A stretch of 64,000 bases of DNA from Chloroflexota bacterium (GTDB taxonomy: Bacteria; Chloroflexota; UBA11872; VXOZ01): positions 352,001-416,000 of the forward strand of contig OZ219801.1 in NCBI GenBank assembly GCA_964291655.2, written 5' to 3'. The translations under genes were made by a program, and so were the position numbers. Below, one piece after another: positions 1 to 64,000 of this stretch (position 1 is its first letter; the number at the start of each line of letters is the position of its first letter). A model generated the notes under the pieces. It saw only the letters and a program-made list of their open reading frames with translations, was not told where the DNA came from and made no database searches.

Positions 1-1088
1 TACTCCGACTCGCTCGCCGTCACGACCTCCGCCCTGATCTCAGGGTCGAGAAGCTCGTTCAAGCGGCGGTAGTTGGTTGAGTAGCGTGTCGATTGCACCA
101 GGCTGACCGTTCGTCCGTTCACTGTGGCCTTGGCGTCGCCCTTCCGGCGTATCCACGCCTTCAGGGTGTCCAGCGCGGTGCGCTTGGCCTTCTCAGGCTC
201 CCGAATTGCGTCCTGAGCCTCTGTGTAGGCCGCCACCGCGTCATTTGCCTCTTCGTCTGTCACCTCATCCGCTTCAATCTCCGGTTCGTCCTGCTCTCCC
301 TCCTGCGCCATGCCTGGCAGGCAGACCGCCAGGAAGGGGCAGCTTCGGCATTGCCAGGAGTTGGCGGAGAAGTCGCGCTCCGGTAGCACGTCGGGGTCAG
401 GCCCGTTCTGGACGTGGTGGGCGGCGAGTTCGCCGAGCCACTCGCAGGCGTCCTGGAGGGCCTTCTCCAACCGGTCGGCGGGGATGACCTCGTAGTCCCA
501 GGTTCGGCTGCCGGTGTCCATCGTGGCGATCACGACGTCCCGCATCTGACCGTAAGTTCCCAGCGTGTAGAAGGCGGCCTGGGCCACTGACGCCGGATGG
601 CTGCGTTCCGCGCCCAGCGTCCGCCACCTCTTGAACGCCTCTGGCCCCCTGGTCTTAACCTCGACCACCATCTCGTCGCCGTATGCCGGAGCTGCGTCCC
701 CGAACAGCAGCGTCTGGACTTCGGCAGCCGCCTCGTCTTCGGGGAGGGGCATCCGCACCACGCCGTCCGGGTGTCCCGTCACCAGAAGGCCGGGGCCGAT
801 GCGCACCGTCACGTGCTGCGGGTCGTGGGAGTCGGCGGGGTCCACCTTCCAGCCCGCCCGCTCCATCGCCCGCACCACCACCGGCTCCAGGGCGTTGCCA
901 GCCTCCATCGCCGTCAGCGATTCGTCGCTGGGGGAATTCGTCGGCGTGTAGTTCGTTGCGGCGTACCACAGGGCGCGGCGGCAGCCCAGGGCAGCCGAGG
1001 CCCGGACCACAAGCTCGCCTTCCTCGTTGATCTGTGCCGCAGGACGGGAGAAGACCTCCGCCCTGTCTGTGTCCGTTGTCGTTGTCAT
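1..1088 (-). CDS. Cas4-like PD-(D/E)xK exonuclease with putative 4Fe-4S cysteines; 3' end runs off the window
   Basis: Absent from the ORF track because it is truncated. Manual translation from ATG 1088 (RBS GGAGG): MTTTTDTD...RASAALGCRRALWY...GNALE...GHPDG...VEVKT...QAAFY...WQCRSCPFLAVC. This shows the PD..ExK and QxxxY motifs and the 1+3 Cys pattern of Cas4/AddB-like nucleases. Confidence 0.8.
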   Translation of the reverse strand, partial: MTTTTDTDRAEVFSRPAAQINEEGELVVRASAALGCRRALWYAATNYTPTNSPSDESLTAMEAGNALEPVVVRAMERAGWKVDPADSHDPQHVTVRIGPGLLVTGHPDGVVRMPLPEDEAAAEVQTLLFGDAAPAYGDEMVVEVKTRGPEAFKRWRTLGAERSHPASVAQAAFYTLGTYGQMRDVVIATMDTGSRTWDYEVIPADRLEKALQDACEWLGELAAHHVQNGPDPDVLPERDFSANSWQCRSCPFLAVCLPGMAQEGEQDEPEIEADEVTDEEANDAVAAYTEAQDAIREPEKAKRTALDTLKAWIRRKGDAKATVNGRTVSLVQSTRYSTNYRRLNELLDPEIRAEVVTASESE

Positions 1089-1135
1089 AGCTTTCGCCTC
1101 CTTGATTCCTGTAGATGAAGAGTTGTCCGGACCGC

Positions 1136-4100
1136 TCATGCGGCCGCCTTTGCTTCAGCGTTCGTTACTTTCGTCTCATCCCCGGCCTTCGCGTAATTAG
1201 GTAGGGACGGCGCCGCCAATGGCCGAATTGCTCCGGCTGGTTTGCGCCATCCCTCCTACCGAACCGGACGTGCCACTTTCGCGGCATCCGGCTCTCCGCT
1301 AGACGGTTTGTTGTTGGCTAGCACGGTGTGCAGCTATATGGCACGTCCGGCAGAGCGTGACCAGGTTACGGAGTGCGTGAGACTTCATGCCTTTGGTGTG
1401 ATGCACGTGCAGATTTGCCCGTGTGCCACACTGTCGGCATTTCATGCCATCACGCACTTGTGCCCGGAGTTTCCTTTCGACGATTTCTAGGGGTTCGCCG
1501 CGATTGCCGCTAGTCCTAGTGGTCGCCGTGTAGATACGCTCGTCTGGGCCGGTTTCTCCCTGTGGAAAGTCGCTTTCTGCCTCTGCGTGGCCGGACAGGT
1601 AGGGGTGCGGGAAGCCCGCCTTGCCCTTCTGCCGGTAGCGGTGGCGATCAAGCTCCTGTCTGGTGGGGAGCCATTGGTACGCTTCCAGCGTGTTACCGCT
1701 TTCGCGCACCTCTGCGTGCCAGCAGGTTCTGCCGTGGAGCACACTGGACTTGGCGCGGACGAGTTGTCCCTTGTGGCTACCCTTGTGCTTGTTCCGTAAC
1801 CAGTAGAGGTAGCGGAACCACACGAAGTTGGTAATCTCTTCGACGTCCTTGACGAAGCTGAGGTACCGATAGTATTCGGCCCAGCCCCGCACGATAGCGT
1901 TCAGGGTTGTCAGTCGGGTGTACTCGTCCATCCAAGTCCAGTTCTTGGAAGTCAGGTCTTTGAGCTTCCGTTTCACTCGCTCCTTGGCCTTGGCCGTCGG
2001 TCGAAGGTGGACTGCCCACCTGCCGTTGACCTGCTTGCGCTGGATGTAGAAACCCAGAAAGTCGAAGCCGTCGTTGACGTGGGTGACGACTGTCTTTTCT
2101 TCCGATAGCGTCAGGTGGAGTTCGTTCTCCAGAAACTGCTGTATGGCCGTTTTGGTGGCCTTGACCTCGGCCTTGGTGCCGTTGCTGACGACCACGAAGT
2201 CGTCGGCGTAGCGCACCATCTTGTAGTTGCCGAGATCCGCCTTTCTTCGCCGTTGTCGAGCGTGGGGAGTCAAGTCCCACTGTGCCGCCGCCCACTGGTC
2301 AAACTCGTTGAGGTAGACGTTGGCGAGCAGCGGGGAGATAACCCCTCCCTGTGGCACACCGGAGTCGGTGCGCCGGAAGAGGCCTGCTTCCATCACGCCC
2401 GATTTCAGGAACTTCCAGATCAAGTCCAGTAGCGCCCTGTCCTTCAGCCGCCTCCGTAGCAGCTTCATGAGCGTCCGATGGTGGACGGTGTCGAAGTAGC
2501 TTTGGAGGTCTCCTTCAATCACGTAGTAGTGTTTGACGCTGCTGTTGAACAAGGGCATGAGGACTGCGATTGCGTCCATCGTGCGCCGACCCTTGCGGAA
2601 GCCGTAAGAGTGCGGGTGGAAGTCCGACTCGTAAATCGGGTCTAGGATGGCCCGAAGTGCTTCCTGCACGATGCGGTCTCGCAGGGCGGGGATGCCCAGC
2701 GGGCGCTTCTTGCCATCGTGCTTGGGTATGTAAACTCGCCGGACGGGTTGCGGCTTGTACGTCTTGCGCTTCAGTTGGTCTATGAGCGTCGTCATCTGAT
2801 GCTCGTAGTCCTCCTTGAACGCAGTCCGCGTCACGCTATCCACGCCGTCGGTCTGGCTACCCGGTCGCGCCAGTACCCTTTCAGCCGATATGTGCATCCA
2901 GTAGTCCCAGTGCAACAGGTCGTACAGGTTGGAGAACCTGTAGTCTGGATGCTCACTGGCCGTCTTTGCCAAGAAACTTTGCTTTTCTGCCATCTTCGTT
3001 GGGTGCATACATCCCTCCTCTGGCTTAGTTCGCATGTGTTCTGCACTCGTCTAACTGCCCTCCTTCGCCATGTGGCCGGCTTTCCCGACCTCGGACTACT
3101 ACGAGGGCTCTGCCCCACGCCCGGCATTGGCCGCAAGCTGGCCTACCCCGGCTTGGCTCCTTGTTGACCCGCAAGGTCTGGTGTGCCACCATCCCGATAT
3201 GTCTACCGTTCGCCGATGGTTCAGAGAACATCGACTCTTGGGCAGGGTCATGGTCGGAATACCCTTTGCTGTCGGGGTGTTCTTCATCGGTAGGTTCCTG
3301 ACCAAGTTCATTGGCGGAACACTTGGTATTGAGTCGAACTATCCCGCCCCCATAGCCACAGGCGTCCTCATCCTCGGATTATTCGTCGGACTTGGGTACC
3401 TGATGAATCGCTATGCGGGGAAGCTTTAGGGGTGGTATTTCTCGTCACTCGCGGGCTGTTCTTGGAGTTGTTCCATTACCGGGGAGCCGAACGTGGTTCC
3501 CAAGTTCACGTAGGTTGCGTCTGCGTGTCGTGGTAGGTTCTGCCTCTACGCCTGGCACGGCTCGTTGCCGCGCTCGTCACCGGGGGATGCCGTTCGAAGG
3601 GAGTACGGCATCCCTACCCTCACGGGGCTATCTCTGCTAAGACCAGTCAGAGACTCCGGTGACTCCACCCTCGCCCTACCGTGAGCGGGTGGTTCATCCT
3701 GCGACGCTTCAATCAGCAGTTTCTTGTGTAACCGTAACGACACTCTGGCTAGCGGCGCGCGGTGCAGTAGGGTGGCCGCCGCCACATTGTCGGGAAGGCT
3801 TCAGACACGGTTCCGCCTCTGGTCCCCATGCCTGCTTCCCTAGCCACCGGCCTACTCCTGGCCGGGTTCCCCATCGGGAACTTTCAACCTACGCGCTTCT
3901 TGGCGCACGGCCTTGAGGATGTGGGCGATGCCGTCGCCAAGTCCCAGGACGGGAACGCTCCTCCCGTCGCCCAACGTGTTCCAGAAGGGCTGCATCTCGG
4001 CGATGCCCTGGCACTGGTCGACGATCTCCTCCACCGGCGTGCCCCTGCGCAGGTGCAGGGAGACGAGCCGGCAGGCCAGCTCGGTGACTCCGTGCTGAAA

Positions 4101-4250
4101 GCTGCCGCCCTTCCCCAAGTGGCCGAAGACCTCGAAGGGCTCGCCGTCCTCGTCCACGGAGACGGTCACGTACAGGTTCCCATACTCCGTTTGCAGCTTG
4201 GTGGTCGTGCTGGGAAGGCTGCGAGGTCTGTCCCGCGTCTTCGGGGTCAT
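1136..4250 (-). CDS. TSCPD-domain (NrdJb-like) protein interrupted by a group II intron; exons 4250-3909 and 1195-1136
   Basis: Exon 1 MTPKTRDRPRSLPSTTTKLQTEYGNLYVTV...GEPFEVF...GKGG...GDGIAHILKA resembles the TSCPD domain of class II RNR. Removing 3908-1196 joins it in frame to YAKAGDETKVTNAEAKAAA*. The ATG overlaps the upstream stop (ATGA). Confidence 0.8.
1299..3035 (-). CDS. ltrA: Group II intron reverse transcriptase/maturase with C-terminal HNH endonuclease
   Basis: RPLGIP, SYGFR, PQGGVISPLLANVYL, RYADDF and GFDFLGF motifs; X domain RGWAEYY; CxxC..HVHH..N..CxxCH HNH tail. Confidence 0.95.
   Translation of the reverse strand: MRTKPEEGCMHPTKMAEKQSFLAKTASEHPDYRFSNLYDLLHWDYWMHISAERVLARPGSQTDGVDSVTRTAFKEDYEHQMTTLIDQLKRKTYKPQPVRRVYIPKHDGKKRPLGIPALRDRIVQEALRAILDPIYESDFHPHSYGFRKGRRTMDAIAVLMPLFNSSVKHYYVIEGDLQSYFDTVHHRTLMKLLRRRLKDRALLDLIWKFLKSGVMEAGLFRRTDSGVPQGGVISPLLANVYLNEFDQWAAAQWDLTPHARQRRRKADLGNYKMVRYADDFVVVSNGTKAEVKATKTAIQQFLENELHLTLSEEKTVVTHVNDGFDFLGFYIQRKQVNGRWAVHLRPTAKAKERVKRKLKDLTSKNWTWMDEYTRLTTLNAIVRGWAEYYRYLSFVKDVEEITNFVWFRYLYWLRNKHKGSHKGQLVRAKSSVLHGRTCWHAEVRESGNTLEAYQWLPTRQELDRHRYRQKGKAGFPHPYLSGHAEAESDFPQGETGPDERIYTATTRTSGNRGEPLEIVERKLRAQVRDGMKCRQCGTRANLHVHHTKGMKSHALRNLVTLCRTCHIAAHRASQQQTV
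3199..3429 (+). CDS. Putative 76-aa two-TM membrane protein, antisense inside intron domain II
   Basis: MSTVRRWFREHRLLGRVMVGIPFAVGVFFIG...PIATGVLILGLFVGLGYLMNRYAGKL: basic N-terminus and two hydrophobic helices. Confidence 0.45.
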   Translation: MSTVRRWFREHRLLGRVMVGIPFAVGVFFIGRFLTKFIGGTLGIESNYPAPIATGVLILGLFVGLGYLMNRYAGKL

Positions 4251-4750
4251 GGCTTCACCCCGGCTGTCCGGTGGAGGGGGTGCGTCCTGCTGCACTCAGC
4301 GATCTCCATCCGCCCGAACCTGCTCACCGTGTCCGGGTCGTTGACGAAGGACTCAGCCTCGACGCAGCTGTCGAAGTCACCGAAGGACTCTGTCCCGTGT
4401 CCGTTCCGATAGCAGGTGGCGTGGTAGTGGATTTCCGGCGAGCAGTTGCGAATGGAGGGCAGCGCCGGGGAGTAGCGGTCGAAGTAGCCCGCCACCGTGA
4501 GCGCCATCTCCCGGTCCCTGTCGTCGCCGAGACCCAAGAGCGTCCTAACGATGGGCTCCTCGCAGTCCTCCTCTGCAAAGGTGGGGGTGAGCATCGCGTC
4601 CCGGACTTCGACGGGAAGGGACTCCCACCGCTCGCGGCTGAGCTTCAGCCCGCCATGTGAGGGCGTCGTGACCCTCCAGACACCCTCGCCCAACTCTTCG
4701 ATGTCCTGGGTCCAGCCCCAGGGCGTGTATATCAAGGTCGTCGTTGTCAT
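4247..4750 (-). CDS. DUF7007-like hypothetical protein of mobile elements
   Basis: TPWG...GVWRVTTPSHGG...EEDC motifs; RBS AAGGAG. Confidence 0.6.
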   Translation of the reverse strand: MTTTTLIYTPWGWTQDIEELGEGVWRVTTPSHGGLKLSRERWESLPVEVRDAMLTPTFAEEDCEEPIVRTLLGLGDDRDREMALTVAGYFDRYSPALPSIRNCSPEIHYHATCYRNGHGTESFGDFDSCVEAESFVNDPDTVSRFGRMEIAECSRTHPLHRTAGVKP

Positions 4751-4833
4751 GTCGTTCTCCTTCGTGTAGGAGAGAGTGAGACCGCCCCGTGGAGCGGCCC
4801 CACTCTCTCCCGAATCCTCAATCCACCGGCGAA

Positions 4834-5670
4834 CTAGGCAGCCTGGGCCTGTCGCATCTGCCGGAGCTTGTTGGCGGCGGCTTCGACCAGCGGCCCGAGC
4901 TCCTCCGCAGTCAGGTCGTCCATGCTCTTGCCCATCCGGTTGACGACGGCGGTACGCAGCCCGTCCTCGTCGAAGCCCTGCTCCAGGGCGATCTCGACGA
5001 GCCGCTTGCGCAGGGTCTGCGCCTGGGCGTCGGCGCGGCCCTTGGGCTGAGCCTGAGCAGGCTTGCCGTTGACCTTTACCTGGGCGGGGACGCGCTGCGG
5101 CTTGGCCGGGATGTTGGCCGACGACTGGTCGCCGTAGAAGTCATTCCCAAACTGGCTTCCGAAGCTGCGGAACGCCCGCTTCATGCCGTCCGTGACGCAG
5201 CCCTTTGTTGCGGTATCGTGTCCGTCTGGGGTGTCTTCAGCGACCGGATGGACGCCGATGTCGGTGCGGGGCAGCGCGCCCGCCACCGTGACCCGGACGG
5301 GAGCGCTGTAGGCTAGGGAGACCTTGACCTCGCCGGTCTGGGCATCGACGGTCTCGATCCGGCGCAGGGTCACGTCGGCCACAAGCTCCATTCCCCAGCC
5401 GCCAAACCCGAATATCCTGTTGGCCTGGTCGATGACGGCGTGGCCTTCGAGGTAGTCGAAGACCCTGCCGCCCCGGCCCTTGCGCTGGGAGACCAGCGAG
5501 GGGTCGATGGGCTGCGAGAGGGCGTTGGTGACGGCGGGCGCGAGCCCGTCCCAGAGCAGCTCGTGCTCGGTTACGATTGCGGCTTCGAGCTTGTGCCCGT
5601 TGCCGTTGGCTGAGACGAGTCCGTTGCTCGCCCCGTTGGAATGATGTCCGTTGTTATTGCCGTTAGTCAT
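4834..5670 (-). CDS. Rad52/Rad22-family single-strand annealing protein
   Basis: VSQRKGRGGRVFDYLEGHAVIDQANRIFGFGGW and KGCVTDGMKRAFRSFGSQFGNDFY match Rad52 motifs; start at ATG 5670 after AAGGAG. Confidence 0.9.
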   Translation of the reverse strand: MTNGNNNGHHSNGASNGLVSANGNGHKLEAAIVTEHELLWDGLAPAVTNALSQPIDPSLVSQRKGRGGRVFDYLEGHAVIDQANRIFGFGGWGMELVADVTLRRIETVDAQTGEVKVSLAYSAPVRVTVAGALPRTDIGVHPVAEDTPDGHDTATKGCVTDGMKRAFRSFGSQFGNDFYGDQSSANIPAKPQRVPAQVKVNGKPAQAQPKGRADAQAQTLRKRLVEIALEQGFDEDGLRTAVVNRMGKSMDDLTAEELGPLVEAAANKLRQMRQAQAA

Positions 5671-5910
5671 GGTGTTTCTCCTTGTGGGTGTTGTTCCTGT
5701 AGCGAATGAGCGATGCGGGTTGCCCGTGGGAACCCGTGAGCGGGCAAAAGGCCCCCGTATCAGGTACGGGGCAGGCTCGTCGTGAATTGGGCATAGGTCC
5801 TCCTCGGTGGGTGAGAGTGGGAATGGGGATGAAGCGGAAGCGAGTTCCGCAAGCAAGCGGAGCGGAGAAGCTCCGTCAGGGGGAATGCGGGAGGAGAGAG
5901 TGGCGGGGAG

Positions 5911-6957
5911 CTAGCGGGCGGAGCGGGCGGCCTGCGAGAGCAGCCGGAGGAAGGCGGCGCGTCCCTGGGGGTGAGTCGCAAGCTCGGCCACGTCCCCGAC
6001 GCCCTGGGGAAGGGTGACGGCGGCGGCCCTGCGACTGAGCAGGGATGAGAGCCGCTCCATCGCCTCACGGCCCGCGTCGTCGTTGTCGAAGGCGAGGAAG
6101 ACCCTGGGACAGCCCCGGAGGGCGGAGGCGATGCGCTCAACGCCCTGGGTGCCCAGGGCGGCGCAAGCAGGGATGCCCCATCCGGCAAGGGCGAGCCAGT
6201 CGAACACGCCTTCGGTTACGACGATCCAAGGTGGAGTGGGGCCGAGCCTGCCGAGTCCAAGCGCCGGCTTGGGGCCGGGGAGAGCCTGGAATCTGGGAGT
6301 CCGGTCGGGATCGACGGCCCGACCCACAAGCCATCGGGCGAGCCCGCCGGAGGCGTCGGGGACGACGACCATTCCAGCGAACCGCTCCGAACCCCGCTCG
6401 GTGAACAGCCCGGAGTCCCTGAGACGCTTCTCCGAGAAGCCGAGGGACTCAAGGGCCTGCCGCAGCCCGCCGCCCGGCGCGTAGCCGAGAGAGAGGCGGG
6501 CTGCGACGACCGGGCCGACGCCCCGCAAGGCCAGGTACTCCCGCGCTTCTGAAGAACGCCGGAGCCATCCGGCGTAGAAGCGCGCCGCCGCCGTCAGCAG
6601 GGCGGGGTCCCGGGGAGCTAGCGCGGCGGACGCAGGACGCCGAGTTCGGGCTGGACGATTGGCGGCCCCGGAAACGGGCCAGTGGCCCCCGTCCAGCCGG
6701 GCGATGGCTTCCGGCAGCGTTAGGCTCTCCATGCGCTGGATGAAGTCCAGCACGTCGCCTCCGCTTCCACAGCCGAAGCACCAGAACCGCTGCGAGTCTT
6801 CGTACACCGTGAAGGAGCCTTCCGACTCGTCGTGGAAGGGGCAGACGCCCTGACGGACGCGACCCCTTCCCCTGAGCCGGATGCCCGACGCCTCCACCAT
6901 GTCACCCAGGGGGTGACGGGCCTTCAGCGCAGTGATGTCCACGCTGGCCGTAACCAT
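5911..6957 (-). CDS. CHC2 zinc-finger/Toprim DnaG-like primase
   Basis: CPFHDE..SF.V....FWCFGCG.GGDVLDF zinc finger; VTEGVFD, ALGT and FDNDDAG Toprim motifs. Confidence 0.88.
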   Translation of the reverse strand: MVTASVDITALKARHPLGDMVEASGIRLRGRGRVRQGVCPFHDESEGSFTVYEDSQRFWCFGCGSGGDVLDFIQRMESLTLPEAIARLDGGHWPVSGAANRPARTRRPASAALAPRDPALLTAAARFYAGWLRRSSEAREYLALRGVGPVVAARLSLGYAPGGGLRQALESLGFSEKRLRDSGLFTERGSERFAGMVVVPDASGGLARWLVGRAVDPDRTPRFQALPGPKPALGLGRLGPTPPWIVVTEGVFDWLALAGWGIPACAALGTQGVERIASALRGCPRVFLAFDNDDAGREAMERLSSLLSRRAAAVTLPQGVGDVAELATHPQGRAAFLRLLSQAARSAR

Positions 6958-7430
6958 CACGCACCCCCGTTCAGGGGCCGCAGCCCCCGGAGGCTGCGCT
7001 CCGAGACCAGCTTGCCGGGCCGCCAGCGCATCCCAATGACCGCCGCGACCTCCAGCGTCCCGTCGCCGTGGCGAGTGAGAGCGGAGGCCCTTCCGACGCC
7101 CTGGGTGTAGAGCATCGTCCCCCGGTCCCCGAACCGCCGCTTCACCAGTTGCTTCCACTCCGAGAAGGCCCAGCGAGCCTCCCTAGGTGTCGCCGCCGTC
7201 ACGTTCACGCCGGCGAGGATTGCCAACCCGCCGTCCACGTCCCCCGCCTTCCTCAGCCGCCGGGCCTCGTGGATGGAGCGCGTCGCGCTGGGCTCCGCAG
7301 TCTCCTGCTCTTCTCCGAGTCCCATCGCAGCGAAGAGCCGGTCCACCAGCTCCTCCAGGCTCCGCCGGGGCCGAGCCGTCTCGATCTGCATCGTCCGAAT
7401 TCCGGTTGCCAATGTCGCCGTTGTCATCAT
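6957..7430 (-). CDS. Hypothetical protein, translationally coupled to the primase
   Basis: RBS AGGAGG; its stop overlaps the primase start. Confidence 0.6.
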   Translation of the reverse strand: MMTTATLATGIRTMQIETARPRRSLEELVDRLFAAMGLGEEQETAEPSATRSIHEARRLRKAGDVDGGLAILAGVNVTAATPREARWAFSEWKQLVKRRFGDRGTMLYTQGVGRASALTRHGDGTLEVAAVIGMRWRPGKLVSERSLRGLRPLNGGA

Positions 7431-7566
7431 GCACCTCCTAGTGCTTCAGCTTGTTTGTTGCCTTGAATCCGCGCCCGCTTGCGGGCAAAGAAGAAGGGGC
7501 CGCTCCCGGAATGAGAGCGACCCCTGAGTGTTGTGATGGGTTGCGAGAAGGCCTAAGGCCTCGTGG

Positions 7567-8058
7567 TCAGCGTCGGAACCTGCCGCGCACCGTGCGCCGT
7601 GGCATGAACCGCCTGAGCAGCAGCCAGCCGATGCCCAGGCCGACCAGGTTCAGGAAGAAGAGCTCCAGGTCGAGGGTCAGCAAGGGCGCCGCAACGACCA
7701 GGGCGACGACTCCGACCACCACGACCTTTCTACGCCTCCACCAGGGCGGCTTATCCAGAGCCGTGACCGGGGTGTCATACACCTGCGCGTAAGCCGTCCA
7801 GATCGGAAGCCCGATGAGCGCCTCCATCTCGGTGACAATCACGCCGCGACCGCAGCCCCGGGTGTGGCAGCGCACGTCGATGCCGTTGCCGTCCGGCCTC
7901 TGCCGAAACGCCAGCCCGTCGGACTTGCCGCCGTGACAGACAGCCGTCGTCGTCCAGAACCAGCCCCGTTCGAAGCTGACCCGGTGAGGGAGCAGGTCGG
8001 CGATCCGCCTCGCGCTGGGTCCCGTGTACCGTTCCGTCCTTATCCGTGTGTCGTCCAT
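7567..8058 (-). CDS. Primase-type zinc-binding domain fused to two C-terminal TM helices
   Basis: VCHGGKSDGLAF...RCHTRGC motif; hydrophobic segments KVVVVGVVALVVAAPLL and LFFLNLVGLGIGWLLL; RBS AAGGAGG. Confidence 0.6.
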   Translation of the reverse strand: MDDTRIRTERYTGPSARRIADLLPHRVSFERGWFWTTTAVCHGGKSDGLAFRQRPDGNGIDVRCHTRGCGRGVIVTEMEALIGLPIWTAYAQVYDTPVTALDKPPWWRRRKVVVVGVVALVVAAPLLTLDLELFFLNLVGLGIGWLLLRRFMPRRTVRGRFRR

Positions 8059-8372
8059 GTGCGTTTCCTCCTTGCGTGTTTGTGGCTTGGACTCCGTTCC
8101 GAAGACGCACCCGGCCCGCCAGCGATGCGAACGCAGGGGAGACCGGGGTGAATGAGACGCAGCTCGCCCAGGGCGCAAATCGTCCGTGGGGGTAAGCTGT
8201 GTAACGTGAAGCGGCCAGCCTTCGCAGACCGGCGCGTGTCGAAGCTGCGGTACGGCTGCGTGCCAGCCATCCCGCAGACGTCTTGAGTCAGCCGGAGCGA
8301 CAGACGCACTTCGGCTGACCGGGTGAGGACTAGGCGCACAACGCGCTGCGTCCCCTGGGTCCAACGGATGAG

Positions 8373-8562
8373 GCGATCAACCTCAGCCGTCAGACCGGTG
8401 TCCAGCGACCGAAGCGATCAACTCCGAATCGCCGGACGTGTGCCCTGCGGGTGAAGGACCAACGTCAAACTTCAACCGCCGGACTGAGCCGAGGACGGAG
8501 GCCCTTGCGTCAACTCCGTCGAATCGGCCCGCGCTGGTTGCGAAGGACCAACGTCAAACTCC
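8373..8562. repeat. Five phased CG(A)TCAA(A)C motifs, including two exact 19-bp direct repeats
   Basis: TCAA cores at 8377, 8418, 8465, 8510 and 8554 (spacing 41-47 bp); GAAGGACCAACGTCAAACT at 8453-8471 and 8542-8560. Confidence 0.65.
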
Positions 8563-8750
8563 GCATTGCCAGCATTCCCTCTTGGACAAAGCCCGTGCAA
8601 CAGGGATCACGCACCCAGGTTTCTATGGTCGGAAACCTTGGAGAAAGCCTAACAGTGAGGTCATTATCGGCGATCCGGGAGGCTCAAAAGACCCCCTGCG
8701 TGCCACCACCCCGCAAATTGCTTCAGCTTTCACCCTGGCAGCGCGAGTCA

Positions 8751-9608
8751 TCACCGCGAGGGCAGCCACCACCGCAACGTGAGCGCCCTCCACACCTTGG
8801 ACACTAGCTCACTCCTGGCCAGTGCTCTCCGCGTGTCGAAGAGCGCCGTCCTGCGCCAGCTGACCTGGCCGCTGCGGTCGAGGCCGTGCAGAGGCTGCTT
8901 CTCCGGAGGAAGCGTCATCCCGTGCTCTTCAAGCAGCGCAAGCTCCACCTCCAGCAGGCGCTCCCGCTGGACGAGCCACTCAAGGCCCTTCCCGTCATTG
9001 GGGTGAGATTCCTTCAGCTCCCGCCACTGGACGACCAGAGGCCAGGCTTCGCCGAAGACCTCCTTGTCGTCATCGGCAGGCTCAAGGGTCACCAGGTCTG
9101 GGTGCTCGCGCCGCATCGGGGACTTTGGCGGAGGACTTCCGTCCCGCCGTGACGCCCCGCCTTCCGAACTCCCCGAACCCATCGGCGTTGGACCGGCGCC
9201 GGCATGACCGGCCCCGGTCGTCTTCGCCCTCACGGTGTCGTCCCGCCCCAGCGCCTCGACACTGCCTTCGACCTTGGACAGACGCCTGCGCGCCTCCTTG
9301 CCCAGGGACTCCACCTCGCTCTCCAACTGCTGCAACCGTTCTTCCAGCCTGTCGTTGCGCTCCCGCTGACGGGCGGCAGCCGAGCCGACCCCCTCCTGCA
9401 ACGCCCGCTCCAGCGCCTCTTGCACCCGCCGCGACAGCCTTCCCGTCCTGGCGCACTCGGCCACGGTGCGCTGGTCGATCTCCAGCACCCGCGCAGCTCC
9501 CTTGTGGCCCCGCTCCCGCACCAGCTCTTGCAGGAGGGTCATGAGCCGCATGTGGTACATGTTCTCCACGTCCCTGCTCTCCTCGATGCCGTGCTCTGTG
9601 GTCTTCAT
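8751..9608 (-). CDS. HTH plus coiled-coil protein, probable ICE regulator
   Basis: HTH-like GHKGAARVLEIDQRTVAEC followed by a heptad-rich segment; divergent from the transfer operon; RBS AAGGAGG. Confidence 0.6.
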   Translation of the reverse strand: MKTTEHGIEESRDVENMYHMRLMTLLQELVRERGHKGAARVLEIDQRTVAECARTGRLSRRVQEALERALQEGVGSAAARQRERNDRLEERLQQLESEVESLGKEARRRLSKVEGSVEALGRDDTVRAKTTGAGHAGAGPTPMGSGSSEGGASRRDGSPPPKSPMRREHPDLVTLEPADDDKEVFGEAWPLVVQWRELKESHPNDGKGLEWLVQRERLLEVELALLEEHGMTLPPEKQPLHGLDRSGQVSWRRTALFDTRRALARSELVSKVWRALTLRWWLPSR

Positions 9609-9681
9609 GGCAATTTCCTCCTTTTCCAAAAACTCCTCTCAGCTATGAATTTCCGACATCTCCGGTCTCTTCAGAGTTCCC

Positions 9682-9777
9682 CTCCGGCGTAACGCACCCC
9701 CACCTCAAGCGACTTTTCGGGGGAGTTTTGTCATCGGGCCGTCGATCTTCTCCGGTGTAGACACCCCCGCCTCAAGC
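9682..9777. promoter_or_regulatory. ~29-bp imperfect direct repeat in the divergent intergenic region (operator-like)
   Basis: CTCCGGCGTAACGCACCCCCACCTCAAGC (9682-9710) and CTCCGGTGTAGACACCCCCGCCTCAAGC (9750-9777). Confidence 0.5.
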
Positions 9778-9950
9778 CCGTTCTTGTCATTGCCAACCGA
9801 ACTGGGGACTTTCAACAGATTGCTCACTGTTTACGTCCAATAGGGGCCGATTTATCCCCGTTTTAGCTACGAAATCACGACTTCGGACCCTTCGTCACCA
9901 AACTCCATTTCCTGTACACCCCCAATACTGCACGAGACGGGCCTCCGATA

Positions 9951-9990
9951 AGAGACCCTGCAAGGTGCCACCCTGCGAGGGGTCTTTTTT
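9951..9990 (+). terminator. Intrinsic terminator-like hairpin upstream of the transfer operon
   Basis: AGAGACCCT...AGGGGTCTTTTTT stem followed by a T run. Confidence 0.55.
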
Positions 9991-10057
9991 CTCATTTGAT
10001 TTGTTCACACTCTCTGCAATCGCTGCGATCTCGTGATTTGCAGCAAACCGCAGGGAG

Positions 10058-10672
10058 GTGAACAACATGGCGCTGAAGTTGAAACTCAAGTCAGTTGGAC
10101 GGCTCATTCCGCTGGCAATCGCACTGCTGTTGGCGGCGCTGGTGGCCATCCCCACCAGCGGGATAGCCCAGGCCCAATCTCCGCCCGGCAGCGAGATCAC
10201 CCTGGTCAACGCAGACCGGGAGTTCGTCGAGCGAAAGAAGGGCGGCGAGTTCGTCGCAAGACCAATCTTCGACCGCGAGCTCAAGGACCTCTTCTATGCC
10301 GTCCGCGACGCCGACACCGGCGACTGGATATCCGCCATGTACCGGGTCAGGGGCGGCGAGAAGAAGCGCTCAGACGGCTGGGAGTACTCGTGGGAGTACC
10401 CCAAGCTCGACGAGCAGCCCGATCTCGACCCCGACCGGGCCTACCTGCTGGTCATGCTGGCGGAGGCGGAGGACGGCAAGCGGGGCGACTTCTACACCGT
10501 CGTCCCCATCCACCAGCCTGGCCGCATCTGGGACAAGATTCTTTCGGCTCTGAACCCTGCGAGATGGGCGAGGGCCTTCGCCGGTTGGATGATCGAGGGA
10601 GTCCACGGGACGCTGTGCGGGGTGGTGGAGCGGGCCTCGGGCGAGGACGCCGACAACTGCGGGGGCGGGTAG
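10058..10672 (+). CDS. Exported protein, first gene of the transfer operon
   Basis: Signal peptide (basic, hydrophobic, AQA); RBS GGAGG. Confidence 0.65.
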   Translation: MNNMALKLKLKSVGRLIPLAIALLLAALVAIPTSGIAQAQSPPGSEITLVNADREFVERKKGGEFVARPIFDRELKDLFYAVRDADTGDWISAMYRVRGGEKKRSDGWEYSWEYPKLDEQPDLDPDRAYLLVMLAEAEDGKRGDFYTVVPIHQPGRIWDKILSALNPARWARAFAGWMIEGVHGTLCGVVERASGEDADNCGGG

Positions 10673-10675
10673 CCG

Positions 10676-11656
10676 ATGAGCGACATCCTCACCGGGACTC
10701 CCCCTGACCTCACCTACGCCCACGACCTGGTGCAGCAGGCGTGGATGGTCGTCTGGGCCATCACGTCGGGCGCACTGGTGGTCATCCTGGGCTGGATGGG
10801 CCTCTCGCTCATCGTGAGTGAGCACCTGGGCCGACAGCAGGCCGGATGGCGGGAGATGGTTCCCCGCCTCGTGCTGGGCCTTGTGGCCGCCGCGTCTTCC
10901 CTGTGGTGGTGCGCCCTGGTCATCGACGTGGCCGACGCCGTCTCGGGCTTCGTTGCCGCGTCCCTCGACGTCACCGCAGGCGACATGCTCCGCTCCACAC
11001 TGAAGACCCTCTTGACTGCTGTTCAGGCCGGGAGCGTGGGCATGGCCCTGCTGCTGGCACTTCTCTATCTCGTCTACGGCTTCTTCGTGCTCTACGTGAT
11101 CGTGCAGATGGTGCTGCGCCTGGCCCTCATCGACATCCTGCTGGCGTTGGCCCCCATCGCGTTGGGGCTGTGGATTCTGCCGCATACCGCAGGATGGGGA
11201 AGGCACTGGCTCCGGCTCTTCATGACGACGGTGTTCCAGCAGGCCATCCAGCTCATCGCCCTTGCCTTGGGCTTCGGGTTCCTGAACGAGGTGGCGGCGA
11301 TAGCAGCCTTCGAGCCGGTGCAGGACCTGATCTGGAAGCTGTTGATGTCGCTGGCCTTCGTCTACATGGCGACCCGGGTCCCGTCCCTGCTGGGCAACGC
11401 GGGGACCTTCGACTCCTGGCTTTCGATGCTCTATTTCGGGATGAACCTGCCCGCGTCGATGGTGCGCTCCGCGAAGACCATCGGGCTGTTGGCAGGCGGA
11501 GCCGCCGGAGGGCCGGGAGGCGTTGCGGTGGGAGCGGTCGCCGCCAGCGCGGGGTTGTCGGCTGCGTCAAGCGGTCTCAACTCCGCTGCTTCCATGGCGA
11601 CCCCATCGGGCGGTGGAGACATGGGCGGCGATGCCCCAAGGAGCGCCAACGAGTGA
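10676..11656 (+). CDS. VirB6/TrbL-like polytopic conjugation membrane protein
   Basis: Several TM helices; RLALIDILLALAPIALGLWILPHT..W..W motif; Gly/Ala-rich tail. Confidence 0.75.
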   Translation: MSDILTGTPPDLTYAHDLVQQAWMVVWAITSGALVVILGWMGLSLIVSEHLGRQQAGWREMVPRLVLGLVAAASSLWWCALVIDVADAVSGFVAASLDVTAGDMLRSTLKTLLTAVQAGSVGMALLLALLYLVYGFFVLYVIVQMVLRLALIDILLALAPIALGLWILPHTAGWGRHWLRLFMTTVFQQAIQLIALALGFGFLNEVAAIAAFEPVQDLIWKLLMSLAFVYMATRVPSLLGNAGTFDSWLSMLYFGMNLPASMVRSAKTIGLLAGGAAGGPGGVAVGAVAASAGLSAASSGLNSAASMATPSGGGDMGGDAPRSANE

Positions 11657-11812
11657 CCCCAACAACAACGAACAGGAAATCAACTGAGGCGCGGCTCAGT
11701 CCACGCCGCTAAACACGACGACCGAGGGAGAGAGATGTGCAGCTAGACGGGCGAAGAGAACGAGACCGATAGAGACGAGCGCAAGACTCGAAACACGAGA
11801 GGAGAAAAGCAA

Positions 11813-12112
11813 ATGGAAGACCTTACACAGACCATCTCGAACCTGGTGGGCATCCTGCTGGGAATCGTGGGAGCGGTTGGCGTGGGCTTCTTCATCTACG
11901 GGGCCTACCTGTACCTGACGGCATCGGGAGCGCCCCACCAGATGGAGCGGGGCAAGAGCGCCATGATGACCGCCCTGGCGGGCATCGTCCTTGCCCTGGT
12001 CGCCTATGGCGTCGTGGAGCTGGTGATGAACGCGGTGGTGGACCCTGGCGTGGACATCGAAGACGCCCTGCCCAAACCCAACACGACACCCGAAGCAAGC
12101 GACGGCAGCTAG
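11813..12112 (+). CDS. TrbC/VirB2-like pilin
   Basis: Two TM helices flanking GAYLYLTASG....ERGK..M..AL.G. Confidence 0.75.
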   Translation: MEDLTQTISNLVGILLGIVGAVGVGFFIYGAYLYLTASGAPHQMERGKSAMMTALAGIVLALVAYGVVELVMNAVVDPGVDIEDALPKPNTTPEASDGS

Positions 12113-12137
12113 CCGGGACGTGAGGAAGGAAAGAGAC

Positions 12138-13820
12138 ATGAGAGAACACGAGGTACCGACCCACGTGCAGGCCGAGGACAGGGTGCTGCTGTGGTTCACG
12201 TTTCCGCAGATCGTGGCGGTCGTGGCAGTGTGTGCCCTGTCCTATGGCGCATACCGCTACGCCCCTGTGGGGCCGTCCGAGGTGCGGATGGGACTCGCCG
12301 TCCTGTTCGGGCTGATGGGCATCGCCGTTGTCGTGGGAAAGATAGGGGGTCGGCGGCTGCCGTTGGTGGCCGCCGACCTGCTGAAGTACCGGCTGGGGGC
12401 GCGGGTCTACGCCGGGGCGGTGTCCCAGCTGGTGCGCCCTGAGCCGCTCGCGCCGGTTCAGCCGGTGAAGAGTGGCCCAGGACCCCTGAGCCTGATGGTG
12501 AAGAAGTCGAAGCGCGTCCTCCGCAGGCTCCGCAAGCTGCGGAACAGGCGGAAGGACCGCCGCAACGGTCGGATGCCGTTTCGTCCCCATGGCTGGTTCG
12601 GCAAGCGCCGCCGGAAGGCGGGCAGGGACAGCCAGAGTCAAGGTCCGAAGGGTTGGATGGCGGTGGTGGCCGTTGTTGCAATGGCGGCGGTCAGCACCGT
12701 CCCCCAGTCGGCCCTTGCCGACGGCCACGAACCCTGGCGAGACGAGATCGACTTCGAACTGACGGAGCCGGTGGAGGGACGGCGGATATTCGTCGAGGGA
12801 CTTTTTGTAAACGGCGACCGCGCCGCAGTGACGCTGAGGGCGGCAACGGACCTGGACATCCGGGTGCGGGCCTTCGGGGGCAACCAGGGCACGGCCCTGC
12901 GTTTCTGGGGATCGGCTTCCCTGGACGAGGGGGAGAGTATCGACTACTCCCTGCCCCTCAACGGCCCAATGCCGTCCTTCACCGTCTCGTGGGAGGACAC
13001 GCTGGGACAGGCCGGGGCGCTCACCGTAACCCCCGACCAGATTCCTTACCCGCTCCCCGAAATCGAAGGCGAGTTGTGCAAACTGAGCACGACCTCCCTC
13101 GGCTGGACGCCGGGAGCAGTCACCGGCGTCGTCGAGTCCGAGTGCGTTGCCGCCATCGAGGAGCCGGTGGAGCTTCAGACGGTGGCCGGGCACCAAAGCG
13201 TCACCGAGACGGCCCTCATGGACGCCGAGGTGACGACCATCACCGGAACCGTCACCGCAGCAACCGGCGCATCGACCATCAGCGTCCCCTTCATCTCCGA
13301 CGGGGAGACCAGCTTCAGGCTCGATGTGCCGACGGGTCAGGCCCTTCACGCCGTGAGCGTGGACGTAAACCTTGAGGCGACTCTCAGTATCCCCATCCCT
13401 CCGCTGACAACGCTCACCCACCACCCGGAGCGGACGGAGAAGCGCACCGAGACGGTGAGTCTGTGGAGGCCGGGTGTGAGCCAGACCGTCAGCGAGACGG
13501 TCACCGTGACCAACGGCGACGGCACGACGACGGAGCACACCATCTCCGCCACGCTGTCGGTGCCCGGTGAGACCGTCCAGAAGGACGTGACCCTCACCAT
13601 CGTCCATCCCGAGCACGTGAAGGCCGAGACGACGGACCGAGCGCCCAACGTCAAGACGAGGAGCGCGTCTCTGGGCCTGGCTTCCGATATTGGGAGTGAC
13701 GACACCTTTTTCGCTCTGGTAGTGCCGGAGCCTGAGCCGATCGATCCGCCCGCCGAGCAGACGCCCGGCGGAGATCTGACCGAGTGGTTCCGCAAAATCG
13801 GATGGGAGTGGCCGTGGTGA
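12138..13820 (+). CDS. PrgI-family (VirB3-like) protein fused to a large extracellular Thr/Val-rich domain
   Basis: N-terminal HEVPTHVQAEDRVLLWFTFPQ plus two TMs (PrgI-like), a basic linker, a third hydrophobic segment, then ~365 aa of beta-rich sequence. Confidence 0.7.
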   Translation: MREHEVPTHVQAEDRVLLWFTFPQIVAVVAVCALSYGAYRYAPVGPSEVRMGLAVLFGLMGIAVVVGKIGGRRLPLVAADLLKYRLGARVYAGAVSQLVRPEPLAPVQPVKSGPGPLSLMVKKSKRVLRRLRKLRNRRKDRRNGRMPFRPHGWFGKRRRKAGRDSQSQGPKGWMAVVAVVAMAAVSTVPQSALADGHEPWRDEIDFELTEPVEGRRIFVEGLFVNGDRAAVTLRAATDLDIRVRAFGGNQGTALRFWGSASLDEGESIDYSLPLNGPMPSFTVSWEDTLGQAGALTVTPDQIPYPLPEIEGELCKLSTTSLGWTPGAVTGVVESECVAAIEEPVELQTVAGHQSVTETALMDAEVTTITGTVTAATGASTISVPFISDGETSFRLDVPTGQALHAVSVDVNLEATLSIPIPPLTTLTHHPERTEKRTETVSLWRPGVSQTVSETVTVTNGDGTTTEHTISATLSVPGETVQKDVTLTIVHPEHVKAETTDRAPNVKTRSASLGLASDIGSDDTFFALVVPEPEPIDPPAEQTPGGDLTEWFRKIGWEWPW

Positions 13821-14134
13821 GGAGGGTAGCGGCAATGACGCTTCTGGCCGGAACTGCGCAGGCGACCACCGGCGCGGCCCCGGCGGAGGAGCAGGCAATG
13901 TTGGACGCCTTCGATGCGGTGTTGACCGCGATGACCTACGCCGCATCGGGTCTATGCCTCTTTGCCATCGTCTGGGCGGGCTTCGTCCTGATGGCCGAGG
14001 GAGGCGAGGAGCGCGGCGGAGGCAAGGCCAGGACCGCCGTGGTAATGGCTGTTGTGGGCCTGGTTCTGGTGCTGTCGGCCAAGGGCGTCGCGGCCCTGCT
14101 GAGCAGCGGACTGGTGGACTTCCCAACACCCTAG
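13817..14134 (+). CDS. Second TrbC/VirB2-like pilin
   Basis: AIVWAGFVLMAEGG...GKARTAVVMAVVGLVLVL two-TM pattern; exact start uncertain. Confidence 0.65.
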   Translation: MRRVAAMTLLAGTAQATTGAAPAEEQAMLDAFDAVLTAMTYAASGLCLFAIVWAGFVLMAEGGEERGGGKARTAVVMAVVGLVLVLSAKGVAALLSSGLVDFPTP

Positions 14135-14154
14135 AGGAAAAGGAACCTATCGAA

Positions 14155-16398
14155 TTGAAGAAGCTTATTGACCGAATCAGAGGACGAGAACCGGAGCCTT
14201 CACACGAGGGCGCTCCAAAGCTTCCGCCCGACCTTTCCCTGTTCTTCATGCTGTCGCACCTGAACGACGACGGCCCCGTGCGTTTGGACGGGGTGAAGCT
14301 CGGCGTGTGCGAGGTGATGGGGCTGGAGCTCGACGAGCCGAAGCTGGGAGCCTTTGCCGGGGCGCTCAACGCCCTCGATTTCCCCGTCCAGCTTCTCGTC
14401 AGGCAGCACCCGCCGCGTCTTGGCGGACTGCGTCAGAAGCTGCAAGAGGCCCAACCCGAGAACCTTCCCCCGCAGACGAGGGCGGCGTCGAAGTCTCTCC
14501 AGCGTCTATTGACCGAACTAGAGGCGCGCGACGGCATCCTCGACCGTCGCTTCTATGCCGTGTGCGTGTTCCCCCGCATCGACGAGCTGCGGGGCCTGCT
14601 GGCGCGGGCCTGGCTGTCCGTCCACCCGCTGAGGGGACGCCAGCTTCAGATGTTCATGGTAGCGGCCGTCCTGGGCGGCTCGCCAACCGACGTGGACGAG
14701 AACGAGGGGGTTGAGGTTCAGGTCAACCGCAGGGACATGCGCGTCGGCGACCGCCTGGTGCGCTCCCTGCATCTGGGCAAGTGGCCGAGGTCGTTGGCCC
14801 CCGGCTTCCTGCAAGGGCTGATGGCGGCGGGAGCGCCGATGGACCTGTCCATCCACCTGGGGCCGATACCCGCGGAGCAGGCGGCGAGGACGCTGGAGTG
14901 GCAGAAGGTGCGCTTCGAGTCGGCCCAGTCGCTGTCCTTCAAGCGGGGACGCACCATGTCCCCCGAGGCGGAGATCGCCCTGGAGGACGTGACCCGCCTG
15001 CGGGACGAGGTGCAGCGCGGACGAGAACGGCTCTTCCATTCCTCTCTTTCCGTGACCCTTCATGCCAAAGGCGAGGCGTCGCTGAAGGAGATGACCCAGC
15101 GGGCCAAGGCCCACTTCGCTGCCACCCTCGGCAAACTGGACAACCTCGCCTTCCGGCAGAGGGATGGGCTGCTTTCGACCCTGCCCCTTGCACTGAACGC
15201 CGTGGCCGAGTGGCGCACGCTGGACACGTCGTCTTTGGCGAGATTGTTCCCCTTCTCTCCTCCAGACCTGGACACGCGGAGCGGCACCCTCTACGGAATC
15301 GACATGCGGGCCTGCTCCCCGGTGGTCTACGACCCCTGGGACGGAACCCACCTCAACGCCAACACCGCCGTCCTCGCAAGGTCGGGATCAGGGAAATCAT
15401 TTGCCACCAAGCTGGGTGTACTCAGGGGATTGACGCGAGGCGTGACGGCCTACGTCATCGATCCGGAGGGTGAGTACGCCGACATGGCGAGGGCTGCGGG
15501 TGGGCGCGTCCTCTCACCGGGAGTCCCCGGCCAGGGCATGAACCCCTTCGTCATCGACCGGGGCGACGACGAGGAACTGCTCCAGCGCATCGGCAGCCTA
15601 AGACGGCTCATCGAGGTGATGGTGGGAGAGAGCCTCGGCGCGGAGCGCAGGGCATCCCTCGACCACGCACTGGCGGGCTACTACGCCCAGACCCGCGAGC
15701 GCACCGGCTTCCGAGATTTCTACGCCTACCTGGAAGGGCAAGCCGAGGACATAGCGCATCTGCTGCGTCCCTTCGCCACCGGCAGCCTGCGCAACCTGCT
15801 CTCCGACGAAGGGGACGACCTTCTCGGGAGCGAAGCTCTCGTAACGGTCTTCGACCTGCACCTGCTGGAGCCGGAGCTTAGGCCCGCAGCAGCAATGGTC
15901 TGCACCGAGACGGTGTGGGCGGCTGCGGCGCAGAACCCCAAGCCGAGGCTTCTGGTCGTGGACGAGGTGTGGTCGATCATGCAGCACCCCGAAGGGGCCG
16001 CGTTCATGGTCAGCATGGCAAAGAGAGCAAGAAAACACCGGCTGGGGTTGCAGTTCATCACCCAGGACGTGCAGGACCTCCTCTCCGAGGACTCTTCGAG
16101 AACCATCACCGGCCACAGCGGGAGGGCGCTGCTTCAGAACGCCGCCTTTAAGCTGCTGCTTCAGCAGGACGCGGCGGCCATCTCAACCGTGGGCGACGCC
16201 TTCGACCTGCCCGAAGACCTTCAAAGGTGGCTGCTGTCCTGCCCTCGCGGGGACGGGCTGCTGCTGGCGAGAGGACAGCGATTCCCCGTACGCATCGAGG
16301 CCACCCCTGAGGAGACAGCAGTAATTGAGTGGAGACCGGGCAGCCACGGGCGACAGCCCTCTCCACCGCCGGACGAGGACGAAGAGACGGACACATAG
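14155..16398 (+). CDS. virB4: VirB4-family conjugation ATPase
   Basis: Walker A ARSGSGKS, VIDPEGEY, Walker B LLVVDEVW, RARKH..G..FITQ; TTG start inferred. Confidence 0.9.
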   Translation: MKKLIDRIRGREPEPSHEGAPKLPPDLSLFFMLSHLNDDGPVRLDGVKLGVCEVMGLELDEPKLGAFAGALNALDFPVQLLVRQHPPRLGGLRQKLQEAQPENLPPQTRAASKSLQRLLTELEARDGILDRRFYAVCVFPRIDELRGLLARAWLSVHPLRGRQLQMFMVAAVLGGSPTDVDENEGVEVQVNRRDMRVGDRLVRSLHLGKWPRSLAPGFLQGLMAAGAPMDLSIHLGPIPAEQAARTLEWQKVRFESAQSLSFKRGRTMSPEAEIALEDVTRLRDEVQRGRERLFHSSLSVTLHAKGEASLKEMTQRAKAHFAATLGKLDNLAFRQRDGLLSTLPLALNAVAEWRTLDTSSLARLFPFSPPDLDTRSGTLYGIDMRACSPVVYDPWDGTHLNANTAVLARSGSGKSFATKLGVLRGLTRGVTAYVIDPEGEYADMARAAGGRVLSPGVPGQGMNPFVIDRGDDEELLQRIGSLRRLIEVMVGESLGAERRASLDHALAGYYAQTRERTGFRDFYAYLEGQAEDIAHLLRPFATGSLRNLLSDEGDDLLGSEALVTVFDLHLLEPELRPAAAMVCTETVWAAAAQNPKPRLLVVDEVWSIMQHPEGAAFMVSMAKRARKHRLGLQFITQDVQDLLSEDSSRTITGHSGRALLQNAAFKLLLQQDAAAISTVGDAFDLPEDLQRWLLSCPRGDGLLLARGQRFPVRIEATPEETAVIEWRPGSHGRQPSPPPDEDEETDT

Positions 16399-16423
16399 AG
16401 ATTCCTTAAAGAGGAGAAGAAAA

Positions 16424-18946
16424 GTGAAACTGAACCCTAAAGACATCCTGTTTGGCGACGACAAGGAGAAGAAGCCTGTACTACTTGCGGTGACGCCGCC
16501 GAGGACGGGAGAGCGCACGCTGCTCGGCGTGGAGAACCTGCTCCAGTCCATCGCGGTGCCGGAGCCCTTCTCCCTGGAGCTTGCCGGGGACATGGACGGC
16601 GTGACGCTGATGGCACGCTGCTTCGACGACCGGGTGGTGAGGGGTCAGATAGCCGCCCACTACCCACAGGCACGGATAGAGGAGGTGCACCCCGGAGAAG
16701 ACCCGCTGTGGCTCAGGGAGGGAGAGCAGGCGTGGTCGATGACGCTCAGGGCCGACGGCCCCGAGTACGTCCCGTTGCGCACCTTCCGCGATGACGACTT
16801 CCTCGACCCCGGCTCGGACCCCCTCATCGCCCTCATGGGAGCGCTGTCCTCCCTCTACGAGGGCGAACGGGTGGTGGCTCGCCTGATGCTGCGCTCCCTC
16901 GGCCCCGACTGGTCGCAACATCACCTCGAAAAGGCCCACAAACGGCCCGGCATGGAGCAGCGGGAGCCCTCCTACACCTACCAGACCAAGCCCCTACAGA
17001 TGGACGGGGTGACCATGGCCGTCCTCGGCATCGGTGCTCTGGCCGCCCTCCAGGGATACCTGTGGGTGCAGGACGGAGAGACATGGAAGACGGTGCTACT
17101 CGGCGTCGGCACGGCTCTCGGTCTGGGAGTCGGAGGCTGGGCCTGGCACCGCTTCAAGAAGTCCAGGAACCGGGTCGAAGACCCCTTGCTCATACGCGAA
17201 AAAGTCTCCCGCATCGCGTTCGACGCCGAGATACAGGTCACGGCGCTCATGCCTGCCGACACAGGGCATGAGCGAGCGGAGGAGCTCCTGAAGAGGGTGG
17301 CCGCCGCCTACCGCCACTTCGACAACCCCGCCGGAGCACGGTTCAAGGTCGGCAAGGTCCAGGCTGCGGTCCCAGAGCCCTCGCTGCTTCACCCTTCAGG
17401 CCCCGGCCTGTTCGGCAGGCGCAGTGTGCTGGGCGTCCGCGAGGCGGCCTGCCTGTGGCACCCGCCGGGAGCCGGTGACGAAACGCCCATGGTGGAGCGC
17501 TCCGGCGCACGAGCGCTCAGTCCATCTGCTAAGGGTGTCAGGGGCGGCGCGCTGGTGGGGGACACCACCGCAGGGACTAAGAGGGAGATCAGATTCCCCG
17601 AGGACTTGCTTCGCCGGCACCACCTCTACGTGGCGAGAACCCGCATGGGCAAGTCAACGCTGATGCACCACATCGTCACCCACAAGATGCGGGAGAAGGC
17701 GGCGGGCAGGGACCCCGACGCCATCGTCGTCATCGACCCCCACACCGACTTGGTGGCGGGCATCCTCGAACACGTCCCCGAATCCCTCGCCGACAAAGTG
17801 AAGCTCATCGATCTGTCCGACGAGACCCGCTCCCCTGGCATCAACCTGCTGGACACCCGCGTCTTCGCCGACCGGGACCGCACCGCCGACTCGGTGGTCA
17901 GGGTGGCGAAGGGCCTGTGGGACCAGTGGGGGCCGAGGATGCAGTCCATCCTGGAGCAGACCGTCAAGACGCTGCACGAGGCCAACGAGCAGATGGAGGC
18001 GGAGCAGCAGTACACCATCCTGGACGGCCTGAAGCTGCTGTCGGACGAGGCGTTCGGCAAGGAGGTGCGCAAGAGGGTCTCGGACCCCTATCTGTTGGAG
18101 TGGTGGGCCAGGGACTTCGGCAAGTGGGGTCATCAGTACAAGGCCGAGGCGCTCGCTCCCGTGCAGACCCGCCTCTCCTACTACGCGTCTTCAAAGCGGG
18201 CGCGGGCCATCCTGGGCCAGCGCCGCTCCACCATCGACCTGCGCCGCACCATCCACGACGGCGGCGTACTGCTCGTCTCCACCTCCCAGGGCACCGTCGG
18301 CAGGGACGTGGCCGCACTGGTGGGCGCTTCCCTCCTCAACCTGGTGGACGCCGTGATACGGGAGCAGGGAAGCCTGCCCTTGCACCAGCGCCGAGGCGCG
18401 CTGGTTGTGGTGGACGAGATGCAGTCCATGCCCGGCGTGGACTACGAGTCGATGCTCAGCGAGCTGGGGAAGTTCGGAGCGTCGTTCATCCTCGCCACCC
18501 AGAGCCTGGCCAAGCTGGACGACCTCTCCCTCACCATGCGGGACACCATCCTCGCCAACGTGGGCTGCCTGGCCATCTTCCAGGTGGCGGGCAACGACGC
18601 CAGGACCCTGGTGTGGGAGCTGGGCAAGGACCGGGTGACCGAGGACGACATCGTGTCGCTCCCCGTCCACCACTGCTACGTCCGCGCAACCGTGGGAACG
18701 GAACGGATGCCGGCCTTCTCAATGGAGGTGCGCAAGCCCGAGGAGGGAGACCCCGCCGTGGCAAACGGCATCCGCGAGGCGGCAACCGCGTACACGGTCT
18801 CTTCCCGGCAGGCGGACTACACCGACGCCGAGGGTAACAGGAAGGTGGATGACTACCACAAGGGCGTCGAAGAGTTAGAGAAGGCCGAACAGGGGGGACA
18901 GCAGGAGGCGAAGCAGGCGGAGCAACAAGAGGAGGCCGAAGGATGA
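16424..18946 (+). CDS. virD4: VirD4/TraD-like type IV coupling protein
   Basis: RRHHLYVARTRMGKS Walker A, VIDPH, Walker B VVVDEMQ, ATQSL; two TM helices; GTG start after GAGGAG. Confidence 0.85.
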   Translation: MKLNPKDILFGDDKEKKPVLLAVTPPRTGERTLLGVENLLQSIAVPEPFSLELAGDMDGVTLMARCFDDRVVRGQIAAHYPQARIEEVHPGEDPLWLREGEQAWSMTLRADGPEYVPLRTFRDDDFLDPGSDPLIALMGALSSLYEGERVVARLMLRSLGPDWSQHHLEKAHKRPGMEQREPSYTYQTKPLQMDGVTMAVLGIGALAALQGYLWVQDGETWKTVLLGVGTALGLGVGGWAWHRFKKSRNRVEDPLLIREKVSRIAFDAEIQVTALMPADTGHERAEELLKRVAAAYRHFDNPAGARFKVGKVQAAVPEPSLLHPSGPGLFGRRSVLGVREAACLWHPPGAGDETPMVERSGARALSPSAKGVRGGALVGDTTAGTKREIRFPEDLLRRHHLYVARTRMGKSTLMHHIVTHKMREKAAGRDPDAIVVIDPHTDLVAGILEHVPESLADKVKLIDLSDETRSPGINLLDTRVFADRDRTADSVVRVAKGLWDQWGPRMQSILEQTVKTLHEANEQMEAEQQYTILDGLKLLSDEAFGKEVRKRVSDPYLLEWWARDFGKWGHQYKAEALAPVQTRLSYYASSKRARAILGQRRSTIDLRRTIHDGGVLLVSTSQGTVGRDVAALVGASLLNLVDAVIREQGSLPLHQRRGALVVVDEMQSMPGVDYESMLSELGKFGASFILATQSLAKLDDLSLTMRDTILANVGCLAIFQVAGNDARTLVWELGKDRVTEDDIVSLPVHHCYVRATVGTERMPAFSMEVRKPEEGDPAVANGIREAATAYTVSSRQADYTDAEGNRKVDDYHKGVEELEKAEQGGQQEAKQAEQQEEAEG

Positions 18947-20604
18947 GGTCCGAAAAACTCGACGGCCAGATCCTCCGAGTCCTGGCCGACATGCCCTTCC
19001 TCAACCGCCCGGAGATGGTCGCAGTTACAGGCCGGTCGAAGGGCGCGGTCCACGAGGCCGTCGATGGGCTTCAGGAAGGCGGAATCTGCGCCTCCGTGCT
19101 CCACGCCGTGGACTCTTTTCCCCCTACGCGGAGGTTCCACCTCACGGCTGCGGGGCTGCGCAGGCTCGCCCGCGAGAAGCGCATGACTCCCGACGAACTG
19201 GTGCGCACGCACCCCGTCTCTGCCCAGTGGCGGCGCAATCTGATGGAACGCATGGACGCCCTAGCGGTTATCTACCGACTGGCCTCCCACCTCTCCGACT
19301 ACGCATACCCCATGCGCTTTCGCTGGTACCGCTCCTCGAAGCTGGACGCCGCCGTTGAGCTTCCGGATGGGAAGACAATCGGCATCGTCAGGCAGGGACT
19401 CACCGCCGACCGAGCGGTCTTCGCCCAGCGTCTCTGGCGGCTGAAGGACGAGCCCATGCCGGGGATCGTCCTCATCCTCACGACGGACGGGGTGCGACTC
19501 AGGCACGCCCGCAGGATGCTCTCGACCATCGACGTCCCGGCCCTATTCGCCCTGGAGCGTGAGGCGGTCGCGGCCGGAGCCGACGACCCGATATGGACTC
19601 CGGCCCAGGTCAGCGCCGCCGTGAGCCTACGTTATGCCCTCGACAGGATGGAGCCCGGCGGCGCGTTGCCACAGGAGCCGCAACCCGCTCTGGCGTCGGT
19701 CCCCGCCGACCTGCCCGTCACGGGGACGGCATCGGACATGGCCGACCACATGCTGCCCCTGATGCTCAAATCTGCCGAGAAGTGCGCCCTCGACCTGGTA
19801 TTCGACTGGCCCTGGATCGCCCTCTCGGAGCTGGCCGGGCTGATGGGCGTCTCGCCCCAACGGGCGTCCCAGCTGATCAACCCGCTAGAGGGCTTCAGGC
19901 TCGTCGTCCGGCCCCGCGAGGTGGGAGGACGGTTGGCCCTCACCGACCGGGGACTGACTCTCCTCGCCCGCAGGGACAGGACCTCCGTCACTGTCGCCAG
20001 GAGGAGGTTGAGCGTCGACCGGGAGGACGCCACCGCCCCCTACGGCTGGCGCAATCTCTCCGGCAGCCGGAGCAGGCAGCTTCTCAGGAACATCGAGCAC
20101 ACCGCCGCCGTTCACGGCTTCCTCGCCGCGCTCACGGGCCAGGCCCGGCACCTGGGCTGGGAGGGCGTGCATCTCGACCCGCCCAGGATGGCGTCCCGTC
20201 ACTTCCGCCACGACGACCGGATGCGGGCCGTCTATCCCGACGCTTTCGGCGTCCTGCAAAAGGGCGAGACGACCTGGCACTTCTTCCTGGAGTGGGAGCG
20301 CCGCGCCGTGCGCCCATCGACCATGGCGGCCCGTCTCGCCCCATATCTGCGCTACTACTCATCTCACAGGCCCATCGACGACCACGGCGCGAAACCCGAT
20401 GTTCTCATCGTCTTCGACGACGACATCGCCGCCACCCACTTCCTGCGCGTGGCGCGGGAGCGGATGCAGGCCAGCGGGGTCGCGGTCCCCCTGTGGGTCT
20501 CCCACAAAGAGGCAATCGACGCCCTGGGGCCGTTGGGACGCGCCTGGCGCACCCCGGCCACCGCCTGGGAACCACCCCAGGCACTACTGACAGAAAAGCA
20601 ATGA
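18943..20604 (+). CDS. Replication-relaxation (Replic_Relax)-family relaxase with an internally duplicated architecture
   Basis: wHTH-like start; LTxxG in both halves; EHTAAV, YPDAFG, FFLEWER and LAPYLRY motifs; directly follows the coupling protein. Confidence 0.75.
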   Translation: MRSEKLDGQILRVLADMPFLNRPEMVAVTGRSKGAVHEAVDGLQEGGICASVLHAVDSFPPTRRFHLTAAGLRRLAREKRMTPDELVRTHPVSAQWRRNLMERMDALAVIYRLASHLSDYAYPMRFRWYRSSKLDAAVELPDGKTIGIVRQGLTADRAVFAQRLWRLKDEPMPGIVLILTTDGVRLRHARRMLSTIDVPALFALEREAVAAGADDPIWTPAQVSAAVSLRYALDRMEPGGALPQEPQPALASVPADLPVTGTASDMADHMLPLMLKSAEKCALDLVFDWPWIALSELAGLMGVSPQRASQLINPLEGFRLVVRPREVGGRLALTDRGLTLLARRDRTSVTVARRRLSVDREDATAPYGWRNLSGSRSRQLLRNIEHTAAVHGFLAALTGQARHLGWEGVHLDPPRMASRHFRHDDRMRAVYPDAFGVLQKGETTWHFFLEWERRAVRPSTMAARLAPYLRYYSSHRPIDDHGAKPDVLIVFDDDIAATHFLRVARERMQASGVAVPLWVSHKEAIDALGPLGRAWRTPATAWEPPQALLTEKQ

Positions 20605-20927
20605 GCGGCGCAGGGAGCGTCGCGAAAGTCCCCCGTTCAATCCCCGATAGAGGATGGAAAGCCGATGTGCTCACGGAATAACGATATACGGAGAGGCCCC
20701 CGGAGGAGCGGAGGACGGACCGTCGTCCGGCTCGACGCGGCGGCCCTGGGAGACGGCTCGCTCCGCTGAGCCCCTCCCGGAACCGGCCCGCCGGGGTCGA
20801 TACAGACAGACCCGGACCCATGTCGATGCAGGACAGCGGGGAGCGACCGCCCTCCGGTCGCATCCGCCGCCGGATGCACAAGGCCTTGGAACCAAACGCC
20901 AAGAGCTTTGCGACATGGAGGTATGCA

Positions 20928-21218
20928 ATGAACAACACCGACCACATCTACGAATTGAGCGGGATGGAGCCCCTTCAGGGCGCCGTTCTGCCCGAGGATT
21001 TCCCTCTGAGGCTGGAGCTCCTCAAGGAGGCCAGCGGCTTCAGCTGGCGCGGCATGGCCAGGGCCATCGGCATCGACCACAAGCTGCTGCTCAGGTGGCG
21101 CAGGGGAGCGGCGCCGAGCGGGGGCTCGATGCTCTCCCTGTTCCTGTTCGCCAACCGCATCGGATGCCTTCACATCCTCCTGGGGGAGGGGCTACAGATG
21201 ACCTTCTTCAGGAACTAG
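20928..21218 (+). CDS. XRE-like HTH regulator
   Basis: RLELLKEASGFSWRGMARAIGIDHKLLLRWRRGAAPS; RBS GGAGG. Confidence 0.8.
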   Translation: MNNTDHIYELSGMEPLQGAVLPEDFPLRLELLKEASGFSWRGMARAIGIDHKLLLRWRRGAAPSGGSMLSLFLFANRIGCLHILLGEGLQMTFFRN

Positions 21219-21387
21219 CGGACACACCCCGCCGGCGTCGGCATCGGCGCATCGGCGGCAAGGCGGGGTAGGAAACAAAAACGCCGCCGGGCGCTCGTAC
21301 CGATCCGTCCGTGCCCGGCGGCCCAGCCAAAAGATCTGTAACGAGAGGCCAGCGGCATCACCCGAACCGCCGCTGCGACTGTGCAAC

Positions 21388-21654
21388 ATGAAAGACACCA
21401 GTAGACAGAATGCAAGGAACAGGCAGAGGAAGAGGAGACCACAGCGGGACGCTCCCGAGTCATACGCCGACTCGCCGATGGAGTCCTACACCCCGGCCCA
21501 GCAGAGGATGGTCCGCAACGGGCTGCGCATCCTGGCCAAGGTCGCCATACGAGCACACCTGCGAAGGAGTGCAGGCCGCCTCGATTCGGAGGGGGACTGC
21601 GACGGACGGCGAGGCGGCTTAGCAGACGACTCCGAGGGACGACGTGGCGTCTGA
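21388..21654 (+). CDS. Small basic protein, possible recombination accessory factor
   Basis: Amphipathic helix YTPAQQRMVRNGLRILAKVAIRAHLRR; function inferred from position only. Confidence 0.45.
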   Translation: MKDTSRQNARNRQRKRRPQRDAPESYADSPMESYTPAQQRMVRNGLRILAKVAIRAHLRRSAGRLDSEGDCDGRRGGLADDSEGRRGV

Positions 21655-21700
21655 GCCTAACGACCGGCGCAGGAGTGCGCGAATCGGGAGCTTAGACCGA

Positions 21701-22441
21701 TTAGAAGGTCGAGGCGTCCTCGCCCACCCACTTGCGGATGAGGTCGTTCAAAGTACCGTCGGACTTCATCTCGGCCAGGGCAGAGTTCAGCTTCGCCAGC
21801 AGGTCGTTGTCCTTGCGCACGCCCATGCCTATGCCCCGGCCCAGCAGCACCGAGGGGCCGACGACGGTCAGTCGTCCCTTGTACTCCGAGAGCTTGTCCG
21901 TGGCGTAGGCATGGTCCACCAGCATCGCGTCGATGTCGCCGTTCAACAGCGGGGCCAACCGGTCGTCCTCGTCGCTGAACTCTATGTAAGCGATGCCTCG
22001 TTCCGTGAAATAGTCCGAGTAGATGGTGTTGGCGTAAGCCCCCAACCGACCCTCAACGGCCTCGTCGCCCGCGCCCGCCACGGCGAGGTAGACGGACGGA
22101 GTGGGAGGGTAGTATGGCTCGGTGAAGTCGATGGTCTGCTCGCGCTTGTCAGTGATGCTCATGCCGGCGATGATGGCGTCGAACTCCCCCGCCACCAGGT
22201 CCGGGATCATGCTCCCCCAGTCGTTCAGCACCCACTCGCACTCAAGATCGGCCCTGCGGCAGAGTTCGTCGCCGAGCTCGCGCTCAAACCCGTCGATCTC
22301 GCCGTCGTCGTTGATGAAGTTGAAGGGGTGGTAGTCGCCCTCGGTGGCCAACAGCACGGGCTCCGTGTTGTCACTGCACGCGAGCGCCAGTCCACCGACC
22401 GCAACGATCATGATCGCCAGGAGCAGCTTCCAGAGAGACAA
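21701..22441 (-). CDS. Polar amino-acid ABC substrate-binding lipoprotein (ICE cargo)
   Basis: Lipobox LALAC; ATEGDYHPFNF, GEFDAIIAGMSITDKR..IDFT family-3 SBP motifs. Confidence 0.9.
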   Translation of the reverse strand: MSLWKLLLAIMIVAVGGLALACSDNTEPVLLATEGDYHPFNFINDDGEIDGFERELGDELCRRADLECEWVLNDWGSMIPDLVAGEFDAIIAGMSITDKREQTIDFTEPYYPPTPSVYLAVAGAGDEAVEGRLGAYANTIYSDYFTERGIAYIEFSDEDDRLAPLLNGDIDAMLVDHAYATDKLSEYKGRLTVVGPSVLLGRGIGMGVRKDNDLLAKLNSALAEMKSDGTLNDLIRKWVGEDASTF

Positions 22442-22450
22442 CTTAGATCA

Positions 22451-22891
22451 CTAGCTCTGCGAGCCGTCGCCCACATTCCACATGCGTTTTCCAACGATAA
22501 GCGCCAAGACCGTGAACAGTGAGTCCACCAACGGGAAGTAGACCACGTGCGACGTGACAGCTTCACCCGTCTCGCTGTCTGGGTTCAGCGTCCAGAACCA
22601 CTCCCAGAAGAACAGCATGGCCAGGACGACTCCCCCGTAGAACACGAAGCTGCCCCGGACGTGGTCGAGTGTGCTCGCGCCCTCTTCGCCCGCGCTGTCG
22701 AGGATGCGCTTACGCAGGGATCCCACGACCAGGATGATGAGCACGGCGACGGCCATGAACCAGTTCAGTATCTTCCACGTGGGGTAATCAGGCGATCCGT
22801 CGTGATACAGCGGGGTGGCGATCAGGTTGAGAAACACCGCAAGGCCAACGATCACGAGATATGCAGCAACGATCTTCGCAAGCAACTGCAT
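22451..22891 (-). CDS. Four-TM membrane protein (ICE cargo)
   Basis: Four hydrophobic helices; RBS AGGAGG. Confidence 0.7.
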   Translation of the reverse strand: MQLLAKIVAAYLVIVGLAVFLNLIATPLYHDGSPDYPTWKILNWFMAVAVLIILVVGSLRKRILDSAGEEGASTLDHVRGSFVFYGGVVLAMLFFWEWFWTLNPDSETGEAVTSHVVYFPLVDSLFTVLALIVGKRMWNVGDGSQS

Positions 22892-23112
22892 GGTCCTTGA
22901 CCTCCTGAGGGATCTAGCAGTGAACCCGATATGTACTGATCTTGAGAGTCCTCAACAGAATGAACCTCGCCATAGTAATGTCTCGCCCCTATTTTACTCT
23001 GTTTAGACTGCGCGCAACAGGGGCGAGTAGCTTGACGGAGACACCCCGATTCGTTCATGATAAGAGTAAGACTGAGCGCTACCTCAACAGGCAAAAAGGG
23101 GACATTCCCACC

Positions 23113-23310
23113 ATGCCAAGGACAACCGACACCATCACCTTCTCACTGCCACCGGAGTTGGCCCAACAGGTCCGGCAGGTGGTAGAGGAGGAGCAGCGCA
23201 CCGTGAGCGAACTGCTCCGGGAGGCCATCCGTCTCTACATGGAGGAGCGTGAGTGGCGCATCAAGGAACGGACGGAGCGGCGGCTTTCGGGCCGGACCAA
23301 AAAGCATTGA
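23113..23310 (+). CDS. Ribbon-helix-helix (CopG-like) protein
   Basis: TITFSLPPELAQQV...RTVSELLREAIRLY. Confidence 0.8.
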   Translation: MPRTTDTITFSLPPELAQQVRQVVEEEQRTVSELLREAIRLYMEEREWRIKERTERRLSGRTKKH

Positions 23311-23329
23311 ACAGGAGGAGTAAGCGCAG

Positions 23330-25024
23330 ATGAACAATATAACCGACTACACCCCAGTGGCCCTCTACGCCAGGGTCTCCAGCGACCGCCAGGACGTGGA
23401 CCTGTCCGTCGCCGCACAGCTGCGGGCGCTCAGGGACTACGCCGCCAAGAACGACTACTCCGTCGCCCGCGAGTACGTGGACGAAGCCGAGAGCGGCCGT
23501 GTCGCCGACAGACCCGAGTTCCGCAAGATGATCGAAGAGGCCGCCAAGCCCCAGGCGCCTTTTAGGGAGATTCTCGTCTGGAAATTTAGTAGATTCACCC
23601 GCAAGCGGGAGCACGCCGTGGCCTTCAAGTCCATGCTCCGGCGCAAGGGCGTCCGCGTCGTCTCCATCACAGAGCAGGCTGAGGACACCGCCACCGGCAG
23701 GCTCCTTGAGGGAATCATCGAGAGCGTGGACGAATTCTACTCGGAAAATCTTGCCGAGGAGGTTCGACGGGGGATGCGCGAGGCGGCCTCCAGAGGCTTC
23801 TGGGTCGCCAGCAGGACGCCCTACGGCTACAACCGCGTCATGGTGCAGGATGGGGCCAAGAAGAGACCCACACTCGAAATCGACCCGGACACATCACCCG
23901 TCGTCAAGCGCATCTTCGACATGGCCGAGGCAGCCACGGGTATGACCGAGATCACTCGAACGCTCAACAGCGAGGGCATCGCCAGCGCCACCGGAAAACT
24001 CTGGTCCAAGAACGGCGTCCACTTCATCCTCAAGAACGAGGTCTACACGGGGACCCTTCTCTGGGGCGCTACCGGCAAGGGCAAGGCCGACCCGGTGAGG
24101 ATCGAGAAGGCTTTCCCGTCCATCGTCTCAAAGGCCCAGTTCAAGCGTGTCAACAGGCTGATGCGCTCCCGCGCCCCGAAGAGGACGCACCCCCGCAGGG
24201 TGGGAAGCACCTACCTGCTCAGCGGCCTGGTCCGCTGCAAGTCCTGCAACAGGGCGCTCTCCGGCCAGGACGCCAAGAGCGGCCAGTTCGCCTACTACGT
24301 CTGCCAGTCCATCATGAAGCGGGGCAAGGGCGCCTGCGACACCCCCAGGCTCAACGCACGACGCTTCGAGGAGATGGTGGTGGGGAAGATAAGGGAGAGT
24401 GTGCTTACCGAGTCCAACATCACCGAGCTGGTCAAGATCGTGGACGAGGAGATGGACGGCGTGGCGAGTGAGCAGCGCCAGAAGCTTGAGACCATCGAGA
24501 CGGAGCTTGAGGAGGTCAAGCGCAAGCTGGGCCGCGTCTGGCACCTGGTGGAGAACACCGACCTCGACATGGCCGACGCCTCGGACCGCATCAGGGAGCA
24601 CCGGGAGCGGCAGCAGCGTCTTGAGGATGCAGCGGCAGAGGCCAGGGCCATCCTCTCCCAGCGCAGGGAGGTGCTGGACGACGTGGAGACCATCGCGGCC
24701 TACGCCCAGGACATGAGCCAGTTCCTCAACGAGAGCGAACTGACCGAGCGCAGGGCCTTCATCGAGAGCTTCGTCAAGGAGATCGTCGTGATGCCCGATA
24801 ACGCCCTCCTGCGGTACACCATCCCCATGCCTCAGGATGGTCCCGTAGGAGGGAAGGACGCCCAAGAGATGGCCCTGGACGGCTCAGTTCTGCCTACCGT
24901 CAAAAATGGTGGACCCGATCGGGGTCGAACCGACGACCTCGTGAATGCCATTCACGCGCTCTCCCAACTGAGCTACGGGCCCGCATTCGACTATAATTGT
25001 AGCATCGAACGAGGAGTCGCGTAA
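23330..25024 (+). CDS. Large serine recombinase (integrase)
   Basis: YARVSS catalytic Ser, SRFTR, PYGY, recombinase domain, YLLSGLVRCKSC..YYVC..C zinc ribbon and coiled coil. The last 38 codons lie in and beyond the tRNA antisense. Confidence 0.95.
   Translation: MNNITDYTPVALYARVSSDRQDVDLSVAAQLRALRDYAAKNDYSVAREYVDEAESGRVADRPEFRKMIEEAAKPQAPFREILVWKFSRFTRKREHAVAFKSMLRRKGVRVVSITEQAEDTATGRLLEGIIESVDEFYSENLAEEVRRGMREAASRGFWVASRTPYGYNRVMVQDGAKKRPTLEIDPDTSPVVKRIFDMAEAATGMTEITRTLNSEGIASATGKLWSKNGVHFILKNEVYTGTLLWGATGKGKADPVRIEKAFPSIVSKAQFKRVNRLMRSRAPKRTHPRRVGSTYLLSGLVRCKSCNRALSGQDAKSGQFAYYVCQSIMKRGKGACDTPRLNARRFEEMVVGKIRESVLTESNITELVKIVDEEMDGVASEQRQKLETIETELEEVKRKLGRVWHLVENTDLDMADASDRIREHRERQQRLEDAAAEARAILSQRREVLDDVETIAAYAQDMSQFLNESELTERRAFIESFVKEIVVMPDNALLRYTIPMPQDGPVGGKDAQEMALDGSVLPTVKNGGPDRGRTDDLVNAIHALSQLSYGPAFDYNCSIERGVA
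24907..24982 (-). tRNA. tRNA-Ala(GGC)
   Basis: GGGCCCGTAGCTCAGTTGGGAGAGCGCGTGAATGGCATTCACGAGGTCGTCGGTTCGACCCCGATCGGGTCCACCA: cloverleaf, GGC anticodon, G3:U70 pair, encoded CCA. Confidence 0.97.
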
Positions 25025-25063
25025 ACGTAAGCCAGCGGGCTAATGACTATAAGGAGTCCACTG

Positions 25064-26116
25064 ATGGCTACCTACCGCGTTGGTATCGTCGGCTGCACCG
25101 GCATTGCCAGTCAACCGGCTCGATCGCTGTCTCATCCCATTTACGGCGCTGCCGCGCCGCATTCGCATGCCGCGGGCTACAACTGCGTGCCCGCGACGGA
25201 GGTCGTCGCGGTGTGCGACCTGCTGCCCGACCGCACGCAGGATTTTGTTTCCAAGTGGCAGCACCGCTGGCCGGGCATCACCCAGTATCAGGACTATCGC
25301 GAGATGTTGGCACGCGAGAACCTCGACATCGTCAGCGTGGTGACCGGGGACGACCGCCACGCCGACATTACGGTGGCCGCGGCGGAAGCCGGTGCGCGCG
25401 CCATTTTCTGCGAAAAGCCGCTTGCCACCAACCTCGCCGACGCCGACCGCATGATCGCGGCCATCGAGAAACACGGTGTCTTCCTGTCCGTGGATCACAG
25501 CCGCCGCTGGCAACCCCAGTTTTACGAGGCGCGTGCAGCCATCCGCAACGGCGCCATCGGACCGGTACGAACAGTCGTGGGGAACATTGGCGGCCCGCGC
25601 GCCATGCTCTTTCGCAACGGCACGCACATGACGGATGCGATTTGCTTTTTCGCCGACGGAGAGCCGGCGTGGCTGACAGCCCGCTATGACGACCGCTTTG
25701 CGGACTACGGCCCGCGCTACGCCGGCGACGGCGGACACGATCCCAGCACCGACCCGGGCGTTTGCGCCTTCTATCTCTTTTCAAACGGTGTACGTGCCTT
25801 CTACAGCGGCTCGCAAGGGGTCGCCACTGGTTTCGAAATCGAGGTCTTGGGAGAGACCGGCCGAATCCGCTTGGGCAATGCCGTTGCCGCCACAATCGAG
25901 ACCGCCGACGGCGTGCAGGCGCTGGAGCCGGCTACAGCCGCGGTGTCCGGTAGTGCCGCCGCAATCGAAGAACTCATCGCGCTGGTTGAGGGACGTGGTA
26001 CGCTGCCTCAGATTTCCGGGCCTTACGACGGACGTCGCGTGACAGAAATCCTCGTCGCTGCAGTGCAGTCTGCCGCCCAGGGCGGGGCACCGGTCACATT
26101 CCCAGTCAAAGAATAA
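25064..26116 (+). CDS. Gfo/Idh/MocA-family oxidoreductase
   Basis: RVGIVGC Rossmann start, CEKPLA, NGTH..D. Confidence 0.9.
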   Translation: MATYRVGIVGCTGIASQPARSLSHPIYGAAAPHSHAAGYNCVPATEVVAVCDLLPDRTQDFVSKWQHRWPGITQYQDYREMLARENLDIVSVVTGDDRHADITVAAAEAGARAIFCEKPLATNLADADRMIAAIEKHGVFLSVDHSRRWQPQFYEARAAIRNGAIGPVRTVVGNIGGPRAMLFRNGTHMTDAICFFADGEPAWLTARYDDRFADYGPRYAGDGGHDPSTDPGVCAFYLFSNGVRAFYSGSQGVATGFEIEVLGETGRIRLGNAVAATIETADGVQALEPATAAVSGSAAAIEELIALVEGRGTLPQISGPYDGRRVTEILVAAVQSAAQGGAPVTFPVKE

Positions 26117-26172
26117 GAAAACTCTCCTAACCGGTGAGCTTGCCGGAGGCTGGAGGTCAAATCGCGGCAGTT

Positions 26173-26201
26173 TTGACCTTGAAGTACTGTCACCGTACAA
26201 T
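26173..26201 (+). promoter_or_regulatory. Sigma70-like promoter for the RidA-family gene
   Basis: TTGACC-N17-TACAAT. Confidence 0.55.
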
Positions 26202-26266
26202 GCAGAACGTGTAATCACTGCTTGGTAAAGTAGACGAATGTTCTTGTGTCTAAGGAAAGGAACACA

Positions 26267-26737
26267 ATGTCACCGGAAGAGAAACTCAAAGAGCTGGGAC
26301 TCGAACTCCGAGCGCCAAATGCACCCATCGCTAACTATGTACCGTGGGTGCGCACTGGTAATCTGATCTACCTGTCGGGCCAAGGCCCCAATCGCGCGGG
26401 CGACGCTGAAGCCACCGTATACGACGGCAAATTGGGCGAGCGCTACGGCATCGAGGAGGGCTACGAAGCGGCCCGTCAAACCGCCTACAATCTCCTCTGC
26501 GCGCTTCAGGCCGCGACCGGCGACCTCAGCAAAGTATCGCGCATTGTGAAGGTTCTCGGCATGGTAAACAGCGCGCCCGACTTTGCCGATCAGCCGAAAG
26601 TGATCAATGGCTGCTCAGACCTCTTGGTAGAAGTCTTTGGCGACAAGGGTAAGCACGCCCGTTCCGCGGTGGGCATGGGCGCACTGCCGAACAACATCCC
26701 TGTCGAGATCGAGTTTATTGCAGAAGTAGAAGACTAA
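26267..26737 (+). CDS. RidA/YjgF-family protein
   Basis: ANYVP..RTGNLIYLSGQ; INGCSDLL..VFG..GKHARSAVG..LP..IPVEIE. Confidence 0.92.
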   Translation: MSPEEKLKELGLELRAPNAPIANYVPWVRTGNLIYLSGQGPNRAGDAEATVYDGKLGERYGIEEGYEAARQTAYNLLCALQAATGDLSKVSRIVKVLGMVNSAPDFADQPKVINGCSDLLVEVFGDKGKHARSAVGMGALPNNIPVEIEFIAEVED

Positions 26738-27012
26738 CAGCACTGCAAGAGGACCGACATCTCCGTGACGGAGACCTTTGCATAAACCTTGCCGGGAGGG
26801 GAATGTCCCCTCTTCCGCCGGAGACCCTTGCAATACCCATGTGGAAGGAAGATTGTCCCCTCTCCCCTGACGGGAGAGGGTTAGGGTGAGAGCGAAAGTG
26901 CTCTGAGCACGAGCATAGTCTTGCCCGGATTGGTTCTACAATGATTGACTGTACAAGTTTTACGATTAGCGAAGCAGATAAGACCCCTCACCCCGGCCCT
27001 CTCCCCAAGGAG

Positions 27013-27300
27013 TGTACAGACCGGGGACATAGGTAACAGTTGTTCGGGGACATGGGTTACACATTTTACTGATTGACACCTACGAGAGCTTTGGGTTGGT
27101 CCGGGTTTGAAAAGAGACTGGCGACACAGTGCACTCACTTTCAGCCTGTCAGCTTGTGCCAGAGAAACAAACAGTGTGCATAAGGATATTGAGTGGATCT
27201 AACTTTCAAGGCAAGGACATCGCATACTACGAAAATCCCCTCGTTCTATGGTGTTACCTATGAGCCCGAACATGTGTAACCCATGTACCCGGTCTATACA
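27013..27300. mobile_element. 288-bp IS481-type MITE, copy 1
   Basis: Ends TGTACAGACCGGGGACATAGGTAACA and GTAACCCATGTACCCGGTCTATACA match the neighbouring IS481 ends; 5-bp TSD AGGAG. Confidence 0.88.
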
Positions 27301-27524
27301 AGGAGAGGGCGTAAGTCTTGCTCCTCCGGCCGGGGATATGCTAAGGTCTCCCGGAGGGAGAATACGGCACAGATCGGGTCCCCTCTCCTGGGGGAGAGGG
27401 TTAGGGTGAGGGGGAAAGTCCCCGCAGTCTAGGAGTCTTTCCCCGTTATCGCTCTCATGCGTATCGGTCTTGCTATTAAAGAGGATGGGTTGAGCAGAAG
27501 TCCCCTCACCCCGGCCCTCTCCCC

Positions 27525-28789
27525 TGTACAGACCGGGGACATAGGTAACAGATGTTCGGGTAGATAGGTTACACATTTTGTGCTCTGAGGTCTATGGTTT
27601 TTACTCTTTGGATCGAGAAGTACACGTCCCAGACACCGTCCGTTCGGGTGGGTCGCAGGGCGACTTGCTTGTGCGTGAAGGCCCTGCCCACACGGAGCCG
27701 TCTGCCTTGGAAGGAGATGCGGCCGGAGACATCGACGCTGCGTACGCGGTCGTCGGGAGCGTAGGCGAGGGCAGGCAAGGTCTCTGGGAAAGGGCGAGGA
27801 CTAGGCGTGTATCTGGTAATGGGAGTGTCGAGATCGAGGGCATGGTGTGGGCGTTCCAAGTTGTAGAAGTGGCGCCAGGTGTCAAAGGCGCGCTGGCAAT
27901 GGTCCAGGTCGGTAAAGGTGGTCCCTGCCAGCAGTTCGCTCTTGAGGGAGCGGTGGAAGCGTTCCAGCTTGCCGAGTGTCTGGGGATGGTAGGGTCGGCT
28001 GTGCAGGACGTTGATGCCCAGCTGCATGAGCCAGACGGTGAGGGGCGTGAAGGGCTGGGCACTGTCGTTACCCCAGGGAGAGCCGTTGTCCATGAGCATG
28101 GCCTGGGGCAAGCCGTAGCGGCGAAAGACAGCGGTGAGGCGGTCTTGGACCGTCTCTCCCCGCTCGTTGGCACAGGCCTGTAACCCGAGGTTGAAGCGGG
28201 AGTGATCGTCTAGGAGGGTGAGAGGATGACAGCGGTTCTGCTGCATGACGAAATGTCCCTTGAAGTCCATCTGCCACAGCTCGTTGGGCTGGGGTCGTTC
28301 GAAGCGCACATGGGGCGTGTGCTTGGCGCTCTGGGCTGGATCGATGAGCCCATGGCGTTTGAGAATGGCATTGATGGTGCTCTTGGCCGGCACGTCGGTA
28401 TGCCCCTGGTCCTGCAGCATTCTGCGCAGCACATGGGCGCCCTTCGTAGGATGCGCCAGACGCAGCGCGATGATGCGTTCCTCCAGCGCCGGGCGCGTGC
28501 GGTGCGGACACGTGTGCGGCCGCCGCGACCGGTCGTGCAAACCGTCTTCGCCAGCTTTCGCATACCGCTCCAGCGTCTTGTACGCCGTCTTGCGACTGAT
28601 CTCCAGACGGCGACACAGCTCGCTGATGTTGGCCCCTTCCATCAGTGCCAGTGCAATGAACTCCTTGCGTTCAGACACAACCGTACTCTCCTTCCAAGGC
28701 ATGGCGCTCCTCCATCTGTAAGAATCTCCATGCCTTAAGGTGTAACCTATGTGCCCGAACATGTGTAACCCATGTACCCGGTCTATACA
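27525..28789 (-). mobile_element. IS481-family insertion sequence (1265 bp)
   Basis: TGT...ACA terminal IRs; 6-bp TSD CTCCCC. Confidence 0.92.
27569..28702 (-). CDS. IS481-family DDE transposase
   Basis: MPWKE start, HTH, LWQMDFKG, MDNGSPW, HPQTLGKLERFHR. Confidence 0.93.
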   Translation of the reverse strand: MPWKESTVVSERKEFIALALMEGANISELCRRLEISRKTAYKTLERYAKAGEDGLHDRSRRPHTCPHRTRPALEERIIALRLAHPTKGAHVLRRMLQDQGHTDVPAKSTINAILKRHGLIDPAQSAKHTPHVRFERPQPNELWQMDFKGHFVMQQNRCHPLTLLDDHSRFNLGLQACANERGETVQDRLTAVFRRYGLPQAMLMDNGSPWGNDSAQPFTPLTVWLMQLGINVLHSRPYHPQTLGKLERFHRSLKSELLAGTTFTDLDHCQRAFDTWRHFYNLERPHHALDLDTPITRYTPSPRPFPETLPALAYAPDDRVRSVDVSGRISFQGRRLRVGRAFTHKQVALRPTRTDGVWDVYFSIQRVKTIDLRAQNV

Positions 28790-28892
28790 CTCCCCAAGGA
28801 GAGGGAGTAAGTCTTGCTCCTCCGGCCAGAATTATGCAGAGGTCTCCCGGAGGAAGAATACGGCACAGATCGGGTCCCCTCTCCTGGGGGAG

Positions 28893-29180
28893 TGTACAGA
28901 CCGGGGACATAGGTAACAGTTGTTCGGGGACATGGGTAACACATTTTACTGATTGACACCTACGAGAGCATTGGGTTGGTCCGGGTTTGATAAGAGACTG
29001 GCGACACAGTGCACTCACTTTCCGCCTGTCAGCTTGTGCCAGAGAAACAAACAGTGTGCATAAGGATATTGAGTGGATCTAACTTTCAAGGCAAGGACAT
29101 CGCATACTACGAAAACCCCCTCGTTCTATGGTGTTACCTATGAGCCCGAACAACTGTTACCCATGTCCCCGGTCTATACA
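28893..29180. mobile_element. 288-bp IS481-type MITE, copy 2
   Basis: Near-identical to 27013-27300; 5-bp TSD GGGAG. Confidence 0.88.
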
Positions 29181-29543
29181 GGGAGAGGGTTAGGGTGAGG
29201 GGGGGAGAGTCCCCGCAATCTGGGAGTCTTCTTCTCGTATTTGCACTCTTGCGTATCGGTCTTGCTGTTTAGGAGGATGGGTTAAGCAGAAGTCCCCTCA
29301 CTCCGGCTCTGTCCCCAAGGAGAGGGAGTAAGTCTTGCTCCTCCGGCCAGGGATATGCAAAGGTCTCCCGTAGGGAGAATACGGCACGGATCGGGTCCCC
29401 TCTCCTGGGGGAGAGGGTTAGGGTGAGGGGGAAAGTCCCCGCAGTCTAGGAGTCTTTCCCCGTTATCGCACTCATGCGTTTCGGTCTTGCCATTAAAGAG
29501 GATGGGTTGAGCAGAAGTCCCCTCACCCCGGCCCTCTCCCCAA

Positions 29544-31187
29544 GAGGGTGTCTCAAAAATAGATCTACTGGATATATACTGGTGTGAAGAGAAGCAAGGT
29601 GAGGTGGTGGGATAGTTTGTAGAGAGGTAGTGACGATGCCGTTGAGACCGTTTAGTCGTGAACAGGCCTGGCTGTTGCCGCCGACGCTGGACGAACTGAT
29701 CCCGGACGACCATCCTGTCAGGTTTGCGGCAGCGTTCGTGGACAGCCTCGATGCTGCGGCCTGGGAGGCGATGGAGATTGACCTGCAAGGCGATCCGCGT
29801 GGCGCCGGGGCCTACCATCCGCGCGCGCTGCTGGGCGTATGGGTCTACGGCTTCATGACCGGCGTGCGCTCGAGCCGCAAGCTGGAGGCAGCCTGCCGGG
29901 ATCAGGTACCGTACCTGTGGCTGGTGGGGATGCAGCAGCCGGACCACAACACGCTGTGGCGCTTCTACAAGGCGCACCGCGACCGGATGCGGACGCTGCT
30001 CAAGCGCACGGTGCGCACGGCGGTGCGAGCCGGCCTGGTGGAGTTGGCAATCCAGGCGGTGGACGGCACCAGGATCGCGGCCAACGCCGGGACGCGGCAT
30101 ACCCACGACGCGCAGGGGCTGCAGCGGCTGTTGTCCCGCACCGAGCAAGCGATCGCGGACCTGGAGGCGCAGAACGCCACGGGGGGCGACGCGCCGCCAG
30201 CGACTTTGCCGCAGGAACTTGCCGATGCCCAGGCCCTGCGGCGGCGGGTGGACGACGCGCTCGCCCGCGTCGCGGCTGAGGACGGGCCGCGCTACACGAA
30301 CCTGACTGATGCGGACGCGGCCCTGCTCAAGACTGGCATGGGTGGCTTCATCACCGGCTACAACGCCCAGGCGCTGGTCTCCCCTCTTGCGTCCCCGGAC
30401 GAGGGCGCAGGGGGGAGGTTGATCACAGCCGTGGACGTGAGCGCCAGTGCCGACGACCATCCCCACCTGGCGCCGCTGATCGAGGCGGCGCAGGAGAACA
30501 TCGACGCCGCGCGGGACGTGGTGACCGTTGCGGACGCCGGCTACCATTCGGGGGCCAACCTCGCCACGTGCCACGCCGGCGGCCACACGGTATTGATGCC
30601 CACGACCCACGAGCGCAGACGCCGCAACCCCTACCATAAAGACCACTTCACCTACCGTCCAGAGACCGACACCTACCTGTGTCCCCAGCAAAAGGTGCTC
30701 ACCTACACGCACCGCTTGACCCACAGCAACGGCTACCGGGTCAAGCGGTACCAAGCCAACGGCCGGGACTGCAGAACCTGTCCGGCCTTCGGCGTCTGCA
30801 CCTCCTCCCAGAGGGGCCGCTCCATAAAGATCAGCGCCTACGAGCCAATACTGCAACGGCACAGGCAGTTGATGGCCACCGCGCCTGCCAAGCAGGTGTA
30901 CCGCCGCCGGAGTACCATCGTCGAGCCGGTCTTTGGCCTGCTCAAGGAGTGGCACAGTGCCAGGCGCTTCCTGCTCAGAGGCCGCAGCCACGTGACGTCC
31001 GAATGGCACCTGCTGGCCACCGCGTTCAATCTCAAGAGCCTCCACGCCCTGTGGCGGTCTGGGTGTAGTCCAGCGTCGCCCCGGGGACGAGTCTCTCACT
31101 GGCACCGTCTTGTTCATACCACCCGCCATCTGTCTGTCCTTCTCACCCCATTCACCGTGCCCCGCACCAAAATATTGAGACAGCCTC
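29544..31187 (+). mobile_element. IS1182-family insertion sequence (1644 bp)
   Basis: IRs GAGGGTGTCTCAAAA and TATTGAGACAGCCTC; 4-bp TSD CCAA. Confidence 0.88.
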
Positions 31188-31204
31188 CCAAGGAGAGGGA
31201 GTAA
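29630..31204 (+). CDS. IS1182-family transposase
   Basis: LIPDDHPVR, AYHP, SSRKLE, PDHNTL, VDGT, ADAGY, YLCP, CRTCP..C, Y.RR..IVEPVFG..K. Confidence 0.92.
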   Translation: MTMPLRPFSREQAWLLPPTLDELIPDDHPVRFAAAFVDSLDAAAWEAMEIDLQGDPRGAGAYHPRALLGVWVYGFMTGVRSSRKLEAACRDQVPYLWLVGMQQPDHNTLWRFYKAHRDRMRTLLKRTVRTAVRAGLVELAIQAVDGTRIAANAGTRHTHDAQGLQRLLSRTEQAIADLEAQNATGGDAPPATLPQELADAQALRRRVDDALARVAAEDGPRYTNLTDADAALLKTGMGGFITGYNAQALVSPLASPDEGAGGRLITAVDVSASADDHPHLAPLIEAAQENIDAARDVVTVADAGYHSGANLATCHAGGHTVLMPTTHERRRRNPYHKDHFTYRPETDTYLCPQQKVLTYTHRLTHSNGYRVKRYQANGRDCRTCPAFGVCTSSQRGRSIKISAYEPILQRHRQLMATAPAKQVYRRRSTIVEPVFGLLKEWHSARRFLLRGRSHVTSEWHLLATAFNLKSLHALWRSGCSPASPRGRVSHWHRLVHTTRHLSVLLTPFTVPRTKILRQPPKERE

Positions 31205-31713
31205 GTCTTGCTCCTCCGGCCAAGGGATACGCATAGGTCTCCCGGAGGGAGAGTACGGCTCAGTTCCGGTCCCCTCTCCTGGGGGAGAGGGAGGTTTGTT
31301 CGCCTGCAGATGAGTTACGCAAGGGTCTCGTGACGGTAGTGTGGAATCTCCCGGAAACGCGGGCTTAGAGCCTGTGCTTGGCTTTCCATTGCGACGCAAA
31401 CCGCTATTTCACCACTGTTCTTAGCTGGTACGCTCCCTGAGAGGAAGTTGCCAGAGTCAGCAAGAACCGTTCGTGCTAAGGGCTGCGCGGGGCCTCTGTC
31501 GCAGTACAAACGGCTATGGATAGAGGGTCACTATCATCCGATCACCCTTTGACACGCGCAGGGCGAACGGATGGCAAGTGCACGACAGCACCTTTGCAAA
31601 CACCCACTTAGGCGTTCAATACAACAGGGGTCAGAGTTGGCAAGTGCCCGATTTGTCCTGCTCGCTAGGGAAGCCGGTAGTAGCAGAGACCGCATTCAGG
31701 CCACCCTTAAAAT

Positions 31714-32535
31714 GTGAGCGCGGGCATGGCTGAACCACAGAAGCGCACCACAGCGACTATGCGATTAGACCGTCTCCTCGTCGAAAAGACTTTCTTCCCA
31801 AGCCGCGAAAAGGCCGCCTATGCCATTCGCGCCGGCGGCGTGCAGGTAAATGGCCGGACAGTAACCAAACCGGCTGCTCCGGTAAACTCCGACGCCCAAA
31901 TCTTCGTTGATACGCTGAGCACACTCCGCATTGGACGCGGCGAACACAAACTTGCAGGGGTGCTGGAAGAGTTTGGCATAGACTGCGCCGGGAAGATAGC
32001 CCTCGATGTAGGCAGTGGCACCGGCGGTTTCACGTGGCAACTCCTACAGCAAGGCGCGAAGCGTGTCTATGCGGTTGACGTAGGCGCCAATCAACTTCAT
32101 CACGAACTACGGGCAGATCCCAGGGTTGCGGCCTACGAACAAACCGACGTGCGCGGCCTGACCGCATTCCCCGAGCCACCGCACGTTGCCGCGGTAGACG
32201 TCTCTTTTATCTCGTTGCGCCTCATCTTGCCCCATGTGTGTACGCTTACGCGCCCCGACGCAGACCTAGTGGTTCTCCTCAAGCCGCAGTTTGAGGTGGC
32301 AACCATCGAACTGACGAAGGGCGGATCCATTCATAGTCGAGAAACGCAGCGCGCCATTCGCCATGCTTTTGTTGATTGGTGCGCTGCAAATGACCTGGTG
32401 GTCAAGGGCGAAGTAGAGAGCCCGCTTCGCGGCAAACATGGCACCCGCGAATTCTTCCTCCATCTCAATCACGCCTCGGTTGCGAGATTTTTTCCCGCGA
32501 GGGAATCTGGTAGAGAGAGGCAGTCACGTCCATAG
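31714..32535 (+). CDS. tlyA: TlyA-family rRNA methyltransferase
   Basis: S4 domain RLDRLLVE..SREKA; LDVGSGTGGFT, DVSFISL, LKPQFE. Confidence 0.9.
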   Translation: MSAGMAEPQKRTTATMRLDRLLVEKTFFPSREKAAYAIRAGGVQVNGRTVTKPAAPVNSDAQIFVDTLSTLRIGRGEHKLAGVLEEFGIDCAGKIALDVGSGTGGFTWQLLQQGAKRVYAVDVGANQLHHELRADPRVAAYEQTDVRGLTAFPEPPHVAAVDVSFISLRLILPHVCTLTRPDADLVVLLKPQFEVATIELTKGGSIHSRETQRAIRHAFVDWCAANDLVVKGEVESPLRGKHGTREFFLHLNHASVARFFPARESGRERQSRP

Positions 32536-32573
32536 GTATAGAAATAGGCGGCGCAGAGCGGGCGGCAACACAA

Positions 32574-34157
32574 TCAAGCCGACTCGTCGGCAGTGCCGGT
32601 ATCCTCAGGTGGGGGGCTCGCCATCAGGACGCTAAATGGATGCAGCTTATGGATGCGGTGGTTTCCGGTATCCGCAACGAATACGCGATCGCGATCGTCA
32701 ACGGCGACTCCATAGGGATCCGAAAATTGCCCCTGCTGACCGGCCACCTGAAGGCCCCATTGCGAAAGCGGCTCACCATCGGGCGACAACTCCTGAATGC
32801 GGTTGTTCCAGGTATCCGCGACGTAGATTCTGCCGCGCTGGTCTAGGGCAATGCCGCTTGGATTGCGAAACTGACCTGGTTCCGCCCCTTCCTCGCCCCA
32901 TTGTCCGCTGGGTTCACCGTCGGGATTGAGCTTCTGTACCCTATGGTTTCCGGAGTCGGTGATGTAGACCCATCCTGCCTCATCCAGAGCGACTCCAACC
33001 GGTGCACGGAATTCCCCAGGACCGTCGCCGTGGGAACCCCACATTGCAAGCACCTTACCGTCAGAGGAGAACTTCTGAATGCGGTTATTGCCGGTGTCGG
33101 CAACGTAGATGTTGCCTGTAGAGTCAACTGCAACGCCGTTGGGCGAACGGAATTGGCCGGGCTTTGCGCCTTGCTCGCCCCATTGCGCCAACGGCTGACC
33201 TTCTGCGGAAAGTCTCTGAATCCGATGATTGAGCGTATCGGCCAAGAGTACCTGTCCACTTATGTCAATAGTCAAGCCGCGCGGCGAACGAAATTCGCCT
33301 GCTTTTTGTCCCGTACTCCCCCACTGTGCTACCGCGTCCCCGTCGGGTGAGAACTTCTGCAGGCGATTATTGATCGTATCAACCACATGGACATTGCCCT
33401 GCTGATCGATTGCTACGTCATGCGGAGAACTGAACTGACCGGGCCTTGATCCAAGCTCTCCCCAAATCGCCTGGCTGCGGCGGCGCTGACTCGACTGGAC
33501 TCGGCGGACCAATCGGAATGCCCACGCCACCGAGACGACAAAGACTATAGCTGAAAGCGGGAGAATCCATAGTTCGCCAAGCAACAAGGGGAAGTCATAC
33601 AAACCGTGCAGCACTACCGGAATCACCCACGCCAAACGAGCATATCGACCCCGGCGCGCGGGATTGAATGCGCTCTGCGCGATGTAGTAACCCATAATGG
33701 CGCCGAGCGCGCCATGCACCGGCACCGAGGTGAGCCCGCGTACCGCCGCTCCCATTGTATCTCCTTCCATCACGTAGGCAATGTTCTCTAGCGCGGCAAA
33801 GCCAAGCGAAGCGACTACGCCGTAAACCACCCCATCGAACGGTTCTGCCAGCCGCTTACGCTGGCATGAGAAATTGGCAAGCACTACGTACTTAAACGAT
33901 TCTTGGAGAATTGCTGCGCCAAGGAACGCCTGGATAAACAGTACCAGCGGGAGGCTGCCTGTTAGATCGCCCAACACTGGATAGAGGATTGAAACAGGAA
34001 AGGCCAATATGATGACCGGCAGCGTGACCACGATACCCAGACCAAACGTCGCCCAAAGGGTAATGCGGGGTTGGGGAAACTCCGGCCGCGTGTGCAGGAA
34101 CCAAATCAAAATGAGTCCCGGCACCACTGCGGAAGAGAACATCAAGAGTGGTTGCAA
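32574..34157 (-). CDS. PrsW-family intramembrane protease fused to an NHL-repeat beta-propeller
   Basis: TM region with QESFK, LGFAALEN, VH and LHGLYD; six G.F..P.G.A.D..G..YVADT.N.RIQ repeats. Confidence 0.85.
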   Translation of the reverse strand: MQPLLMFSSAVVPGLILIWFLHTRPEFPQPRITLWATFGLGIVVTLPVIILAFPVSILYPVLGDLTGSLPLVLFIQAFLGAAILQESFKYVVLANFSCQRKRLAEPFDGVVYGVVASLGFAALENIAYVMEGDTMGAAVRGLTSVPVHGALGAIMGYYIAQSAFNPARRGRYARLAWVIPVVLHGLYDFPLLLGELWILPLSAIVFVVSVAWAFRLVRRVQSSQRRRSQAIWGELGSRPGQFSSPHDVAIDQQGNVHVVDTINNRLQKFSPDGDAVAQWGSTGQKAGEFRSPRGLTIDISGQVLLADTLNHRIQRLSAEGQPLAQWGEQGAKPGQFRSPNGVAVDSTGNIYVADTGNNRIQKFSSDGKVLAMWGSHGDGPGEFRAPVGVALDEAGWVYITDSGNHRVQKLNPDGEPSGQWGEEGAEPGQFRNPSGIALDQRGRIYVADTWNNRIQELSPDGEPLSQWGLQVAGQQGQFSDPYGVAVDDRDRVFVADTGNHRIHKLHPFSVLMASPPPEDTGTADESA

Positions 34158-34490
34158 TACAGCCTCCCTGGTCTTGTCGCAGCGACTTGCGACCTCATGT
34201 TACGCAGGGAAGCTCCGTCACTAAGACTTCGTCCACGCAACTGCGTTACCTTTGCCTTCTGCTCTGAGTCGTGAACGATAGGCCTCCAGCCTACAGATTC
34301 CTACCAAATGTACTACAGATACTGGTGCAGCATGAAACTACATGGGAGTTGGATTTGGCAAGATGGGGTTCCGAAGGACCTCATTCCGGCTCCTCCGGAC
34401 ATAGCATTAGCTTCTAGCTTGCCCTTCTGTACCCGACCGCTATGCCTGCACTTCCCACCATAGAAATCAGGCAGTCAGGTCAGAGCGCCT

Positions 34491-36854
34491 CTACGGGTTG
34501 AACTCCACCCAGACGGGGCTTGACCACGCCCTCGGACCCCAAGCGGGGGCTACATTGGAGAGATGGCTCCGCCAGGCCATGGACTGTCCAACGCTGAGAT
34601 AGTAGAAGTGCTCGCCGGGCGCCGCATCATTGTCCGTATACTGGCCCGACGCCTGTTCGTCAGATGACTCCCACGACTTGATCGCTTCACCGTCGCGCAC
34701 TAGCGTGATGGTTGCGGGCAATTCCGTAAGCTGTACATTCCACTGGATTTCCGGCGCGTCCAGAGTTCTGCCTGCGCCTCCCATGAAGACGCCGTTAACC
34801 CAAAGCTGAATGCCAATGCGGGAACCGTCGGTCGCAAAACACCGATGCTTCCGCAAGGCATCGAGTATAGCCGTACGACTCAGGTCTTCAGCATAGATGC
34901 CGGTCAGACCGCCGCCAGTCCCTGCCGTACGACGATGACCGTCGCTGCAGCCAATGAACCCCAACTTGCGCCCGCTCTTCAGTACTTGATGAATCTTCTC
35001 CCGGTACGCCGGATCGAGCATGTGCACGCGCCAGCCGGAGCAGACTTCCATATTGGTTTCGGTCCACGAGTCGGACAAAAACTCCCAATGCTCGTGATGT
35101 GGGTGCAGGATCGCGCCGTACCGTTCAGCATGCGCGGCGAGTGCCGCAAGCGGTTCCCCTTCTACCTCGGTATAGCGTAAGAGCGGCAGCTGCTCTCTTC
35201 CGGCTATCACTGTGCGGTGATTCGAAGTCCTAGAGCCGGAAGCACGACTCATCTGTGACCACTCGAATGCCGGCAGCACCAGGAGGTCACTTAGGTGCCT
35301 GAAGTGAAGCGCAAAGTGATAGTCCAAATCGTATTCCGATGCCGTAAGACTGAGGAGGTGCTTGTCGTTGTCCGAAAACGCCACGCAGTCCAACTGAGCT
35401 ACATCGCGGGCATACGCTATCAGCTCGTCAACATACCCTTCCGCATCGGCGGAATGAGTAGAGTGGACATGCAAGTCTGCCCAAAAGAGGGTGAGTTCCG
35501 ATTCCTTTGTACCTGCTCGAGCATTCTCGCTGCTGATTTGGATTCCCCCACTAGGCCGGGAATCGGTTCGCGGCCCACTCGGTGAAGCCGGACTCCATCC
35601 GAACCAACGCCCTTCGTCGAGGAAGCGAGGTGCATCACCAAGGGTAAGAGCGACCAGGCAAACGTCTTCCACAGATATCTCCGGGGCCACACGCGCCGTT
35701 ACCCATAGTTCGTTGCGCCCATCAACAGCCTCGTTGGCAACCGGTGTATAGTATCGAGGCCCAACTGCAATAGACCGCGTTTCCTGAACATCGGGAGCAG
35801 ATTGGCCCTTGGTGGAATCGATATAGCGTCCACAAAGCACGCCCCCTGTCGTGGTGGTACTACCGTTAGGCAGTTCTTTCCGCTCCCAGAGCAACCAGAC
35901 GCCGCCATCCGGGCTTGCAACAACCAATGGCTTACGTCGTCTACCGAGATACCCCCATACGCCCAAGCCCTGCCATTCAAGCATGCCCCAGGCTAAGACT
36001 CCGAGGTCCGGCGATCCGTTGGCATCTTCTACAAGCTGCCACTGACCGTCTACACGCCGCGCCACTCTCGCCACAGGCCACTGGTCGAGCACATTCCCAT
36101 CGCTTACAACCTCCTGCCTGCAGAGCCACGTGATCCAAGGGTTGCCGTCATTGTCTATCGTGAGCGATGGCACAAGCTGCCAAGCTTCCTCCGTTACCAT
36201 TTCCGATTCAGCAGCCCGGTCGGTTACTACCTCCCGCGCGCCAATTGATCCATCTTGCTCAACGAAAACACAATAGATTCCGAATTTGCCGTCTACATAG
36301 GCATCCCAGGCAACCCAGTAACCGTTGCTCGTTACGGCGACTTCCGGCCGCTGCACCCAACCGGCGGCAGTAGTTATGTCTATGGGATCCGACCAGCCTC
36401 TACCCGTGTTGGCGGCGAAACGAACCTTATATGCTCCTGGCGTTGCGGCCTCACACCACACCGCGGCCATGCGTCCTGCGGCAGAATCTGCGTGCAAGGA
36501 AACGACAAAACCTTCACTTCCCAGCTTCTGAGGTGTTTCCCATCCCGAAATAGAACGTGTAGACCCGTATACGGCATAGGTTTCCCAAAGATCCTGGGAA
36601 ATCCAAACGCTCGTCGGCACGTCCTGCACTAGTCCAATGTAGGGCGAGTGATTCCTACCTTCCTTCGGGGTAACCGTTTCAAGGGGAGTCAGCTCACCAC
36701 TGTGCGAGGCCCGGGCGTAAATGTGCTCTTTGTCTTGCTGGTACCCCTGCCATACGGCCCACACTGTGTTACCGCTGCGCACGGCGTGGGGTGTGTGGCA
36801 TTCACGGCCATCAAGCTCCGTCGAAAGTACCGTGTGCGCGCTAAAGTTCGTCAT
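34491..36854 (-). CDS. PHP-type (CehA/McbA/DUF3604-like) metallohydrolase with a beta-rich N-terminal region
   Basis: DLHVHSTHSADA, FEWS, NHR, HPHH, GFIGCSDGH, AWSSPVWV. Confidence 0.75.
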   Translation of the reverse strand: MTNFSAHTVLSTELDGRECHTPHAVRSGNTVWAVWQGYQQDKEHIYARASHSGELTPLETVTPKEGRNHSPYIGLVQDVPTSVWISQDLWETYAVYGSTRSISGWETPQKLGSEGFVVSLHADSAAGRMAAVWCEAATPGAYKVRFAANTGRGWSDPIDITTAAGWVQRPEVAVTSNGYWVAWDAYVDGKFGIYCVFVEQDGSIGAREVVTDRAAESEMVTEEAWQLVPSLTIDNDGNPWITWLCRQEVVSDGNVLDQWPVARVARRVDGQWQLVEDANGSPDLGVLAWGMLEWQGLGVWGYLGRRRKPLVVASPDGGVWLLWERKELPNGSTTTTGGVLCGRYIDSTKGQSAPDVQETRSIAVGPRYYTPVANEAVDGRNELWVTARVAPEISVEDVCLVALTLGDAPRFLDEGRWFGWSPASPSGPRTDSRPSGGIQISSENARAGTKESELTLFWADLHVHSTHSADAEGYVDELIAYARDVAQLDCVAFSDNDKHLLSLTASEYDLDYHFALHFRHLSDLLVLPAFEWSQMSRASGSRTSNHRTVIAGREQLPLLRYTEVEGEPLAALAAHAERYGAILHPHHEHWEFLSDSWTETNMEVCSGWRVHMLDPAYREKIHQVLKSGRKLGFIGCSDGHRRTAGTGGGLTGIYAEDLSRTAILDALRKHRCFATDGSRIGIQLWVNGVFMGGAGRTLDAPEIQWNVQLTELPATITLVRDGEAIKSWESSDEQASGQYTDNDAAPGEHFYYLSVGQSMAWRSHLSNVAPAWGPRAWSSPVWVEFNP

Positions 36855-37099
36855 CCTATTGCCATGACTTCCCAGGTGTCGGTACCCACGTTTCTTGCCC
36901 CTCTTGAAATGAACCTGTATTCAATGTGAATTCTCTCTGCTCAAATCACCACAGCGACCTAACTTTATCTCCACAACACTGACCTCAGCCATCACCAGCC
37001 CCATTTCACAAGGCCCAGCACGGCTATCGGTCGTGCAATCAGTCACGCTTTCTCGGGGCTAATCCCCCTTGCTGAACCGATTCTAGGTTGTTGTAGCGT

Positions 37100-38674
37100 T
37101 TATCCGAGGTCCTTTAGAATCTCGTGCGCCGCATTGTGACCGGGCACACCGCTAATCTCGCCACCCGGATGCTGTCCGGCGCCGCAGAGGTAGAGCCCAC
37201 CTAAGGGCGCCCGGTAATGAGAAATCTCCGGCAGCGGCCGATTCCAAACCAGGTGCTCGCCGGCATGCTGAACGTGCCAGATGCAACCGTCCGTCAAGCC
37301 GTTCTCGCGTTCCAGGTCGAGCGGGGTGCGCAATTTGTAGTCGCGTATCGACTGGCGAAAGTTTGGCGCGCACTCCGTGATTTGGTCGATGAGTCCTTCT
37401 GCTACCTGCTCCCGCACGTCGTCCCACGTTCCGTTCCGCAGCTTCCCAGGCGCCGCATAAATCCAGATGGACGCGGTATGGTATCCCGGCTGCGTAATGC
37501 TGTCGTCAACCCCAGACGGTATCGAGAAACTAATCAGAGGTCTGCGCGGGGGACGTCCGGCTTCCAAATCATCGTAACAGGCGGACATTTCCTCGCGGGT
37601 AAGGCTAATGACCACGGCGCCTTTGCTTGCCTGCTCAGGGTCTCCGTCCCAGGCGGTCCATTGCGGCAACTCAGAAATCACCGCAAGGAATTTATAGCAA
37701 CTGACGTGCGTAGTAAGTCCCTGAATGCGTTTGCGGAAACCACCGTCCAAGTGCTCCTCGGGCATGAGTCGCAGGAAGGTGCGTTTGGGGTCAAGATTGG
37801 AAGCAACGACCCGGCTGCGCACTTCGCCGCCATTTGCCAACTGAATGCCTACGACCTTACCGCCTTCTACCAGAAATTCCTCGACCTCGTGGTCGGTATG
37901 GATTGTCACACCGGCATCCTCTGCGGATTCTCTGAAGAGTTGGCTCACCACCCCAACGCCACCGCGCACGTAGCCGTTTGGCGGCTTGATGCCTGTTTCC
38001 TCATCCGCGGCATTGAGTGATGCGTAGGCAAGCTGAAAGCCCCACGGATTTCTGCCGATAGCGCCCGCTTCATAGCCGAGACGGTTCTTTAAATGACCGT
38101 CCGGCAGAAACTCGTCCTGCAGGTCGTAGATGCGCGTGGTAAGTGCTTTTTCCAGCACGTCGGCCGCGGGCGTTCCAGCGACTTTGGCGCGCACCTCTGC
38201 CAGCGTAGGCGGCGGTTGCAGCCGGTAGGGTGAAATCGCGCCCTGCAGTGTGTTCTTGAATTCCGCATAGCGCCGCTGCCCGTCGCGCTCCGCCGATGTC
38301 AGTTGCAGCGCGCGATTGCGGGGCGAATCGTGGGTGCTCGGCCCAAAGTACGTATCGTCCGGCAGCACCTGGATGCCCTGACGGGGAATCACCTCCAGGC
38401 CGCGTTCGAGGAGGCGGAAATCCCTATATATCTTTGGGTGTATACCGTGGACCATATGGGCGCAGGTGGAAAACTTGAAGCCCGGCCACAGTTCTTCCGT
38501 GATCGCGGCACCCCCGGTAAAGGGGCGGCGTTCGAATACATGCACCGCAAGTCCGGCACGCGCCAGATAGGTCGCGGCAACGAGACCGTTGTGGCCGCCG
38601 CCGACTATTGCTACGTCAATATCACCTGCCACCAAACGCTCCCTCAGTAATTTAATTCGACCCCGGTCGCGCAA
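37100..38674 (-). CDS. Phytoene-desaturase-superfamily FAD oxidoreductase
   Basis: VGGGHNGLVAATYLARAG..ERR..GGAA; TPLDLE; YLCGAGQHPGG..SG.PGHNAA. Confidence 0.88.
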   Translation of the reverse strand: MRDRGRIKLLRERLVAGDIDVAIVGGGHNGLVAATYLARAGLAVHVFERRPFTGGAAITEELWPGFKFSTCAHMVHGIHPKIYRDFRLLERGLEVIPRQGIQVLPDDTYFGPSTHDSPRNRALQLTSAERDGQRRYAEFKNTLQGAISPYRLQPPPTLAEVRAKVAGTPAADVLEKALTTRIYDLQDEFLPDGHLKNRLGYEAGAIGRNPWGFQLAYASLNAADEETGIKPPNGYVRGGVGVVSQLFRESAEDAGVTIHTDHEVEEFLVEGGKVVGIQLANGGEVRSRVVASNLDPKRTFLRLMPEEHLDGGFRKRIQGLTTHVSCYKFLAVISELPQWTAWDGDPEQASKGAVVISLTREEMSACYDDLEAGRPPRRPLISFSIPSGVDDSITQPGYHTASIWIYAAPGKLRNGTWDDVREQVAEGLIDQITECAPNFRQSIRDYKLRTPLDLERENGLTDGCIWHVQHAGEHLVWNRPLPEISHYRAPLGGLYLCGAGQHPGGEISGVPGHNAAHEILKDLG

Positions 38675-38737
38675 TCACTTGCCGTGAGCAAAGAAACCAC
38701 GTGGCCGGTCTTGGTCCTTTATCTACTTCAAGTGATA

Positions 38738-38877
38738 GGCCGCTCACTCGCCAGTCATATTGTTTAGCCACTCAGTCAACTGTCAATGTGTTTGGCCACT
38801 CACTCTAATGTCATTGAGTCTAGCCAATCACCCAACTGTCATAGTGTCTGGCCACTCACTCAAATGTCATTCCGAGC
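38738..38877. repeat. Five imperfect 28-bp tandem repeats
   Basis: Units RGCCACTCACTCAA-TGTCA... start at 38738, 38766, 38794, 38822 and 38850. Confidence 0.75.
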
Positions 38878-38994
38878 GAAGCGAGGAATCTAGGATTCCC
38901 ATCGAGTATCCCATCCTCGCTTCGCCCATTGGACTTGCCAACCGAACCATAGACCAGCGCGCGGGCCGCCTATGAGCGGTCACCCGCTGCTAGC

Positions 38995-40416
38995 CTAAAG
39001 CCCTAGCTCTTTGCGCCAGTCCTCAGCAATAATGTTCATCTGCTCTTCTGCCGTGGCGAGAGCTTCCTGAATGCCCACCTCGCCGTTCCAGATTGAGCCG
39101 ACCCAACCGCCTGTAAGCACCTCAATGCGCATCTGATCGGAGCCGGGCACGCCAAAGCCCAGGGTCGAGGTGCGATATTGCATGTTCTCAGACATGTGGA
39201 GCACGAACGGATCGTTCTCGTGGAATTCCTCGGACAGCGTCGCCGACTTGCGCACCGGCACACGGTCGAAGGTCTTGGTGAACGCCAGCGTATTCTCCGG
39301 CCGGGCCAAGAACTCAAGCAATGCAAAGGACTCTTCCGCCACTTCCGTCCAGCCGGAGACCATATGGATCCAGGCGCCGCCGAGGCTTACTTGTCGCGCC
39401 GCATTGGCCGGCAAGGGGAATCCCGTGTACCCAAACTCATAGTCCGGGTCAATCGGGCGAATTTGCTGCTTGCGCTCGGCATACGTCATGTAGATGCTGG
39501 CGCACTTAGCATTGACGAGCGCTGCACCCCGGTCTCTGCCGGAGGGACGTGCTGATTCTTGGAATTCCTTGATGGAGGCGAATCCATCCTGCAGATCCCA
39601 CAACCGCTTAACGAATGTAAAGGCTTCAATACCCTCAGGTGTATTGAAAGTCATCTTGGTGCGGTCATCGTTCGTTCGACTACCGCCAAGCTGCAACAGG
39701 GGGAGCATGAAGAGCCACGTGCCGTTCGAGCCCCAGTCCGGCGGAAAACCCGCGACCGTGAGGTTGCCAGCAGCGTCTTTCTGCGTCGTCTTTTGGATGG
39801 CTTCCTCAAATTCGTCCCACGTCTGCGGTCCGACCGCCGGGTCCAGTCCACCATTGAGATAGAGATCGATGTTCATATAAAGCACGCGCATGTCTGGGCC
39901 GTACGGCATGCCGAACACCCGGCCGTCGCGCCAGATTACTGGCTCCATCAAGCCTTCCCAGACGTCGTCCATATCCAGGGCGGTAGCCTTGATGTAGTCA
40001 TTCAGATGCAGAACGGTGCCCTGCAGTCCCCGGTCAATCGGCGTGCCTTCGCCGCCGGTCACCACGTCATAGGGAATGTTCCCGGCGGCAGCCGCCGCGA
40101 ATGCCTCGTTACGGTTGCCCGTATAGGGTTCTACGAGCAGATTGATGTTGGAGAATTCTGCGCTGAATGCCTCCATCAAACCGTTAGATACGTGCCCTTC
40201 TTCGTGGAACCTGAATGCGGGATTCGGCACGAATACCACGTCCACCGGCTCGGCCGGTTGCGGCGCTGCTTCGGCCTTCTGTTCCGCTGGCTTTTCAGCA
40301 GCCATCTCAGGTTGTACTGTTGCCGTGCCGCAAGCTGCAAGGGCAGCCATAACAGGAATGCTGCTGGCTGCAACTAGCAGCTTTCGTCGCGTTATCGTTT
40401 CTGCTTTTTTGGCCAT
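38995..40416 (-). CDS. Family-1 extracellular solute-binding Tat-lipoprotein
   Basis: TRRKLL twin-Arg plus LAAC lipobox; LYMNIDL, PQTWDEF. Confidence 0.88.
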   Translation of the reverse strand: MAKKAETITRRKLLVAASSIPVMAALAACGTATVQPEMAAEKPAEQKAEAAPQPAEPVDVVFVPNPAFRFHEEGHVSNGLMEAFSAEFSNINLLVEPYTGNRNEAFAAAAAGNIPYDVVTGGEGTPIDRGLQGTVLHLNDYIKATALDMDDVWEGLMEPVIWRDGRVFGMPYGPDMRVLYMNIDLYLNGGLDPAVGPQTWDEFEEAIQKTTQKDAAGNLTVAGFPPDWGSNGTWLFMLPLLQLGGSRTNDDRTKMTFNTPEGIEAFTFVKRLWDLQDGFASIKEFQESARPSGRDRGAALVNAKCASIYMTYAERKQQIRPIDPDYEFGYTGFPLPANAARQVSLGGAWIHMVSGWTEVAEESFALLEFLARPENTLAFTKTFDRVPVRKSATLSEEFHENDPFVLHMSENMQYRTSTLGFGVPGSDQMRIEVLTGGWVGSIWNGEVGIQEALATAEEQMNIIAEDWRKELGL

Positions 40417-40591
40417 TAGAGTCTCCTCTTACCCGTACTACAAAGAAACTAGACTGAGCTGCGCTTACCTCCTAACCACAATCCTGCTACCTCGTTCGCA
40501 AAGAGGGGCAGCCTCCTCTTGGTGCAGAGTATACCACGCTAAGACACATCCCATGGTGGCAATACTTCAGCATAGCGTCACTACTGTTCGT

Positions 40592-41422
40592 CTATGGCTT
40601 CTTCGCCGACGATAGCACTGCCGCCATAGGCAATCGGTAAACTCCATCCTCATCGAAACTAGCCACACCGTCGCGCACCTCCTGTCGTATGGCAGCCAGC
40701 GCTTCCGCTGACTGCGCCTGCAGAAGCGCTCCCGTGCGCACAGCGCCGTGCAAGAATGTATCAAAGAGCGTGTCCACATGCGGAAAGTCCCACTTGGTAT
40801 GCAATTCTTCCACGCGAGGAGATGAGAATCCGGCTTCCTTCAGGACGAGCCTGCTCTCAGCCGGATCGCTGAAGCGAAAGAAGGGCGGTCCGTCCGGCAA
40901 GGGCACGTCCATGTTGCCATGCTCGCCAATGGCATCGAGGATTATCCTAAAGCCCAAACTAATCTGGGGATCTGCCCACACGGAAAATGCGATGCGGCCC
41001 CCGGAGCGTAACACTCGATGCGCCTCCGCCACCGCCAACTCCGGCTGAGCAACGTGCAGCAAGCCGAAGTTCATAAGCACGGCATCAAACTGGGCAACCG
41101 GAAAGGGCAGCCTTTCGGCACTGGCAGTCTGAAATGAAATATCGGGGTATTGCTGGCGTGCCACGTCGACTGCCGCTTCCGCAAAGTCAATGCCGACCAC
41201 CTGGGCGCCGCGAACCGTTGCCGCTGCCGCCACATAGCCGGGCCCTGTGGCAACGTCCAGCACACGGCATCCGGCCTCTACATTACCGGCGTCCAGCAAT
41301 GGTTCGATGAAGCGCGTTGTGAGGGCTGCAAAGTAGCGGTGATAGTCTCCCGCTACTCGCTCCCACCCCGCTTTCTCGAATTCATAGAACTCACTGTCGA
41401 ATTCTTGACTGCGGCTCGGCAT
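40592..41422 (-). CDS. Class I SAM-dependent methyltransferase
   Basis: VLDVATGPG, SAERLPF...FDAV, HRVLRSGG. Confidence 0.9.
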   Translation of the reverse strand: MPSRSQEFDSEFYEFEKAGWERVAGDYHRYFAALTTRFIEPLLDAGNVEAGCRVLDVATGPGYVAAAATVRGAQVVGIDFAEAAVDVARQQYPDISFQTASAERLPFPVAQFDAVLMNFGLLHVAQPELAVAEAHRVLRSGGRIAFSVWADPQISLGFRIILDAIGEHGNMDVPLPDGPPFFRFSDPAESRLVLKEAGFSSPRVEELHTKWDFPHVDTLFDTFLHGAVRTGALLQAQSAEALAAIRQEVRDGVASFDEDGVYRLPMAAVLSSAKKP

Positions 41423-41812
41423 AGCTTTCCCCCCTATGTTTAGCCTACACATACAACATTGTAACGAGACAAGCCGGCCATGACTCTCTCCAAGCTGCGG
41501 CGCCGTCGGTACCATCCGCCCGAGACAAGGTAGCGTGAAGTCGGGACATCCACCCTAGAATGCGGCTAGTTCGCAACTAATGTATAGCGCGACACAACAG
41601 TAGTCATTGCAGGTAGCAGCCCAAAGTCGCATTCCCTCGCAACCCTCAAAGCGCGAGCGTGTACGCTGCGTGCTCAAGAATGCTATAGTATGGGATGATC
41701 TTCTGTGCAGCCACATGCGGGTGTTGATATCGCGCTCCACGCGAGAAGCACAACGCGGATGGCTGGACAGTGGACACATACGAATCCCAAGCTGTAGTCT
41801 AAGGAACGTCGC

Positions 41813-42724
41813 ATGTGCGGCATAATAGGCTTTCTGGATAAGGCTGGCGAGGGGGCCGCGCCGGTTGGCAACACGGTGCTCACTATGCTCAATGCCTTGG
41901 CGTGCCGCGGCCCGGACTCTGCGGGTGTCGCGCTCTATACCGGCGCAAGCAACGGACATACCGTGCTGCGCGTTAAGTTGGGCGAGAATGGCACCTTTGA
42001 GGGACGCCGCGAGAACATCACCGAGCGCGTACAAACTCTGGGCGAAATACATGGTGAGTCAACCACGGAAGAGTACCTTCGCCTTGAGTTAGACTTTCAG
42101 GGCGATCCCCGTGAGCTCAGCGCGCTTATCGAGTCAGAGGCAGAAAACGTCGAAGTCGTAAGCATGGGCAATGCCTTGGAAATCGTCAAGCAGGTAGGTA
42201 CTCCGGAAAATCTCGAGCAGACTCACGGTGTCTCGCGCATCACCGGCACTCACGGTATCGGTCATACGCGCCTCTCCACTGAATCACGCGTAGACCTGAG
42301 TCATTCGCAGCCATTCTGGGCACACGGCATGCCTGACCTCGCGGTGGTCCACAATGGGCACATCACCAATTACCACAACTTGCGCAGGCTCTATGAGCAG
42401 CACGGCGTACGGTTCTATACGGAAAACGACTCTGAAGTCATCGGTGTCTACCTGGCAGACCGCATATCGCAAGGCATGTCCCTCAAAGAGGCGCTCACTG
42501 CCTCCTTGTACGACCTGGACGGCTCCTTTAGCTATCTGGCAGCGACTCAGCATGAGCTGGGATTTGCCAAAGACCGCTTCGCCCTCAAACCGCTCCTCTT
42601 TACCGAAACGGACGACTCCGTTGTGGTCGCCACCGAGGAGATCGCAATTGAGAATGCGTTCCCGGGCATAGGCGGTGTGCGTGAGGCACAAGCGAAGGAA
42701 ATACAGGTATGGCAGTTGAACTAG
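41813..42724 (+). CDS. mgsA: N-methylglutamate synthase subunit A (class II glutamine amidotransferase-like)
   Basis: MCGIIG, RGPDSAG, GHTRLSTES, HNG.I.NY, ENDSEV; operon context. Confidence 0.85.
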   Translation: MCGIIGFLDKAGEGAAPVGNTVLTMLNALACRGPDSAGVALYTGASNGHTVLRVKLGENGTFEGRRENITERVQTLGEIHGESTTEEYLRLELDFQGDPRELSALIESEAENVEVVSMGNALEIVKQVGTPENLEQTHGVSRITGTHGIGHTRLSTESRVDLSHSQPFWAHGMPDLAVVHNGHITNYHNLRRLYEQHGVRFYTENDSEVIGVYLADRISQGMSLKEALTASLYDLDGSFSYLAATQHELGFAKDRFALKPLLFTETDDSVVVATEEIAIENAFPGIGGVREAQAKEIQVWQLN

Positions 42725-43422
42725 ATTGCTCCGGCAAGACTATCCGCCAGATCAACACTGCCATCAAAGCGCACATTGCCAGCGGAGAAGAAGAGGTCTT
42801 GGTACGCAATCCCGGCGCCCGGCACAACCTCGGTGTCGCGCTGCTCCAGCCCTCGACCGTAACTTTCGACGGTAGCGTAGGCTACTTCTGCGGCGGCTTA
42901 ATGGATGGCGCCACGGTGGAAGTCAATGGGAGCACCGGCTGGGGCCTGGCGGAGTCAATGCTCTCCGGCACAGTCACGGTCCGCGGCAGCGCCGGCAACG
43001 GAGCGGCAGCGACAATTCGCGGCGGCACCGTAGTTATACACAAACATGCGGCGGCGCGGGCCGGCGTGGCTATGAAGGGCGGCCTCCTGTTGATTGGCGG
43101 GAACTGCGGCTACATGGCCGGTTTCATGGGACAGCGGGGTACCATAGTCGTTTGCGGCGACGCGGGCGATGCCTTTGCAGACTCTATGTATGAGACCAAG
43201 TGCTATGTGGGCGGCAAGATTGGCGAATTGGGCAACGATGCCGTTATAGAGAACCTAAGTTCGGAAGACACTGCGTTTCTCGAAACCACCTTCGCCGCGC
43301 ATCTTCCCGACCGCTTGGCCGATCTGACTACGCGCTTGGCGGACTTCAAGAAGATCGTCTCCGGTCGCCGCCTGTGGAACTTCGACAAGACCGACTGGGA
43401 CGTTTGGCAGCAGGTGGTCTAA
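42709..43422 (+). CDS. mgsB: N-methylglutamate synthase subunit B (GXGXG domain)
   Basis: NPGARHNLGV and GXGXG repeats; overlaps mgsA. Confidence 0.85.
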   Translation: MAVELDCSGKTIRQINTAIKAHIASGEEEVLVRNPGARHNLGVALLQPSTVTFDGSVGYFCGGLMDGATVEVNGSTGWGLAESMLSGTVTVRGSAGNGAAATIRGGTVVIHKHAAARAGVAMKGGLLLIGGNCGYMAGFMGQRGTIVVCGDAGDAFADSMYETKCYVGGKIGELGNDAVIENLSSEDTAFLETTFAAHLPDRLADLTTRLADFKKIVSGRRLWNFDKTDWDVWQQVV

Positions 43423-43652
43423 CCGAAGACGCTCTAGGTGTTCGCGAGCAATTCTCGCAGCAAAAAGAAACTAGCCCGCTCTTGCGCTTTGTTAGACATG
43501 AGGTTTGGCATTAATCGAGAGCAACCGCAACAAGATCCCACGATCGGGAGCTCCAAGAGCTAATCCATAGACTGGTTTAGGGAACAAGAACAGAAAACAT
43601 TAGCCGCATTCCCATTTGAAACAAGAAATCCTGGTAGGAGGAGCAAGGGACT

Positions 43653-45002
43653 ATGACAGACGGCGAAAACGGCCGCCTGCGACCTAGCGGAACATATACC
43701 CCTGAAGTAATCGCCGAAATTCAAGAGAAGGCGCAACTTGGGCGCTACATCATGCGCGGTTTCGGCACACTGCGGGAGCGCAACTGGTCGACGTTTGACG
43801 ACCTTACTTTCCTCCCTTGCACCTTGACCCGCATACCATTGGAAGGCTATCGCGAGCACTGCTCGACGAAGACCGTCATCGGTAGTCGCTACGCTGAGAA
43901 TCCGATCGAACTCGACATTCCCGTTATGATTACGGGCATGAGTTGGGGCGCGCTATCCTACAACGCCAAAGTAGCGCTGGCGCAGGGCGCGGCTGCCGTC
44001 GGCTCGTCAAACACTACCGGCGACGGCGGCATGTTGGAGGCAGAACGGGAAAACAGTAAGACCCTGGTCTACGAAGTCCTGCCCTCCCGCTACGGGATAA
44101 GTATCCACCACGCACGCGCCGCCGACGCCATTGAGTTGACGATCGGTCAGGGTGCAAAACCGGGCACCGGCGGTCTGCTGCTCGGCTCTAAAGTCTCGGA
44201 CGTAATTGCCGAGCAACGGGATCTCCCTGTCGGTGTGGACCAACGCAGCCCCGCACGCCATCCGGACTTTCTGGGTCCCGATGACATGATTATCAAGGTC
44301 GAAGAACTCCGCGAGGCCACTGACTGGAAAGTGCCGATCTTCATCAAGATGGGCGCGACGCGCGTATTCGACGACGTACGGCTCGCCGCCAAAGCGGGCG
44401 CCGACGCGGTGGTGGTGGACGGCATGGAAGGCGGCACCGGCGCGTCGCCGGAAATGCTGCAGGAACACACGGGCATCCCCACGTTGGCCGCAGTATGCGA
44501 GGCGCGCGCTGCTCTGGAAGACTTGGGCCTCTATGGCGAAGTGCAACTCATCATAGCCGGAGGTATCCGGCACGGCGTGGATGCCGCGAAAGCCCTCGCC
44601 CTTGGCGCGGACGCCGTCTATATTGGTACGTCCGCCCTCATCGCGCTCAATTGTAATAAGTCTCTATACGTAGAAGACTATGAAGCGCTAGGCACGAAAC
44701 CTGGCTTTTGCCACCACTGCCATACGGGTAGATGCCCTGTCGGCATTACGACCCAAGACCCGGAACTCATGAAGCGACTGCCTATCGACGAGGCCGCCGA
44801 GCGGGTCTCCAGCTATCTGCGCGCGATGGTCTCGGAAATGCAGATGCTGGCGCGGGCCTGCGGCAAGGCCGACGTACACGACCTGGACCCGGACGACCTG
44901 CGTGCGCTGACCTCGGAAACCTCGATGATTTGCGGTATCCCCCTCGTCGGCACGAACCGCATCGTCGGCGGCGGACCTGGCTGGGAAGAGCGGGGACACT
45001 AG
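43653..45002 (+). CDS. mgsC: N-methylglutamate synthase subunit C (FMN glutamate-synthase-like)
   Basis: GMSWGALS, TTGDGG, GQGAKPG.GG, CHHCHTGRCPVGITTQDP. Confidence 0.88.
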   Translation: MTDGENGRLRPSGTYTPEVIAEIQEKAQLGRYIMRGFGTLRERNWSTFDDLTFLPCTLTRIPLEGYREHCSTKTVIGSRYAENPIELDIPVMITGMSWGALSYNAKVALAQGAAAVGSSNTTGDGGMLEAERENSKTLVYEVLPSRYGISIHHARAADAIELTIGQGAKPGTGGLLLGSKVSDVIAEQRDLPVGVDQRSPARHPDFLGPDDMIIKVEELREATDWKVPIFIKMGATRVFDDVRLAAKAGADAVVVDGMEGGTGASPEMLQEHTGIPTLAAVCEARAALEDLGLYGEVQLIIAGGIRHGVDAAKALALGADAVYIGTSALIALNCNKSLYVEDYEALGTKPGFCHHCHTGRCPVGITTQDPELMKRLPIDEAAERVSSYLRAMVSEMQMLARACGKADVHDLDPDDLRALTSETSMICGIPLVGTNRIVGGGPGWEERGH

Positions 45003-45159
45003 CCGGGATGCCCTGCAACTAAGCACCTGAGTCTTTCGCTCATCTTTGGAATACACGTGTGGGTGATTTGAGCGCATTTGTCTTGTGGCCTTCCTCCAAG
45101 TTGGTAGAGACCTTGAGTCCTGAACAGGCCCTTAACCGTCAACCCTGTAAGGTATTTGC

Positions 45160-45420
45160 ATGTCTTTCCTGATTCCGTGTCCCAACTGCGGCAAGCGCAG
45201 CGTCTACGAGTTTCGCTTTGGCGGTGAGGTGAAGTCCCGGCCGGAAGCGGGTTCGAGCGACGAGGCGTGGCTGGGCTATAGTTACGCCACAGGTAACTCC
45301 GAGCGCTCTCAGAAGGAATGGTGGTTCCACACCTACGGCTGCCGCCAGTGGCTCTTTGCCGTGCGCGACACGCTGACGAACGAGGTGACGGGGACGAGTC
45401 TGCCCGAGGAGGAACTGTGA
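45160..45420 (+). CDS. mgdB: N-methylglutamate dehydrogenase/sarcosine oxidase delta subunit
   Basis: IPCPNCG.R...EF..GGE; EWWFH..GC..W. Confidence 0.85.
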   Translation: MSFLIPCPNCGKRSVYEFRFGGEVKSRPEAGSSDEAWLGYSYATGNSERSQKEWWFHTYGCRQWLFAVRDTLTNEVTGTSLPEEEL

Positions 45421-48191
45421 GCCGCAATTCTGAATCTCGTCATTCCGGCGAAAGCGGGAATACATCTTCGGCCGCCTCGGATCGTAACGGACATTCCGCC
45501 GTGACTTTCCACTTCGATGGCAAGCCCATCGAAGCCCATCCACAAGATACGGTAGCTTCTGCACTTTACCGTTCCGGACAGCGCATCTTCAGCCGCAGTT
45601 TCAAGTACCATCGCCCGCGCGGCCTGCTGTGCGTTTCGGGTAGGTGTCCCAACTGCATGATAAACGTGGACGGCACGCCCAACGTGCGCGCGTGCACGCA
45701 GCCGGTCCAAGACGGCATGCAGATCACCCACCAGAATGCCTATCCTTCCTTAGAGTCCGACTTCATGGCCGTTGCCGAACGGTTTGCCTGGGCCATGCCC
45801 GTAGGGTTCTATTACAAGACCTTTACGCATCCCTGGATGTGGCACCTTGCAGAACCGCTTATTCGCCGCGCCGCAGGCTTGGGCAAGATTGACCGCGACC
45901 CAAAATCGGATGCCGAACACCCGTATGAGCACGTATTCCTGCATACCGCGACCGCCGTAGTTGGCGGGGGGCCCTTCGGATTGCGGGCTGCCCTTGACGT
46001 GGCAGAGCGGGGCGAAGAAGTGGTTCTGATCGACGATCAGCCGGAGTTGGGCGGTCACACACGCTATACGGGCTCCGGCAACGACAATTCGAGCGCAGTC
46101 TCATTCCCGGAAACCTCATCCGGTGGCCAATCCACTGATGAACTCTCAGCGCTGGTGAAGCGTGTGCATGAGCATCCCAAAGTCACCATCTTCACCGACG
46201 CCACCTGCTTCGGAATCTATGAAGACAATCTGCTGGGTATCGTGCATCAGGGTCCTGGATCCCCGGTAGCCCAGCGTCTCACGCAACTGCGTACTGAACG
46301 CATCGTCGTCGCCACGGGCGCCCATGAAATCCCGTTGTTGTTCGAGAATAACGATGTGCCCGGTGTCATGCTCAGTAGCGGCGTCCAACGCCTCATCGGC
46401 CTGCATGGAGTGAAGCCGGGCGAACGTGCCGTAGTGGTTGGCACGGCAGAAGCAGCGGGATCAGTAAGCGGCGCGCTAGAGGCTGCGGGTACTGCGATTG
46501 TAGGGACTGTCCCCTTGGACCAAGTTGTCAAAGCCGTCGGTCGTAAGCATGTCTCAGGTCTTCAGACTTCCGAGCAGCTACTCGCGTGCGATCTCGTCGT
46601 CATGTGCGGCGATTGGGTGCCGGACGCAGGCCTCGTCGCCCAGGCTGGCGGCAACGTGGCGTGGGATGATGAGCGGGCCGTTTTCGTTACAAGTGACTTG
46701 CCGGATGGTGTCACAGCAGTGGGAGCAGTGACCGGTGAAACGCTGCCTCCTGCTACAACCCTCTTCCAGAATTCCGATTCGAACCCTAAAAAGACATTCG
46801 TTTGCCCCTGTGAGGACGTTTCGCTTCATGACCTGCGTACAGCTATCGATGAAGGCTTCGATCACATCGAAACGCTCAAGCGGTACACCACTACCACGAT
46901 GGGGCCCTGCCAAGGCAAGATGTGTCACCAAGCCGCCATCGGGATCTGCGCGCAGCAGACCGGGCAGACAATACAAGAAACCGGCAGAACAACATCGCGG
47001 CCACCGACATCTCCCGTACCGCTCGGAGCGCTGGCCGGGCCCCACTTACATCCGGTCAAGCGCACACCCATGCATGTCAAGCACGACGAACTCGGCTGTG
47101 TCTGGATGGACATGGGCGAGTGGAAACGTCCGCTCTACTACGGTACGCCGGATAGCAAAAAGGAATCCGTGGAACAAGAGTACTGGGCGGTACGCCAGCG
47201 CGTCGGTCTAATCGACTTGAGCACCCTCGGCAAACTCGACGTCATCGGCCCAGACGCCGGCAAGCTCCTGGACAAGGTCTACACCAATCGCTTTTCCGAT
47301 CTGCGTGTAGGTCGCGCCCGCTACGGCGTTATCTGTGATGAGGCGGGCATTATCCTGGACGACGGCACCGTCTCCCGCCTTGGCGAAGACCATTATTTCA
47401 TTACCACCACCACCGGCAATATCGAGTTCGTGGAGGAGTGGCTGGAGTGGTGGCTCGCAGGCTCCGGCATGTGCGTGCACGTCACGAATGTCACCGGCGG
47501 CATGGGCGCCGTAAACGTGGCCGGTCCCAAGGCCCGTGAAACGCTCGCCAAGCTTACCGACCGGGACCTCAGCAACAAGCGCTTTGGCTACATGCGCTGC
47601 CGCAAAGCCGATGTAGCGGGTGTACCCAGTCTCATGTTGCGCATCGGTTTCGTCGGCGAGACTGGATGGGAGATTCACTTTCCCGCGGAATACGGCGAGC
47701 ACATCTGGGATGCCATCATGGAAACCGGCGCGGAGTTCGATATCCTGCCCTTTGGCGTGGAAACACAACGCGTGCTTCGCCTCGAAAAGAAACACGTGAT
47801 CGTCAGCGTCGATACCGACGCCACGAGCAACCCCATCGAGTCTGACCTGGCCTGGGTAGCAAAACTTGATAAAGAAGACTTCATAGGCAAAGCAGCCATC
47901 AGCCGCGCGAAGGACCGTGCCCCGCGGGAAAGGCTTGTGGGGTTTGTTATGGATGAGAATGTGCTGCCGCCGGACGGTTGCGTGATCATTGCCGACGGTC
48001 AGCCGGCGGGGCGCATCACGAGCGTGCGCTATTCACCGGTGAATGAGAGGATCATAGGCTTGGCCTGGGTTGCCGCAAGCCTTGCGGTCGCCGACCAGAC
48101 AATAGAAGTGCGTGTCGACGGCCGCCCGGTAACGGCCAAGATTAAAGACGAACCATTTTACGATCCCGCGCAGGCGCGACTCCGCCAGTAA
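45417..48191 (+). CDS. mgdC: N-methylglutamate dehydrogenase/sarcosine oxidase alpha subunit
   Basis: SRSFKYHRPRG, 2Fe-2S cysteines, IETLKRYTTTTMGPCQGK, GcvT-like folate-binding domain. Confidence 0.88.
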   Translation: MSRNSESRHSGESGNTSSAASDRNGHSAVTFHFDGKPIEAHPQDTVASALYRSGQRIFSRSFKYHRPRGLLCVSGRCPNCMINVDGTPNVRACTQPVQDGMQITHQNAYPSLESDFMAVAERFAWAMPVGFYYKTFTHPWMWHLAEPLIRRAAGLGKIDRDPKSDAEHPYEHVFLHTATAVVGGGPFGLRAALDVAERGEEVVLIDDQPELGGHTRYTGSGNDNSSAVSFPETSSGGQSTDELSALVKRVHEHPKVTIFTDATCFGIYEDNLLGIVHQGPGSPVAQRLTQLRTERIVVATGAHEIPLLFENNDVPGVMLSSGVQRLIGLHGVKPGERAVVVGTAEAAGSVSGALEAAGTAIVGTVPLDQVVKAVGRKHVSGLQTSEQLLACDLVVMCGDWVPDAGLVAQAGGNVAWDDERAVFVTSDLPDGVTAVGAVTGETLPPATTLFQNSDSNPKKTFVCPCEDVSLHDLRTAIDEGFDHIETLKRYTTTTMGPCQGKMCHQAAIGICAQQTGQTIQETGRTTSRPPTSPVPLGALAGPHLHPVKRTPMHVKHDELGCVWMDMGEWKRPLYYGTPDSKKESVEQEYWAVRQRVGLIDLSTLGKLDVIGPDAGKLLDKVYTNRFSDLRVGRARYGVICDEAGIILDDGTVSRLGEDHYFITTTTGNIEFVEEWLEWWLAGSGMCVHVTNVTGGMGAVNVAGPKARETLAKLTDRDLSNKRFGYMRCRKADVAGVPSLMLRIGFVGETGWEIHFPAEYGEHIWDAIMETGAEFDILPFGVETQRVLRLEKKHVIVSVDTDATSNPIESDLAWVAKLDKEDFIGKAAISRAKDRAPRERLVGFVMDENVLPPDGCVIIADGQPAGRITSVRYSPVNERIIGLAWVAASLAVADQTIEVRVDGRPVTAKIKDEPFYDPAQARLRQ

Positions 48192-48199
48192 GAGAATCA

Positions 48200-48874
48200 A
48201 TGGAATCACCACTTCGACAATCTCCGCTCCACCATGTTGCCTCCGAATTGGGCGCGACATTTAGCTCCCACCACGGTTGGAACATAGCGACGCAATTCGC
48301 AACGCCGGACGCGGAAGTTGCGGCCCTCAAGAGCGGTGTCGGCATGGCGGACGCGAGTTGGCTGGGCAAGCTGGAACTCAAGGGTCGCCAGCAAGAGTTG
48401 GAATCCATCACAATTGACGCAGGCAAGACATGGCGTCTGGCGCGAGGGCACTACTTTATTGCCTGTGATCCGATGAGCGGAGACGCAGTCATCGAGTCGA
48501 TAGAACGACAGGTTGCAGAGCGAGAAAGCACAGACCCGGCGTGGGCAGGCTGCGTTCACGTGGTAGACGTGACCTCCACCCTTGCGGGCATCCTACTCGC
48601 GGGCCCCCATAGCCGCGACGTGTTGCAGCGGCTGACTGCACCCGATGTTTCCGACTCCGCCTTTGCTAATGGAGCCTGCCTTAGCGCCAAAGTCGCCGGT
48701 CTGCACGCGCGGCTTGTGCGGGACGATCTTGACGCAACGCTGGCCTATGGGCTCTTTGTCGGCACCGAGTACGCCGCCTACGCCTGGGAAGCAATCATGC
48801 ACGCCGGGCATCAGTTCGGCATAGTGCCGGTAGGCCATGAGGCCGCGCAACGCATGCGGGGTGCCAAACCATGA
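48200..48874 (+). CDS. mgdD: N-methylglutamate dehydrogenase/sarcosine oxidase gamma subunit
   Basis: GcvT-like fold: VVDVTS....LAGP.SRDVL, YAAYAW. Confidence 0.75.
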   Translation: MESPLRQSPLHHVASELGATFSSHHGWNIATQFATPDAEVAALKSGVGMADASWLGKLELKGRQQELESITIDAGKTWRLARGHYFIACDPMSGDAVIESIERQVAERESTDPAWAGCVHVVDVTSTLAGILLAGPHSRDVLQRLTAPDVSDSAFANGACLSAKVAGLHARLVRDDLDATLAYGLFVGTEYAAYAWEAIMHAGHQFGIVPVGHEAAQRMRGAKP

Positions 48875-50136
48875 TCCAATTGTTTCGCAAGGAGCGCATG
48901 TGGCGCGCGCATGAACTCAAAAAAAGCTATGACGTCGTCATCATCGGCGCGGGCGTGCACGGTCTGGCTACAGCGTACTACCTGGGCAAGGACCACGGCA
49001 TCACCAACGTAGCTGTCCTGGAAAAGCGCTATCTCGGCGCCGGCAATTCCGGGCGCAACACTGCCATCATCCGTGCAAACTACCGCACGCCGGAAGGCGT
49101 CCCCTTCTTCGCCCGCTCGCTTCAACTGTATGAAGACCTGTCGCGCGAGCTTGAGTGGAACCTGCTTTTCAACCAATGCGGTCATCTGACCCTGGCCCAC
49201 ACGGATTCATCCGTGGACGGGCTGCGCGTGCGTGCCGAGACCAACCAGATCATGGGCGTGGACAGCCGCGTCATCTATCCGGAAGAAATTCAGAAGCTCG
49301 TCCCCGCGCTCGACATGAGCGACCGACCGCGCTTACCCGTGATGGCGGCGCTCTATCACCCGCCGGGCGGCATCATTCGTCATGACGCCGTGGTGTGGGG
49401 CTACGCGCGAGCGTGCGACCGCATGGGCATCGAGATTCACCCATTCACTGAGGCGACGAGCATTGGCATTGACGGCTCAACCGCGAGTGACCACGCCAAT
49501 GAACCCCAGCACCTCGGTACGCCGGAGGGCAAAATAACTAGCGTTGAGACTACCAATGGGAGCATTGCCACAGGCACCGTGATAAATTGCGCTGCCGGTT
49601 GGGCCACAGTGGTCTCTCGGATGGCCGGTGTTCCCCTGCCCATCGTGACTCAACCTTTGCAGGCCTGTGTCACAGAGCCGCTCAAGCCATTCCTCGACAA
49701 GGTGATAGTCTCGGCCAATCTGCACGTGTACGTCAGTCAAACCGACCGAGGCGATTGCGTCATGGGAGCAGAGGTTGATCCACTTCAGTCCTACAGCATG
49801 CAGGGCACGCTCCCTACGTTGGAACAAATGGCCACCTACACCTTGGAGCTCTTTCCACAATTGCACAGTGTGAGCGTCCTGCGGCAATGGGCCGGAATCT
49901 GCGATATGACTCCCGACTTTTCGCCCATCATCGGCGGAGTCGAAGGCTTGGAAGGCTATCATCTGGACGTGGGCTGGGGTACGTACGGGTTTAAGGCCGG
50001 CCCTGTTGCCGGGAAATACCTGGCGGAACTCATCGCAACAGGTCAGACGCCCGAGCTGATCGAGCCATTCCGGCTCTCGCGCTTCCGTGAAGAGGCGCTG
50101 GTCGGTGAAAAAGCCGCAGCGGCAGTTTCGCATTAG
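48871..50136 (+). CDS. mgdA: N-methylglutamate dehydrogenase/sarcosine oxidase beta (FAD) subunit
   Basis: IIGAGVHGLATAYYL, GNSGRNTAIIRANY, RHDAVVWGYAR, GWGTYGFKA. Confidence 0.88.
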   Translation: MIQLFRKERMWRAHELKKSYDVVIIGAGVHGLATAYYLGKDHGITNVAVLEKRYLGAGNSGRNTAIIRANYRTPEGVPFFARSLQLYEDLSRELEWNLLFNQCGHLTLAHTDSSVDGLRVRAETNQIMGVDSRVIYPEEIQKLVPALDMSDRPRLPVMAALYHPPGGIIRHDAVVWGYARACDRMGIEIHPFTEATSIGIDGSTASDHANEPQHLGTPEGKITSVETTNGSIATGTVINCAAGWATVVSRMAGVPLPIVTQPLQACVTEPLKPFLDKVIVSANLHVYVSQTDRGDCVMGAEVDPLQSYSMQGTLPTLEQMATYTLELFPQLHSVSVLRQWAGICDMTPDFSPIIGGVEGLEGYHLDVGWGTYGFKAGPVAGKYLAELIATGQTPELIEPFRLSRFREEALVGEKAAAAVSH

Positions 50137-50288
50137 CACGTGCGCTACTTGTGTATCATGTAGACACAGATCAACGAACACAGCCCGTCATTCCGGCTTT
50201 CGCCAGTATCCAGCGATGGGTGGGGATTAGACTGGTTACTGTATCAGCAACTCTTGGAAACGGTAATTGCACGTAAGGAGGCACACCC

Positions 50289-51623
50289 ATGACAATCGAC
50301 GAGGTCAAATCTCTGATTGCAGAGCGCGGCATCAAGTTCTTTCTCTGCTCGTACGTGGAGATGAGCGGCGCGCCTAAAGCAAAATTGATCCCGGCTACGC
50401 ACATCGATGACATGGCGGACGGCAGCGCCGGCTTCGCCGGCTTCGCTGCCGGCGACATGGGGCAGAGTCCCCACGATCCCGACATGCTCTGTCATCCTGA
50501 TTTCAATTCGACACTTGTCCTGCCGTGGCGGCCGGACATCGCCTGGGTATCGGGCAACATCCACGTCAACGACGTGCCTTGGCATTACGGGCCCCGCTCG
50601 ATCCTAGAGCAGCAGTTAGCGAAAGCGGAGCAGGCGGGCTATCTCATGAACGTGGGCACTGAAGCCGAGTTCATGCTGCTCAAGCAAGACGAGCACGGCG
50701 GCTATGCTCCCTGGGACGCGCTCGATACGCTCGACAAGCCCTGCTATGACGTGCGCGCTTTGTACCGGAACCTTGACGTCATCACGACCCTGGTTGGTCA
50801 TATGCAAGACCTGGGCTGGGAGCCCTATGCTTCCGACCATGAAGACGCTACTTGCCAGTTTGAACTCAACTGGCTCTACTCCGACGCAATGACCACCGCA
50901 GACCGCCACACCTTCTTCCGCTGGATGGTTAAGACGGTCGCCGAGGAAAACAGCCTGACCGCCACGTTCATGCCGAAGCCGTTCCAAGACCTCACCGGCA
51001 ACGGCGCGCACTGCCACGTGAGTCTCTGGGATAACGACAACACGACGAACCTCTTCCTGGATGAAGACGACGAAAACGGCCTTTCGCAGCTTGCGTATTG
51101 GTTCACCGGCGGCGTCCTACACCATGCCCGCGCGCTTACGGCGGTGACCTGTCCCATCGTAAACAGCTACAAGCGCCTAATCCGCGGCCAGCCGCGCTCC
51201 GGCGCTACCTGGGCGCCGGTGTACGGCACCTACGGCGGCTCCAACCGTACCCAGATGATCCGCATCCCCGATCCGGGACGTATCGAAAACCGCATCGTGG
51301 ACGGCGCGACCAATCCCTATCTTGCGTACACGGTATTGCTCGCCGCCGGCCTCGACGGCATTGCCAACAAGATTGATCCCGGCGTGCGCAACGACGACAA
51401 TCTCTACGAGCTTTCGGAAGAGGAACTTCACCGCCGCGGCATTACGTTCCTGCCCACCAGCCTCCCCGAGGCGCTTGACGAACTCGACAAGGACGACGTG
51501 ATCAAAGAGGCGCTGGGCCGCGAGTACGCCGATTACTTCATCGCGGTCAAGCGCGATGAATGGAACCGCTACCACCTCAGCGTGAGCCAGTGGGAATTGG
51601 ATAACTACATCGGCGTGTTCTAG
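50289..51623 (+). CDS. gmaS: Gamma-glutamylmethylamide synthetase (GlnT/type III GS-like)
   Basis: KAKLIPA, GFAGFA, KPCYD, DHEDA..QFELNW, SGATWAP, NRTQMIR; adjacent to mgs/mgd. Confidence 0.85.
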   Translation: MTIDEVKSLIAERGIKFFLCSYVEMSGAPKAKLIPATHIDDMADGSAGFAGFAAGDMGQSPHDPDMLCHPDFNSTLVLPWRPDIAWVSGNIHVNDVPWHYGPRSILEQQLAKAEQAGYLMNVGTEAEFMLLKQDEHGGYAPWDALDTLDKPCYDVRALYRNLDVITTLVGHMQDLGWEPYASDHEDATCQFELNWLYSDAMTTADRHTFFRWMVKTVAEENSLTATFMPKPFQDLTGNGAHCHVSLWDNDNTTNLFLDEDDENGLSQLAYWFTGGVLHHARALTAVTCPIVNSYKRLIRGQPRSGATWAPVYGTYGGSNRTQMIRIPDPGRIENRIVDGATNPYLAYTVLLAAGLDGIANKIDPGVRNDDNLYELSEEELHRRGITFLPTSLPEALDELDKDDVIKEALGREYADYFIAVKRDEWNRYHLSVSQWELDNYIGVF

Positions 51624-51641
51624 GCTGTGTGGGCATTTTGC

Positions 51642-51841
51642 CGTCATTCCCGTGAAAACGGGAATCCATCTTCACGCGACACCGGATCGTGCTACTACGC
51701 GGAGTGGCGAGCGACCACATTCGCAAGGAGCATCTTTGCCAATTGCTTACTTTGCCACTTTGCGGAGCAAAACGAGAGACAATCCCGAACAAACGCTTGA
51801 GATTCCGCGAACCCCGTTCGACGCTTGCGCTCGGAATGACA
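51642..51841. repeat. GTCATTCC-type palindromic REP-like elements
   Basis: CGTCATTCCCGTGAAAACGGGAATCC near 51642 and inverted ...CTCGGAATGACA ending 51841; related copies at ~38865, ~45438 and ~50186. Confidence 0.6.
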
Positions 51842-51943
51842 CTGAGTGTCCCCAGAGCCTAGTCGGTATCTCCCGTTCTTGTGGCAATTGATCACAGCCT
51901 CGTTTAGGCCATGCGTCCAAGACGAATGTGGCGCATAACAAAC

Positions 51944-51980
51944 AAGCCGTACTCTGGCAAAGGCCAGAGTACGGCCTTTT
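51944..51980 (+). terminator. Intrinsic terminator-like hairpin
   Basis: GCCGTACTCTGGC-AAAG-GCCAGAGTACGGC-CTTTT. Confidence 0.6.
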
Positions 51981-52080
51981 GCGTATGCATGGCATGGCGT
52001 CAATATCAATGGGGTATACTCTCTATCAAATGGACAGTCGTTACCACGCGTATGACGGTCAGTAAAAACTGGAGGAAACA

Positions 52081-53241
52081 ATGGCGCGATTCCACGATTC
52101 AGATTCCGGCATTACATTGGACAACGAGTTTGAGTGTGCTAGTGCGCGGGAGTTTAGCAGGATCGGTCCCGGGCACTACCAAGTTGAGTTGCTCATCGAG
52201 AACTATAGCCCAGACTACCCGGTGGTGTGGGAGTACATGTTCTGCTTCCGGGTGCGGTCGCAGTCAGACCAAGCGCAAACGGTTACCTTTCGCGTCATGA
52301 AGGGGCGGGGCGGCATCAGCTACCTGGATGGGCCGCACTTTGCCAAACGCAACGGCAAGTGGGGCCTCGTGCCCCGTTCCCAAACGCACATGACACAGGA
52401 TTACGTCGAGGTCACCCTCGAAGTTGCTGCAGGCGACGAATTCTTACTCGGCAATCATCCGTTTCCCACACCGGCGGAGGTGGAATCCGCGATGCATGCC
52501 ACTGCCGCTGCGCTGGACGATTTCTCCGTGCGCGAATTCGGACGGACGCCGGAAGACCGCCCGCTCTTGGCGCTGGAATCCCAGCCCCGCGACAAGACCG
52601 TCATAGTCTTCGACACGATGCAACCGGCCGAACCCGGCGACGTGCCGATGCTCTTCCTCGCCCACTGGCTGAGCAGTCGCTCCGCCGAGGCGGAAAGGCT
52701 CTTGGAGGAATACCAGTTTTGCCTCATGCCCTTGACGAACCCGGACGGCACGGCCCACGGACACTCGGTGACGAATGCGGCCGGGGAAGTGCCGCGCTGC
52801 CACTTTGAGGACGCCAAATTGGGCAAACCGGTCCCCGCTGAGGCCGCCACGACTTGGGAATACTTAGCGGAAAAGAAACCCACGGCGTTTATCGAATTCC
52901 ACATCCATTACCTCGTACACGCCCCGCACAAGCTGGTAGGCGTCACCGTCAATGAACCCTCGGATGAACGCGGCGTCGTAGCCTTGCCTGCGGCCACTGT
53001 GCTCTGGGGCGAGCTCCTAAAGCTCAACAGCAACTGGCGGGCGCGCCTCATCGAGGCCGAGAGCGAAACCTTTCGCAATGCCCTTGACGGCACGTTGGCG
53101 CGAGACTTCGGCACTTTGGCTTATGTCTATCAGATCTACGCCCCAACTGTTGAAGCCGCCTGCGCCCATGCCGTGGACGTGGTACGGGCGACGGTCAACG
53201 GAGTGCAGGCCGCCGCCGCACTCGATCTACAAAACGCTTGA
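52081..53241 (+). CDS. M14 zinc-carboxypeptidase-like protein with degenerate metal motif
   Basis: FG.TPEDRPL, QPAE in place of HxxE, PLTNPDG, FIEFH. Confidence 0.7.
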   Translation: MARFHDSDSGITLDNEFECASAREFSRIGPGHYQVELLIENYSPDYPVVWEYMFCFRVRSQSDQAQTVTFRVMKGRGGISYLDGPHFAKRNGKWGLVPRSQTHMTQDYVEVTLEVAAGDEFLLGNHPFPTPAEVESAMHATAAALDDFSVREFGRTPEDRPLLALESQPRDKTVIVFDTMQPAEPGDVPMLFLAHWLSSRSAEAERLLEEYQFCLMPLTNPDGTAHGHSVTNAAGEVPRCHFEDAKLGKPVPAEAATTWEYLAEKKPTAFIEFHIHYLVHAPHKLVGVTVNEPSDERGVVALPAATVLWGELLKLNSNWRARLIEAESETFRNALDGTLARDFGTLAYVYQIYAPTVEAACAHAVDVVRATVNGVQAAAALDLQNA

Positions 53242-53495
53242 ACCGGCCTCCCAAGAAAACTCACAGTATTGGGTTGCTTTTCAGCTAATATGTCTAGACA
53301 GGTACGGCTACCTGGTGTAACCTACAGACACGCGGTGATTGACACTAAAGTGAGTAGGGAACACGGCGGCGGCACCGCATCTCTTGATCAAAGTACTTCC
53401 GCACAATCTGAATGGAGGCGCTAAAGACGGCAGCATCGCACCGTATTCCCTGTGCCCGGTTGCAACAGTGGAACGATAGAGAAAGGACGAGAGGA

Positions 53496-54926
53496 ATGGC
53501 AATTCACAATCGTCATCTCACACGGAGAAGCGTCCTCGCCGGCATCGGCAGCTCAATAGGCGTCTTGGCAGTCGCCGCGTGCGCGCAAGGAACAGCAACG
53601 CAGATGCCTGCCGAAGAGTCTGAGGAGGAGGCCAAGCAGGCTGAAGAAGCACCAGTGATGGAAACAGTATCGGTGCGCGCCGGTTGGATTTCCAACGATG
53701 CCTCAGTAATCGAGCCCTTCTACGGCGATCTGCTTGTCGCCAGCTTCGAAGCGGCGCATCCCAACATCAAGGTGGCGTGGGAAGGCGCGCCCGCCAGAGA
53801 GCACCATGCCAAGCTCGCGACCCAGTTGGCGGCCAACGAAGCGCCGGATGTCTTCCACAGTGACGGCGTTCGCTACGCGCTCTTCCGCGACTCCGGGTAC
53901 ATCAACGACCTCGCACCCTATTTGCAGCGCGACGCCGGGGCACTGCAAGGCGTGATCGGCCCGGAATTTTTCCGCGATCCCGACGGCAGCACATGGGGTA
54001 TCTCCAGCAGTATCGGCGGCGTCGCCACGGCCTACAACACCGCCCACTTCGATAAGTTCGGCGTCAACCGCCTGCCTGAAGGAGGAATCAATTGGAATCC
54101 GACCGATGGCGGTGAGTTCTTAGAAATAGCGCAAGAGCTCACCCAGCGCGGCAGCACCGAGGCGGACCCGGTCTGGGGCTTCTTCAACAACAAGCAAATC
54201 ACCGGCGACGTGCTGAGCCTGCTCGTGCAGAACGGCACGAATTTCCTCAGCGATGACTACCGCCGCTCGCGCATCCATGAACCGGAATTCATGGAAGTTG
54301 TGGAATTCCTGCACAACCTGGAATTCAAGTGGCAGGTATCCCCAAATCCCGAGCACGTCGCGCTGCTGCTGGAGGCCATACCAGAAGGGCAGACCTATCA
54401 CGCGCCGTTCGCGTTCCAACGGACGGCAATGATGAACCTGCTCATGGGTCAGTCCGGCCGTTGGGGCGGTCCCGATCCGGAGAGCTTGCCGGTGGTGGCC
54501 GTGAAGTTCCTGAGCGGTCCCCAGAACGACAAGGTGCCAAGCGGAGGCCGGGTCATGGAGCATTGGGGCAGTTCACAACAGCCCGATGAAGCATGGGACC
54601 TCATGCGCTTCTTCCTGACAGACCACGAGGTGAACATTGCGACCTTCACCATTCTCAAGTCCGGTCTGCCGCCCAACACGAACTTCTGGGACGACGAACG
54701 GCTCTATGTGAAATCGGGCAGACCGCCGCGTGAAATCGAGGCCTACATGGCCACACTGCGCGAAGGCAAGGGCTACTACTGGCAGGTGAACGGCGTCTGG
54801 AGCGCCTGGATCGGCGCTTACCGCACCGGTCAGGGTGCGATCTGGGCCGGCGAAGCCACAGTGGAGGAAGCGATGCAACAAGCCAGCAAGGAGGCGCAAG
54901 CGGCGCTGGACGAGTATTACGGCTAG
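53496..54926 (+). CDS. Family-1 solute-binding Tat-lipoprotein (paralog A)
   Basis: LTRRSVL twin-Arg plus VAAC lipobox; APDVF, AYNT.HF. Confidence 0.88.
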   Translation: MAIHNRHLTRRSVLAGIGSSIGVLAVAACAQGTATQMPAEESEEEAKQAEEAPVMETVSVRAGWISNDASVIEPFYGDLLVASFEAAHPNIKVAWEGAPAREHHAKLATQLAANEAPDVFHSDGVRYALFRDSGYINDLAPYLQRDAGALQGVIGPEFFRDPDGSTWGISSSIGGVATAYNTAHFDKFGVNRLPEGGINWNPTDGGEFLEIAQELTQRGSTEADPVWGFFNNKQITGDVLSLLVQNGTNFLSDDYRRSRIHEPEFMEVVEFLHNLEFKWQVSPNPEHVALLLEAIPEGQTYHAPFAFQRTAMMNLLMGQSGRWGGPDPESLPVVAVKFLSGPQNDKVPSGGRVMEHWGSSQQPDEAWDLMRFFLTDHEVNIATFTILKSGLPPNTNFWDDERLYVKSGRPPREIEAYMATLREGKGYYWQVNGVWSAWIGAYRTGQGAIWAGEATVEEAMQQASKEAQAALDEYYG

Positions 54927-54971
54927 CGAGGCCACGGCCTCTGTTTGGTTGTCTATTGATACGCAAGATGT

Positions 54972-55010
54972 CATACGCGCCGCTTCTCGCAATGAGAAGC
55001 GGCGCGTATG
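54972..55010. terminator. Perfect 17-bp-stem hairpin between convergent genes
   Basis: CATACGCGCCGCTTCTC-GCAAT-GAGAAGCGGCGCGTATG. Confidence 0.6.
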
Positions 55011-55084
55011 TTTCTAAATTCCATCTTGCCGGCACAGATGCTCCATCAAATGAAGCCTTTAGCCATCATTCTCTCTCTATTAAT

Positions 55085-56488
55085 CTAAATCGGCACTTTC
55101 TGTGCCATTGCCGCCAATCGTACATCCGCCTGCAAGCAGAGCCTACGCTCTTGCCGCTGCCGCTCGGAGAGTTGGCCCCGAGGATCGCAGACGACCACTA
55201 GGCTGTCCTTACCTTCCGGTATTCGGAAGGGCACCTCACACACCGCTTCCTCGCGTCCGATTACTGTCGGCACTAGTGCATGTCCCAGTTGCATGCCGCC
55301 GCCCTCGTCAATCGGCCCATCAAAGACCATCAGTGCCACGTCGTGTGCGTCAATCACCCCTCTGTTCACCACAGTTACCTGTACACGACCGATCTCTCGA
55401 TTTAACTCAGCTACCTCCACCGCTGCAAGTTCCAGGTCGCATTCCACGCGGTCGACTGACACAGCCGCATAGGCATCGATAAGGCCGTGGCCCATAAACG
55501 GATTCCAGCCGCTGCCACCGGCCGGCTGCTTCGCGGTGTTGCGTATTACCATCCTGACCTGCTCGGCCGTAAGGCCGGGATGTCGCGACCATACGAGCCC
55601 CGCGAGGCCGGAGACATGTCCTATTGCCATGCAGCCGCCCGACCACTCCACGTAGCCGCCGTGCTCACCGGTAATCGTACTAAGAACGCCGTATTCCGCT
55701 TGGGGATGAGCACCCAGCGCGGCTGCCATAACGCATTCTTCCGCCAGCGGCAAAATGCGCCGCGAGGGATCATTCGCAAGGTCGTAGTCACGCCAGCCGG
55801 ACGGCGCCGCGACCTCCGTGAGGTCGCCGTAGTCGCTAAAGTCTGCCATGCGGCCGCTCTTGTCCGCGGAAGCCACATTGACTACACCCGGGCAGAGCGC
55901 GGGATACTTGGCGACATTGTGGGCCTGATTGCCGCCGGTAGCATTGATTATGAGCACATTGTGCTGCTGGGCATACCGGCAGGCCTCCAGCAGTTCCTCC
56001 GAATGCGGCGGAGTCCAGGCGCTGTAGATCGTGGGCAGGCCGTGCTTGGTAGTGTACATGTAGCCCACGTCGCTCAAATTGATGACCCGCGCGCCGTTGT
56101 CCACGGCAAATCGGATCCCGCGCGCGAGCTCGCCATCGTGGTAGGTATTGACCCGCACGGGGAGAATACGGCACTCCGGCGCGACCCCGGCAATGCCGAT
56201 GCCGTTGTCTGCGCGCGCGGCAATTATGCCGCAAATGTGGGTGCCGTGATCAGTAGAGTCCTTGTGTTTGCGCGGTCGCGAGGTGTCGTCCAGGCTATCG
56301 TCATCCTCCCACAAGTCCCATCCCGGCAGAATCTGGCCCTCCAGGTCGGGATGCCCGACATCGATTCCTTTCTCGATGACAGCCACCACCACGTCCGGGC
56401 TGCCGCGCGTTGTTTCCCAGGCGTCAGGGGCCCTCATGAGCTGCAATCCCCATTGCTGTGCAAACAGTGGGTCATTAACTGGAACCAT
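55085..56488 (-). CDS. S8 subtilase-fold protein with atypical triad (Glu-His-Cys) and a C-terminal CARDB-like domain
   Basis: NDPLF..QWGL, VAVIEKGID, DHGTHICGIIAA..DNGIGIAGVAP, VINLS, SGGCMA..HVSG.AGL, G.GLIDA. Confidence 0.85.
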   Translation of the reverse strand: MVPVNDPLFAQQWGLQLMRAPDAWETTRGSPDVVVAVIEKGIDVGHPDLEGQILPGWDLWEDDDSLDDTSRPRKHKDSTDHGTHICGIIAARADNGIGIAGVAPECRILPVRVNTYHDGELARGIRFAVDNGARVINLSDVGYMYTTKHGLPTIYSAWTPPHSEELLEACRYAQQHNVLIINATGGNQAHNVAKYPALCPGVVNVASADKSGRMADFSDYGDLTEVAAPSGWRDYDLANDPSRRILPLAEECVMAAALGAHPQAEYGVLSTITGEHGGYVEWSGGCMAIGHVSGLAGLVWSRHPGLTAEQVRMVIRNTAKQPAGGSGWNPFMGHGLIDAYAAVSVDRVECDLELAAVEVAELNREIGRVQVTVVNRGVIDAHDVALMVFDGPIDEGGGMQLGHALVPTVIGREEAVCEVPFRIPEGKDSLVVVCDPRGQLSERQRQERRLCLQADVRLAAMAQKVPI

Positions 56489-56825
56489 AGTCTTTATCCT
56501 TAATTGGCGCTTGGCACATGGCTTACCCTCAGTGTATACAGATTGATGTTGGAGAGGCTCAACCTGTTTTCACTATAACTTGCTTCAATAGCCTTGTCAA
56601 TCCCGTTATGGTGTGAATCCTTCTCTCTACTTGACGACAAGGTATTGAATAGTACATTATCGCTATGAGAATCAGCGTTCTGCAGAGCGCCAACTCTGTT
56701 TGTTTCGAAAGGGGGGTTACCACAGAACACTTTGGCAGAACTGTGTCCGTACTGGTTCGTCATGTGCCCAACATTCACTCTGGCGATCCGAATTGTAAAA
56801 CCCATTTGTAGAGAGAGGGAAAGAA

Positions 56826-58268
56826 ATGTCATTTGCACAAAGTCGCATTACGCGTCGGCGCATGCTTGCCGGTACTGGCGGCGTTCTTGGCGCGATCGCG
56901 CTGGCAGCGTGCGGCACCGCCATGCCGGCCGATTCCGGCGAAATGCCGGAGAAGGCTGCGGAGGAGACCAAGGCCGAAGAACCGGCACCAGCAGAGAAGG
57001 TCACGGTTTCGGTTAGGTGGATCTCCAACGACCTTACTCGCGTTGAGCCATTCTACGAGAATCTCGTTGTGGCGCGATTCTACGAGAACTACGACAACAT
57101 CGAGCTTGATTGGGTAGGCGACACCTACCGCGACACCATGAGCCAGCTCAATACGCAGTTGGCCGCCGGTGACGCTCCGGACGTATTCCACAACGACGGC
57201 GTCTTCTTCGCTCGCAACCGTGATGCAGGGTTTGCTCGGGCGATCACCGAGTATGTCCAGCGCGATTCTGCTCAGCTCCAGGGGGTCCGCGGTCCCGAAT
57301 TCTTTACTGACGAGAAGCAGGATGTCTACGGCGTCTCCATGGGTGTCGGTGGCGCAGCGCTTGCCTACAATACCGACCATTTCGATCGCTACGGCATCAA
57401 TCGCTTGCCCGCCGAAGGCATAGACTGGAACCCGGATGACGGCGGCACGCTGCTGGAGATCGCTTCAGAAATTACGGGCCGTGGCGAAAACGAAGATCCC
57501 AGGGTGTGGGGTTGGTTCAACAATAAGCAGGCCACTTTCGACATTCTGGGGATGCTGCTGCAGAACGGCACGAATTTCCTCTCCGATGACTACCGCCGTT
57601 CCCGCGCGCACGAACCGGAATTCATTTCGGTTATTCAATTCCTGTGGGACTTGGAATTCAAGAATCGTGTTGCACCGGATCCCGACGACGTCGCGGAATT
57701 CAATGCTTCCGTACCTGAAGGAACAACGTACCACGGACCCTTTGCCTGGCAGCGGTCGGCCATGATGAATCTCGGCCTTGGCCAGTCCGGTTCCTGGGGT
57801 TCGCCGGATCCAGATAGTCTTCCCATTGTCGCCGTGGAGTACATCCATGGCCCGGCAAACAACAAGGTACCTGGCGGTGGACGTGTGGTGGAAATGTGGG
57901 GCAGCACTGAAGTGCCCGACGAGGCCTGGGAAGTGATGAAGTTCCCCTTGATCGACCACGAAGTTCAGGTGGGAGTCTTCACGATTCTCCGTGACGGCCT
58001 GCCGGCCAATACCAACACCTGGGATGACGCTCGCCTGCTCGAGAAGAGCGGTCGACCGCCGCGTGAGGTGGAAGCGTACATGGCGCCCCTCAGAGAGGGC
58101 CGCGGCCAATACTGGCAAGTCAATGGCGTGTGGCTGGAGTGGTGGCGCGCATTCCGTGGCAATATGAACCGCGCGTGGGCCCAAGAGGTCACCGTCGAGG
58201 AAGCCATGCAGACGGCAAGCAAGGAATCACAGGTTGTGCTGGACGAGTACTACGCAAACCAAGAGTAG
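56826..58268 (+). CDS. Family-1 solute-binding Tat-lipoprotein (paralog B)
   Basis: ITRRRML plus LAAC; long blocks shared with 53496-54926, e.g. QNGTNFLSDDYRRSR and KSGRPPRE. Confidence 0.88.
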   Translation: MSFAQSRITRRRMLAGTGGVLGAIALAACGTAMPADSGEMPEKAAEETKAEEPAPAEKVTVSVRWISNDLTRVEPFYENLVVARFYENYDNIELDWVGDTYRDTMSQLNTQLAAGDAPDVFHNDGVFFARNRDAGFARAITEYVQRDSAQLQGVRGPEFFTDEKQDVYGVSMGVGGAALAYNTDHFDRYGINRLPAEGIDWNPDDGGTLLEIASEITGRGENEDPRVWGWFNNKQATFDILGMLLQNGTNFLSDDYRRSRAHEPEFISVIQFLWDLEFKNRVAPDPDDVAEFNASVPEGTTYHGPFAWQRSAMMNLGLGQSGSWGSPDPDSLPIVAVEYIHGPANNKVPGGGRVVEMWGSTEVPDEAWEVMKFPLIDHEVQVGVFTILRDGLPANTNTWDDARLLEKSGRPPREVEAYMAPLREGRGQYWQVNGVWLEWWRAFRGNMNRAWAQEVTVEEAMQTASKESQVVLDEYYANQE

Positions 58269-58291
58269 TTTCCATCTGTATTTGGCATAGG

Positions 58292-58328
58292 AACGAGGAG
58301 GGTCTTGTGACCCTCCTCGTTTTTTCTT
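58292..58328 (+). terminator. Intrinsic terminator
   Basis: AACGAGGAGGGTC-TTGT-GACCCTCCTCGTT followed by a T run. Confidence 0.85.
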
Positions 58329-58701
58329 GCAAGGCACACAACGCACGTGCAGTTACCGGCTTTTCTCACTATGCAGCGCATAGCGCCGGCATGGACAAAT
58401 TGAGGCCATTTCACCCTCAAACGTATGCAAGCATACACACGACTGTGAAAAACTGAGGTATTCTGATCTTAACAAGGGACCTTCATTCGATAAGAGCACG
58501 CAGACAAATCAGTGATGCCCAGCCATGCTCGATGCCCACAAGATGATTGCGCATCCTAAGCGCTGCCTCACTCACTCTAGAGGTGAAACCCTACCGATTC
58601 ATTCCTTCGCCAAGGCAGAGTCTAGCTATCAGACCTTGTTCGAGAGTTGAAACATTGCTGATTCAGCAGCACGCACGTGAAGTCAGGAGTACAACTGCGC
58701 G

Positions 58702-59415
58702 ATGACACCGCTCCTCACCGCCCTCGTCGCCTTTGGCGCCGGCATTGCCTCATTCCTCTCACCGTGCGTACTGCCGCTTGTACCGGCCTACATTGGTCAT
58801 TTGGCGGGAACGAGTGTGTCTGAGGAGCAGGACGCCCAAGCAACGATGCGCACCGTCGCCCACGCGGCCTTTTTCGTACTCGGCTTTTCTACCATCTTTG
58901 TGCTGCTTTGGACACTCATCGGCCTGGTAGGCTGGGCAATTCAGGGGTACACTTTCTATCTGCGTTACATCGGAGGCGTGATTCTTGTCGTTTTCGGGCT
59001 GCACGTTGCCGGAGTCTTTCGCGTGCGCTGGCTCAACCAGGAGCGCCGAGTCTACGTGGACCGCAGCCGCCCGCGCAGCTATCTTACTTCGTGGCTTGTC
59101 GGCCTTACATTTGCCGCAGGCTGGACGCCCTGCATCGGCCCCATCCTCGCCGGCATAATTGCCCTGGCGACGACACGGGAGACGGTGGGGCAAGGCTCAT
59201 TGCTCCTGGCACTCTACTCAGCCGGACTTGGCATCCCGTTCTTGCTTACCGCGGTCGGACTCTCCCGCGCGGTGCCCGCCATTCGCTGGATGAATCGGCA
59301 CGGCCATACCGTGGAGGTGGTCAGCGGCGGCTTCCTGATCGTGGTGGGCGTAATGCTGTTTACAAACACGTTCGCCCTTCTCAATGCCTACTTTGCGTGG
59401 ATCCCAGTTTTCTAG
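58702..59415 (+). CDS. ccdA: Cytochrome c biogenesis protein CcdA
   Basis: SFLSPCVLPLVP and GWTPCIGPIL; six TM helices. Confidence 0.92.
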   Translation: MTPLLTALVAFGAGIASFLSPCVLPLVPAYIGHLAGTSVSEEQDAQATMRTVAHAAFFVLGFSTIFVLLWTLIGLVGWAIQGYTFYLRYIGGVILVVFGLHVAGVFRVRWLNQERRVYVDRSRPRSYLTSWLVGLTFAAGWTPCIGPILAGIIALATTRETVGQGSLLLALYSAGLGIPFLLTAVGLSRAVPAIRWMNRHGHTVEVVSGGFLIVVGVMLFTNTFALLNAYFAWIPVF

Positions 59416-59514
59416 CCATGGGGTAACAGTGTCCGCTTAGTCCGGTAGCGCAGGTTTGCAACCTGCATCCTAAGGTGCGGAAACGACCCGAGCATGCGCC
59501 ATCGCCCAAGAACC

Positions 59515-59545
59515 AAAAAGCGTGGGAACGATGTTCCCACGCTTT
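59515..59545 (-). terminator. Intrinsic terminator of the molybdoenzyme operon
   Basis: Minus strand AAAGCGTGGGAAC-ATC-GTTCCCACGCTTTTT. Confidence 0.7.
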
Positions 59546-59575
59546 CAAATTTGTCCCGCTCAGCACTCAACCGCA

Positions 59576-62359
59576 TCAAGGCATGCGATACACCTCAGCC
59601 GCCGGTTTTACCGGGCGTGGAATCCACAGCGGCCGGCGCAACGCATTCGTACCTTCTGCGGGGCGGGTCTTCTTCATCCACTCCAGGTACACTTGGTGAG
59701 ACCTATCAGTATCCACAAAGACATCGCCGTATTGATCGTCGGCGCCTGCCGTTTCGACGCACACCTTCTGGTGCCAGCAGTGCATGCCGCTCACCGGGTC
59801 CGGGTGCACCGGGAAGGTCATATTCTGATGCACGCCGGAATCTTTCCACCAGACGCGGTCTGAATCCGGGTCCGGGCTTTTGAATGGCCTCACGCCTTCA
59901 ATTTGCCGCATGAACCACTGCCCGTCCTTTACCTGCTTCAAGTCCACGTGGGCGGTCGACCAGCGCTCGCCGCCGCTCTCCTTCGAGAGTCGCCAGCGCC
60001 CCAGGTGGTGTGAACATGCCACAATCCCGGGACGTATGCCTTCCGTGACCCAGACACGTATGACGAAGTAGCCCACTTCCGTACTTACCCTGGCAAGATC
60101 GCCGGTTTCAAACACAAGCCGTTCGGCGTCCTTTGGGTGCACCCAGAGCGGATTGGTATGCGAAATCTCATACAGCCACTTGGCATTTCCCGCCCGCGTA
60201 TGGATGAGTGTCGGCAGACGGAACGTGGGCAACAGGACGTATTCACCCTTGCCGTGGTCGATGTTATCTCGATGCACATGACTCCTGATGTAGGTCGGCA
60301 CGGCGTATTCCGACCACTTGAACTCGCGCATTGTATCGGAGAAGAACTCCAGCTTGCGGGAAGGCGTATGGAACCCTTCAACCGCCGTGCCATCCACCTC
60401 TACTCCAAGCACTTCGCCGTTCTTCCGCACCTGGTGGGTAACGGGATCAATCTCTGCCCCGTCGAGCTGCTCGGCGGTCAGCGGGTTTTCATGCACAGCA
60501 TAGGTGTCCCGCTTCACTTCGAATGCGCCGTACTTGCGCATATACGCGAGGGGCGCAAGCTCCTCTTTCTCCGCAGCCTCCGGCAGTCCCGGTACACTAT
60601 TCTCGAATATCCACTGGTAGTACTCGCTTATCGTCAGCTTTTCACCGGGCCGGTATGGGGACTCGAAGAATTCCCGCACGCCCAAGCTGCCATCGGGGTC
60701 GATGCGCCAGGAGAGCTCAATCCAGAACTCATCCTCTTCCCACACCTCACCGGGATTGGCTTCGTAGGTGAACTCGACGGCATCGCCGTTCTTTTCACGC
60801 GCCACCCGCAGCACCGGTTGGCGGAAACCGATCCAAGCCCCGGCTTGCGTCTCTTGGCTCATGAGATCGTGGCGCTCGGCGCCGTTGCCCATGGGCAACA
60901 CGTAGTCCGCAAACCAGGCCGTCTCGCTCCACACCGGCGTCAACGCGGCATGGACACCCACCTTATCCTCGTCACTCAGCATTTCGATCCACGAGGCCCC
61001 ATCGGGATTAGTCCACACCGGGTTATAGACCCGCGTGAAGTAAGTATCTACCTTGCCGCGTCCTTCTTTAAGAAAGTGCGGCAACAGAATGCTCATCTCA
61101 TGGTGCGCCAGCGGAAATTCCTTCGGCCACAAAAGCTCGCTCCATACCTGCTGCGGCGGGGGTTTGATGTAGGGCGCGGGCGCGAACTTATTCCAACTAT
61201 TCGGCGACGTGCCGCCGCGCGTGCCGATGCTCCCCGTCAACACGCCGAGAAAGGTCAGGCAGCGGGAGACTTGCCAGCCGCCTTCATTGCCGGAGGCCGC
61301 ACTGCGCCACACATGGCTGGCAAAAGCGGTGCCCGCCGCGGCGATCTCGCGCGCCACCGCAACGATCTGGCTGGCGTCTACTCCACTCTCCTGCTCGGCA
61401 AACTCCGGTGTGTACGAGGCATAGAACTCTTTGATGGCGGCAATAAAATTGTCGAATGTTGCATCCACGTCAGGATGCTCAGTGCGCATGTACTCGTGCC
61501 AATTCAGCCACTTCTCCATGAAGTCGCGGTTGTAACGGTCTTCCTGCAAGATGATGTTTGCCATGGCAAGCAGCATTGCCGCCTCAGAACCCGGCCATGA
61601 CGACAGCCAGTAGTCTGCCCGCGAGGCAGTATTTGAAAGCCGCGTATCGATGACGGCAATCTTGGCCCCAGAGAGCTTGCCCTCAATGATCCGCTGGGCA
61701 TGGGGATTGAAGTAGTGCCCCGTTTCCAGGTGAGCGCTGATTAGCAGCATGAACCGCGAATTGGCGTGATCGGGCGAGGGTCGGTCCGCGCCCTGCCAGA
61801 GCGTGTATCCCAGACGCGCGCCTGACGAGCAGACGTTGGTATGGCTGTTATGTCCGTCCACGCCCCAGGCCTGGAGCACGCGGTCCATGTAGCCGTCGTG
61901 TCCGGGACGACCCACGTGATACATAACCTCAGTGCGCCGGTCTTCCTGTAGTGCGCGTCGAATGCGCGCTGCGAGCGAATCGAGCACTTCATCCCACGTG
62001 GTCCGTTCCCACTCGCCGGAGCCGCGGGGCCCGGTGCGCTTCATGGGGTAGAGTATGCGCTCCGGATCATGCACCTGGTTGATAGTCGCCGGGCCTTTCG
62101 CGCAGTTACGGCCGCGACTGCCGGGATGCGCCGGATTGCCCTCGAACTTGCGAATGCGCATGTCTTCTTTGTCGATGTACGCCAGCAGGCCGCACGCGGA
62201 CTCGCAGTTAAAGCATACGGTTGGGACCAGCATGTAGTTCTTCGGGACTTTCTGGGGCCAGGCTTCCGGGTCGTATTCAGTCCAGTCGTCCCACTGCTCT
62301 ACCGGAGGGTAGTTCGCAAGCTGGCCTGACTCGGGAAACTGTGGTTTGAAAACCGACAT
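59576..62359 (-). CDS. Molybdopterin (bis-MGD) oxidoreductase catalytic subunit
   Basis: CFNCESAC..CAKG 4Fe-4S motif, RILYPMKR, HTNVCSS putative Mo-ligand Cys, TPSRKLEF; no Tat signal. Confidence 0.9.
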   Translation of the reverse strand: MSVFKPQFPESGQLANYPPVEQWDDWTEYDPEAWPQKVPKNYMLVPTVCFNCESACGLLAYIDKEDMRIRKFEGNPAHPGSRGRNCAKGPATINQVHDPERILYPMKRTGPRGSGEWERTTWDEVLDSLAARIRRALQEDRRTEVMYHVGRPGHDGYMDRVLQAWGVDGHNSHTNVCSSGARLGYTLWQGADRPSPDHANSRFMLLISAHLETGHYFNPHAQRIIEGKLSGAKIAVIDTRLSNTASRADYWLSSWPGSEAAMLLAMANIILQEDRYNRDFMEKWLNWHEYMRTEHPDVDATFDNFIAAIKEFYASYTPEFAEQESGVDASQIVAVAREIAAAGTAFASHVWRSAASGNEGGWQVSRCLTFLGVLTGSIGTRGGTSPNSWNKFAPAPYIKPPPQQVWSELLWPKEFPLAHHEMSILLPHFLKEGRGKVDTYFTRVYNPVWTNPDGASWIEMLSDEDKVGVHAALTPVWSETAWFADYVLPMGNGAERHDLMSQETQAGAWIGFRQPVLRVAREKNGDAVEFTYEANPGEVWEEDEFWIELSWRIDPDGSLGVREFFESPYRPGEKLTISEYYQWIFENSVPGLPEAAEKEELAPLAYMRKYGAFEVKRDTYAVHENPLTAEQLDGAEIDPVTHQVRKNGEVLGVEVDGTAVEGFHTPSRKLEFFSDTMREFKWSEYAVPTYIRSHVHRDNIDHGKGEYVLLPTFRLPTLIHTRAGNAKWLYEISHTNPLWVHPKDAERLVFETGDLARVSTEVGYFVIRVWVTEGIRPGIVACSHHLGRWRLSKESGGERWSTAHVDLKQVKDGQWFMRQIEGVRPFKSPDPDSDRVWWKDSGVHQNMTFPVHPDPVSGMHCWHQKVCVETAGADDQYGDVFVDTDRSHQVYLEWMKKTRPAEGTNALRRPLWIPRPVKPAAEVYRMP

Positions 62360-62378
62360 TGCGCGGTTGCTCCTCTCG

Positions 62379-63938
62379 CTAGCTCAGCGGCAGCGCTTGA
62401 CCGGCTCTTACCCAAATGTCTTCGAATAGCAGCAACCCTACGAGCGCGCCCGCGCCTGCAACGATCACTGCAGCCGGTGCAAGTCCCAATGGGATCGCGA
62501 TAAGCAGTATCACCGGCAATACGTGCCCAGCACCGACCACACCGGCCCAGAAGCGCTGCGAGTACTGGCCCCGCAAGATCATTTGCGCGGCCTTGGCAGC
62601 ATCCCTCGTGCCATGCGGCAACCACAGCTCGCCAACCAAGATGATGAATAGGTTGGCAATCAGGCCCCAAAGCAAGACGGTGCGCAAGAACTCCTCGGTT
62701 TGTACGGTCGTCTCGACTACTGTGCCAAGGAGTGCCAATGATGCGGCGCCAGCCAACGCGGCCTGCACCAAGAGGTGCACCGGCAACGCGGGGCTCAACC
62801 ACAGGTCGCGCGCTTTCGACTGCGCAAAGAGAAATCCCGTATATATAGCAGCGAGGATTGCCAACACGCCTCCCGGCCACCAGAGTACCTGCATCAGACC
62901 TCCCGCACCGGCCAGTGCAGCAAGTAAGCTTAGACCTACAACTACGGCAAAGAACAGCAAGATGTACGTGCCGATGGCAACCCATGATCGCCATTGCGGG
63001 CGAATGAGAATGGTATAGAAGCGGTCGGGGCGCTGGAGGTCCCAAACCAGTAGGCCGGCCGTGATTGCGAGGAATATCAAGGCCAGAATTGGGCCGCCCC
63101 ACGCCAGCAGCGGGTTATCCGCCACCAAGCCCAACGCGAGACCGGCAGCGGGCAGCAGAAAAGCGCCTGCGGCGATTGATTTCGTCCAAATGTACGCGCT
63201 GACTTTCCATCCCCAGGGCGTCGGGTGATCCACGTCGTACACCGTCTTGGCCGACTTTGCCACCAGGTCCTGGAGCAAGAACTCACTGTCCTGGAGCATG
63301 TTCGGGTTCTGGCCGTTGCCGTTGGCATTCGGCATTTCACTCCACATGCCGTAATCCTTGACCGGAGTCGCGGCCGAAGGGGTCAGGCTGCTCTCGTCGG
63401 CATCGATATAGAAGAGCTTCGGTACCGTGCCTTTCTCGGGCTTGCGCACCTGCACCGGCTCGCGTGAGATCAGCTTGGAGATGTAGCTCGTCGGATCGTC
63501 CAAGTCTCCCGATACAATGGCCTGGGTGGGACAAACCACCTGGCACGACGGTTCCAACCCAACCTCAACGCGGTGCGCGCAGAAGTTGCACTTCGCGGCG
63601 GTATGCGTGTCAGGATCAATGTGTAGCGCATCATACGGACATGCTTGGAGGCAGGCCTTACAGCCAATACACCGCTCGGGATCGAAATCGACGATGCCAT
63701 CTTGCTCGCGGCGGTACAGCGCAGTGACCGGACAAGACGGGATGCAGGGAGCATCATCGCAGTGGTTGCAGCGGAGTACGGTGAAGTGGCGGCGGTTATC
63801 AGGAAACTGGCCGGTCTCAACGTACTTCACCCAGGTGCGGTAGACGCCTAACGGCACGTCATGCTCGGATTTACACGCAACCGTACATGCATGACAACCA
63901 ATACACTTGCGGTTGTCGATAAGAAAGCCAAATCTCAT
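62379..63938 (-). CDS. 4Fe-4S dicluster protein fused to an NrfD/PsrC membrane anchor
   Basis: CIGCHAC..C, CNHC..PC...CP, CIGCKAC..CP, KCNFC; followed by PWGW, DL.RPDRF, SW...G, YTGFL and about eight TM helices. Confidence 0.9.
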   Translation of the reverse strand: MRFGFLIDNRKCIGCHACTVACKSEHDVPLGVYRTWVKYVETGQFPDNRRHFTVLRCNHCDDAPCIPSCPVTALYRREQDGIVDFDPERCIGCKACLQACPYDALHIDPDTHTAAKCNFCAHRVEVGLEPSCQVVCPTQAIVSGDLDDPTSYISKLISREPVQVRKPEKGTVPKLFYIDADESSLTPSAATPVKDYGMWSEMPNANGNGQNPNMLQDSEFLLQDLVAKSAKTVYDVDHPTPWGWKVSAYIWTKSIAAGAFLLPAAGLALGLVADNPLLAWGGPILALIFLAITAGLLVWDLQRPDRFYTILIRPQWRSWVAIGTYILLFFAVVVGLSLLAALAGAGGLMQVLWWPGGVLAILAAIYTGFLFAQSKARDLWLSPALPVHLLVQAALAGAASLALLGTVVETTVQTEEFLRTVLLWGLIANLFIILVGELWLPHGTRDAAKAAQMILRGQYSQRFWAGVVGAGHVLPVILLIAIPLGLAPAAVIVAGAGALVGLLLFEDIWVRAGQALPLS

Positions 63939-64000
63939 AGCGGTTCCTGTGCACGTAAAGGAGTCATTCTGGTGCCCAATTATACAACAGAGCCTGCCGG

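Follow-up and report, generated by a model that had tools for sequence, protein, structure and literature searches.

Judged from its sequence, a gene in the 64,000-nucleotide stretch of DNA that was analyzed here (the window) encodes a leaderless subtilase of the S8 family in which the catalytic positions are occupied by Glu, His, Asn and Cys. The change of the nucleophilic Ser to Cys looks functional and not like a defect, and the protein, denoted P0001, is probably a working cytoplasmic thiol-subtilase that would hydrolyze amide or peptide bonds via a thioacyl intermediate within catabolic gene islands. P0001 consists of 467 amino acids followed by a stop codon; the reading frame starts with ATG and is not extendable, with no ATG, GTG or TTG between the upstream stop and this start (Table 1). 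The original prediction of an atypical, undisrupted S8 reading frame with a Glu-His-Cys triad and an intact HGTH motif is confirmed by the codons, the Pfam match and the alignment with thermitase.

Table 1. Features of the subtilase locus, in window coordinates
Feature	Position	Strand	Remarks
Putative Cys-nucleophile subtilase gene, complete, group A (Glu-His-Cys)	55085..56488	(-)	ORF and translation
Shine-Dalgarno-like AAGGA	56497..56501	(-)	9-13 nt 5' of the subtilase ATG
Glu39 codon GAG	56372..56374	(-)	Catalytic-acid position, equivalent to BPN' Asp32; thermitase alignment
His81 codon CAC	56246..56248	(-)	Predicted catalytic base, equivalent to BPN' His64; preceded by invariant Asp80
Asn187 codon AAT	55928..55930	(-)	Predicted oxyanion-hole Asn, equivalent to BPN' Asn155
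Cys286 codon TGC	55631..55633	(-)	Nucleophile position, equivalent to BPN' Ser221, in SGGCMAIGH
Subtilisin-fold catalytic domain, residues 1-347	55448..56488	(-)	No signal peptide, no propeptide
Family-specific insertion, residues ~141-164	55997..56068	(-)	After the SLGG-equivalent substrate-binding strand (here S-D-V-G)
Family-specific insertion, residues ~232-266	55691..55795	(-)	Between the AAPSG strand and the nucleophile-leading strand
C-terminal Ig-like/CARDB-like beta-sandwich, residues ~348-460	55109..55447	(-)	Tail motif VCDPRGQxS conserved
SBP1, family-1 solute-binding lipoprotein	53412..54926	(+)	PF01547, PF13416; convergent with the subtilase
SBP2, SBP1 paralog (55-59% identity)	56826..58268	(+)	Divergent from the subtilase
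M14D-like (cytosolic-carboxypeptidase-like), leaderless	52081..53241	(+)	Partial match to PF00246

P0001 scores 150.3 bits with the Peptidase_S8 profile of Pfam (PF00082), for which the cut-off is 21.8, and the match covers profile positions 3-288 of 288. Among the hallmarks of S8 enzymes, the His of HGTH and the oxyanion-hole Asn are present (His81 and Asn187); the Ser of GTSxA is replaced by Cys286, and the Asp of (V/I)xDTG by Glu39. In the phmmer alignment with thermitase (1tec/1thm), VAVIEKG corresponds to IAIVDTG, DHGTH to GHGTH, TGGN to AAGN and SGGCMA to SGTSMA, and P0001 begins directly at the mature N-terminus (NDPLF versus NDPYF in thermitase). The AF2 model of the protein (pLDDT 91.0, pTM 0.92), over its residues 2-345, superposes on thermitase 1thm with a Z score of 40.6 and an rmsd of 1.6 A for 274 of 279 residues (VIA), at ~38% identity in the structural alignment and with a Foldseek TMt of 0.90. 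By sequence alignment, in a protein whose model superposes on thermitase, the Cys takes the position equivalent to Ser221, as had been anticipated. Lys194 of P0001 aligns with the thermitase residue that would correspond to BPN' Gly166, at the floor of S1, where the substitutions G166K/R act on the preference for acidic P1 residues.

Compared with the thermitase/subtilisin group of clan SB (1thm/1tec and AK.1 protease 1dbi), P0001 shares the fold, the order of the catalytic residues, the His, the oxyanion Asn and the NDP(L/Y)F start, but has Cys as the putative nucleophile, Glu as the putative acid and Gly at the position equivalent to 220, lacks a leader, and adds two insertions and a C-terminal beta-sandwich. 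The first insertion (residues ~141-164) corresponds to a 17-residue gap in thermitase, is present in all family members and is modeled with a pLDDT of 69-71. At the second, residues 233-277 of P0001 correspond to thermitase residues 209-216, an insertion of ~37 residues that the family members have and the outgroups lack. The loop equivalent to 99-104 is shortened by 4 residues relative to thermitase, and the canonical S4-S1 peptide-binding cleft is remodeled on both walls in the Cys-subtilase family. The C-terminal domain has no Pfam match; modeled alone, it reaches a pLDDT of 85.5, and its best match among solved structures in a wide VIA search is 2l0d (Z 10.1), with the CARDB structure 3idu at Z 7.6. 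Because these matches are generic beta-sandwiches, we call the domain only 'Ig-like or CARDB-like'. The Protein Atlas gives only generic S8 clusters for P0001, with or without CARDB; in the nearest ones, 15% and 86% of the members have this domain. No NCBIfam model exceeded its cut-off for the subtilase, the M24-like, CE4-like and M14-like proteins or the SBPs. An assignment to the type VII secretion mycosins (TIGR03921) was considered and rejected, with P0001 scoring 213.3 bits, below the equivalog cut-off of 278.75.

So do the unusual residues represent an evolved cysteine enzyme or the decay of a serine protease? Related loci were gathered with an alignment confined to the clade (A2). Glu39, His81, Asn187 and Cys286 are invariant in all 25 clade proteins, down to 44% identity, and are kept in each of 17 genomic copies from independent assemblies, in which the Cys286 codon is TGC (16 copies) or TGT (one copy) and the Glu39 codon is GAG or GAA. 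The dN/dS ratio is 0.066-0.100 for eight group-A pairs (dS 0.93-1.5), 0.05-0.08 for the catalytic domain alone, and 0.057-0.094 in five of the six within-group paralog pairs (four of group B and one of group C). The E..H..GGCM pattern is therefore conserved across the clade under purifying selection and is not unique to a single assembly.

S8 hits numbered 99,755 in all. Among 308 S8 domain rows (268 proteins), Cys at the nucleophile position was found in this family only, in 33 rows, of which 29 are E-H-N-C, one is D-H-N-C and three are fragments. The family is monophyletic (SH-aLRT 99; 19 of the 34 tree rows) and includes an E-H-C subclade (10 rows) and another subclade that combines D-H-C members with a single D-H-S member, P0133. 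The Asp-His-Cys branches include a second paralog from the same genome as P0001; paralog group B retains Asp at the acid position, and all 13 copies of groups B and C that were examined have Asp, His, Asn and GGC. This small bacterial family occurs in one Chloroflexota genus, where each genome has 2-3 copies, and in a few other lineages as well. With a profile of distant members, a second homologue search brought just one more protein into the family, P0269 (Asp-His-Cys); P0270 and P0271 are ordinary GTS enzymes. A search of sequencing runs gave 22 entries, none of them from RNA; one, with a small share, is labeled 'sponge metagenome', on which we base no claim about habitat. The active site can degenerate within the family, given that one odd member, P0164, has the sequence QGCGLA, with the Cys shifted by one position, and Glu at both the acid and the oxyanion position. 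Because the internal splits of the tree are supported at only 84-89, they give no firm order of events; the switch between Ser and Cys may have happened only once or twice.

Furthermore, the surroundings of the nucleophile co-vary with it. The position equivalent to Thr220 of BPN' is Gly in 60 of the 61 Cys rows, versus Thr in 256 of the 263 Ser rows. At the position equivalent to Pro225, the 61 Cys rows have Pro (24), Gly (19) or Ala (18), P0001 itself having Gly290, whereas Pro is present in 222 of the 263 Ser rows. Glu at the acid position is seen in 44 of the 61 Cys rows and otherwise only in P0164; none of the 263 Ser rows in the sample has it, so the statement in the original prediction that Glu-His-Ser variants are known finds no example here. 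The rows are kin and partly duplicated, such that few independent events lie behind these counts. Even so read, the acid and the nucleophile have changed to Glu and Cys in a coordinated way throughout the clade and are maintained under purifying selection, and for this reason we agree with the earlier proposal of an evolved cysteine enzyme, as opposed to a decaying one, which is borne out also by the tree and the co-variation.

Outside this family, a subtilisin-type enzyme with Cys in place of the catalytic Ser is known mainly as a product of engineering. A direct comparison is offered by the engineered thiol-subtilisin, subtiligase, peptiligase and omniligase (S221C with or without P225A), which, like P0001, have Cys at the position equivalent to 221 along with an intact His and oxyanion Asn. 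In the engineered thiol-subtilisin, P225A brings activity back and relieves the crowding at the larger sulfur, according to the accessible text of PMC7921005, and the Gly or Ala at this position in 37 of the 61 natural Cys rows echoes, by analogy, the engineered subtiligase. The same accessible text reports no change of Thr220 to Gly or of Asp32 to Glu in S221C enzymes, whereas the natural family has both, the Glu in one subclade. Also in contrast to the engineered enzymes, the natural family has evolved, is under selection, is leaderless and is predicted to be cytoplasmic.

No member of the Cys-subtilase family has a signal peptide or a propeptide, whereas the ordinary S8 relatives (alignment A1) have 100-180 extra N-terminal residues and PF22148, which the family members lack. 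P0001 has neither the signal peptide nor the I9/fervidolysin-type propeptide of a secreted pre-pro subtilisin and, in this respect, is unlike the SBPs encoded beside it, which have clear lipoprotein signals. Because the leader is missing in every family member, a cytoplasmic location, originally proposed for this protein alone, fits P0001, and the reducing cytoplasm suits a thiol nucleophile. The intracellular subtilisins (ISPs) of Bacillus (2x8j, 2wv7 and 7xr8; E 7.6e-20 to 3.1e-19) are, like P0001, S8 enzymes without a signal peptide or a classical propeptide, but they keep Asp-His-Ser, as opposed to the Glu-His-Cys of P0001, and their chains are farther from P0001 than thermitase is (73-75 versus 125 bits), which places P0001 outside the ISPs. 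P0001, starting as it does at the mature-domain motif, lacks the short inhibitory N-terminal extension of the ISPs.

According to the original prediction, the enzyme may act on a solute imported by the two flanking SBPs. The two SBPs are indeed paralogs, but they flank the subtilase only in relatives with at least 83% identity and are absent around the orthologs with 62%, 59% and 42% identity, and there is no permease gene within the window. Because the linkage is conserved only in close relatives, we do not use it as functional evidence. Action on an imported solute is nevertheless possible, considering the sugar-type ABC importer that is encoded ~3-8 kb downstream of the ortholog in another island (G390/L013). 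The M14D-like protein has Gln at the first zinc-ligand position (QPAE versus HPGE of 4b6z), and its gene is syntenic in close relatives only. A more recurrent neighbor is an M24-like gene, which adjoins the Cys-subtilase gene in 10 of the 11 group-B loci, in both group-C loci and at the group-A ortholog of G390; all five metal ligands are conserved in the M24-like proteins. The original prediction mentions neither this neighbor nor the Asp-His-Cys paralogs. The islands also hold CE4-like, CN_hydrolase, Amidohydro_2, isochorismatase-like and DUF3604 genes. For the predicted complex of the L013 Cys-subtilase with the adjacent M24-like protein, the score was 0.00 against a mark of 0.32, which counts neither for nor against an interaction. 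The context tells little about the substrate of P0001, because its locus has no M24 neighbor and its SBP and M14-like surroundings are conserved only within the genus. The ortholog of another locus, L015 (42% identity), is located directly downstream of a radical SAM/SPASM gene, which suggested the idea of a formylglycine-type modification of the Cys. The modification motif of formylglycine-type sulfatases is C-x-(P/A)-x-R; GGC(M/P)A does not contain it and the neighbor occurs in one context only, so this idea was rejected.

How could such an enzyme work? We infer catalytic competence and thioacyl chemistry: Cys286 would be the nucleophile, activated by His81, which would in turn be oriented by Glu39, the oxyanion hole would be formed by Asn187, and catalysis would proceed via a thioacyl-enzyme intermediate. 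Alongside the Ser-to-Cys change, the second shell would have been altered by replacement of the Thr220 equivalent with Gly and, often, of the Pro225 equivalent with Gly or Ala, accompanied in one subclade by the change of Asp to Glu at the acid position. Most likely, the enzyme would hydrolyze a small substrate, imported or intracellular, at an amide or peptide bond; its setting would be catabolic gene islands with many other C-N hydrolases, and the M24-like metallohydrolase is its putative ancestral partner. The substrate class is the weakest step of this scenario. In particular, amide hydrolysis is not to be assumed, because engineered Ser-to-Cys subtilisins are poor amidases that have lost most of their peptidase activity, as described in the accessible part of PMC7921005.

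P0001 could instead be a natural acyl-transferase, transpeptidase or ligase, in which an amine, and not water, would resolve the thioacyl intermediate; such an enzyme would make or remodel amide or isopeptide bonds, or would cyclize a peptide. The thioester acyl-enzymes of S221C subtilisin favor aminolysis over hydrolysis (PMC7921005, accessible part), the Gly at 220 and the Gly or Ala at 225 in the natural family resemble the changes in engineered ligases, and the radical SAM/SPASM gene next to the L015 ortholog speaks for this possibility, too. We nevertheless consider it unlikely: the Pro at 225 is kept in 24 of the 61 Cys rows, the genes that recur beside the family do not include biosynthetic ones (precursor-peptide, ATP-grasp, NRPS or others) but encode hydrolases (M24-like, CE4-like, CN_hydrolase and Amidohydro_2) and oxidoreductases in catabolic-looking islands with an ABC importer. 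The loss of most peptidase activity in the engineered enzymes, the changes in the cleft (the 4-residue deletion and the 17- and ~37-residue insertions) and the degenerate site of P0164 could also be taken to indicate a dead enzyme that has kept the subtilisin fold as a subunit for binding, scaffolding or regulation, with the M24-like hydrolase as one conceivable partner and with the Cys and Glu in structural or redox-sensing roles. Such S8 pseudo-proteases, CspA and CspC, are known in Clostridioides difficile, as the accessible text of PMC7200643 relates. Pseudo-enzymes usually lose several catalytic residues, whereas all four are invariant here, in 25 of 25 clade proteins and in 13 of 13 paralog copies; together with second-shell residues that co-vary with the nucleophile and the low dN/dS of the catalytic domain, this makes inactivity very unlikely.

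A further explanation would be that P0001 is an ordinary secreted serine protease whose Cys and Glu result from errors in sequencing or assembly, or from recent neutral mutations in a gene that is being lost. A single base suffices to convert a Ser codon (TCY or AGY) to a Cys codon (TGY), so one error would be enough; yet the same residues are found in independent assemblies, in all 17 genomic copies and all 25 proteins, with synonymous codon differences, in an intact frame under strong purifying selection, and every family member lacks a signal peptide. Conservation, codon variation and dN/dS refute this explanation, the probability of which we regard as negligible.

The reading of P0001 as a working thiol-subtilase bears on the classification of proteases. 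We know of only serine families (S8 and S53) in clan SB. In clan PA, with the chymotrypsin fold, a single fold accommodates a Ser or a Cys nucleophile with a His base, and Cys peptidases such as picornain 3C are included; the interchange of Ser and Cys is the same as here, but the fold and the clan are different. In the searchable full-text literature, outside of which are subscription-only papers, MEROPS notes and supplements, we found no natural Cys-nucleophile subtilase. The most far-reaching proposal, that clan SB has its first natural and catalytically competent Cys branch in this family and that the enzymes are, in the boldest version, natural transacylases or peptide ligases in which an amine resolves the thioester, is a tentative one that we hold to be rather unlikely. 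If it is true, clan SB would gain a cysteine branch and become a mixed Ser/Cys clan, similar to clan PA, and in the boldest version the enzymes would be prodomain-free scaffolds ready for use in peptide ligation.

Subtilisin is the standard example of a serine protease that is crippled when Cys replaces its catalytic Ser, and the S221C enzyme became useful only after more engineering (subtiligase and peptiligase). A real natural thiol-subtilase would mean that thiol catalysis can take place in vivo on the subtilisin fold and would give the evolutionary answer on the compensating changes, namely Gly at 220, Gly or Ala at 225 and Glu in place of Asp at 32. Evolution would then have met the remedies of the engineers, removal of Pro225 and extra room beside the nucleophile, and, to judge from the accessible engineering literature, would have gone beyond them with the changes of Thr220 to Gly and Asp32 to Glu. 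Biocatalysis would gain leaderless scaffolds, the folding of which presumably needs no prodomain. For the organisms themselves, the family marks a recurring, uncharacterized catabolic module of uncultured Chloroflexota that consists of an M24-like hydrolase, the Cys-subtilase and a CE4-like deacetylase.

The window's subtilase gene is intact, an ORF reading found no further start codon 5' of the ATG as far as the preceding stop, and its product matches the whole Peptidase_S8 profile of Pfam on residues 32-335 (150.3 bits, cut-off 21.8). In the phmmer alignment with thermitase (1tec/1thm; E about 3e-35), the acid motif VAVIEKG stands opposite IAIVDTG, the base motif DHGTH opposite GHGTH, the oxyanion motif TGGN opposite AAGN, and the nucleophile motif SGGCMA opposite SGTSMA. 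Because these four motifs align, Glu39, His81, Asn187 and Cys286 can be assigned to the acid, base, oxyanion and nucleophile positions, in agreement with the original prediction of an undisrupted frame with Glu and Cys at catalytic positions and an intact HGTH. The predicted start directly at the mature domain holds as well: the N-terminus MVPVNDPLF corresponds to the start of the mature enzyme (compare NDPYF in thermitase), and ordinary S8 relatives in a mixed alignment carry 100-180 additional residues of signal peptide and propeptide.

Features of the subtilase locus and of related loci (window coordinates unless a locus or genome is named)
Feature	Coordinates	Strand	Remark
Cys-subtilase ORF	55085-56488	-	intact, 467 aa, ATG start
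AAGGA	9-13 nt 5' of subtilase ATG	-	read from sequence
Glu39 codon GAG	56374-56372	-	acid position
His81 codon CAC	56248-56246	-	base position
Asn187 codon AAT	55930-55928	-	oxyanion position
Cys286 codon TGC	55633-55631	-	nucleophile position
Family-1 solute-binding lipoproteins, three within 20 kb	38995-40416, 53412-54926 (SBP1), 56826-58268 (SBP2)		orphan SBPs
Second Cys-subtilase paralog locus	G000 (window's genome) contig 2, about 859-862 kb (L047:7650-11910)	same-strand run	Asp-His-Cys
Large serine recombinase (Resolvase, Recombinase, Zn-ribbon); IS481-type integrase	23330-25024, 27569-28762		about 27-32 kb upstream of Cys-subtilase
PrsW-family intramembrane protease domain fused to NHL-repeat beta-propeller	32574-34157	-	
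DUF3604/CehA-McbA-type metallohydrolase-like genes	34491-36854; L047:12194-18322; L078:1147-2994		recur by Cys-subtilase loci
Glutamate-synthase-domain and sarcosine-oxidase-like cluster	41813-51623		
M14D-like gene	52081-53241	+	cytosolic-carboxypeptidase-like
Group-B Cys-subtilase of a genome from another family (G390)	L078 (G390:C1:1446000-1465900) 5454-7789		CN_hydrolase 35 nt on, no M24-like neighbour
Most divergent ortholog	L015:6698-7900		42% identity, 'Candidatus Zipacnadia' MAG

An AlphaFold2 model built from a 40-row alignment (mean pLDDT 91.0, pTM 0.92) has thermitase as its top Foldseek match (E 3e-23, TM 0.90 on the target), and VIA-align superposes model residues 2-345 on 274 of the 279 thermitase residues with an rmsd of 1.6 A (Z 40.6). 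Residues from about 348 to 460 form a seven-strand beta-sandwich (pLDDT 85.5 when modelled alone) that resembles only generic Ig-like/CARDB-like folds (2l0d, Z 10.1; 3idu, Z 7.6); in the ESM-Atlas, the closest clusters consist of S8 proteins, some of which carry CARDB. By sequence and fold, the protein is an S8 subtilase, albeit one that keeps the His and the oxyanion Asn of these enzymes but lacks their catalytic Ser and Asp. Assignment to mycosins was rejected (213 bits, below the cut-off of 279), as was assignment to ISP, given the different triad and the lower scores. Clan SB is not known to include other than serine peptidases, and a full-text literature search for a natural Cys-subtilisin, the scope of which stopped short of subscription journals, the MEROPS commentary and supplements, returned engineered ones only.

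The unusual catalytic residues are a conserved property. A word-indexed search yields a tight group of homologs (P0002-P0028; 42-98% identity, at least 276 bits), separated by a gap from ordinary S8 proteins, which reach about 35% identity and no more than 150 bits. Glu39, His81, Asn187 and Cys286, along with Gly284 and Gly285, are invariant in a 25-member clade alignment, and the four catalytic residues are kept, with synonymous variation, in all 17 genomic copies (the window and L001-L016, from MAGs titled Chloroflexota plus one 'Candidatus Zipacnadia'): the Cys codon is TGC in 16 copies and TGT in one, and Glu is encoded by GAG or GAA. Nei-Gojobori dN/dS is 0.066-0.100 across eight pairs (dS 0.93-1.5), and 0.20 for the nearly identical pair of the window copy and L001 (dS 0.07) and likewise for the near-saturated pair L012-L013. 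Thus, conservation of the Glu, His and Cys under purifying selection is borne out. Among 308 S8 domain rows from 268 proteins, Cys occupies the nucleophile column in 33, all from this family; the remaining rows have Ser, except for a small number of degenerate modules in giant proteins.

Matches at E 1e-60 or better were detected in 17 of the 401 sampled genomes of the phylum; full-length family members, two to three copies each, are found in the window's genome, in 10 of 10 further genomes from the same genus and in G390, and the other five matching genomes encode ordinary GTS enzymes. Contig 2 of the window's genome (3.47 Mb, 2 contigs) encodes a second paralog, also leaderless, with the motifs VAVIDLGY, RGHH, DNRG and GGCMASAF. 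It is embedded in a same-strand run of three DUF3604 genes, M24-like, Cys-subtilase and CE4-like genes, past which come genes for an MR/MLE enolase-superfamily protein and an APH-type kinase; a third copy occurs in part of the genus (L065, L066). All 13 examined copies of the Asp-His-Cys paralog groups B and C are leaderless and carry Asp, His, Asn and GGC. They are under purifying selection: omega is 0.057-0.094 for four group-B pairs and one group-C pair among the six compared within groups, and 0.16 and 0.21 for the comparisons with L076 and between groups. More distant full-length relatives, drawn from an exhaustive representative search, comprise Glu-His-Cys (P0122, P0123, P0124) and Asp-His-Cys (P0127, P0269) proteins; P0133, a truncated sequence with the family insertions and a remnant of the C-terminal domain, is Asp-His-Ser (SGQSAA). 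P0164 (metagenomic, 454 aa) has the acid Glu, a Cys displaced by one position (QGCGLA) and a Glu in place of the oxyanion Asn; its site may be degenerate or re-purposed. In a quick maximum likelihood tree of 34 rows, with the trait columns kept in, the family forms one clade (SH-aLRT 99) that divides in two: 10 rows are Glu-His-Cys (support 89), and the other 9 comprise the Asp-His-Cys groups with P0133 and P0164 (support 84).

The second shell co-varies with the nucleophile across 61 Cys rows and 263 Ser rows, which are kin and partly duplicates, so that the counts refer to sequences, not events. The equivalent of BPN' Thr220 is Gly in 60 Cys rows and His in one, against Thr in 256 Ser rows; that of Pro225 is Pro in 24, Gly in 19 and Ala in 18 Cys rows (Gly290 in the window protein), against Pro in 222 Ser rows; and Glu occupies the acid position in 44 Cys rows and in no Ser row. 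Such a pattern is expected if the larger sulfur needs room. The parts of PMC7921005 drawn on here describe thiol-subtilisin as drastically less active than the wild type, with activity restored in subtiligase by P225A, which relieves crowding and moves Cys221 by about 0.5 A.

The phmmer alignment with thermitase reveals three length changes: four residues are missing from the loop corresponding to BPN' 99-104, S-D-V-G followed by a 17-residue insertion stands in place of the subtilisin S-L-G-G, and about 37 residues are inserted ahead of the nucleophile-leading strand. Because of these length changes, all common to every family member, the canonical S4-S1 cleft is, judging from the alignments, remodelled on both walls, which would argue against broad endopeptidase activity. 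Lys194, which hardly varies within the core clade and differs in the other subfamilies, aligns with the thermitase residue that we take to be the BPN' Gly166 equivalent at the S1 floor; if so, an acidic P1 group is suggested, as a lead only.

Genomic context offers further clues. The window gene lies between SBP1 and SBP2, which are 55-59% identical, confirming the predicted paralogy; the predicted link to the subtilase is weak, however, as, of 16 related loci, 13 have SBP2 and 12 have SBP1 next to the gene, all of them from relatives of at least 83% identity, and the arrangement is missing at L012, L013 and L015 (62%, 59% and 42% orthologs). Neither an ABC permease nor an ATPase for the three SBPs was detected among the window ORFs scanned. 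Upstream are a leaderless M14D-like protein and a cluster of GATase_6/7, GXGXG and Glu_synthase-domain genes, a glutamine-synthetase-like gene, and sarcosine-oxidase-like alpha (GCV_T/Fer2_4/SO_alpha_A3) and beta (DAO) subunits, by its domain set presumably the N-methylglutamate pathway of methylamine use. The M14D-like protein reads QPAE opposite HPGE of 4b6z, with Gln in place of the HxxE His that serves as first zinc ligand; its metal site may be altered or inactive.

An M24/Creatinase_N-like gene adjoins the Cys-subtilase in 10 of 11 group-B loci, both group-C loci and the group-A (Glu-His-Cys) ortholog of G390 (L013/L059), and is missing at the group-A loci of genus g1, L012 and L015. These M24-like proteins are 53-62% identical between lineages, and all 8 sequences compared share the same five metal ligands (D, D, H, E, E); no NCBIfam equivalog fits, the weak matches including peptidases, ectoine hydrolase and DddP. 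At each of the 10 group-B loci of the genus, the subtilase is followed by a CE4-like gene, a homolog of which occurs in L013 at 34% identity. In G390, two Cys-subtilase paralogs about 14 kb apart share one island with DUF3604, DAO, PhyH, CN_hydrolase, a TIM-barrel protein, dehydrogenases, an SBP_bac_1 ABC importer, an isochorismatase-like hydrolase and Amidohydro_2. The CN_hydrolase of L078 belongs to the nitrilase superfamily, likewise Cys-nucleophile amidases. The L015 ortholog directly follows a gene for a radical SAM/SPASM protein with a terminal SEC-C motif, and its surroundings include a GH123-like gene upstream and an HpcH aldolase gene downstream.

We consider it probable that the window protein is a catalytically active thiol-subtilase. 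The chance that the Cys is an artefact is practically negligible: far from being unique to this assembly, Cys286 is invariant in the clade and in every genomic copy. Its retention across the clade and in independent genomes under purifying selection supports the predicted evolved cysteine enzyme as opposed to decay, and a pseudo-enzyme appears quite improbable; a cytoplasmic location, also predicted as probable, is supported by the leaderless start at the mature domain. The nearest functional analogue is the engineered thiol-subtilisin/subtiligase line, but a natural ligase seems unlikely, and a hydrolase role is favoured. The catabolic-looking islands, rich in C-N hydrolases, lead us to propose that the subtilase would hydrolyse an amide or peptide bond in a small substrate that is either imported or intracellular. 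Such a Cys-subtilase is relevant to enzymologists and protein engineers.
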